Part shown: positions 1 to 36,844 of the stretch, piece after piece | How positions within the stretch are numbered: position 1 is the first letter of the stretch | Layout: each line of letters begins with the position of its first letter | Assembly: GCA_035280325.1 (NCBI GenBank) | Contig: DATEFZ010000075.1 | Span: 1 to 36,844 of the forward strand | Length of the DNA stretch: 36,844 nucleotides | Source of the DNA: Casimicrobiaceae bacterium | GTDB taxonomy: Bacteria > Pseudomonadota > Gammaproteobacteria > Burkholderiales > Casimicrobiaceae | Direction of reading: 5' to 3' | Notes under the pieces: model-generated | Told to the model about the DNA's origin: nothing | Databases searched by the model: none | Seen by the model: the letters and a program-made list of their open reading frames with translations, nothing else | Program-made: the position numbers and the translations under genes

Positions 1-3000
1 GCGGCAGCGGCGTGGCTGCGCGCAGCCCACGAGAGCTCGCTGCCGGTCGCAACGCCGCTGCTCCTGCTCTGGTTCGTCTCGCCGGCGCTGGCGTGGTGGA
101 TCAGCCGGACGCTCGTGCCGCGGCCTGCGGCGCTGTCCGCCGAGCAGACCGCCTTCCTGCGCAAGCTGGCCCGGCGCACCTGGTCGTTCTTCGAGGCCTT
201 CGTCGGCGCCGCCGACAACCACTTGCCGCCGGACAACTATCAGGAAGTGCCGGTCGGCACGATCGCGCATCGCACGTCGCCCACCAACATGGGCCTGGCG
301 CTGCTGGCCGACCTGGCGGCGTACGACTTCGGCTACCTGCCGGCGGGCCGGCTGCTCGAGCGCATCGGCGCCAGCCTGGACACGATGCGCTCGCTCGACA
401 AGCACCAGGGACACTTCTACAACTGGTACGACACCCAGACGCTGCAGGTGCTCGCGCCGCGCTACATCTCGGCGGTCGACAGCGGGAATCTCGCCGGCCA
501 CCTGTCGACCCTGCGCGAAGGCCTGCTGGCGCTGCCCGACGACCGCATCGTGGCGCCGCAAATATTCGCCGGCATGGTCGACACGGCGCGGGTGCTGGCC
601 GATTCGTTGCCGGACGACGCGCCAGCGGCCGTCGACCGGCTGCAGCGCGATCTCGCCTCGGCCAGCGAGGCGCCGCCGGCGACACTGGCGGCGACGCGGC
701 TCTGCCTCGACCGGCTGCAGACCGCGATCGCCGCGGCCGAGAGCGCGCTCGCCGCGCACGACGGCGACGAATCGACGCCGTCGGCGGAAGCGCTGCGCTG
801 GGCGCAGGCCCTGGCGAGGCAATGCCACAGCGCGAAGGACGACATCGACCTGCTTGCGCCCTGGCTCGCGCTGACATCGCTTGGCGGCATCGAGGCCGGG
901 CTGCCCGAGCTCGCCGCGATCCCGACGCTGCGCGAGCTGACCCATCTCGCGCCGGCGGTGGTGCCGCATCTCGAACGGCTGAGCAGCAACGCCGCGGTCG
1001 CGACCAGGGAGCGCCTCGACGAGATCGCCAGGCTGGTCGCCCTCGGCGTGACCCACGCCCGAGAGCGCGTCGCCGCAACAACCGAGCTCGCTGCGCACTG
1101 CGAAGAGCTGGCGCGTATGGACTTCCGCTTCCTCTACGATCGCCGCCGCCGTCTGTTCACCATCGGCTACAACGTCGACCAGCGCGAGCGCGACAAGAGC
1201 TACTACGACCTGCTCGCCTCGGAAGCGCGGGTGGCGAGCTTCGTCGCGATCGCGCAGGGCCAGGTGCCGCAGGAGAACTGGTTCGCGCTCGGCCGGCGCC
1301 TGACCATCGCCGGCGGCCGGCCGATCCTGCTGTCGTGGAGCGGATCGATCTTCGAGTACCTGATGCCGCTCCTGGTGATGCCGACCTACGAGAACACGCT
1401 GCTCGACGACACCTGTCGCGCCGCGGTCGAACGTCAGATCAGCTACGGCCGGCAGCTCGGCGTGCCGTGGGGCATGTCGGAATCGTGCTACAACGCCGTC
1501 GACGCGAGCCTCAACTACCAGTACCGCGCCTTCGGCGTGCCGGGACTGGGACTCAAGCGCGGGCTGGCCGACGATCTGGTCATCGCGCCGTACGCCACCG
1601 TGCTGTCGCTGATGATCGCCCCCGAAGCCGCCTGCCTCAACCTGCAGCGGCTCGCCGCCGAGGGCCTGGCCGGCCAGTTCGGGCTGTTCGAGGCGATCGA
1701 CTACACGCCCTCGCGCGTGCCGCGCGGACAGACGAGCGCCGTGGTGCGATCGTTCATGGCGCATCACCAGGGCATGAGCCTGCTCGCGCTCGATCACCTG
1801 TTGCTCGATCGGCCGATGCAGAAGCGATTCGTCTCCGACCCGCTGTTCCAGGCGACGCTGCTGCTGCTCCAGGAGCGCATCCCCAAAGCCGTCACCTTCC
1901 TGCCGCAGGTCGCTGCGCTGACCGGCGTGCGGGCCGGTCCGAGCGAGGTGGAAGTGCCGGCGCGCCTCATCCCGAGCCCGTCGACCCCGACGCCGGAGAC
2001 GCAACTCTTGTCGAACGGGCGCTACCACGTGCTGGTCACCGGCGCCGGCGGCGGCAGCAGCCGCTGGAAGGATCTCGCCCTGACGCGCTGGCGCGAGGAC
2101 ACGACCTGCGATCAGTGGGGCACGTTCTGCTATATCCGCGACGTCGCTAGCGGCGAATTCTGGTCGACCGCGTACCAGCCTACGGCCAAGCCGGCCGACC
2201 GCTACGAAGCCATATTCTCCGAGGGTCGTGCCGAGTTCCGGCGCCGCGATCACGGCCTCGACGCGCATACCGAGATCGCCGTCTCACCCGAGGACGACAT
2301 CGAGCTGCGTCGACTGCGCATCATCAACCGATCGCGAACCCGCCGCGTCATCGAGCTCACCACCTATGCCGAAATCGTGCTGGCGCCTCCGGCGGCCGAT
2401 GCGCTGCACCCCGCGTTCAGCAACCTGTTCGTGCAGACCGAGATCGCGGGCGACCTGCAGGCGATCCTGTGCACGCGACGGCCGCGCTCGCCCGAGGAGC
2501 GGGCGCCGTGGGCGTTCCACCTGATGGCGGCGCACGGCGTCACGCCGACCGACGTCTCCTACGAGACCGACCGCATGCGCTTCGTCGGCCGAGGTGCGTC
2601 GCCGCGGGCGCCACGCGCGATGCGCGAGGCCGGACCATTGTCGGGTACCGCGGGGCCGGTGCTCGACCCGATCGCGGCGATCCGGATGCGGGTTTCGCTC
2701 GACCCCGAGCAGACCGCGACCATCGACATGGTCTACGGCGTGGCCGAGACACGCGAGGCCGCGCTCGGCCTGGTCGGCAAGTACCTCGATGCGCGGCTCG
2801 CCCACCGCGTCATCGAGCTGGGCTGGACGCACGCCCAGGTGGTGCTGCGCCAGATCAACGCCAGCGACGCCGACGCGCGGCTGTATGCGCGGCTGGCGAA
2901 TTCGATCGTGTTCGGCAACGGGTCGCTGCGCGCCGATCCCGGCGTCGCCGCGCGCAATCGACGCGGGCAGTCCGGTCTGTGGGCGTATTCGATCTCCGGC

Positions 3001-5886
3001 GATCTGCCGATCGTGCTGTTGCGGGTCGCCGACATCGCCAACATCGACCTGGTGCGGCAGATGGTGCAGGCGCACGCCTACTGGCGGCTGAAGGGACTGT
3101 CGGTCGACCTGGTCATCTGGAACGAGGATCACGGCGGATACCGGCAGCTCCTGCAGGATCAGATCATGGCGCTGATCGCGGCGCGCTTCGAGGCGCCGCT
3201 GATGAACCGTCCCGGCGGCATCTTCGTGCGTCGCGGCGACCAGATCCCCGAGGAGGATCGCGGACTGCTCGAATCGGTCGCGCGCGTGATCATCACCGAC
3301 AGCAAGGGCACGCTGGCCGACCAGGTCGCCGGACGCGCGCTGCTCGAGCCGCGCACGCCTCGGCTGGTGCCCGGTCGCGAGCTGCGCGCCGAGCCCGCAG
3401 AGACGGCGCCGGCACCTGCGACGCTGCTCCTCGGCAACGGGCTCGGTGGATTTTCCGCCGACGGATCCGAATACGTGATCACCACCGGCGCCGACCGGAC
3501 AACACCGCTGCCGTGGGTGAACGTGCTCGCCAACCCGCAGTTCGGCAGCATCGTCTCCGAAAGCGGCGGCACCTATACCTGGAGCGAGAACGCGCACGAG
3601 TATCGCGTCACGCCGTGGAGCAACGATCCGGTCAGCGACGCCTGCGGCGAGGCGTATTACCTGCGTGACGAGGAGAGCGGTCATTTCTGGTCGGCCGCGC
3701 CGCAGCCGGCGCCCGGCCGCGGGCCGTACGTCACCCGGCACGGCTTCGGCTACACGGTGTTCGAGCACAGCGAGGACGGCATCGCCTGCGAGCTGTGGGT
3801 CTTCGTCGCCCGCGACGCTCCGCTCAAGTTCGCCACGCTCAAGGTGCGCAATGCCTCGGCGCGGACGCGACGGATCACGGTGACAGGATTCGTCGAATGG
3901 GTGCTCGGCGACCTGCGGGCAAAGACCGCGATGCACATCGTGACCCAGCGCGATGCAAAGACCGACACGCTGTTCGCGCGCAATGCCTACAGCGCCGACT
4001 TCAGCGAACGGGTGGCGTTCTTCGACGTCGACGACGTGAATCGGACCTCGACCTGCGATCGCACCGAGTTCATCGGCCGCAACGGCTCATTGGCGGCCCC
4101 GGCGGCGCTCTCGCGCACGCGGTTGTCGGGCCGGTCGGGCGCGACGCTCGATCCCTGCGCGGCGATCCAGGTCAGGCTGGACATCGAGGCGCTGGGCGAG
4201 CGCGAGGTGACTTTCCGGCTCGGCGTCGGACGCGATGCCGATGAAGCAAGAGCGCTGGCACAGCGCTGGCGCGGCGCGACCACCGCGCGCGCGGCGCTCG
4301 ACCAGGTCCGCCGGCAGTGGCGGCACATGCTCGATGCGGTGCAGGTGACGACGCCCGACCCGGCGCTCGACGTGCTTGCCAACGGCTGGCTGCTCTACCA
4401 GACGCTGGCCTGCCGGGTGTGGGGACGCAGCGGATTCTATCAATCGGGCGGCGCGTTCGGCTTTCGCGACCAGTTGCAGGACGTGCTCGCACTCATCCAT
4501 TGCGACCCGCAGACGACGCGGGCCCAGCTCTTGCTGTGCGCGAGCCGCCAGTTCGTCGAGGGTGACGTCCAGCACTGGTGGCATCCTCCCTCCGGCCGCG
4601 GCGTGCGCACGCAATGCTCGGATGACTATCTGTGGCTGCCGTTCGCCACCGCGCGCTACGTGCTCGCCACCGGAGACAGGGGAGTGCTCGACGAGGCCGC
4701 GACTTTCCTGCACGGCCGGCCGTGCAACCCGGGCGAGGATTCGTATTACGACCTGCCGGCGCGCTCGACCGAGACGGCGAGCCTCTACGAGCACTGCGTG
4801 CGAGCGATCAGGCACGGCTTCCGATTCGGCCGTCACGGGCTGCCGCTGATGGGGTCCGGTGACTGGAACGACGGCATGAATCTGGTCGGCATCGGCGGCG
4901 AAGGCGAAAGCGTCTGGCTCGCCTTCTTCCTGCGGGCGGTGCTCGCACGGTTCGCCAGGCTCGCACGCTCGCGCAACGACGAAGATTTTGCCCGGCAATG
5001 CGACGACAAGAGCGCCGAGCTCGCCACCAGCATCGAGCGGCATGCCTGGGACGGGCAATGGTATCGGCGCGCCTTTTTCGACGACGGCACGCCGCTGGGC
5101 TCGGCGGAGAACCTGGAATGCAGGATCGATTCGATCTCGCAAAGCTGGTCGGTGCTGGCGGGGAGCGTCGATCCCGAGCGCTCGCGCGCGGCGATGACGG
5201 CGGTCGACGAGCAGCTGGTCAAGCGCGACCACGCGTTGATCGAGCTCCTGACGCCGCCGTTCGATCGATCGGCGCAGTATCCCGGCTACATCCGCGGCTA
5301 CGTGCCCGGCGTGCGCGAGAACGGCGGCCAGTACACCCACGCGGCGATCTGGTCGGCGCTGGCGTTCGCCGGATTGAACGACGGCGTCCGCGCCTGGGAG
5401 CTCGCCGCGATGATCAATCCGGTCAATCACGCGCGCACGGCCGACGACGTCGCCGTCTACCGCGCCGAGCCCTACGCGATCGCCGCCGACGTCTACGCGC
5501 TGCCGCCGCACACCGGCCGCGGCGGCTGGTCGTGGTATACCGGCTCCGCAGGATGGATGTACCGCCTGATCGTCGAATCGCTGCTGGGTATCGAGCTCGC
5601 AGCCGACAAGCTCCGCTTCGCGCCGTGCCTGCCGCTGCCGTGGCCGGAATTCAGCGTCCGCTATCGTTACCGCGAGACGATCTACCGCATTACCGTGTCG
5701 CAGGACGAAGCCGCGACAACGGGCGTGTGGCTGGACGGCCGGCGCCAGGCTGACGGTGCCATCGCGCTGGCCGACGATCGGGTCGAGCACGAGGTCCGCG
5801 TCGTCGTCGCCACTGCGCCGCACCCGGCCCCGCCCGAGGCAACGGAAACGCCCGCTGCCATCAACAGCGGATCGTCGGCGCCGTGA
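1..5886 (+). CDS. ndvB: Cyclic beta-1,2-glucan synthase (NdvB/ChvB/Cgs type), 5'-truncated by the window edge; about 1961 C-terminal codons including the GH94 phosphorylase-like domain
   Basis: Frame 1 is open from nt 1, with no stop before the listed Met at 115, through the stop at 5884-5886. The translation carries GH94-type hallmarks (GGAFGFRDQLQD, GSGDWNDGMN, WYTGSAGWMYRL). A hydrophobic LLLLWFVSPALAWWIS segment lies at the very start. The size fits the synthases of more than 2800 aa. Confidence 0.85.
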   Translation, partial: AAAAWLRAAHESSLPVATPLLLLWFVSPALAWWISRTLVPRPAALSAEQTAFLRKLARRTWSFFEAFVGAADNHLPPDNYQEVPVGTIAHRTSPTNMGLALLADLAAYDFGYLPAGRLLERIGASLDTMRSLDKHQGHFYNWYDTQTLQVLAPRYISAVDSGNLAGHLSTLREGLLALPDDRIVAPQIFAGMVDTARVLADSLPDDAPAAVDRLQRDLASASEAPPATLAATRLCLDRLQTAIAAAESALAAHDGDESTPSAEALRWAQALARQCHSAKDDIDLLAPWLALTSLGGIEAGLPELAAIPTLRELTHLAPAVVPHLERLSSNAAVATRERLDEIARLVALGVTHARERVAATTELAAHCEELARMDFRFLYDRRRRLFTIGYNVDQRERDKSYYDLLASEARVASFVAIAQGQVPQENWFALGRRLTIAGGRPILLSWSGSIFEYLMPLLVMPTYENTLLDDTCRAAVERQISYGRQLGVPWGMSESCYNAVDASLNYQYRAFGVPGLGLKRGLADDLVIAPYATVLSLMIAPEAACLNLQRLAAEGLAGQFGLFEAIDYTPSRVPRGQTSAVVRSFMAHHQGMSLLALDHLLLDRPMQKRFVSDPLFQATLLLLQERIPKAVTFLPQVAALTGVRAGPSEVEVPARLIPSPSTPTPETQLLSNGRYHVLVTGAGGGSSRWKDLALTRWREDTTCDQWGTFCYIRDVASGEFWSTAYQPTAKPADRYEAIFSEGRAEFRRRDHGLDAHTEIAVSPEDDIELRRLRIINRSRTRRVIELTTYAEIVLAPPAADALHPAFSNLFVQTEIAGDLQAILCTRRPRSPEERAPWAFHLMAAHGVTPTDVSYETDRMRFVGRGASPRAPRAMREAGPLSGTAGPVLDPIAAIRMRVSLDPEQTATIDMVYGVAETREAALGLVGKYLDARLAHRVIELGWTHAQVVLRQINASDADARLYARLANSIVFGNGSLRADPGVAARNRRGQSGLWAYSISGDLPIVLLRVADIANIDLVRQMVQAHAYWRLKGLSVDLVIWNEDHGGYRQLLQDQIMALIAARFEAPLMNRPGGIFVRRGDQIPEEDRGLLESVARVIITDSKGTLADQVAGRALLEPRTPRLVPGRELRAEPAETAPAPATLLLGNGLGGFSADGSEYVITTGADRTTPLPWVNVLANPQFGSIVSESGGTYTWSENAHEYRVTPWSNDPVSDACGEAYYLRDEESGHFWSAAPQPAPGRGPYVTRHGFGYTVFEHSEDGIACELWVFVARDAPLKFATLKVRNASARTRRITVTGFVEWVLGDLRAKTAMHIVTQRDAKTDTLFARNAYSADFSERVAFFDVDDVNRTSTCDRTEFIGRNGSLAAPAALSRTRLSGRSGATLDPCAAIQVRLDIEALGEREVTFRLGVGRDADEARALAQRWRGATTARAALDQVRRQWRHMLDAVQVTTPDPALDVLANGWLLYQTLACRVWGRSGFYQSGGAFGFRDQLQDVLALIHCDPQTTRAQLLLCASRQFVEGDVQHWWHPPSGRGVRTQCSDDYLWLPFATARYVLATGDRGVLDEAATFLHGRPCNPGEDSYYDLPARSTETASLYEHCVRAIRHGFRFGRHGLPLMGSGDWNDGMNLVGIGGEGESVWLAFFLRAVLARFARLARSRNDEDFARQCDDKSAELATSIERHAWDGQWYRRAFFDDGTPLGSAENLECRIDSISQSWSVLAGSVDPERSRAAMTAVDEQLVKRDHALIELLTPPFDRSAQYPGYIRGYVPGVRENGGQYTHAAIWSALAFAGLNDGVRAWELAAMINPVNHARTADDVAVYRAEPYAIAADVYALPPHTGRGGWSWYTGSAGWMYRLIVESLLGIELAADKLRFAPCLPLPWPEFSVRYRYRETIYRITVSQDEAATTGVWLDGRRQADGAIALADDRVEHEVRVVVATAPHPAPPEATETPAAINSGSSAP

Positions 5887-7975
5887 CGCTGCGCGGATAG
5901 AATCCCTCGCCCGAGCCGGCCTTCTCGTCGAGCAGCGGGGCCACGGTCCAGAAATCGGGGCCGAAGCGATCGCGGTAGCCGGCGATCGCATCGCGCAGCG
6001 CCGGCAGCCCGACCCGATCGGCGAAGAACATCGGCCCGCCGCGCCACGATGGAAAGCCGTAGCCGTGCAGCCACACCATGTCGATGTCGACCGGCCGCGC
6101 GGCGACGCCCTCGCCAAGGATCTTCGCGCCTTCGTTGATCATCGAGTAGACGCAACGCTCGACGATCTCGGCGTCAGTGAGCTCGCGCCGCTCGATCCCC
6201 GCCGCGCGCGAATGCGCGACGATCAGCGCTTCGATCGCCGGATCCGGCAACGGCGTTCTGCTGCCGGCCTGGTAGCGATACCAGCCGGCGCCGGTCTTCT
6301 GTCCGAGCCGTCCGAGGCCGCACACCTGGTCGAGCAGGTTGCAGTCGCGGACGCCCTGCCGGCGCAAATGCGCGCGCGCCTGGCGGTTGCGCCAGCCGAT
6401 ATCGAGCCCGGCCAGGTCGCCGACGGCGAACGGACCCATCGGAAAGCCGAAGTCGACCAACGCGCGGTCGACCTGCTGCGGCAACGCACCTTCCTCGAGC
6501 AGGAACCACGCTTCGCGCGTACGCTGCGCCAGCATCCTGTTACCGACGAAGCCGTCGGCACCGCCGACCAGCACGGCGATCTTGCCCAGCGCTTTGCCGA
6601 CTTTCATCACCGTGGCCAGCACGTCGGGCGCGGTCTTCGGCGCACGCACGTTCTCGAGCAGCCGCATGACGTTGGCCGGGCTGAAGAAATGCATCCCGAC
6701 GACGTCCTGCGGCCGCCGCGTGGAGTCGGCGAGGGTCGCGACGTCGAGGTACGAAGTGTTGGTAGCGAGGATCGCACCCGGCTTGGCCAGGGCATCCAGC
6801 CTGGCCATCACTTCACGCTTGATCGCGAGGTCCTCGAACACCGCCTCGACGATCAGGTCGGCGTCGCGAAGCTCGTTCCAGTCGAGCGTCGGGCGAATCC
6901 GCGCCAGGCGATCGTCCATGTCCTGTCGCGCGAGGCCGCCGCGCTCGACGGTCGACGCATAGTTGACACGGATGCGCTCGACGCCGCGCGAGAGCGCTTG
7001 TGCTTCGGCTTCGACCAGCACCACCGGAATGCCGGCGTTGGCAAAGCACATCGCGATGCCGGCGCCCATCGTGCCGGCGCCGATCACCGCGGCGTGCGCG
7101 ACGTCGCGCGTCGGCGTGTCCCTCGGCAGACCCGGAACCCGCGCCACCTCGCGCTCGCCGAAAAAGGCGTGGCGCAGCGCCGCCGCCTGCGGCGACGCGG
7201 ACAGTTCGAGGAAGCGCTCGCGCTCGAATGCGAGCCCTGCGGCAAGCGGAAGCCGGGTCGCCGCGTGAACCGCCTCGATGGCCTGCGCGGGCGCAGGCAG
7301 ATGGCGCTGCTTTTTCGCTGCCGCAGCCCGAGTCCGGTCGAACACCGCCGGATCGAACGCCGGGATCTGCAGCGATCCGGTGCGTCGCGGCGAACCGCCG
7401 CCGGCGACCAGCCGCCGCGCCGCCGCCAGCGCAGCCGCGTCCAGATCGTCTTCGGCCACCTCGTCGACGACGCCGATCTCGAGCGCGCGCCGCGCATCGA
7501 TCGGATCGCCGCCGACGATCATCGACAGCGCCGCTTCCACGCCTGCCAGCCGCGGCAGGCGCTGCGTGCCCCCGGCCCCGGGGATCAGGCCCAGCTTCAC
7601 TTCGGGCAGTCCGACACGGGCCGTTGCGCTCGCCACGCGATAGTGCGCCGCCAGCGCGATCTCCAAGCCGCCGCCGAGCGCGGTGCCGAACAACGCGCAG
7701 ACGATCGGCTTGCCGGCGTTCTCGATCGCATCGACCACTTCGGGCAGCTGCGGCGGTCGCGGCGGCAGGCCGAACTCGCCGATGTCGGCGCCGGCGATGA
7801 AGGTGCGCCCGGCGCAGCGGATGATCGCGGCGCGCACGTCGCGCTCCGCGTCGGCTCTGGCGACGGCGTCGATCAGCCCCGCGCGCACCGCCTGCGACAG
7901 CGCGTTGACCGGAGGATGATCGACGGTGATCAGCGCGACTTCACCGTCGCGGCGATAGTCGACGAGCGCGCTCAA
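5861..7975 (-). CDS. Bifunctional enoyl-CoA hydratase/isomerase + 3-hydroxyacyl-CoA dehydrogenase (FadB/FadJ-like)
   Basis: N-terminal crotonase fold ([26 protein letters not shown]). Central Rossmann motif ([14 protein letters not shown]). C-terminal 3HCDH domains ([13 protein letters not shown]). Preferred start is the in-frame TTG at 7975, giving [18 protein letters not shown]..., 13 nt after the boxA stop. The ORF-track start at 8146 and a GTG at 8095 would overlap boxA by more than 100 nt. Confidence 0.8.
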
Positions 7976-7988
7976 CGCCTCGACCGCA

Positions 7989-9231
7989 TCAGTAGGTCTC
8001 GATGTGGAGCCGGCTCTTGGCCAGGAGCCCGGCCTTGAGCGCGCCCCAGTCCAGGCCGTGCTCGGCGCAGACGTCGCGGAAGGCGTCGAGAACACCCTGC
8101 TCCATGCCCTTGAGCCCGCAGAGGTAGATGTAGCAGTCGTCGTCACGCAGCAGCCGCGCCACCTTGTCGCCGCGCTCGCGGATCCGGTGCTGCACGTAAG
8201 TCTTCGGCTCGCCGGGAACGCGCGAAAAAGCGAAGTTGATGTCGATGAACTCCTTCGGCAGCTTCTGCAGCGGCCCGAAGTACGGCAACTCGTCCTGCGC
8301 CCGCGCGCCGAAGAAAAGCAGCAGCTCGCCGGCCTGTCCAGCGGCGCGCAGTCGCCGCCTTCGCTCGGTCATCGCCCGCATCGGCGCCGACCCGGTTCCG
8401 GTGCAGATCATCATCAGCGACGATCCCGGATGGTTGGGCATCAGAAAGCTCGTCCCGTACGGCCCGACTACCCGCACCCGGTCGCCGACCCTGGTGTCGC
8501 ACAGGTAGTTCGACGCGCTGCCGGAGACCGGCCTGCCCTGGTGATCCTCGGTCACCCGCTTCACCGTCAGCGCGACGTTGTTGTAGCGCGGGCGCTCGCC
8601 GTCGCGCGGCGATGCGATCGAGTACAGCCGCACGTAATGTGGCTTGCCGTCGGCGTCGGCACCCGGCGGCACGACCCCCAGCGTCTGGCCCTCGAGCACA
8701 GGAAACGCCGTATTGCCGAAGTCGAGGACGATGTGGCGAATGTCGGCCGACGCGCCGTCGGCGGTCAGCCGGTAGTTGCCGGTGATGGTCGCGATAGCCG
8801 GCTTGGCGAGCGAGTACAGGTTGACCGCGGGCGGCGCGGCCGACCACGGCGCCGACGCGTGGCCGCCCTCGCCGGCCGATGCGATCTCGGTCAGCGCCCT
8901 GACTTCGGTCGGAACCTCCTCGTCGCCGGCGGCCAGGTCGACCGGCGTCGGCAGCGCGTCCCACGAAAGCTGCTGGTCCAGCGTGTACGGGTCGCTCTTG
9001 CGAACCTGGTGCCAGTGGTCGATCGCGCCGGTCGGACACGGCGAGACGCAGGCGTTGCAGCCATTGCAGACCGCGAAGTCGACGACGTAGTTTCGCGCAT
9101 CGTGACTGATCGCATCGATCGGACAGGTCGACTCGCAGGTGTTGCAGCGGATGCAGACCTCGGGATCGATCAGGTGCTGACGCGCGTATTCCGCGTCCGG
9201 TGCCCCGGTAACGGCCGCCGCGACCGCGTCT

Positions 9232-9248
<17 letters not shown>
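7989..9248 (-). CDS. boxA: Benzoyl-CoA oxygenase component A (BoxA; 2x[4Fe-4S] ferredoxin + FNR-like reductase)
   Basis: Two CxxCxxCxxxCP clusters ([24 protein letters not shown]) are followed by a ferredoxin-NADP reductase-like module ([18 protein letters not shown]). Length is 419 aa. It lies immediately downstream of boxB, and its ATG lies 17 nt inside the boxB 3' end. Confidence 0.88.
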
Positions 9249-10662
<1,414 letters not shown>

Positions 10663-10691
10663 CGCCGACTCCTGAATCGTTGCCGACCGGT

Positions 10692-12377
10692 TCAGACCCG
10701 CTGCCAGTCGAATCGCGCCCGGTTGCCGGTGCCGAAGACCTTCAGTGCACCGGACTCGCCGACCGCGTTCGGGCGCACGAAGATCCAGTTCTGCCACGCC
10801 GACAGCCGGCCGAAGATGCGCGTCTCCATCGTCTCGGCGCCGCCGAAGCGCAGGTTCGCTTCCATGCCGGTCAACGCATCCGGCGACATGCTGGCGCGCT
10901 CCTCCAGCACGATGCGGATCTCGTCGTCCCAGTCGATCTCGTCCAGCGCCGCGGTGACGAGACCCAGCGCCACAGCCTCCGCGGCGGAGACCCTGCGCCC
11001 GATCGCGGCGCGAACTTTGCCCACTGCATCGGCGTCGCGGTAGAACCGCGCCTCGATGCGCGAGATGCCGTCGACGCGCGGATAGGCGCCGAAATTCTGT
11101 CCGGACAGGGCGAGCTGCGGCGCGTTGGCGGCGTCGTCGCCGGCGTCGAGCATGTAGGCGCGGTCGGCGGCGAGCGCCAGCTCGAGCAGGCTGCCGGCGA
11201 ACGCCGAGCCGGGCTCGATCAACGCGATCAGCGTGCGCGAGCTGACGTCGAGGCGCGCCAAGCAGCGCCTGAGCTGGCCGATCGTCTCGCGCACGAACCA
11301 GTGCTTGCCGTGCGCGGCCATCGCGGCGTCGGCGGCCAGCACATGGTCGGCGTCGCCCTGGGTCTTCAGTATCCAGGTGCCGACGTCGAGCCGGTTGGTA
11401 CGCAGCATCAGGATGGCGTCGTCGAGCTCGCGGCCCATCTGCAGCGGCCACCAGCGCGCGCCCTGCGCCACGATGTCGTCGATATCGCTGGCCGGGGCGC
11501 CGGCCGGCGCCTTGACGGTCAGCGTCGCCCGGCGTGACGCCTCGTCGATCTCGGCGTCGACTAAGCCGTAGTGGTAGCCGCGTTGGTCGATCGTGCGTTC
11601 CAGCGGCGTCAGCAGGATGCCGCCGGCGTCGGCCGGGCGATCGCTTTGCGCGGCCAGCTCCAGCGCGCGCCGCCTGACGTGGGCGGCGAATTCGCTCGGC
11701 TTGACGAGCTCGTCGACCAGCCGCCAATCCTTCGCCCGCTGCCCGCGCACGCCTTCGGTCGTGGTGCAGAAAATATCGGCCAGGTCGTGGCGCACCCGAC
11801 GCTTGTCGGTGACGCGGGTCAGGCCGCCGGTCCCCGGCAGCACGCCGAGCAGCGGCACTTCGGGCAGGCTCACCGCCGACGAGCGGTCGTCGACCAGAAC
11901 AATCTCGTCGCAGGCGAGCGCCATCTCGTAGCCGCCTCCGGCGGTCGTGCCGTTGCAGGCGGCGATGAACTTGAGTCCCGAGTACCGGCTCGCGTCCTCG
12001 ATGCCGTTGCGCGTCTCGTTGGTGAACTTGCAGAAGTTCACCTTCCAGGCGTGCGACGATTGCCCGAGCATGAAGATGTTCGCGCCCGAGCAGAACACGC
12101 GATCCTTGCCGCTGGTCAGCACGACCGTGCGCACCTCCGGGTGCTCGAAACGGATGCGCTGGATGGCGTCGGCGAGCTCGATGTCGACGCCCAGGTCGTA
12201 CGAATTGAGCTTGAGCTTGTAGCCGGGACGGATGCCGGCGTCCTCGTCCACGTCGATCGAGAGCGTCGCGACCGCGCCGTCGAAGGCGAGCTTGTAGTGC
12301 CGATAGCGGTCGGGATGCGCCTGGTAGTCGACGGGCTGCGGCGTTGCCGTCTCGGCGCTCGCGGTAGCGCTATCCAT
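10692..12377 (-). CDS. boxC: 2,3-epoxybenzoyl-CoA dihydrolase / benzoyl-CoA-dihydrodiol lyase (BoxC, crotonase superfamily)
   Basis: 561 aa with a crotonase-type core (VVLTSGKDRVFCSGANIFML). Position is directly upstream of boxB. An AAGGAG RBS lies 7 nt upstream, inside the boxR 3' end. Confidence 0.88.
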   Translation of the reverse strand: MDSATASAETATPQPVDYQAHPDRYRHYKLAFDGAVATLSIDVDEDAGIRPGYKLKLNSYDLGVDIELADAIQRIRFEHPEVRTVVLTSGKDRVFCSGANIFMLGQSSHAWKVNFCKFTNETRNGIEDASRYSGLKFIAACNGTTAGGGYEMALACDEIVLVDDRSSAVSLPEVPLLGVLPGTGGLTRVTDKRRVRHDLADIFCTTTEGVRGQRAKDWRLVDELVKPSEFAAHVRRRALELAAQSDRPADAGGILLTPLERTIDQRGYHYGLVDAEIDEASRRATLTVKAPAGAPASDIDDIVAQGARWWPLQMGRELDDAILMLRTNRLDVGTWILKTQGDADHVLAADAAMAAHGKHWFVRETIGQLRRCLARLDVSSRTLIALIEPGSAFAGSLLELALAADRAYMLDAGDDAANAPQLALSGQNFGAYPRVDGISRIEARFYRDADAVGKVRAAIGRRVSAAEAVALGLVTAALDEIDWDDEIRIVLEERASMSPDALTGMEANLRFGGAETMETRIFGRLSAWQNWIFVRPNAVGESGALKVFGTGNRARFDWQRV

Positions 12378-13215
12378 CCCTGGTCTCCTTCGGCTCGGTC
12401 GCTGCCACTGCGTCGCGCAGCTTGCGCAGGCTTAGCTGCGGCGATTCGCCGGAGGTTTCGACGACGGCGTCGGCTTTGCGATACAACGGCTCGCGCGAAG
12501 CGAGTATCCGTCGCAGATCGTCCATCGCCTCGGCGTGTCCCGCCATCGGCCGGGTGTCGCCCTGCGCCAGCACGCGGGCCATGTGCTCTTCCGGCCTGGC
12601 TTTCAGCCAAACCGTGTAGCAATGGGCTCGCAGCAGATTGAATGCCTCCTCGTCGGCGACGACGCCGCCGCCGGCGACGATGACGGCGCGATCGTGCTCG
12701 GCGACCACTCGCTGCAGCGCCTTGCATTCGATCCGCCGGTAGCCGGCCTGGCCGTACAGCGCGATCACTTCGCCGACCGGCAGGCCGGTGTCGCGCGTCA
12801 CTTCGCGATTGAGCTCGACCAGCGGGATGCGCAGGTCTTTCGCCAGCAGCGCGCCGAGCGTCGATTTGCCGGCGCCGCGCAATCCGATCAGCGCGACACG
12901 CCGGCGCCTCGCCCGCAACCGCCCGGCCGCGTCGCGCTCGTCGGCGGGCAACAACTCGGCCGCCGAGACGCCCAACGCAGCGGCGACCCGGCGAAGCAGC
13001 ATCACCGAGATGTTTCCGTCGCCGGACTCGAGGTGCCCGAGATAGCGTTCGGAAACGCGCGAGTCGCGCGCCAGCAGCTTGCGCGACATCGTCCGCGCCT
13101 CGCGCAACTCGCGCACCCGCCGGCCCAGCGCCCGCAGGAATTGCGCGTCGGCGACCGAGCCGGTTTCGGACAGCGTCTCGGGAAGCGTTCGGGTGGCGGC
13201 GAAAGCGGGCGGCAT
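12370..13215 (-). CDS. boxR: BoxR/BzdR-type transcriptional regulator (XRE HTH + shikimate-kinase-like effector domain)
   Basis: N-terminal XRE HTH (MSRKLLARDSRVSERYLGHLESGDGNISVMLL). C-terminal shikimate kinase-like P-loop (IGLRGAGKSTLG). 281 aa. The stop codon overlaps the boxC start by 8 nt. Confidence 0.85.
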   Translation of the reverse strand: MPPAFAATRTLPETLSETGSVADAQFLRALGRRVRELREARTMSRKLLARDSRVSERYLGHLESGDGNISVMLLRRVAAALGVSAAELLPADERDAAGRLRARRRRVALIGLRGAGKSTLGALLAKDLRIPLVELNREVTRDTGLPVGEVIALYGQAGYRRIECKALQRVVAEHDRAVIVAGGGVVADEEAFNLLRAHCYTVWLKARPEEHMARVLAQGDTRPMAGHAEAMDDLRRILASREPLYRKADAVVETSGESPQLSLRKLRDAVAATEPKETRDG

Positions 13216-13238
13216 CGCAAGCGAGACTCGGCGGCTGA

Positions 13239-13252
13239 TGCACTATACTGCA
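13239..13252. promoter_or_regulatory. Candidate BoxR/BzdR operator TGCA-N6-TGCA overlapping the -10 box
   Basis: TGCActatacTGCA is at 13239-13252. As I recall, BzdR/BoxR operators in Azoarcus are built from TGCA repeats with this spacing. Here the repeat encloses the TATAGT -10 hexamer. Confidence 0.5.
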
Positions 13253-13271
13253 TAGCTCGGATCCGAGTCAA
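13242..13271 (-). promoter_or_regulatory. Sigma70-type promoter of the boxR-boxCBA operon (-35 TTGACT, 18-nt spacer, -10 TATAGT)
   Basis: The minus strand reads TTGACT(13271-13266)-cggatccgagctatgcag-TATAGT(13247-13242). The -10 box ends 26 nt upstream of the boxR ATG at 13215. The 18-nt spacer contains a perfect 12-bp palindrome, CTCGGATCCGAG (13256-13267). Confidence 0.6.
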
Positions 13272-13389
13272 GCATTATCTTACCTCGCCATCGCGCGTAC
13301 CGCCCGCGACGACGCGCCCAACTAAACGTGCGACAGAAGTGCGCAGCGCTCGAGTCGCCCGCCGACGCTCGGGCGTTTTGCGCGAGGCC

Positions 13390-13818
13390 CTAATCCGGCA
13401 GCGTTTCGCCCGACCCGCCCATCTCCTTGGGCATGTCCTTCATCTTGGGCAAACCGTCGCGTATGCGAAGCACCGATTCCTGGTAGTTGACGTGCAGCTT
13501 CGGCTCGTGGCGATAGCTCGGAATCGTCGCCGCGTACACGTCGACGACGCCCCACAGCGGGTGGTCGGTCAGCAGGTGCCCGCCGCAGGTCTTGCAGAAC
13601 TTGCGGTGGCTCTTGTCCGTCTTGTGATAGACGCCGACGTTGCCTTCGCCTTTGGTGAACTTAACCGCATCGGGCTTCCAGAGGCTGAAAGCGTTGACCG
13701 GCGCCGCTGCCCAGCTGCGGCACGATGCGCAATGGCAGTATCCGGCGGCGACGGGTTCGCCGCTGACCGCGACCTCGACCGCGCCGCAAAAGCAATTGCC
13801 CTTGTGAGTCTGGTTCAT
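13390..13818 (-). CDS. GFA-family (glutathione-dependent formaldehyde-activating / CENP-V-like) zinc protein
   Basis: 142 aa with the characteristic Cys pattern (CFCGAV..., CHCASCR, FCKTCGGHL). Confidence 0.8.
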   Translation of the reverse strand: MNQTHKGNCFCGAVEVAVSGEPVAAGYCHCASCRSWAAAPVNAFSLWKPDAVKFTKGEGNVGVYHKTDKSHRKFCKTCGGHLLTDHPLWGVVDVYAATIPSYRHEPKLHVNYQESVLRIRDGLPKMKDMPKEMGGSGETLPD

Positions 13819-13887
13819 GTCGTCCCCTTGTCGAAAATGCCGATCCGCTCGGATCGGCGCGAGCCAGTGGTCGTACGATCGCTCGCT

Positions 13888-14322
13888 TTACGTGTTCGTG
13901 CGGCTACGCAGACCGACCTTGCGTCGGCCGCCGATTCCCTGCGCTCTGAGGATTGTACGTCCGGTGCGAATGTTCGTTTCCGGCGCGTCGCCGTCCGGCG
14001 TAACGACCTGCGCGGCGCCGGCCGCCACCGCGCCCGCCGCGGCGTCGGCGGCAACCTGCGGTGGCGCGAGATCCGCCCCCGCGGCGAATGCCTCCGGCGC
14101 GGTCGCGGTCGCTTTCTCGGCCATAACGGCATACGGATCGGCGCTGAGCGAGTCGAGTTTCGCCGGCAGCACGACCATCGCGCTGAGCGTGATCGCCGCC
14201 AGGGCCACCGCGACAAAGGCCAGTGCGGCCCGCGGTGTCGACGGTTGGTATCCGTCGATACGATGATCGTTGCGCGCAGGCGAAGCATCGTGTCGACGAG
14301 ACTCTTGCAACAGCAGATGCAT
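13888..14322 (-). CDS. Hypothetical single-pass membrane-anchored Ala-rich protein
   Basis: ATG at 14322 with GGAGAA about 10 nt upstream. One clear TM helix (AALAFVAVALAAITLSAMVVL) followed by an Ala/Pro-rich tail. I recognise no family. Lies downstream of promoter copy A. Confidence 0.4.
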   Translation of the reverse strand: MHLLLQESRRHDASPARNDHRIDGYQPSTPRAALAFVAVALAAITLSAMVVLPAKLDSLSADPYAVMAEKATATAPEAFAAGADLAPPQVAADAAAGAVAAGAAQVVTPDGDAPETNIRTGRTILRAQGIGGRRKVGLRSRTNT

Positions 14323-14408
14323 GGACAGTTTTCTCCAAACTGGGTTTTCGCGATCGCTCGCGTTCGCTGCCGGTGGCGCCGGAAGGAGGGCGCGCGCAGG
14401 CAACCATC

Positions 14409-14471
14409 GCAGTCTAGGGCGCGGATGTGGCAGGCGGATTGCGCCGGCCGGTCATTCTTGTTTCGTTTGTT
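14409..14471 (-). promoter_or_regulatory. Promoter copy A: AT-rich box AACAAACGAAACAA, 41 nt, then TAGACTGC (putative -10), facing the 13888-14322 gene
   Basis: The minus strand reads AACAAACGAAACAA (14471-14458), 41 nt, then TAGACTGC (14416-14409). The same 14-mer, the same 41-nt spacing and the same 8-mer occur at 18681-18743 on the plus strand. The spacers share TC(C/G)GCCTGC at identical offsets. Confidence 0.55.
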
Positions 14472-14493
14472 GCGATGCGCGGCGGCGCATCGC
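14472..14493 (-). terminator. Perfect GC hairpin just after the kinase stop (possible operon-end terminator or insulator)
   Basis: GCGATGCGC-GGCG-GCGCATCGC, a 9-bp stem, lies 14 nt downstream of the stop at 14507. On the transcribed strand it is followed by an A-rich run, not a U-rich one, so it is not a canonical intrinsic terminator. Confidence 0.3.
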
Positions 14494-14506
14494 GAGGACA
14501 GCGACG

Positions 14507-16846
14507 CTAGCGCGGCGGCGCCGCCTCGCCGTCGAGCGCGAGCTCGGCGACGACGCGACGCACTTCGTTGGGCAGGAAGGGCTTCTCGATCACCGGACGG
14601 CCGCTTTGCGAGACGAACTCGCGAAGCGTCGTCGCCAGCGTATCGCCGGTCACGAACACGACCCGCGCGCCAAGTCCGGGCCAGCGCCGCTCGATCTCCA
14701 GGTAGAGCGCGCGGCCATCCAGATCGGGCATGCGGATGTCGGTCAGAATTGCATCGTAGCGATCGACCGCCATGTGCTGCAGCGCTTCGCGGCCCGAGGC
14801 GACCGCCACCACGCGGTGATGCGCGGCCATCAGGATGTCGGCCAGCGTTTCGCGAATCTCCGCCTCGTCGTCGATGATCAGTATCTTTCGCTGGCGGCTG
14901 CCCGACCTCGGCGACGACGCGGCCTCGATCGGGCCGATGCTGACGGTGCCGACCGGCAAGGTGACGGTGAACTCGGCGCCGCCCTGCGGCGGACATTCGA
15001 CCGAAAGCGTGCCCTGGTGCGCCTCGACGATGCCCAGGCTGACCGCCAGTCCGACGCCCAGGCCGATTCCGGTCGGCTTGGTCGTGAAGTACGGCTCGAA
15101 TATCCGCGCCCGCTGCTGCTCGGGTATGCCCGGTCCGCTGTCGGCGACGGTGACGCGCACCAGCTCGGCGGCCGCGTCGTAACGGCTGGTCACCCGGATG
15201 CGCCGCGGCCCGGGATGGTCCTGCAGCGCCTGCTGCGCGTTGATGATCAGGTTGAGCAGCACCTGGTGCAGCTGATCGGCGTCGGCCTGGATCAGCGGAA
15301 TGTCGCCGGCGAGATCGAGCGTCACCTGGATGCTGCTCGTTCGCACCGGATAGGCGGTGATGTCGAGCGCCGCCGCCACGACGTCGTTGATCGCCACCGG
15401 ACCGCGCTCGGGGCGCTGTTGCCGCGCCATGGCGAGAAACGTCCGCACGATGCGCGCGCAGCGCTCGGCGGCGGTGCGAATCTTCTGCGCGGCGGCCTGC
15501 GTCGGCGCGTCTCCCTGCTCCTCGAGCAGCACCGCCCGCGCGACGACGACCGACAACGGATTGTTGAGCTCGTGCGAGACGCCGGCCAGCAGCGAGCCGA
15601 GGGCAGCCAGCTTTTCCCGCTGGTAGAGCGACTCGCGCTGCCGCGCCAGCTCTTCGGCCGATCGCTTCTTCTCGGTGATGTCGCGCGCCAGAGCCAGTAT
15701 CCGGTCCTGACCGCCGATGGTGACGCGCTTGACGAACACCTCGTACCACCGCAGGGTGCCGTCCTTGCTCCTGCCGTGCCATTCGATCTGCAGCTGCTCG
15801 CCGGCGGCGGCCCGCGCCACCAGCGCCACCGCGTCCTGTTGCGTGTACGGCCGCTCGCCGGAGCCGAGCGATCCGATCTCGAGATCCTTCAGCTCGTCGC
15901 GCCTGTAGCCAAACGCGGCGCAGGCTCTCGGATTGGCGTCGACGATGGCGCCAGTGTCGAGGTCGTGCACGAAAATGGCATCCTCGGCGGCATCGAAGAT
16001 CGCCCGATAGCTCGCCTCGGACACGCGCAACGCCTCGGCGGCGCGCATGCGCTCGGCGATGTCGTCGCGCAGCCGGGTCTGGGTGTTGGCGACTTCGCGC
16101 GCCATCGCATCGAAGGCGCGCCCCAGCCGGCCCAGCTCGTCGTTGCCCTTGATGTCGCTCCGGGCCTTGAGATCGCCGGCGGCGAGCTGCTCGGCGGCGT
16201 GCACCAGCTGCGCGGTGCGGCGGGTAAGCAGGAAATGGAACACCAGCCACATCGCCAGCGCCAGCGCGGTGACCCATCCCGCCCAGTACAGCGATTGCTG
16301 CTCGACCTGGGCGCGGGCCTCGGCTTTGTAGCGCTTGAGGTCGTAGCCCAGGAACAGGCTGCCGGTCCGCGATGGACGCGGCTCGTCGCCGGCGCTGCCC
16401 ATCAGGACGCCGGCGTAGCCGAGCAGCTCGTCGCGCCTGGAGTCGACGGTGATCCCCGAGCGACGCTGGCGGATGGCTCCGGTCGCCCGGTCGAGATCGA
16501 ATTGCGGCAATACTTCCGCCACCTGCCGGCCGAGCCACGCCCGCCGCGTCGCTGCGACGACGGTATTCATGTCGTCGGTCAGCACGGCGAGGCTGACGTC
16601 GTGGTTGTGCGCCAGCACCGCGATCTCGTGCTGCGCCCCCGCCTGGTCGCCCTTGAGCAGCAGGTACTCGAGGGTGCTTTGCAGGCGCGACATCTCCTGC
16701 GCCAGATGCTTGCGGCCGTCCTCTTCCGCCCCGCGCTCGGCTTCCGGGACGTGATAGAGCAGGTTCACCGTGCTGAGCGCCGCGGCGAAGCCGAGCAGGA
16801 TCAGCGGCACGGTGAACTTGAGCGTCGCCGGCGCCTGCAGGTTCAT
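14507..16846 (-). CDS. Hybrid sensor histidine kinase (2 TM + periplasmic domain, HAMP, PAS, HisKA, HATPase_c, C-terminal receiver)
   Basis: ATG at 16846 overlaps the upstream stop (ATGA). TM1 is FTVPLILLGFAAALSTV and TM2 is WAGWVTALALAMWLVFHFLL. The H-box is LAGVSHELNNPL and the G-boxes are DSGPGIP and GIGLGVGL. The receiver is KILIIDDE...ILTDIRMPDLDG. No Hpt domain is visible. Confidence 0.9.
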   Translation of the reverse strand: MNLQAPATLKFTVPLILLGFAAALSTVNLLYHVPEAERGAEEDGRKHLAQEMSRLQSTLEYLLLKGDQAGAQHEIAVLAHNHDVSLAVLTDDMNTVVAATRRAWLGRQVAEVLPQFDLDRATGAIRQRRSGITVDSRRDELLGYAGVLMGSAGDEPRPSRTGSLFLGYDLKRYKAEARAQVEQQSLYWAGWVTALALAMWLVFHFLLTRRTAQLVHAAEQLAAGDLKARSDIKGNDELGRLGRAFDAMAREVANTQTRLRDDIAERMRAAEALRVSEASYRAIFDAAEDAIFVHDLDTGAIVDANPRACAAFGYRRDELKDLEIGSLGSGERPYTQQDAVALVARAAAGEQLQIEWHGRSKDGTLRWYEVFVKRVTIGGQDRILALARDITEKKRSAEELARQRESLYQREKLAALGSLLAGVSHELNNPLSVVVARAVLLEEQGDAPTQAAAQKIRTAAERCARIVRTFLAMARQQRPERGPVAINDVVAAALDITAYPVRTSSIQVTLDLAGDIPLIQADADQLHQVLLNLIINAQQALQDHPGPRRIRVTSRYDAAAELVRVTVADSGPGIPEQQRARIFEPYFTTKPTGIGLGVGLAVSLGIVEAHQGTLSVECPPQGGAEFTVTLPVGTVSIGPIEAASSPRSGSRQRKILIIDDEAEIRETLADILMAAHHRVVAVASGREALQHMAVDRYDAILTDIRMPDLDGRALYLEIERRWPGLGARVVFVTGDTLATTLREFVSQSGRPVIEKPFLPNEVRRVVAELALDGEAAPPR

Positions 16847-17817
16847 CGGGTCAGGGCAGCCAGTGGTTCCGGTGCGAGCAGCGGCTCGATCTCGAATCCG
16901 GCGCGCAGCAGTTTGGCATCGACCATCAGCGCCATCAGCCGACGGCCGGTCACCGCCAGCTCGGGCGTCGCGCCGCCCAGCATCCGCAGATTCTCGTCGC
17001 GCGACGGGATGCGCAGGCCCCGCTGGGCCTGCAGGAACTGCTCGCCGGTGGTCTGCTGCCGGATGCCCATGCGCCGCGCCGCATCGACCGGGCTGCGCTC
17101 GATGTAGTCGATCGCGTCGAACCAGCCGACGAGCAGCGCCTGCAGCGCCTTGGGCTGCCTCTCGATGACGCTGTCGCGCACCGCCAGCAGATCGACGATC
17201 TCGCCCGGAATCTGGGTGCTGTCGAACAGCGTCGCGGCGCCGGCGCGCAGGAACTGGGCGCGATACGGGTCGAACGTGACCGCGCCGTCGACCTGCCCTT
17301 TTTCGAACGCCCCCGGCTGCTCGTTCGATTCCAGGTGCACCGGGTTGACGTCGCCCGCCTGCATGCCGTTGATGGCGAGCGCGCGGCTCAGCACGAAGGC
17401 GCCCAGCGCGCTGCTCTCGACGGCGACCGACTTGCCCTTGAGGTCGCGCATCGAACGCATGCCGCGGCGGCCGACGACGACGTCGGCGCCGTGCGAGACG
17501 TCGACGACCAGGATGATCCGCGGCCGGAATCCGTCGGCCGCGAGCTCGAAGGTCTCGTCGAGGCTGATCACCATGCCGTCGATCGCCTGGTTGCGAAAGG
17601 CGCGCAGCACTTCGCTCGCCGACGGATATTCGACCAGTTGCACCGTCGCCGGGTCCAGCCGGCCCAGCTCGCGCGCCAGGTACAGCGGCTCGCTGCCGAT
17701 CCAGACGTTGGTCCCGATGCGTAATGCCGTTTCCGGCGCCCGCATGCATCCGGCAAGGAGCAGCGCCAGCGCAACGCCAATCAGGCCTCGCAAAAAGTGC
17801 CGCGGATTCGCGCTCAT
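16843..17817 (-). CDS. Periplasmic solute-binding lipoprotein, NMT1/SsuA/TauA-like (NitT/TauT family)
   Basis: MSANPRHFLRGLIGVALALLLAGC carries an LLAGC lipobox. The body resembles COG0715-type SBPs (LRIGTNVWIGSEPLYLA...). No permease or ATPase gene is adjacent. Preferred start is 17817, 7 nt after the RR stop; the ORF-track start at 17850 would overlap the RR gene. Confidence 0.8.
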   Translation of the reverse strand: MSANPRHFLRGLIGVALALLLAGCMRAPETALRIGTNVWIGSEPLYLARELGRLDPATVQLVEYPSASEVLRAFRNQAIDGMVISLDETFELAADGFRPRIILVVDVSHGADVVVGRRGMRSMRDLKGKSVAVESSALGAFVLSRALAINGMQAGDVNPVHLESNEQPGAFEKGQVDGAVTFDPYRAQFLRAGAATLFDSTQIPGEIVDLLAVRDSVIERQPKALQALLVGWFDAIDYIERSPVDAARRMGIRQQTTGEQFLQAQRGLRIPSRDENLRMLGGATPELAVTGRRLMALMVDAKLLRAGFEIEPLLAPEPLAALTR

Positions 17818-17824
17818 CGTGCGC

Positions 17825-18532
17825 TCACGCTCCGTCCGGAACGAAGACATAACCCTCGTTACGCACCGTTCTGATGAACCTCGGATGCTCGGGATCGGGC
17901 TCGATCTTCTTGCGCAGCCGCATGATGCGCAGGTCCACGCTGCGGTCGAACGGGTCCCAGCTTCGCTGATTGAGATTGAGGATCCGCTCGCGCGAAAGCG
18001 CCCGGTTGGGATGCTCGGCCAGCGCCTTGAGCAGGTCGAACTCGAGCGGCGACATCGCGACCTCGGCCCCCTTGTCGTCGGTCAGCCGGTGGGCAGCGAG
18101 GTCGAGCACGCAGCGGCCGATGCGCACCCGCGCCGCGCCGAGCTCGGCGCGAGCCGCCGACGACGTGCGGCGCAGCACGCTCTTGACGCGCGCCAGCAGT
18201 TCGCGCGGGTCGAACGGCTTCGGGATGTAGTCGTCGGCGCCCATCTCGAGTCCGACGATGCGATCGACGACCGTCGACGCGGAAGTCAGCATCACGATCG
18301 CGATTCCCGCGTAGCGCTCGCGCAGGTGCCGCGCCAGCGCCAGCCCATCCTCGCCCGGCATGTGGATGTCGACCAGCGCCAGGTCGATCGCATGCCGCGC
18401 CGCCTCCGCCTTGGCCGTGGCGGCGCTCTCGACCGCCATGACCGCGTAGCCGTGGCGAACAAGGTATTCCTCCAGCACCTCGCGCACCTCCGGCTCGTCG
18501 TCGACGACCAGGATGGTGGCTTTCGCGCTCAC
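17825..18532 (-). CDS. OmpR/PhoB-family response regulator
   Basis: GTG at 18532 with GGAG 11 nt upstream. Receiver is ILVVDDEPEVREVL...LALVDIHMPGEDG. Winged-helix output is LSPLEFDLLKALAEHPNRALSRERIL...IRTVRNEGYVF. About 235 aa. Confidence 0.9.
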   Translation of the reverse strand: MSAKATILVVDDEPEVREVLEEYLVRHGYAVMAVESAATAKAEAARHAIDLALVDIHMPGEDGLALARHLRERYAGIAIVMLTSASTVVDRIVGLEMGADDYIPKPFDPRELLARVKSVLRRTSSAARAELGAARVRIGRCVLDLAAHRLTDDKGAEVAMSPLEFDLLKALAEHPNRALSRERILNLNQRSWDPFDRSVDLRIMRLRKKIEPDPEHPRFIRTVRNEGYVFVPDGA

Positions 18533-18680
18533 GGACTGACCCACTCCTTCGGTCCTCGGCAGGCGACCGATCGCTCCCTCGGCGGGCGGATGGCAAATCA
18601 TACAGCTCCCCTGACAACGATGCTCCGGACCAAGCATAGATCGACTCGGCACCGATTTCACGCGCGCCGTGGCGACATGA

Positions 18681-18743
18681 AACAAACGAAACAAAACGCC
18701 CCCGGCACTGAAGTCGGCCTGCTGCGCGCGCTCGCTAGACTGC
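18681..18743 (+). promoter_or_regulatory. Promoter copy B: AACAAACGAAACAA, 41 nt, then TAGACTGC, facing the membrane-protein/GNAT/DUF1127 operon
   Basis: The plus strand has the 14-mer at 18681-18694 and TAGACTGC at 18736-18743. The putative -10 ends 30 nt before the GTG at 18772. With flanks, the box reads as tandem GAAACAAAC-GAAACAAAAC. Confidence 0.55.
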
Positions 18744-18771
18744 ACTGCAACAGAGCTCGCAGGAGATCGCA

Positions 18772-19122
18772 GTGGATTCGCGTAACGAGATATTCCGCCC
18801 GGCGCCGGCGCCGCTTCGCGCGCTGAGCATGTCCGCGATCTGGCTGCATATCGGGTTGGTCGGCGCTACCACGGTCGCCGCCGGGCTGCTGGAACTGACC
18901 GAAGGCGCCGCCGTCGCGTGGGGGCTCGCGCTGGTGCTGGCCGGCGGCGCGTTGGCGATGTTCGGATGGCGCCGGGGACTCGCCACCCTGCAACGGCTCG
19001 ATCCGTCGGCGACCATCGTCGCCGATGCGTTTGTCACGGCCAGACGCATCGCCGAGCGGCCGCCCGCGACCGGAAGCGGCCGCGCGGTCGCGATCTCCGC
19101 GCCCCTCGAGCAGGAACCATGA
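18772..19122 (+). CDS. Small two-TM membrane protein (hypothetical)
   Basis: GTG start with AGGAG 6 nt upstream. Two hydrophobic helices (IWLHIGLVGATTVAAGLL, VAWGLALVLAGGALAMFGW). The stop overlaps the GNAT start (ATGA). Confidence 0.5.
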   Translation: MDSRNEIFRPAPAPLRALSMSAIWLHIGLVGATTVAAGLLELTEGAAVAWGLALVLAGGALAMFGWRRGLATLQRLDPSATIVADAFVTARRIAERPPATGSGRAVAISAPLEQEP

Positions 19123-19655
19123 TGATGACCTTCGCCATCCAGCACCTCAACGAGTGCATACGCGGCGCTCTCGTCGGCCACTTTCTGGCCCTGCCGCTCA
19201 AGGACCGCAGCCTGCGCTTCGGCAGCGCGCTGGCGCCCGCCGTCATCGCCCGCTACGTCGACGGGATCGATTTTCGCCGTGACACGGTGTTCGGCGTTCA
19301 CGACGCGGAGCTGGTGCTGATCGGCGTCGCGCACCTTGCGATCGAGCACGGCGTCGCCGAGCTGGCGCTCTCGGTGCTGCCCGGGCATCGTCGATGCGGT
19401 ATCGGCAGCGCGCTCGTGAGGCGCGCCGTGACGTATGCGCGCAAGCGCGGCACATCGCGGCTGTTCATGCGCTGCCGATCGGAAAACGCATCGATCGTGC
19501 GCATGGCGCAGCGGTTCGACATGGACATCGTCGCCAGCGGCGGCGACGCCGAGGCGCGGCTCGAGCTGCGAGCCCCACCGCGCGCGGCGCAGGTATTCGA
19601 ACGCGCCTTGTCGTTCGTCTTCCGCGCCGCCGAGCCGACTCGCTCGCTTCCGTAA
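19119..19655 (+). CDS. GNAT-family N-acetyltransferase
   Basis: About 178 aa. Acetyl-CoA motif A-like segment LSVLPGHRRCGIGSALVRRAV. Start is one of three consecutive ATGs at 19119-19127. Confidence 0.7.
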   Translation: MMMTFAIQHLNECIRGALVGHFLALPLKDRSLRFGSALAPAVIARYVDGIDFRRDTVFGVHDAELVLIGVAHLAIEHGVAELALSVLPGHRRCGIGSALVRRAVTYARKRGTSRLFMRCRSENASIVRMAQRFDMDIVASGGDAEARLELRAPPRAAQVFERALSFVFRAAEPTRSLP

Positions 19656-19680
19656 ACCGATCCAGGATCGAAGCCGAATC

Positions 19681-20220
19681 ATGAACGACACCAACGCAAG
19701 TCTTCTCGAAAGCCCCGCTTATCGTTTGCAGCAGGCCGCCCGGGCTCATCGCTCGTTCACGCTGGCCGAAATCGTCATCGCGGCGATCAACGCCGCGTTG
19801 GTCGCCACGCTGCGAACATATGCGCGGTACCGCCAATATCGCAAGGCTTCGGCCATCCGCGACGTGCTGCGCGACCTCGACGACCGCACCTTGCGCGACA
19901 TCGGCATCGATCGCAGCGAAATAGCCTCGGTGGCGGCGGAATTGACCGGCCAGGCCGAGCCTTCACGCATGCACCCCTGGCGAGCCGCGCAGGAGCTCCC
20001 GGCGGCGTGGAAACCGCCCGCTGTCAGGCTGGCAGAGCCGATCGGTCGTTCCGAGGGCATCGATCGACCGGTTGCGGCCGACGCCTCCCGCCGCGGTGCA
20101 CTCCGCGACGCCGTCGAGACGCGACGCCAGCTGTTGCTCGCGCTGGAGCTCGAAACCATGCGCCAGGCGCCGCCTCAGGCCACGCCTAGTCAAGACAGCG
20201 AGGCGATATACAGCGGATAG
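19681..20220 (+). CDS. DUF1127 domain protein with an unusually long C-terminal extension
   Basis: Contains the DUF1127 signature LRDLDDRTLRDIGIDRSEI. Third-position GC stays high through the roughly 90-aa extension, which supports real coding. Confidence 0.6.
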   Translation: MNDTNASLLESPAYRLQQAARAHRSFTLAEIVIAAINAALVATLRTYARYRQYRKASAIRDVLRDLDDRTLRDIGIDRSEIASVAAELTGQAEPSRMHPWRAAQELPAAWKPPAVRLAEPIGRSEGIDRPVAADASRRGALRDAVETRRQLLLALELETMRQAPPQATPSQDSEAIYSG

Positions 20221-20294
20221 GGCGCGACATAGACGGTGACGCTGTGGTCGAGCGCGCCGTCCAGAACGGCCGCGGCAAAGCTGTTCGCTTTCAT
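20190..20294 (-). CDS. Possible 34-aa small protein (MKANSFAAAVLDGALDHSVTVYVAPYPLYIASLS)
   Basis: Strong RBS AAAGGAGAA 5 nt upstream of the ATG at 20294. About 79% GC at third positions. Its 3' end overlaps the convergent DUF1127 gene by 31 nt. No family recognised. Confidence 0.3.
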   Translation of the reverse strand: MKANSFAAAVLDGALDHSVTVYVAPYPLYIASLS

Positions 20295-20690
20295 GACGTT
20301 CTCCTTTCGCGGTTGAGATCCATGCCGCGTCATACCCGGTCTCGCCCGCTTTTGTTCTCCGGCAAATATCGCCACCGCCCAAGTCAAGTTTGTCGCCCGT
20401 GCACGGCTTGCGTGTTCTGGACCGAGAACGTGCTCGCGCCGGCGTGATCGCCGTTATTCCCTCGGGCATAAGCGGCGAGCGAGCCCCGTCTGGCGGTCAT
20501 GCGACGTGCAGCAATGGAAGGGACAACGCGGAATCGCGCCTGGTGCAAGGCCGGCGCCACCACCTTCGGGATCGCGCGATCGCTCGGCGTCACTCCGGTC
20601 CGACGACCGCCGGCGATGCCGTCGCAGCCGTTTTTTCCGATCCGCACCGGATCGATCCTGTTGAACGACAACACCACGAAGGAGCAAGTC

Positions 20691-20987
20691 ATGTCCGTGA
20701 AATCACTCTCGCTCGGCACCCGTCTCGCGATCGTTGCCGCACTCGCCGTCGGCGTCTCGGGTACCGCGCTCGCCGAAGACAGCAGCATGAATCCGTTCAC
20801 CGGCGAGTTCTACCGCGAGCTGCACGACGGCAGGAACCTCGGCGACTCGATCCTGGCAAGCGCGCCGCGGACGCCGACCAGCGATCCGATGGCGGCATCG
20901 GACGCGCCGCGCCAACGCCACCTGGTCGGGATCGGTCGCCGGCTGCCTGGGATGCCGACGCCGATATTCAGCGACAAGGGGGCGTGA
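20691..20987 (+). CDS. Small secreted hypothetical protein (98 aa, Sec signal peptide)
   Basis: GAAGGAG RBS 6 nt upstream. Signal peptide MSVKSLSLGTRLAIVAALAVGVSGTALA|ED. Confidence 0.5.
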   Translation: MSVKSLSLGTRLAIVAALAVGVSGTALAEDSSMNPFTGEFYRELHDGRNLGDSILASAPRTPTSDPMAASDAPRQRHLVGIGRRLPGMPTPIFSDKGA

Positions 20988-21014
20988 GCCGGCTCACCGG
21001 TCGAATGCTCAGTG

Positions 21015-21044
21015 CCGGGGCGGCGCGTGCGCCGCCCCGGTTCT
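21015..21044 (+). terminator. GC-rich hairpin plus short T-run between convergent genes
   Basis: CCGGGGCGGCGC-gt-GCGCCGCCCCGG (21015-21040) is followed by TTCT. It lies 28 nt after the stop at 20987. Confidence 0.5.
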
Positions 21045-21131
21045 ATCCGGAGCCTTCGTACGCGGCTCAGCGACGAACCAAACCCCGCCCCGCATGCGGC
21101 GACCGGGATGCCCGATGTCGACGCTCTGGCG

Positions 21132-21491
21132 TTACCGCTTGCGCACGTGCACGACGCCGGTCATGAACGGATGCACGGTGCAGACGTAGCCGAAGTCGCC
21201 CGCTCCTGCGAACGTATGCTCGAACTTGTCGTCGGTGTCCAGGCCCTTCGATACGAAGCTCTTGTCGTCGCTAGCCACCGTATGCGGCGTTTCGTCGCGA
21301 TTGATCCAGACGACCCTGGTGCCGGGCTCGACGGTGACCTCCTTCGGTACAAAGGCGAACTTGGTGATGTCGATGGTGACGGCGTCCGGCGCAGCGAACA
21401 CGGGCACCGCCGCCGTCATGCAGGCGGCCAGCGCGGCGCCGGGCAGAAAACGAGGAATGCGATGGAGTGCGTTCATCACTAAAGTCCTCAT
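21132..21491 (-). CDS. Amicyanin/pseudoazurin-like type-1 cupredoxin (secreted)
   Basis: Signal peptide followed by a cupredoxin fold with ligand pattern ...TPHTV...YVCTVHPFM (the amicyanin-like C-x2-H-x2-M loop). The ATG at 21491 overlaps the upstream stop (ATGA). An alternative ATG is at 21476. Confidence 0.8.
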   Translation of the reverse strand: MRTLVMNALHRIPRFLPGAALAACMTAAVPVFAAPDAVTIDITKFAFVPKEVTVEPGTRVVWINRDETPHTVASDDKSFVSKGLDTDDKFEHTFAGAGDFGYVCTVHPFMTGVVHVRKR

Positions 21492-22447
21492 CCGGCGAAC
21501 GGAGTGTCGACCAGCGCCAGCTCGTGACGGCCGGGTACGACGCTCAAGCGCCGCGTGCCGAGCAGCTTGCCCAGCTCGCCGGCCGGCACGGTGACCGGAC
21601 CGGGCTCGCCGATCCCCGCCTGGCCCGGCGTCGGCAACGGGTAGGCGAGCGACATCGCGGTGTGCAGCGCGACGCTGCCTTCGACCTTCTGCAGCACCTG
21701 ATGGATGTGGCCGTTGAGGACGGTCACCGAGCCGAACGGGCGCAGCAGCGACATCGCCTGCGCCGAATCGGCGGTGCCCCAGCCCCAGGGTTCCCAGATC
21801 GTCCATAGCGGGATGTGCGCCAGCACCACGATCGGCGTCGAGCGCGACACACCGGCGAGATCCCCCTTGAGCCAGGCGATCTGCTCGTCGCCCAGCGCGG
21901 CCAGGGTCCTGGCCTTGAAGTTCTGCACGTTGTTCAGGCCGACGAAATGCACGCCGCCCTGGTCGAAGCTGTACCACGACCTGCCGTTGCCGTCGTGATC
22001 GAAAAACCTGAGATAGCCGGTCACCCCGTCGTCTATGGTGTCGTGCTCGCCGGGGACCGTGTGCACGCGATCGACCTTGATCTCCTGCAGCAGCTCGCGG
22101 GCCTGGCCGAATTCCTCGGGCTTGGACAGATGGCTCACGTCGCCGGTGTGGACGACAAAGGCAGGGGTTTGCGGCAGCGCGTGGATGTCGGCGATGGCGT
22201 GCCGCAGGCTGCCGACGACGTCGGGATTGGCTTCCTTGCGAAAGCCGATGTGAGTGTCGCTGATCTGCACGAAGGTCAGCGCATTGCCGGCCGCCATGGC
22301 GGCGCCGTTGCCGGTCGCACCCAGCGCGCGCGGCACGCCGCCGGCGACGGTCCAGACGACCGCGGCGCCGGTCCAGGCGGCAAGACAGCTCAGGGCTCGA
22401 CGGCGAGAGGGATCGTGCAAGGGATCGGTCACGGAGCGGGTGATCAT
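21488..22447 (-). CDS. Tat-exported metallophosphoesterase (calcineurin-like)
   Basis: ATG at 22447 with GGAGAA 6 nt upstream. Twin-arginine signal PSRRRALSCLAAW. Metallophosphoesterase motifs ISDTHIG, HTGDVSH, PGEHD, LAHIP and NGHIH. Confidence 0.8.
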   Translation of the reverse strand: MITRSVTDPLHDPSRRRALSCLAAWTGAAVVWTVAGGVPRALGATGNGAAMAAGNALTFVQISDTHIGFRKEANPDVVGSLRHAIADIHALPQTPAFVVHTGDVSHLSKPEEFGQARELLQEIKVDRVHTVPGEHDTIDDGVTGYLRFFDHDGNGRSWYSFDQGGVHFVGLNNVQNFKARTLAALGDEQIAWLKGDLAGVSRSTPIVVLAHIPLWTIWEPWGWGTADSAQAMSLLRPFGSVTVLNGHIHQVLQKVEGSVALHTAMSLAYPLPTPGQAGIGEPGPVTVPAGELGKLLGTRRLSVVPGRHELALVDTPFAG

Positions 22448-22483
22448 CGGCGGTTCTCCAGTCGGTGGCGGGAATGCTGCACT

Positions 22484-22501
22484 CGTCCAGATCGCGTCCA
22501 G
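22484..22501 (-). promoter_or_regulatory. Direct repeat CTGGACG-N4-CTGGACG (11-bp period) upstream of the metallophosphoesterase gene
   Basis: The plus strand reads CGTCCAG(22484-22490)-atcg-CGTCCAG(22495-22501), 37-54 nt upstream of the ATG at 22447. It is nested inside a 9-bp inverted repeat, GGCGGGAAT (22467-22475) / ATTCCCGCC (22511-22519). Confidence 0.3.
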
Positions 22502-22872
22502 CGCGTATTTATTCCCGCCTGCCGCGCGATTCGCCGCTAAGGAACCTCTGCAAAAGTCCCACATGAGCCGCGTTTCTGCCGCAGTGGCTTCAGATGCTAG
22601 GCGTCGCGGCGCAGCGAATAGCTTGGCCTATTCGCAAGCCGCGCAACGACGCAGATGAGGCCATTGCGGCGAAACCCGGATGGGACGGGGCCTCAGTTGG
22701 CAAATGAGGGGCGATCTGCTTTGTCGCGCCGCTCGCCAAGGGGATTTACCATTGGCTTCGCGTCGCTTCTCGCAGCTCATCCCGGCAAGCCGCCGTCGCG
22801 GCCACGCTGGACTTATGCAGAGGTTCCCTAAATGGCAAAATGCCTTCCCGTACTGGCCGGGAGCTCCCCCGC

Positions 22873-23724
22873 ATGACCGACCCTCGTCCCAGCGTCACCG
22901 ACAAGCGGCGAGCGTTCCACCGGTTGCACGCGTCCGGATGCTTCGTGATCCCGAACCCGTGGGACCTGGGCGCCGCGCGCTATCTGCAACGGCTCGGCTT
23001 CAAGGCGCTGGCGACGACCAGCTCCGGCTTCGCCTGGTCGCGCGGCCACGCCGACAACTCGGTGTCGCGCGAGGCGGTCCTCGGCCACTTGCGGGAAATC
23101 GTCGCCGCGACCGACCTGCCCGTGAACGCCGACTTCGAAAGCGGCTTCGCCGCCGACGCGGCGGGCGTCGCGGAGAGCGTGCGCCTGGCGGTCGACACGG
23201 GAGTGGCCGGACTGTCGATCGAGGACTCGACCGGCGACGCCGCGAAACCGCTCTACGAGCTCGCGGTCGCGGTCGAGCGCGTCGGTGCCGCCCGGCGGGC
23301 GATCGACCGCGCCGGCGGAGACGCGCTGCTGGTCGGCCGTGCCGAATGCTTTCTGGTCGGCCGGCCCGATCTCGACGAGACGATCGCGCGGCTCAAGGCC
23401 TACGCGCAGGCCGGCGCCGATTGCCTGTACGCGCCGGGAATACGCAGCCGCGAGCAGATCTCGGCGGTCGTCGCCGCCGTCGCGCCGAAGCCGGTGAACC
23501 TGCTGGTCGGAGCGCGGAGCGAATTCACGGTGCGGGACATCGCGGCGCTCGGCGTGCGGCGGATCAGCGTCGGCGGCGCGCTCGCCCGCTCGGCCTGGGG
23601 CGGCTTCATGCGCACGGCCCGATTGATCGCCGAGCAGGGCCGGTTCGACGGATTCGCCGACGCGGCATCGGGGCAGGAGCTCAATGCGATGTTCAGCGGG
23701 GACAGCAAACCTGCGTCCGGATGA
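22873..23724 (+). CDS. Isocitrate lyase / PEP mutase superfamily enzyme (2-methylisocitrate lyase / oxaloacetate decarboxylase-like)
   Basis: FVIPNPWDLGAARYLQRLGFKALATTSSG, LPVNADFESGF and GLSIED are typical of the ICL/PEPM fold. Preferred start is ATG 22873; the ORF-track alternative is 22840. Confidence 0.75.
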   Translation: MTDPRPSVTDKRRAFHRLHASGCFVIPNPWDLGAARYLQRLGFKALATTSSGFAWSRGHADNSVSREAVLGHLREIVAATDLPVNADFESGFAADAAGVAESVRLAVDTGVAGLSIEDSTGDAAKPLYELAVAVERVGAARRAIDRAGGDALLVGRAECFLVGRPDLDETIARLKAYAQAGADCLYAPGIRSREQISAVVAAVAPKPVNLLVGARSEFTVRDIAALGVRRISVGGALARSAWGGFMRTARLIAEQGRFDGFADAASGQELNAMFSGDSKPASG

Positions 23725-23783
23725 GCGCCAGAGCCGTAAAAGAAGAACGCTAACCCGCGCCGCCAGACGCCAGCGGCCCCGCG

Positions 23784-24584
23784 ATGCTCCTCTGCCAGAT
23801 CAGCGACCTGCACATCAAGACTCCGGGAAGCCTCGCCTATCGCGTCGTCGACTCGGCGGCGTACCTCCGGCGCTGCGTCGATCACCTGCTCGCGGCCGGG
23901 CAGCGGCCCGACGTCGTCGTCGTCACAGGCGACCTGACCGACTCGGGGCGCAGCGAGGAATACGCGCATCTGCGCGCGCTGCTCGACCCGCTGCCGATGC
24001 CGGTCTACCTGCTACCCGGCAACCACGACGATCGCGCCGCGCTGCGCGCGTCGTTTCCCGACCACGCGTATCTGTTCCAGATGGACCGCTTCGTCCAGTA
24101 TGCGGTGGACGCGGCGCCGTTGCGGCTGATCGCTCTCGACAGCACGATTCCCGGCGCGAGCGGCGGCGAACTGTGCCCGCTGCGCCTCGCCTGGCTCGAA
24201 GCGCGGCTATCCGAAGCGGCGCGCCAGCCAGTGGTGATCGTGACGCACCATCCGCCTTTCGCCACCGGCATCGGACACATGGACTCGATCGGCTTCGCCG
24301 ATCCCGGCGCGCTCGAAGCGATCGTCCGCCGTTACCCGAACGTCGAGCGCGTTCTGTGCGGCCACCTGCACCGGGCGATCCAGGTGCGCTTCGGCGGCAC
24401 GATCGCATCGACCTGTCCCAGCCCAGCGCACCAGGTGGCGCTCGACCTCGACGCCGATGCGCCGTCACGCTTCGTACTCGAGCCGCCCGGTTACGAGCTC
24501 CACTGGTGGGACGCGGCGCGAGCGCGGCTGGTGAGCCACACTGCCTTCATCGGCGATTTCGCCGGCCCGTATCCGTTCCACTAA
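23784..24584 (+). CDS. CpdA/GpdQ-like class III phosphodiesterase (metallophosphoesterase)
   Basis: Motifs ISDLHIK, VTGDLTD, PGNHDD, VTHHPP and CGHLH. 266 aa. No signal peptide. Confidence 0.8.
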   Translation: MLLCQISDLHIKTPGSLAYRVVDSAAYLRRCVDHLLAAGQRPDVVVVTGDLTDSGRSEEYAHLRALLDPLPMPVYLLPGNHDDRAALRASFPDHAYLFQMDRFVQYAVDAAPLRLIALDSTIPGASGGELCPLRLAWLEARLSEAARQPVVIVTHHPPFATGIGHMDSIGFADPGALEAIVRRYPNVERVLCGHLHRAIQVRFGGTIASTCPSPAHQVALDLDADAPSRFVLEPPGYELHWWDAARARLVSHTAFIGDFAGPYPFH

Positions 24585-24646
24585 GGCGGCATGCCGATCG
24601 ACTGACCGGCCCGCAGCGGCCGATCACCACGGCAGCACTAGCGCCG

Positions 24647-25399
24647 TCAGCGCTTCGCTTTGGCTGGCTCCTCGAAGCGCGCCAGAAAGCGCAATACCGC
24701 CTGCCAGTTCTCCTCTGCGCCCGCGGCGTTGCGCGCGGCGATCAACGTCGACGATCCGTGCTCGCCGCCGCGGGTGGGAACAAACTGCGTTTTGGCGGTG
24801 CCGGGGACGGCGTCGAGGATGCTGCGGGCGTGCTCGATCTCCTCGGGATCGCTCGCCTGGGTCACGAACACAGGGACCGACACCTTTTCCGCGGCCGTCC
24901 GCACCGCGTCGGCGCGGCCGAGGTATTCACTCGGCGAAAATGCAAGCACCGCAGCCACCTTGCCAGGATTGCGCGCTGCCAGCACGAAGACCAGCGCCGC
25001 CGAGTAGCTCGAGCCCCAGATGAGCACCGGCGCGCCGCGAGCCTCCTTGGTGCCCCACGCCAGCGCTGCCGCCAGATCCGGCAGCGCCGCGTCGTAGCCG
25101 GTCGAGCGGCCGAGCGCGGCCACGGTCTGGTTCACGCCGCCAAAGGCTCCGCCTCCCGAGCGCTGATCGATCGCCAGCACCGTGAAACCGGCGGCGGCCA
25201 GCCGCGGCGCCAGCGTCGCGTACTCGGCGTGGCTCGATTCGGCCTGGTGGAAAGCCAGGATAATTGGCGGATGCGGCGACTGCGCGCGCCACACCTCGCC
25301 ATAAACTCGCACCCCGTCCGCGGCGGTGAGCACGACCGGCTCGGCAGCGGCGGCGCAGGCCAGACCCACACCGACCAGCAGCGCCAGCAAGCGCAACAT
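24647..25399 (-). CDS. Secreted alpha/beta-fold hydrolase (dienelactone-hydrolase-like)
   Basis: Preferred start ATG 25399 gives a canonical Sec signal, MLRLLALLVGVGLACAAAA|EP. An alternative in-frame ATG at 25486 overlaps the upstream cupredoxin stop (ATGA) but adds a 29-aa Arg-rich leader. Nucleophile-elbow-like segment IWGSSYSAA. Confidence 0.65.
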   Translation of the reverse strand: MLRLLALLVGVGLACAAAAEPVVLTAADGVRVYGEVWRAQSPHPPIILAFHQAESSHAEYATLAPRLAAAGFTVLAIDQRSGGGAFGGVNQTVAALGRSTGYDAALPDLAAALAWGTKEARGAPVLIWGSSYSAALVFVLAARNPGKVAAVLAFSPSEYLGRADAVRTAAEKVSVPVFVTQASDPEEIEHARSILDAVPGTAKTQFVPTRGGEHGSSTLIAARNAAGAEENWQAVLRFLARFEEPAKAKR

Positions 25400-25482
25400 C
25401 CGCAGGCTCGTGCCGTCCGGCCGAGCGTGAGCGGTCTGCACCGTCGATCGGCGCGACGATCGACGCGGCGCCGTCGCCGTTC

Positions 25483-25968
25483 TCATTTGACCGTGATCTG
25501 GCCGCGCATCCCGGCTTCGAAGTGCCCGGGCTGCAAACAGGCAAAGTCGACCGTGCCGGGCTGCGTGAAGCGCCAGACGAGCTCTCCGGTCTTGCCGGGA
25601 TCGACCATCAACGCATTGGACTCGGTATGAATCATCGCCGGGTGCTCACGCATCATCGCGGCATGCTGGCGCAATTCGTCGGCCCCGCCCAGCACGATCT
25701 CGTGCTCGAGCCGCCCCGAATTCCTGACCACGAAGCGGATCGTCTCGCCGCGCCGCACGCTGATCCGCGACGGCGTGTAGTGCATGCTATCGTCCATATT
25801 GATGGCGATCGAGCGAGAGACCTTGGCGGGGTCGCCGGGCTGCCCGTAGGCCGCGTGCGACGCGTGGTCCCCGTGCTCGTGCGACAGCGCGGGAATCGCG
25901 ACGGCGACGGCGGCGGCTGCGGCGAGGAGCGCGAGCAACGCCGGCGGCGACCATCCGGTGCAAGGCAT
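25483..25968 (-). CDS. Periplasmic cupredoxin-family copper-binding protein (COG4454-like) with a His-rich N-terminus
   Basis: Signal peptide, then HEHGDHASH. Copper-site pattern ...LEHEIVL...FACLQPGHFEAGM. Confidence 0.75.
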   Translation of the reverse strand: MPCTGWSPPALLALLAAAAAVAVAIPALSHEHGDHASHAAYGQPGDPAKVSRSIAINMDDSMHYTPSRISVRRGETIRFVVRNSGRLEHEIVLGGADELRQHAAMMREHPAMIHTESNALMVDPGKTGELVWRFTQPGTVDFACLQPGHFEAGMRGQITVK

Positions 25969-26248
25969 GACATCTTTCCCGGTTGAAATCACGGACCGCG
26001 GCTGCGGCGGCGATCCACCGGCAGCGGCGGATCATCGGACGCGGTCCGATACGAAGTCTGACTCAAAAGCACCCGCGACGCTACGACCCGCAACCCCGCA
26101 GTTCCGCTGTCGCCGACGCAGCCCGTCGCGCCTTGCGCGCCAAACGCCCTGCAGCCTGCGCGCGGTCCGCCGTTGCGCTTCGGGCGGTCGACGGCGCAGG
26201 TCCGGCAACCCGGGCGCGGGAAGGGCGGCAGGGGGTGAGCGCGATGCG

Positions 26249-26944
26249 CTACTGAGCGCGCGTCTGCACCAGCCCCTTGGCGATGATATGGGCGACGCAA
26301 TCCTGGACGTGCGTTATCAGCGTACGCTGGGCCGACTTCCAGTCGCGCGCCAGGCCGTGTTCGAGCAGCTTGCGATGCTCGCCGGCAGCCGCCTCGCCGC
26401 GGAACACGTCGGCCAGGACCAGATAGCGCAAATACTTGTCGTAGATGGCGCTGTGCATCTCCAGCAACAGCCTGGAGCCGCAGGCCGAGATCAGGGCGTT
26501 GTGGAATGCGGCGTCGTAGAGCTTCCAGGCCTCGTTTTCGCTGCGATCGCCGGCGACCATCCGCTTCTCGAGCATCGCGAGCTTGTGGTGCGCGGCGACG
26601 ATCCGGCCCTCCCATTCGATGTCGCCGGCCTGGAACGACTCGCGCAGCGCGTGGCATTCGAGGAGTTGCCGGATGGCGGCCACCTCGCGTAGATCGCCGA
26701 TCGACGTCGGCGCGACCTCGAACCCGCGCCCACCCTCGGCCGCGACAAAGCCCTCCGACGCCAGCCGGTTGAGCACCTCGCGCAGGGTGCCGACGCTGGT
26801 GCCGTAGAGGTCGCGCATGCGGTCGAGCGTCAGACGCCGACCGGGCGCCAGCCGGCCGAAGATTACGTCGGACCGGATCCGGCTGTAGACTTTGTCACCG
26901 ACCGCGGCGGTGTCGGCCGCAATGTCGAGCACGCTGGTTTTCAT
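26249..26944 (-). CDS. GntR-family transcriptional regulator (FadR/FCD subfamily)
   Basis: Winged HTH (LTLDRMRDLYGTSVGTLREVLNRLASEGFV) plus an all-helical FCD-type C-terminal domain. ATG at 26944. Divergent from the TRAP operon. Confidence 0.85.
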   Translation of the reverse strand: MKTSVLDIAADTAAVGDKVYSRIRSDVIFGRLAPGRRLTLDRMRDLYGTSVGTLREVLNRLASEGFVAAEGGRGFEVAPTSIGDLREVAAIRQLLECHALRESFQAGDIEWEGRIVAAHHKLAMLEKRMVAGDRSENEAWKLYDAAFHNALISACGSRLLLEMHSAIYDKYLRYLVLADVFRGEAAAGEHRKLLEHGLARDWKSAQRTLITHVQDCVAHIIAKGLVQTRAQ

Positions 26945-27028
26945 GGCGATGAAGTCCCCGTCCCGCGCCGGCTTCGCGCTCGCCGCTCGTCCCGCCGATA
27001 GCCGATGCCAATGCGGAAGCCGCGCCGC

Positions 27029-27066
27029 TTGCATTATCCGATGATCCTGATATTGTCTCACAAAAT
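27029..27066 (+). promoter_or_regulatory. Candidate TRAP-operon promoter (TTGCAT-16 nt-TATTGT) overlapped by a GntR-type palindrome ATATTGT-CTC-ACAAAAT
   Basis: TTGCAT is at 27029-27034 and TATTGT at 27051-27056. The inverted repeat at 27050-27066 has the core TTGTnnnACAA, matching the generic GntR GT-N-AC operator logic. It lies in the 176-nt divergent region between the gntR-like gene and the dctP-like gene. Confidence 0.4.
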
Positions 27067-27120
27067 CCGAATCATTGGAGGGGTGGCTTCGTCGCGCCCT
27101 CGACGCCCAAAGGAGGAGTC

Positions 27121-28113
27121 ATGAGTTCCGCTTCACGGTTCGATCGTCGCGCATTTCTCGTCGCCGGCGGCTCGCTGCTCGCCGCGGGCGCCATACCCGC
27201 TGCGCTGGCCCAAGCCAAGCCGAAGTTCCGCTTCTCGAGCGCCTTCACCGAGCAGGATCTGCGCGCCGAGGCGTACAAGAACTTCGCGGCTGCAATGAAG
27301 GACAGCTTCGACTTCGAGCCCTACTGGAACAGCACGCTTTTCAAGCAGGGCACCGAGCTGGTTGCGCTGCAGCGGAACAACCTCGAGATGGCCAACCTCG
27401 CGCCGCAGGACATCTCGAAGCAGCTCCCGGCGTGGTCGCTGATGACGTCGGCGTACCTGTTCCGCGATTCCGATCACCTCCAGAAGACGTTCAAGAGCGA
27501 CGTCGGTCGCGAGTTCGTCAAGATGGCGCGCGACCAGCTCGGCATCCAGATCGTCACCCCGGTGTATTTCGGATCGCGCCATGTCAACCTGAAGCCCGAG
27601 CGTCAGGTCCGGACGCCGGCCGATCTGGCCGGCATCAAGCTGCGCATGCCCCCCGGCGAATTCTGGCAGTTCCTCGGCGAATCGATCGGCGTCAACCCCA
27701 CTCCGGTCGCATTTGCCGAGGTCTATACCGCGCTGCAGACCGGCGCCATCGACGGCCAGGACAATCCGCTGCTGCTGAGCAAGCTGATGAAGTTCTACGA
27801 GGTGACGACGCAGTTCGTGCTGACCGGCCACGTCGTCGGCTACGATCTGATGACGGTCTCGGCGAAAGCCTGGGACGGGCTCAATTCCGCCGACCAGGCG
27901 AAGTTCCAGGCCGCCGCGGAAAAGGCGATAGGCGACTACACGGTGAAATTCAACGGCCAGGAAAAGGACGTTGTCGAGTTCTTCAAGAGCCAGGGCAAGA
28001 AGGTCTACACGCCCGACGTCAACGCCTTCCGCACCTACGCCCAGAAGAAGTACGTCGACAAATACGGCCACGACTGGCCGAAGGGCGCGCTGGAGCGGAT
28101 CAACGCGATTTAG
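27121..28113 (+). CDS. TRAP transporter substrate-binding protein (DctP family), Tat-type signal
   Basis: AAAGGAGGAG RBS. Signal FDRRAFLVAGGSLLAAGAIPAALA. DctP-family core ...YTALQTGAIDGQDNPL... Confidence 0.9.
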   Translation: MSSASRFDRRAFLVAGGSLLAAGAIPAALAQAKPKFRFSSAFTEQDLRAEAYKNFAAAMKDSFDFEPYWNSTLFKQGTELVALQRNNLEMANLAPQDISKQLPAWSLMTSAYLFRDSDHLQKTFKSDVGREFVKMARDQLGIQIVTPVYFGSRHVNLKPERQVRTPADLAGIKLRMPPGEFWQFLGESIGVNPTPVAFAEVYTALQTGAIDGQDNPLLLSKLMKFYEVTTQFVLTGHVVGYDLMTVSAKAWDGLNSADQAKFQAAAEKAIGDYTVKFNGQEKDVVEFFKSQGKKVYTPDVNAFRTYAQKKYVDKYGHDWPKGALERINAI

Positions 28114-28129
28114 CGTTTCGTGCTCGCAT

Positions 28130-28168
28130 CGCGCGGGTGCGGTCGGGCCTCTAGCGCCGCACCGCGCG
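28130..28168 (+). other. Intercistronic stem-loop between the SBP and membrane-subunit genes
   Basis: CGCGCG(G)GTGCGG...CCGCACCGCGCG forms a 12-bp stem with one bulge. It starts 17 nt after the dctP-like stop. The 116-nt gap to the next gene is unusual for this compact region. Confidence 0.4.
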
Positions 28169-28229
28169 GCCGATCGATCGTCACGACGAACCGGCACGAT
28201 CGAGCGTCGGCGGTAGCCGTGTCGCCGCC

Positions 28230-28772
28230 GTGCCGGGTCCATTCCGATACCGGGGCCTGACTCTGGCTCGCCGCTACCTCCGCCCGCTGCGCGCGCTCGC
28301 CAACCACGTCGCAGTCGCGCTGATCGCGACCATGTTCGTGAGCTTCCTGCTGCAGATTTTCTTTCGCTACGTCCTCAACCGTCCGCTCGGCTGGACCGAG
28401 GAAGTGACGGTCCTGTGCTGGGTCTGGGTCGTGCTGTGGACCGCATCGTTCATCCTGTCCGACGCCGAGGAGGTCCGCTTCGACATCGTCTATTCCGCAG
28501 TACCGGGGCGCGTGTGTCGAGTATTCACGGTCATCACCAGCGTCGCGCTGATCGTCCTACTCGCCGTCTCGCTGCCCGCGACGTGGAAGTACGTCGCCTT
28601 CATGAAGCGCGAGCACTCGGCGTACCTGCACATGCGCTTCGACCTGCTGTACTCGATCTACGTGGTCTTCGTCATCGCGGTCATCTTCAACCACCTGCGA
28701 CTCGCGTATCGCGCCTTGCGGCCGCCGACCGCCGACACCGCTGCGGTGCCCGGCGCCCGTGACCCCGCGTGA
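28230..28772 (+). CDS. TRAP transporter small permease (DctQ family)
   Basis: Four hydrophobic helices and the DctQ-like segment FFRYVLNRPLGWTEE. Proposed GTG start, which is uncertain. The stop overlaps the DctM start (GTGA). Confidence 0.8.
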   Translation: MPGPFRYRGLTLARRYLRPLRALANHVAVALIATMFVSFLLQIFFRYVLNRPLGWTEEVTVLCWVWVVLWTASFILSDAEEVRFDIVYSAVPGRVCRVFTVITSVALIVLLAVSLPATWKYVAFMKREHSAYLHMRFDLLYSIYVVFVIAVIFNHLRLAYRALRPPTADTAAVPGARDPA

Positions 28773-30067
28773 CGCTTTCACCCTTCGCGCTTTGCATCAT
28801 CGTGCTGGTCGCCCTGGCGGTGCTCGGGCTGCCGATCGGATTGTCGATGATCGGCGCGTCGATCTTCTACCTGCTGGTCACCCACCTCGATCCTGGAACC
28901 GCCGCCGAGCAGATCCTCAACGGCCTCTACAACAGCTACGTCCTGCTGGCGGTGCCGCTATTCATCCTGGCCGCCGACCTGATGAACACCGGCAGCCTGA
29001 CCGATCGCTTGCTCAAGTTCTGTCTCGTGCTGGTCGGACGCTTCCGCGGCGGGCTGGGCCACGTCGACGTCGTCGCCAACGTGATTTTCGCCGGCATGTC
29101 GGGCTCGGCGATCGCGGATGCCGTGGGCATCGGTCGCGTGATCATCGGCATGATGACGCGCGAAGGGCGCTATCCGATAACCTACGCGGCGGCGATCACA
29201 GCGTGCGCCGCGATCATCGGGCCGATCATACCGCCGTCGATACCGATGGTCGTCTACGCGCTGGTGGCCGACACGTCGATCGGCTACCTGTTCCTCGGCG
29301 GCGTGATCCCGGGCCTGATGCTCGGCATCGCCTTCATGGTGATCAACGCGATCATCGCCCGTCGACGGCGCTATCCGGTCGAGCCGGCGGTTCCGCTGCG
29401 CGAAATCCCGAAGGTGACGGTCGAGGCATTTCCCGCCCTGCTGCTGCCGGTGATCCTGCTGTTCGGCATCTACGGCGGAGTCATGACGCCGACCGAGGGC
29501 GCCGCCGCCGCCGCCGCGTATGCATTGCTCGCCGCCGCGCTGATCTACCGCGCGCTCACCGTGCGCCAGCTCTACGGCGTATTGCTGTCGAGCGCGAAAG
29601 CGACGACCTCGGTCGGCATGCTGATCGCCGGCGCGCTGGTGTTCAATTACGTCGTGACGATCGAGAACGTGCCCGCCTCGGTCGCGCACTTCATCGGCGG
29701 TTTCCACCTCACGGCGGCCGCATACCTGCTGCTGGTGAATGCCATCCTGCTGGTGCTCGGCTGCCTGCTCGAGGGCACCACGATCCTGCTGGTCATCGTG
29801 CCGATCATGATCCCGACCGCCAGGGCGCTCGGCATCGACCTGGTCCATTTCGGCGTCGTGGTCGTGGTCAACGTCATGATCGGCTTGCTGACGCCTCCGT
29901 TCGGCCTGCTGCTCTTCATCGTCGCCAACATGACCGCGCAGCCGCTGGCCAGGATCGTGCGCGAGTGCATGCCGTTCATCGCCGCGGCGATCGTCGTGCT
30001 CGCCGTGATCACCTTCGTGCCGGAGACCGTGCTCTGGCTGCCCCGGCTGCTTGGCTACCGGGGCTGA
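28769..30067 (+). CDS. TRAP transporter large permease (DctM family)
   Basis: 432 aa, polytopic, with typical DctM segments (FAGMSGSAIADA, GIIIPPS-like IGPIIPPSIPMVVY). Confidence 0.9.
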   Translation: MTLSPFALCIIVLVALAVLGLPIGLSMIGASIFYLLVTHLDPGTAAEQILNGLYNSYVLLAVPLFILAADLMNTGSLTDRLLKFCLVLVGRFRGGLGHVDVVANVIFAGMSGSAIADAVGIGRVIIGMMTREGRYPITYAAAITACAAIIGPIIPPSIPMVVYALVADTSIGYLFLGGVIPGLMLGIAFMVINAIIARRRRYPVEPAVPLREIPKVTVEAFPALLLPVILLFGIYGGVMTPTEGAAAAAAYALLAAALIYRALTVRQLYGVLLSSAKATTSVGMLIAGALVFNYVVTIENVPASVAHFIGGFHLTAAAYLLLVNAILLVLGCLLEGTTILLVIVPIMIPTARALGIDLVHFGVVVVVNVMIGLLTPPFGLLLFIVANMTAQPLARIVRECMPFIAAAIVVLAVITFVPETVLWLPRLLGYRG

Positions 30068-30097
30068 CGGCGCGAAGGGCAGCCGCCACGCCAACCG

Positions 30098-30550
30098 ATG
30101 ACATCGACCAAAAAACCGATCTACATCCTCAACGGGCCCAACCTGAACCGGCTGGGCAGCCGCGAGCCGTCGATCTATGGCACCACGACCCTGACAGAGA
30201 TCGAGGCGCAGTGTCTAGCCGAATCGGCCGGGGTCGGGATCGTGTTCCGCCAGACCAACAGCGAGGCGCAGCTGATCGACTGGATTCACGAGGCGATCGA
30301 CGACGCGAGCGGGATCGTCATCAATCCCGCAGCCTGGTCGTTCACCTCGATCGCGATCCTCGATGCGCTGAAGATGTTTCCGGGGCCGATCGTCGAGGTC
30401 CACATCTCGAACATCTACCGCCGCGAGTCGTACTATCGCGATTCGTACGTCTCCAGGACGGCGACCGGCGTCATCGTCGGCCTCGGGGCCGACGGCTACC
30501 GCTATGCCACGCGGGCCGTTCGTGCGATGCTGCGCGGAACCCGCCGCTGA
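30098..30550 (+). CDS. aroQ: Type II 3-dehydroquinate dehydratase paralog (AroQ-like) with altered substrate-contact residues
   Basis: ILNGPNLNRLGSREPSIYG and EVHISN keep the lid Arg/Tyr and the catalytic Glu/His. The usual ...(S/T)HTS... reads SFTS, and ...REEFR... reads RESYY. It is the last gene of the TRAP operon. Confidence 0.75.
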   Translation: MTSTKKPIYILNGPNLNRLGSREPSIYGTTTLTEIEAQCLAESAGVGIVFRQTNSEAQLIDWIHEAIDDASGIVINPAAWSFTSIAILDALKMFPGPIVEVHISNIYRRESYYRDSYVSRTATGVIVGLGADGYRYATRAVRAMLRGTRR

Positions 30551-30577
30551 CTCCGCTTCGTCGCCGGCCGTGCCCGT

Positions 30578-31759
30578 CTAGGCGCCGGGGTCCTTGACCT
30601 TCTCGAACTTCTCGAACTCGACGCTCCACGGCTTGCCGCCGACCATCTCGACTTTGCGGATGTAGACGTTCTGGATCGGGTCGCGCGTCGCCGGATTGAT
30701 CTCGATCGGGCCGCGCGGGCTGGTCCACTTCATGCCCTTCATCGCCTCGACGATCTTGTCACCGTCGGCGTCGGCGCCGGCCTTGGCCACCGCGTCGTAG
30801 ATCAGGTGCATGCCGTCGTAGCCGCCGACCGAGTGGAAGTTCGGGCGGAATCCGTTCGCCTTCATGAAGGCGTCGACGTAGGCCTTGTTCTCGGGCGAAT
30901 CGTGCGCGGCCGAATAGTGGAACGACGTGACGACCCCCACGGCCACCGCGCCCATGCTTTCGAGCAGGTCATCGTCGACGACGTCGCCGGTACCGATCAT
31001 CTGGATGCCGGCCTGCTTCAATTCGCGGTCGGCGAACTGCTTCATCACCGCCGAGCCCTCGCCGGAGGGGACGAACACGAACAAGGCGTCGGGCTTCGCG
31101 TCCTTGGCGCGCTGCAGGAACGGCGCGTAGTCGGGGTTGCGCAGAGGCACGCGCATCGACTCGAGCACCTTCCCGCCGGCCTCGGTAAAGCGCTTGACGA
31201 AGGTTTTTTCGGCGTCGGCGCCCGGCGCGTAGTCGGTCACCAGCGTGACGACGCTCCTGATGTTGTTCTTCGCGGCCCATTCGGCGATCGGCCAGGTGAC
31301 CTGCGGCAGGGTGAAGCCGGTGCGCACGATGTACGGCGACTTGGTCGTGACGATCGACGTCGCCGCCGCCATGACGACCATCGGCGTCTTCGACTCGGTC
31401 GCGACCGGCGCGGTGGCCAGCGCCAGCGGCGTCAGCCCGAACCCGGCGAGCACCGTCACCTTGTCGCGGACGACCAGCTCCTGCGCGATGCGCTTGGTGG
31501 TCTCGGGTGCGAGCCCGGTGTCGTCCTTGACGATCAGCTCGACCTTCCGACCCGCGATCGTATCGCCGTGCTGCGCCATGTACAGGCGACACGCCGCCTC
31601 GACCTGCTTGCCGGTCGACGCGAACGGCCCGGTGAGCGGCAGGATCAGGCCGATCTTGACCGGATCGACTCCGAATGCGAAGGGCGAGAACCCGGCAGCC
31701 AGTGCGGCGACCGCCGCGCCCAGCAGGCGGCGACGAGTTAAGCTCGGGCGATATGACAT
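30578..31759 (-). CDS. LivK/type-I periplasmic binding protein (ABC-type SBP), Tat-type signal, no cognate permease in the window
   Basis: AGGAGG RBS. Signal MSYRPSLTRRRLLGAAVAALAAG. Core IGLILPLTGPFASTGKQ... is typical of Leu/Ile/Val-binding-protein-fold SBPs. Confidence 0.85.
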   Translation of the reverse strand: MSYRPSLTRRRLLGAAVAALAAGFSPFAFGVDPVKIGLILPLTGPFASTGKQVEAACRLYMAQHGDTIAGRKVELIVKDDTGLAPETTKRIAQELVVRDKVTVLAGFGLTPLALATAPVATESKTPMVVMAAATSIVTTKSPYIVRTGFTLPQVTWPIAEWAAKNNIRSVVTLVTDYAPGADAEKTFVKRFTEAGGKVLESMRVPLRNPDYAPFLQRAKDAKPDALFVFVPSGEGSAVMKQFADRELKQAGIQMIGTGDVVDDDLLESMGAVAVGVVTSFHYSAAHDSPENKAYVDAFMKANGFRPNFHSVGGYDGMHLIYDAVAKAGADADGDKIVEAMKGMKWTSPRGPIEINPATRDPIQNVYIRKVEMVGGKPWSVEFEKFEKVKDPGA

Positions 31760-31827
31760 CACTCCTCCTTGTGTTGCGTTGGTGCACGGCGCCACGGTGA
31801 CGAGCGGCGGGCACGTAGGATGATAGC

Positions 31828-32541
31828 TCAATCCGCACCTCTCGCCGGCTCCAGGCCGTGGCGCCGCTTTACCGCGTCGGCGCTGGTAGAAGCGAGGAAG
31901 CCAAGCAGCGCCATCGCTGCTTCGGGCTGCGTCGATGCCGTGCACACCGCCGCCGCGAAGACGGTGACCAGCTGAATCTCCGGTGGAAGCGGACCGACGA
32001 TGTCGATGCCCGGCAGGTGCATGAGCTCAGACCGCTGCTGGAATCCCAGCTCGACGTCGCCGCGAACGATCAATGTGCCGACGGGAACGCCGGGCGGCGC
32101 CTGCACGATGCGCCCGGCGATCGCGCCGGCGATGCCCCAGCGCTCGAAAAGTTTGACGACATAGTCGCCGCTCGGGCCGGTCGAATATCCGATGCTGCGC
32201 GCCTGCAGCACGGCGTCGCGAACGGCGGATTCGCTTGACACGTCGGGCCTGGACGCGCCCGCCTCAACGGCGATCGCGATACCGGAACGGGCGAAGTCGA
32301 TCCTTCTCGCCGGATCGACGCTGCCGGCCGTCATGAGCTTGCCGAGCGCTTCCGCCGCCAGCACGACAAAATCGAGCGGCTCGCCAGCCTGGGCGCGCCG
32401 CGCCGCCTCGACGCCGCCGATCGTTTCGACCGTGACCCGCTGCCTCGACCGCCGCTGATAGGTTTCGGCCAGCTCGGCGAGCGCACGGCCGGTGGCCATC
32501 GAAGATATACCGCGCAACGGATCACCTTCGCCGCTCGCCAT
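31828..32541 (-). CDS. ModA-like type-II periplasmic-binding-protein-fold protein lacking any signal peptide
   Basis: 237 aa. It begins directly with the first beta-strand region (LRGISSMATGRAL) and has no hydrophobic leader. The ATG is 9 nt after the ligK stop. Confidence 0.6.
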   Translation of the reverse strand: MASGEGDPLRGISSMATGRALAELAETYQRRSRQRVTVETIGGVEAARRAQAGEPLDFVVLAAEALGKLMTAGSVDPARRIDFARSGIAIAVEAGASRPDVSSESAVRDAVLQARSIGYSTGPSGDYVVKLFERWGIAGAIAGRIVQAPPGVPVGTLIVRGDVELGFQQRSELMHLPGIDIVGPLPPEIQLVTVFAAAVCTASTQPEAAMALLGFLASTSADAVKRRHGLEPARGAD

Positions 32542-32550
32542 CGACCGACT

Positions 32551-33234
32551 TCAGTCGATGTACTTCAATCCTGCTTTGCGCAGCGGCTCGCGCATCTCGT
32601 ACAGGTCGAGGCCGAGCATCCCGGCGCCGAGCTTGGCGCGCTTCTCGGCTTCGTTGGTTTCGCGCGAGGCCGCGGCAGCCAGCGTCTTCTGCGCAAGGGC
32701 CGCCGGCACCACCACGATCCCGTCGTCGTCGGCGACGACGATATCGCCCGGCGTCACCAGCGTCCCGGCGCAGACGACGGGAATGTTCACCGAGCCCAGC
32801 GTCGCCTTGACGGTCCCCTTGGCCGAGATCGCCCTGCTCCACACCGGAAACTTCATTTCGGTCAGCATGCGCACATCGCGCACGCCGGCATCGATCACCA
32901 GTCCGCGCGCGCCGCGGGCCTTGAAGCTCGTCGCCAGCAGCTCGCCGAAGTAGCCGTCGCTGCAGTCGGCGGTCAGCGCGGCGACGACGATATCCCCCGG
33001 CCTGATCTCCTCGGCCGCCACGTGCAGCATCCAGTTGTCGCCCGGATGCAAGAGGACCGTCAGCGCCGAGCCGGAGGCCTGCGCTCCGGGATAGATCGGC
33101 CGCATCCAGGGCTTCATCAGACCCGCGCGGCCGAGCGCCTCGTGCACGGTCGCGGTGCCGGCCGCGCCCAGTCGGGCGACCAGATCGCCGTCCGCCCGCC
33201 GGATGTTGCGATAGACGACTCCGAGCTCGTACAT
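32551..33234 (-). CDS. ligK: 4-carboxy-4-hydroxy-2-oxoadipate (CHA) aldolase / oxaloacetate decarboxylase (LigK/GalC, RraA-like fold)
   Basis: 227 aa, closely resembling remembered LigK ([57 protein letters not shown]). Confidence 0.88.
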
Positions 33235-33236
33235 GG

Positions 33237-34262
33237 TCAACGTCCTTTCGCCTTGAGCGCCCGGTCGAGACGCGGATAGATGCGGCGCGCGTTCGCCTCG
33301 TAGATCTGGTGCCGTTGCTCGTCGTCTATGCCCGCCGCCTCGAGATAGCGCCTGGTGTCGTCGAAATGATGACCGGTCTCCGGATCGATGCCCCGCACCG
33401 CGCCGATCATCTCGCTCGCGAACAGGATGTTGGCGCTCGGGATGACGCGCGTCAGGAGGTCGATTCCCGGCTGGTGGTAGACGCAGGTATCGAAGAAGAC
33501 GTTGTCGAGAAGATGGTCCTGCAGCAACGGCTTTCTCAGCTCCTGGGCCAGGCCGCGAAAGCGGCCCCAGTGGTACGGCACCGCCCCGCCGCCGTGCGGG
33601 ATGACGAGGCGCAGGGTCGGAAAGTCCTTGAACAAGTCGGACGTCAGGCATTGCATGAACGCTGTGGTGTCGGCGTTGAGATAGTGCGCACCCGTGGTGT
33701 GAAAGCATGGATTGCAGCTCGTGCTGACGTGGATCATCGCCGGGATCTCGTACTCGGCCATCTTCTCGTAGATCGGGTACCAGCAGCGATCCGACAGCGG
33801 CGGCGAGGTCCAATGGCCGCCCGAAGGATCGGGATTCAGGTTGATCGCCACGTCGCCGTACTGCTCGACGCACTTGACCAGCTCCGGGATGCAGGTCGCC
33901 GGATCGACGCCGGGACTCTGCGGCAGCATCGCGGCCGGGACGAAGTTGTCCGGAAAAAGCCGGCTGACACGATGACAGAGCTCGTTGCAGATCGCCGCCC
34001 AGGCGCTCGATACCTGGAAGTCGCCGACGTGGTGCGCCATGAAGCTCGCGCGCGGACTGAATATCGTGAGGTCCAGGCCGCGCTCTCGCATCAGCCTGAG
34101 CTGATTTGCTTCGATCGACTCGATCAGCTCGTCATCGCCGATGCGGAGTTCCGACGCAGCGGGCGTCTCGCCGGGGTTGCCGATGCCGGCGATCTGGCGG
34201 TTGCGCCAACCCTCGAGCGCCTTTGGCGCGGTGGTGTAATGCCCGTGGCAGTCGATGATCAT
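33237..34262 (-). CDS. ligJ: 4-oxalomesaconate (KCH) hydratase, amidohydrolase-2 family (LigJ type)
   Basis: 341 aa. [10 protein letters not shown]..., [50 protein letters not shown] and [12 protein letters not shown] closely match remembered Sphingobium LigJ. Confidence 0.88.
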
Positions 34263-34283
34263 CGCGGCGCCGACGACCTGCGG

Positions 34284-35603
34284 TCACGCATTGCCGCGGC
34301 CTTCGCCGGCGGCGTCCGCCGCCTTGTCCCAGGCGAGATTGCCGGCGGCCTTGCCGGCGACCGAATACAGCGCACCCGGCGCATTGCGCGTGCGCTGGAA
34401 GGCTTCTAGCGTCTCGCCGCGCATGGCTGCGTAGATGTGCAGATTCGACACGCCGGTGACCGCGCCGAGCTTCTCGAGCATGAAGAAGATCACGCCGTAG
34501 TGCATCATGCCGCGCCAGTCGCGGCGGCGGATCAGGTCGCGTTCCTCGCCGCTCAAGCCGGCTGCCGCGAAGCTCGCCTCGGGGTCGCGCAAGAAAGCCT
34601 CGCGATGGGCCGGCTCGACCATCTTGTGCAGGTAGTCATTGATGCGAAATGCCTGCACGCTGCGCTCGAGAGTGAACGGATAGGTGCCCTCGAGCCGCTC
34701 GATGCCGCGAAGCTCCGCCGCAACATGGCGCTGGTGACGCTCGACGGCTGCTGGATCGGGCGCCTGGTGCGCCTCCTCGTAGATCGCGGTGGCGATGCCG
34801 GTCATCGATGGGAGGTAGTAGCTGCGGTGCTTGCAAACGACATTCGTCGCCAGCGCGCCGCGCATCGTCAGCCACATCACGACTTCCGAGCCCTCGCAGC
34901 CGCCGAGCTCGGCGTACTCGGCGATGGTCATCGCGGTCAGCTGCTCCGGATCGCGCTCGAAGAGGTCGAGGAAGCGGCTGTCCCAGGCCGGGTTGTTGAA
35001 GCCGGCCCGCTCGCCGTGCACCTGATGCGACAGACCGCCGGTGGCGACGATCGCGACTTTCAAATCGTCGGGATAGCTCTCGATCGCGCGTCGCAGCGCC
35101 TGTCCCAGCTTGTAGAACCGGCGTGCGCCGGGGATCGGGAATTGCAGCACGCCCATCTGCAGCGGCACGATCGCCGCCGGCCATCCGGGCTCGTGCGGCC
35201 ACAGCAGCGAAAGCGGCGAGAAGCAGCCGTGGTCGAGCGCCCGGTGCTGGAAAAAGGACATGTCGAACTCGTCCGCCATCAGCGAACGGCCGATGTGCGA
35301 TGCGAGCTGTGGGTGGCCGTTTACCGGCGGCAGGTCGCGCGCACCGGCGCCCTCGTCGGCGACCTGCCACCGGGAGCCAACGCCGAGCGCGAACGCCGAG
35401 TAATGGTCGAAGAAGAACGACGTGACGTGATCGTTGTAGATCAGCAGCAGGACGTCGGGGCGCTTTTCGGCAAGCCACGCGGCGAGCGGCGCGAAGTTCT
35501 GGAAGATCGGCGCCCACACCGGATCGTCGCGCTTGTTGCGATCGTAGGCGAATCCGATGGTCGGCGTGTGCGAGGCGGCGATGCCGCCGATGATGCGTGC
35601 CAT
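34284..35603 (-). CDS. galA: Gallate dioxygenase (fused LigB-like + LigA-like extradiol dioxygenase, GalA type)
   Basis: MARIIGGIAASHTPTIGFA... is the LigB-like catalytic half. The C-terminal LigA-like module is MHYGVIFFMLEKLGAVTGVSNLHIYAAMRG. 439 aa. AGGAGG RBS. Confidence 0.82.
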   Translation of the reverse strand: MARIIGGIAASHTPTIGFAYDRNKRDDPVWAPIFQNFAPLAAWLAEKRPDVLLLIYNDHVTSFFFDHYSAFALGVGSRWQVADEGAGARDLPPVNGHPQLASHIGRSLMADEFDMSFFQHRALDHGCFSPLSLLWPHEPGWPAAIVPLQMGVLQFPIPGARRFYKLGQALRRAIESYPDDLKVAIVATGGLSHQVHGERAGFNNPAWDSRFLDLFERDPEQLTAMTIAEYAELGGCEGSEVVMWLTMRGALATNVVCKHRSYYLPSMTGIATAIYEEAHQAPDPAAVERHQRHVAAELRGIERLEGTYPFTLERSVQAFRINDYLHKMVEPAHREAFLRDPEASFAAAGLSGEERDLIRRRDWRGMMHYGVIFFMLEKLGAVTGVSNLHIYAAMRGETLEAFQRTRNAPGALYSVAGKAAGNLAWDKAADAAGEGRGNA

Positions 35604-35645
35604 GGCTCGGTTCCTCCTGGCGAGCGCCGATGAGCACCGCCGGCT

Positions 35646-36347
35646 TCAGGAACAGGATTCGACGATAAACCGGCCGATTTCAGCGGGGGTCGCAAAGACT
35701 ATCGAGGCACGATCGCCCTGCATGCCCGCGCCGACGATTGCCGGCTTGCCCGGAGGCGGCCCTAGCCGGCTCGAATCGGTCTTGAAGCGCAGATTGAACT
35801 CCCAGACCTTGCTGCTCTTGCCGTCAGCCGTGCTCACCGTGTAGGTGTCGCCGCAGTGCTTGATCGCAGTCACTTGTCCCGCCGGTGGCGCGGCCTTGAG
35901 GTCGGGCCGCCCTGACCGCATCGCCATCCCGCCAGCCGCCGGTGCTGCTGTCGCCGCCCCGTCTTCGGACACGGCCTTGAGATAGGCGATCACGTCTTCG
36001 CGCGCCTTGCTGTCGCGCAAGCCGGGGAACGTCATCGACGTCCCGGGGATGAAGGCCGCGGGATCGGTAAGCCACGTGTCGAGTGTCATCTCGTTCCATA
36101 CGACATCGCTGCGCTTCATCGCATCGGAGTAGCGGTGGAAATCATCGACAGCCCCGGCTTTCCGGTCCCAGACCTTCGCAAGGCTTGGACCAGTCATCTG
36201 CTCGCCCGGGGTTGTCGAATGGCAGGCCGCACATTGCCGAAAGACGACCGCGCCACGGACCGGGTCGCCGGCCCATGCGGACGGGAAGCAGATCAGCGGC
36301 GCGAAGATCGCCGCGAGGTAGAAGCTGCCATGAAAGCGATCATGCAT
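35646..36347 (-). CDS. Secreted class I c-type cytochrome (c2-like) fused to an uncharacterised ~85-aa C-terminal domain
   Basis: Signal peptide ...PSAWA|GD. Haem motif CAACH with distal Met in GTSMTFPG. An Ala-rich linker is followed by a domain with no motif I recognise (HCGDTYTVSTADGKSSKVWEFNLRFK...). Confidence 0.75.
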   Translation of the reverse strand: MHDRFHGSFYLAAIFAPLICFPSAWAGDPVRGAVVFRQCAACHSTTPGEQMTGPSLAKVWDRKAGAVDDFHRYSDAMKRSDVVWNEMTLDTWLTDPAAFIPGTSMTFPGLRDSKAREDVIAYLKAVSEDGAATAAPAAGGMAMRSGRPDLKAAPPAGQVTAIKHCGDTYTVSTADGKSSKVWEFNLRFKTDSSRLGPPPGKPAIVGAGMQGDRASIVFATPAEIGRFIVESCS

Positions 36348-36631
36348 AGCTTTTTGTCCTGGCGATGCTCACAGGGCTTGGCGGGTACATCCGAAGAGTA
36401 CCCCAGGGAAAGCCATCGCTCATCCCAGAATGGCCGCCATTAGCGCATCCGCCTCGCCTTGAAAAAGGAGACCACCAAAACCCGCCGCCCGGAACTTCCT
36501 CCACCAGGAGGCGAGGTTCGACGGTTGTTCGAGTGGCCGCAACCGCAGCCGTTCGGGTTACAGACGCTACTTTATTCGATGCGACAGACGCACGGCCAGC
36601 GGGTCTTGCCAGCCCCCGGCCCGAAAGGATC

Positions 36632-36656
36632 GCGCGCCGCCGGGTTATCGGCGCGC
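36632..36656 (-). terminator. Hairpin downstream of the partial upstream gene (weak terminator candidate)
   Basis: GCGCGCCG-9 nt-CGGCGCGC lies 46 nt after the stop at 36702. On the minus strand it is followed only by a weak tract, CCTTTC. Confidence 0.3.
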
Positions 36657-36701
36657 AGCGCCCGCTTGCGGATAGCGACGATAGCCGCGCGATGCCCGGG
36701 T

Positions 36702-36844
36702 TCACTTCCCGCAGCTCATCCCTGCTGCCGCTTCCTTGACGGGCAAATTCAGTTCGAAATCGAAGGTAAACGCCGTCTTGTCGAGGTTGCCTGCAATCCT
36801 GCCCGATAGCGCGCCGCCGGGCTTCACCTCTCCGGCCATCTTCT
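36702..36844 (-). CDS. 3' end (46 codons) of an unidentified CDS entering from beyond the window
   Basis: Open minus-strand frame from the window edge to TGA at 36704-36702 (...KMAGEVKPGGALSGRIAGNLDKTAFTFDFELNLPVKEAAAGMSCGK*). Third-position GC is high. Not in the ORF track because it is short. Confidence 0.3.
   Translation of the reverse strand, partial: KMAGEVKPGGALSGRIAGNLDKTAFTFDFELNLPVKEAAAGMSCGK

Follow-up and report, generated by a model that had tools for sequence, protein, structure and literature searches.

The window analyzed here is a stretch of 36,844 nucleotides from an uncultured soil betaproteobacterium of the Casimicrobiaceae, whose genome has a G+C content of 69%. Three genes on the minus strand of this window encode a two-component system: an OmpR/PhoB-family response regulator with Response_reg and Trans_reg_C domains (17825..18532), which is the presumed activator; an NMT1_2/SsuA-like substrate-binding lipoprotein (16843..17850), the presumed co-sensor; and a hybrid histidine kinase (14507..16822) recognized by domain matches. 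The kinase begins with two transmembrane segments that enclose a periplasmic loop and continues with HAMP, PAS, HisKA, HATPase, and receiver domains; no HPt domain was detected in it by the domain search. The best named models for the regulator are OmpR (NF007005, 234.6 bits; NCBIfam equivalog cut-off, 331) and then TorR (188.1 bits; cut-off, 275), both under cut-off, as are the PhoB models and VirG (154.6 bits; cut-off, 344). The TorS model matches the kinase at 148.7 bits (cut-off, 676.5), and a VirA-like model gave 144.6 bits (cut-off, 647). The binding protein matches the NMT1_2 and SsuA_fam families, and its hits do not include a TorT model. Solved structures related to the regulator are generic family members alone, such as MtrA, BaeR, RegX3, and KdpE, and those related to the binding protein are distant sulfonate, nitrate, and taurine binders, which do not point to any one ligand. 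A search of a plasmid collection with the binding protein as the query gave no match, and the literature searched for Casimicrobiaceae contained no account of regulation.

This operon is bracketed by two inverted copies of the element AACAAACGAAACAA-N41-TAGACTGC, located at 14409-14471 on the minus strand (copy A) and 18681-18743 on the plus strand (copy B). The 14-mer AACAAACGAAACAA (14458-14471, minus; 18681-18694, plus) has no other match in the window even when two mismatches are allowed; 0.01 matches are expected from shuffled sequences, and none of 100 shuffles reached two. The 8-mer TAGACTGC (14409-14416, minus; 18736-18743, plus) is by itself weak evidence, with 0.29 matches expected and two matches in 4 of 100 shuffles. 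With a position weight matrix built from the sites of relatives, the two copies score 80 and 74 bits, and the next-best position in the whole window scores -17. The coordinates, inverted orientation, and 41-nt gap of both copies given in the preliminary description are exact, and TC(C/G)GCCTGC indeed occupies the same spacer offset in each. Its reading of the flanked box as a tandem GAAACAAAC/GAAACAAAAC applies fully to copy B, whereas copy A has GCAACAAAC as its first unit.

In copy B, the distal box TGAAACAAACGAAACAAAA (18678..18696, plus) contains two YGAAAC half-sites 9 bp apart and an A tract. Transcription would start near 18748, and the box, at approximately -70 to -52 relative to this point, is presumed to be the high-affinity site of the regulator. 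It is followed on the same strand by the proximal half-site TGAAGT (18709..18714), at approximately -39 to -34 in the usual place of a -35 element, the spacer block CTGCTGCG (18719..18726; family consensus, CTGCCGCA), and the -10 hexamer TAGACT (18736..18741). AGGAG precedes the GTG codon at 18772, and TAGACT is separated from this codon by exactly the 30 nt previously reported. The operon presumably driven by copy B (18772..20220, plus) comprises three genes, encoding a 116-aa membrane protein (18772-19122), a GNAT acetyltransferase (19119-19655), and a DUF1127 protein (19681-20220), and in relatives the site has the same gene families downstream. On the minus strand, copy A is composed of the distal box CGCAACAAACGAAACAAGA (14456..14474), in which the first half-site is weaker (GCAAC), the proximal half-site CGCAAT (14438..14443), which weakly matches YGAART, the spacer block CTGCCACA (14426..14433), and TAGACT (14411..14416), with an inferred start near 14404. 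The kinase stop codon lies 35 nt before copy A and an ATG codon, at 14325, 85 nt after it; a hairpin between this stop codon and the box was not significant in comparison with shuffles. Two genes are presumed to be driven by copy A (13390..14325, minus), encoding an Ala-rich membrane-anchored protein without a family match (13888-14325) and then a GFA-family protein (13390-13818). The proposal that copy A serves the former and possibly the latter agrees with the arrangement in relatives, where one or both follow copy-A-type sites.

The composite element is maintained with fixed spacing in approximately 100 related genomes. An exact-pattern scan of public genomes found it in more than 118 stretches, which came almost entirely from metagenome-assembled genomes (MAGs) of Casimicrobiaceae or Burkholderiales; approximately two chance matches were estimated for uniform base composition, and approximately five look like chance. 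All sources are MAGs apart from two Aromatoleum isolates. Casimicrobiaceae are common in those soil metagenomes and MAG collections that were searched. A second set of loci, hereafter called unbiased, was picked by homology to the binding protein only, without reference to the motif. The full design is YGAAAC-N3-YGAAAC-AAAA-N12-YGAART-N4-CTGCCGCA-N9-TAGACT, with nearly invariant spacing and variable spacers between the conserved blocks. This design extends beyond that of the preliminary description, in which two further conserved blocks, a third half-site YGAART in the place of a -35 element and CTGCCGCA, had been seen only in part. Conservation outside the search pattern extends to a TGA just 5′ of the box and, farther downstream, to YGAART (+28) and CTGCCGCA (+38); in 125 sites, the 5′ TGA and 3′ AA flanks of the box are conserved without having been selected for. 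Among the boxes at unbiased loci that have the YGAART block, 100 of 104 have it at +28 nt, and in the remaining four the distance to this middle block is 27 nt and the -10 hexamer has likewise moved by one. Perfect boxes also exist without the promoter part, which points to the box as a separate module.

The last hexamer behaves as the proposed TAnnnT -10 element across relatives: in 102 unbiased sites, the first T, the A, and the final T are conserved at 0.97, 0.99, and 0.99, respectively, 70 sites have TAGACT, and nearly all variants are of the TAnnnT form (TAGAGT, TACAGT, TACACT, and TAAACT). The G and C within TAGACT are 82% conserved, and conservation ends after the -10 hexamer. The reported lack of a canonical -35 element also holds; a consensus scan of 13300-20400 found no promoter, and in the logo, T at +33 is the sole conserved position of the -35 window. 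Judged from this arrangement, the element looks like an activator-dependent promoter. Promoters of alternative sigma factors have the consensus sequences GG-N10-GC (sigma-54), CTTGAA-N13-15-CCCCATNT (sigma-32), and AAC-N16-17-CGT (ECF). A sigma-54 promoter was rejected because the logo has no conserved GG 12 nt before GC, a sigma-32 promoter because TGAA and CCC lie too far apart and it would leave T at +60 unexplained, and an ECF-type promoter because no CGT occurs at the ECF distance. Half-sites of OmpR/PhoB-family regulators are usually 10-11 bp apart. The conserved G residues at -2, 7, 18, 29, and 40 are spaced by 9, 11, 11, and 11 bp, and the repeats are direct, as proposed for an OmpR-family box; the 9-bp period of the distal pair, however, is shorter than that of the family. 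The CTGCCGCA block is possibly a degenerate fifth half-site or the operator of a second factor, and CTGC recurs at a distance of 21 bp.

The putative outward-facing promoters at both ends of the operon are kept in orthologous regulator/binding-protein/kinase operons. A site diverges from the regulator gene at 55 of 57 unbiased loci, and one lies just past the kinase gene at 29 of 41; 29 additional sites occur in the flanks, and matrix scores across these loci are bimodal. The distance from the box to the regulator start ranges from 82 to 359 nt, whereas that from the box to TAGACT is constant. The search of relatives did not reveal a repeat dispersed regardless of gene starts, which the preliminary description had named as grounds for refutation; the sites precede co-oriented genes, and where genes had been called independently, a co-oriented gene begins 19-225 nt downstream of 18 of 19 sites. 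The supposition of a compact, self-contained regulon needs correction: relatives have two to four sites per locus and others on different contigs or 1.6 Mb away, and the regulon is therefore small but not strictly self-contained. Strict-pattern matches number one to three per genome, and approximately 40% of them have no regulator gene inside their 8-kb block, so that linkage is not universal; distant members of a regulon are expected. A second OmpR-type regulator is present at some loci, an ECF sigma gene follows three sites, and genes outside the two bracketing copies are conserved along with the operon. Counts of downstream gene families, based on loose gene calling, clustering, and Pfam, are approximate.

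Based on this design and its linkage to the operon, both elements are probably sigma-70-type promoters that lack a -35 element and depend on the phosphorylated OmpR/PhoB-family regulator encoded between them. In this mechanism, the substrate-binding lipoprotein would relay a periplasmic ligand to the hybrid kinase, which would phosphorylate the regulator. A regulator dimer may then occupy the well-conserved distal tandem repeat YGAAAC-N3-YGAAAC at approximately -70 to -52, and more regulator molecules could bind on the same face of the DNA at the weaker sites marked by G at +18 and YGAART at +28, and possibly at TGCCGC at +39. The promoter-proximal regulator would substitute for the missing -35 element and recruit RNA polymerase to the TAGACT -10 hexamer, and transcription of the membrane-protein/GNAT/DUF1127 operon from copy B and of the Ala-rich membrane protein and GFA genes from copy A could follow. 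Copy B lies in the divergent region beside the regulator gene and may therefore exert feedback on it as well. The presumed half-site TGAAACA matches the TG(A/T)AACA core contained in the E. coli OmpR consensus TTTTACTTTTTG(A/T)AACATAT (PMC5559549). The conservation of the CTGCCGCA block and of the G and C in TAGACT exceeds what this model needs and may point to a second factor.

A broader reading, put forward only tentatively, is that the motif marks the regulon of an uncharacterized system of NMT1/SsuA lipoprotein, HAMP-PAS hybrid kinase, and OmpR-like regulator with an unusually rigid five-position promoter array, the CTGCnGCA/TAGACTGCA part of which could be read by a second factor. This system would be conserved across widespread soil Casimicrobiaceae and also in the Aromatoleum isolates, plasmid-borne in one of them, and would switch on a few little-understood genes, namely those for DUF1127, GNAT, alpha/beta hydrolase, GFA, methyltransferase, and DUF3455 proteins, sometimes together with those for ECF sigma, globin, and an NnrU-like protein.

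It is unlikely, though worth weighing, that the promoters are real and read by an alternative sigma or another factor binding YGAART, CTGCCGCA, or TAGACTGCA, with the two-component operon as a mere neighbor or regulon member. Conservation of the CTGCCGCA block and the -10 G and C beyond sigma-70 needs, the CTGC repeat 21 bp apart, the three sites followed by ECF sigma genes, and the many sites without a regulator gene within 8 kb would suit such a factor. However, the logo does not fit the consensus of sigma-54, sigma-32, or ECF promoters, the half-site agrees with the core of the OmpR consensus, and no sigma or other regulator gene is consistently linked to the element, in contrast to the regulator operon (55 of 57). 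Much less probable are constitutive promoters that have no dedicated regulator and in which the polymerase alpha subunit would use the A-rich box as its UP element. UP elements span about -38 to -59. An A-rich box upstream of a core promoter in a 69% G+C genome resembles one, but it lies farther upstream, at approximately -70 to -52, its C and G are as invariant as its A positions, perfect boxes also occur without a promoter, and the few promoters per genome stand beside one regulator operon.

Two further readings are scarcely credible. The inverted copies bracketing a 4.3-kb unit could recall a mobile cassette that has the two-component operon as its cargo and the copies as its terminal inverted repeats, or a dispersed REP/MITE-like repeat; however, there is no transposase between the copies, the repeat search gave only G+C-rich chance repeats and no extension of the copies past their short blocks, the genes outside are conserved with the operon, the flanks contain extra copies in the same direction, and neither empty sites, target-site duplications, nor tens of copies per genome were seen, the one to three strict matches per genome preceding co-oriented genes. 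Equally improbable is a structured RNA, such as a leader, a riboswitch, or a small RNA, with its transcription starting farther upstream or on the opposite strand, where a terminator scan flags a hairpin and T-rich run at copy B. Rfam gave no match at E<=1, RNAalifold returned an empty consensus for either strand of 40 diverse sites, the conserved blocks lack mutual complementarity, and conservation stops at the -10 hexamer, short of the ribosome-binding site, with a variable distance of 19-225 nt to the start codon.

The preferred reading, activation by the OmpR/PhoB-family regulator, provides an orphan two-component system of a mostly uncultured soil family with a precise, testable cis-element and a candidate regulon. 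The regulon would place DUF1127, DUF3455, DUF2917, GFA-like, and small membrane proteins in a single signal pathway and could help to assign roles to families of unknown function, and the presence of the element in two cultured Aromatoleum strains makes binding and reporter tests feasible. As a regulon prediction, it is solid but ordinary, and the accepted view of such systems is unchanged.

Four known systems offer points of comparison. The vir box, TNCAATTGAAAY, includes TGAAAY. The ChvE/VirA/VirG system likewise has an OmpR-family regulator together with a binding protein and a kinase that carries a receiver at its C terminus, but differs in binding-protein class, box design, and organism group. 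In the pho box of PhoB, the activator site replaces the -35 element and ends approximately 10 bp upstream of the -10 element; similarly, YGAART...TGCCGCA here ends 9 bp before TAGACT, whereas the sequence differs, the proximal repeats are degenerate, and an extra strong distal site is present. Classical OmpR, the partner of EnvZ at ompF/ompC, fills tandem sites upstream of a weak promoter hierarchically. Its model is the top-scoring named one for the regulator, albeit below the equivalog cut-off, and its half-site core equals the box TGAAACA (PMC5559549). In contrast to EnvZ, the partner here is a HAMP-PAS hybrid kinase accompanied by an accessory binding protein; the half-sites recur after 9 rather than 10 bp, and the targets are not porins. 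In the Tor system, the proximal tor box overlaps the -35 element and torR is autoregulated. TorT/TorS/TorR of E. coli and Salmonella is alike in having a periplasmic binding protein, a receiver-bearing hybrid kinase, and an OmpR-family regulator, and its target torCAD, like the copy B operon, diverges from the regulator gene. The two systems are not orthologs, both the TorR and TorS models being under cut-off; here the binding protein is of the NMT1/SsuA type, the kinase has no detected HPt domain, the box sequences differ, and the distal pair is spaced by 9 bp instead of 10. The four tor boxes (CTGTTCATAT/CCGTTCATCC; PMC9239176) and the present array are nevertheless both direct repeats with strong distal and weaker promoter-proximal members, and the element would probably work like the TorR/tor-box or OmpR systems.

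Comparative evidence supports, with corrections, the preliminary description of two predicted promoters that bracket a two-component operon and would depend on an OmpR/PhoB-type regulator. The operon lies on the minus strand and encodes an OmpR/PhoB-type response regulator (17825-18532), an NMT1_2-type substrate-binding lipoprotein (16843-17850) and a hybrid kinase with HAMP, PAS, HisKA, HATPase and receiver domains (14507-16822). The 14-mer AACAAACGAAACAA occurs twice in inverted orientation, at 14458-14471 on the minus strand (copy A) and at 18681-18694 on the plus strand (copy B), exactly as described; in both copies TAGACTGC follows exactly 41 nt beyond it, and the two 41-nt spacers share TC(C/G)GCCTGC at an identical offset. 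Because the G+C content is 65-73% across the entire window, the A-rich 14-mer is conspicuous. Elsewhere in the 36.8-kb window, AACAAACGAAACAA has no match with up to two mismatches allowed (0.01 expected from shuffles), and a weight matrix run over the window recovers copies A and B as the only sites. The assigned directions also hold: copy B, oriented away from the regulator gene, ends 30 nt upstream of the gene for a 116-aa membrane protein, with GNAT and DUF1127 genes behind it, and copy A, 35 nt past the kinase stop codon, is aimed at the gene for an Ala-rich membrane-anchored protein (ATG at 14325) and at one of the GFA family. Between the kinase stop codon and the box of copy A, at 14472-14493 on the minus strand, is a perfect 9-bp hairpin, GCGATGCGC-cgcc-GCGCATCGC; it has no U tract, its z of -1.5 relative to shuffles is not significant, and the operon transcript may have its 3' end there.

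The outer flanks, which hold BoxB/BoxC-like benzoyl-CoA genes, an HTH-shikimate-kinase regulator, a GH94 glucan synthase, a cupredoxin and a PEP mutase, look unrelated to the two-component locus. Three neighbouring minus-strand genes at 9232-13215 encode a PaaA/PaaC-like oxygenase (476 aa), a long enoyl-CoA hydratase-family protein (561 aa) and a regulator with HTH_3 and shikimate-kinase domains, and presumably resemble an aerobic benzoyl-CoA (box) cluster with a BoxR/BzdR-type repressor; the weight-matrix scan of the window placed no motif sites in this cluster. The partial plus-strand ORF at 1-5886 (>1960 aa, 5' end beyond the window) combines a pair of GH94 domains with one that is glucoamylase-like and is similar to a cyclic beta-1,2-glucan synthase or phosphorylase.

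Soil metagenomes and MAGs labelled Casimicrobiaceae or Betaproteobacteria supply the nearest homologs of the binding protein, at 81-100% identity. In seven orthologous loci chosen via the binding protein alone, the gene order regulator/binding protein/kinase is kept throughout (7/7), and box-N41-TAGACT is present at both operon ends in every case; one flank holds the divergent membrane-protein/GNAT/DUF1127 genes and the opposite one small proteins and GFA; several loci carry additional copies upstream of GNAT, alpha/beta-hydrolase or DUF1127 genes. The expected position of the element before genes was borne out by independent gene calls, which put 18 of 19 sites 19-225 nt upstream of a co-oriented gene. 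Eighty more metagenomic loci, selected by binding-protein homology only, were then scored with a softened weight matrix, and the scores were clearly bimodal. A site diverging from the regulator gene was found in 55 of the 57 loci that reach upstream of it, a site after the kinase in 29 of the 41 that reach past the kinase, and 29 additional sites in the flanks; the box lies 82 to 359 nt from the regulator start codon. Two loci of relatives deserve separate mention. In L007 (8283-10294) the kinase gene is called in two pieces of 232 and 440 aa, and fragmentation also affects the divergent operon; this reflects either a degenerating copy of the system or assembly errors. In L089 a site at 5293(+) immediately precedes another OmpR-type regulator gene in the same orientation (52% identity to the regulator of the window), which hints at cross-regulation among paralogous systems.

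The search of related genomes proposed in the preliminary description, carried out with the exact pattern AACAAAYGAAACAA-N41-TAGACT on one genome per species, matched more than 118 stretches, with about two chance matches estimated at uniform base composition. Among the matches listed, about five are apparently chance occurrences (Flavobacterium, Hymenobacter, a Woesearchaeote and two others) and have none of the conserved features outside the pattern; the remainder of those listed fall in roughly ninety assemblies, nearly all Casimicrobiaceae or Burkholderiales MAGs, together with two Aromatoleum isolates, at one to three strict matches per assembly. Since about 40% of the strict sites listed have no regulator operon inside their own 8-kb block, and the 4.3-Mb contig CAWBUD010000002 carries two sites 1.6 Mb apart of which only one adjoins the operon, the regulon is not restricted to the locus. 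The regulon had been proposed to be compact and self-contained; it is indeed small, but relatives have sites away from the operon and it is thus not strictly self-contained. The two cultured Rhodocyclales, Aromatoleum buckelii U120 (L039; plasmid pU120, 304-312 kb) and A. diolicum 22Lin (L125), each have a complete site (weight-matrix scores 83 and 87) and the regulator (78% identity); the former additionally has the binding protein (81%) and the kinase, and the block of the latter has the regulator only. The L039 site lies ahead of a 311-aa protein with two ExxH motifs and no Pfam match, possibly a diiron protein, a homolog of which lies farther downstream in L125. The location on pU120 points to horizontal transfer, and these cultured strains offer an experimental handle on it. 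Full-scoring sites were also found on contigs binned to unrelated phyla, namely Rudaea (L015), Chloroflexia (L124), Terriglobales (L119) and Alphaproteobacteria (L013) MAGs, with regulator genes 77-82% identical to that of the window in L015 and L124; mis-binned Casimicrobiaceae contigs are the likeliest explanation, with transfer as the alternative.

Conservation outside the search pattern comprises TGA immediately 5' of the box, AA immediately 3' of it, (T/C)GAA(G/A)T at +28 to +33 and CTGC(C)GCA at +38 to +45; the stretches between these blocks are variable, and conservation ends two to three bases past TAGACT. As these positions were not selected for, the element is wider than the pattern and reads YGAAAC-N3-YGAAAC-AAAA-N12-YGAART-N4-CTGCCGCA-N9-TAGACT, with a conserved G recurring at -2, 7, 18, 29 and 40 (spacings 9, 11, 11 and 11). 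The middle block YGAART lies 28 nt from the box in 100 of 104 cases, and in the four 27-nt cases the -10 is shifted by one as well; because the two move together, they would constitute a single rigid block, the core promoter. In 70 of 102 unique sites the last hexamer reads TAGACT, elsewhere TAGAGT, TACAGT, TACACT, TAAACT or similar, with the opening T and A and the closing T conserved at 97-99%, the signature of a putative sigma-70 -10. No -35 is present, in line with its description as non-canonical. Perfect TGAAACAAACGAAACAAAA boxes that have no YGAART/-10 part, and which may be autoregulatory sites or decayed promoters, occur in L006, at 5997(-), and in L162, L194, L195 and L196; in the three that were checked (L196, L194 and L006) the distance to a complete site is about 90-330 bp, and the bare boxes of L196 and L006 lie on the side of the regulator gene. 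The existence of such boxes argues that the box is a separate candidate protein-binding module.

The main reservation is that a second factor may act on CTGCCGCA and the over-conserved TAGACTGCA. A TGCnGCA mini-palindrome lies inside CTGCnGCA (offsets +38..45; window 18719-18726), CTGC is repeated 21 bp later within TAGACTGCA (offsets +55..63; window 18736-18744), and the G and C of the -10 hexamer are 82% conserved; this recurrence and conservation are left unaccounted for by a simple activator model. An RNA element is unlikely, since Rfam has no match and neither strand yields a consensus structure with RNAalifold. A mobile cassette or dispersed repeat was rejected because there is no extended inverted repeat and no transposase and the outer genes are conserved with the operon, a sigma-54, sigma-32 or ECF promoter because the logo matches none of these consensuses, and an UP element because it leaves the invariant C and G positions and the restricted distribution unexplained.

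A Pfam scan covered 140 genes predicted to lie first or second after a site; counts from rough gene calls gave 15 DUF1127 members, about 15 alpha/beta hydrolases, 10 GFA, 8 GNAT, 6 SAM methyltransferases, 5 DUF3455, 4 DUF2917, 3 ECF sigma factors, and 2 each of MFS_4, globin and NnrU-like proteins; by the same rough calls, many others are small membrane proteins without a family. The ECF sigma-factor genes lie downstream of sites in three genomes (L019, L062 and one more), and the system may drive a secondary sigma cascade in some relatives. The value of the analysis lies in a clean, testable predicted regulon for an orphan system of a mostly uncultured soil family.

The best NCBIfam models for the regulator are OmpR (234.6 bits, cut-off 331) and TorR (188.1 bits, cut-off 275), and its solved-structure matches are generic family members only; judged by these scores, it is related to OmpR and TorR but orthologous to neither. 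The E. coli OmpR consensus TTTTACTTTTTG(A/T)AACATAT contains TG(A/T)AACA (quoted in PMC5559549), which is the same as the half-site TGAAACA of the box, and the tor boxes CTGTTCATAT and the weaker CCGTTCATCC (PMC9239176), of TorR, the second-closest regulator, likewise form a direct-repeat array. Given the tight genetic linkage, the OmpR half-site match and the likeness to tor boxes, the local regulator is most likely the predicted binder of the box. The predicted mode of action would thus be like that of TorT/TorS/TorR-torCAD and of EnvZ/OmpR, but the system of the window stands outside both.
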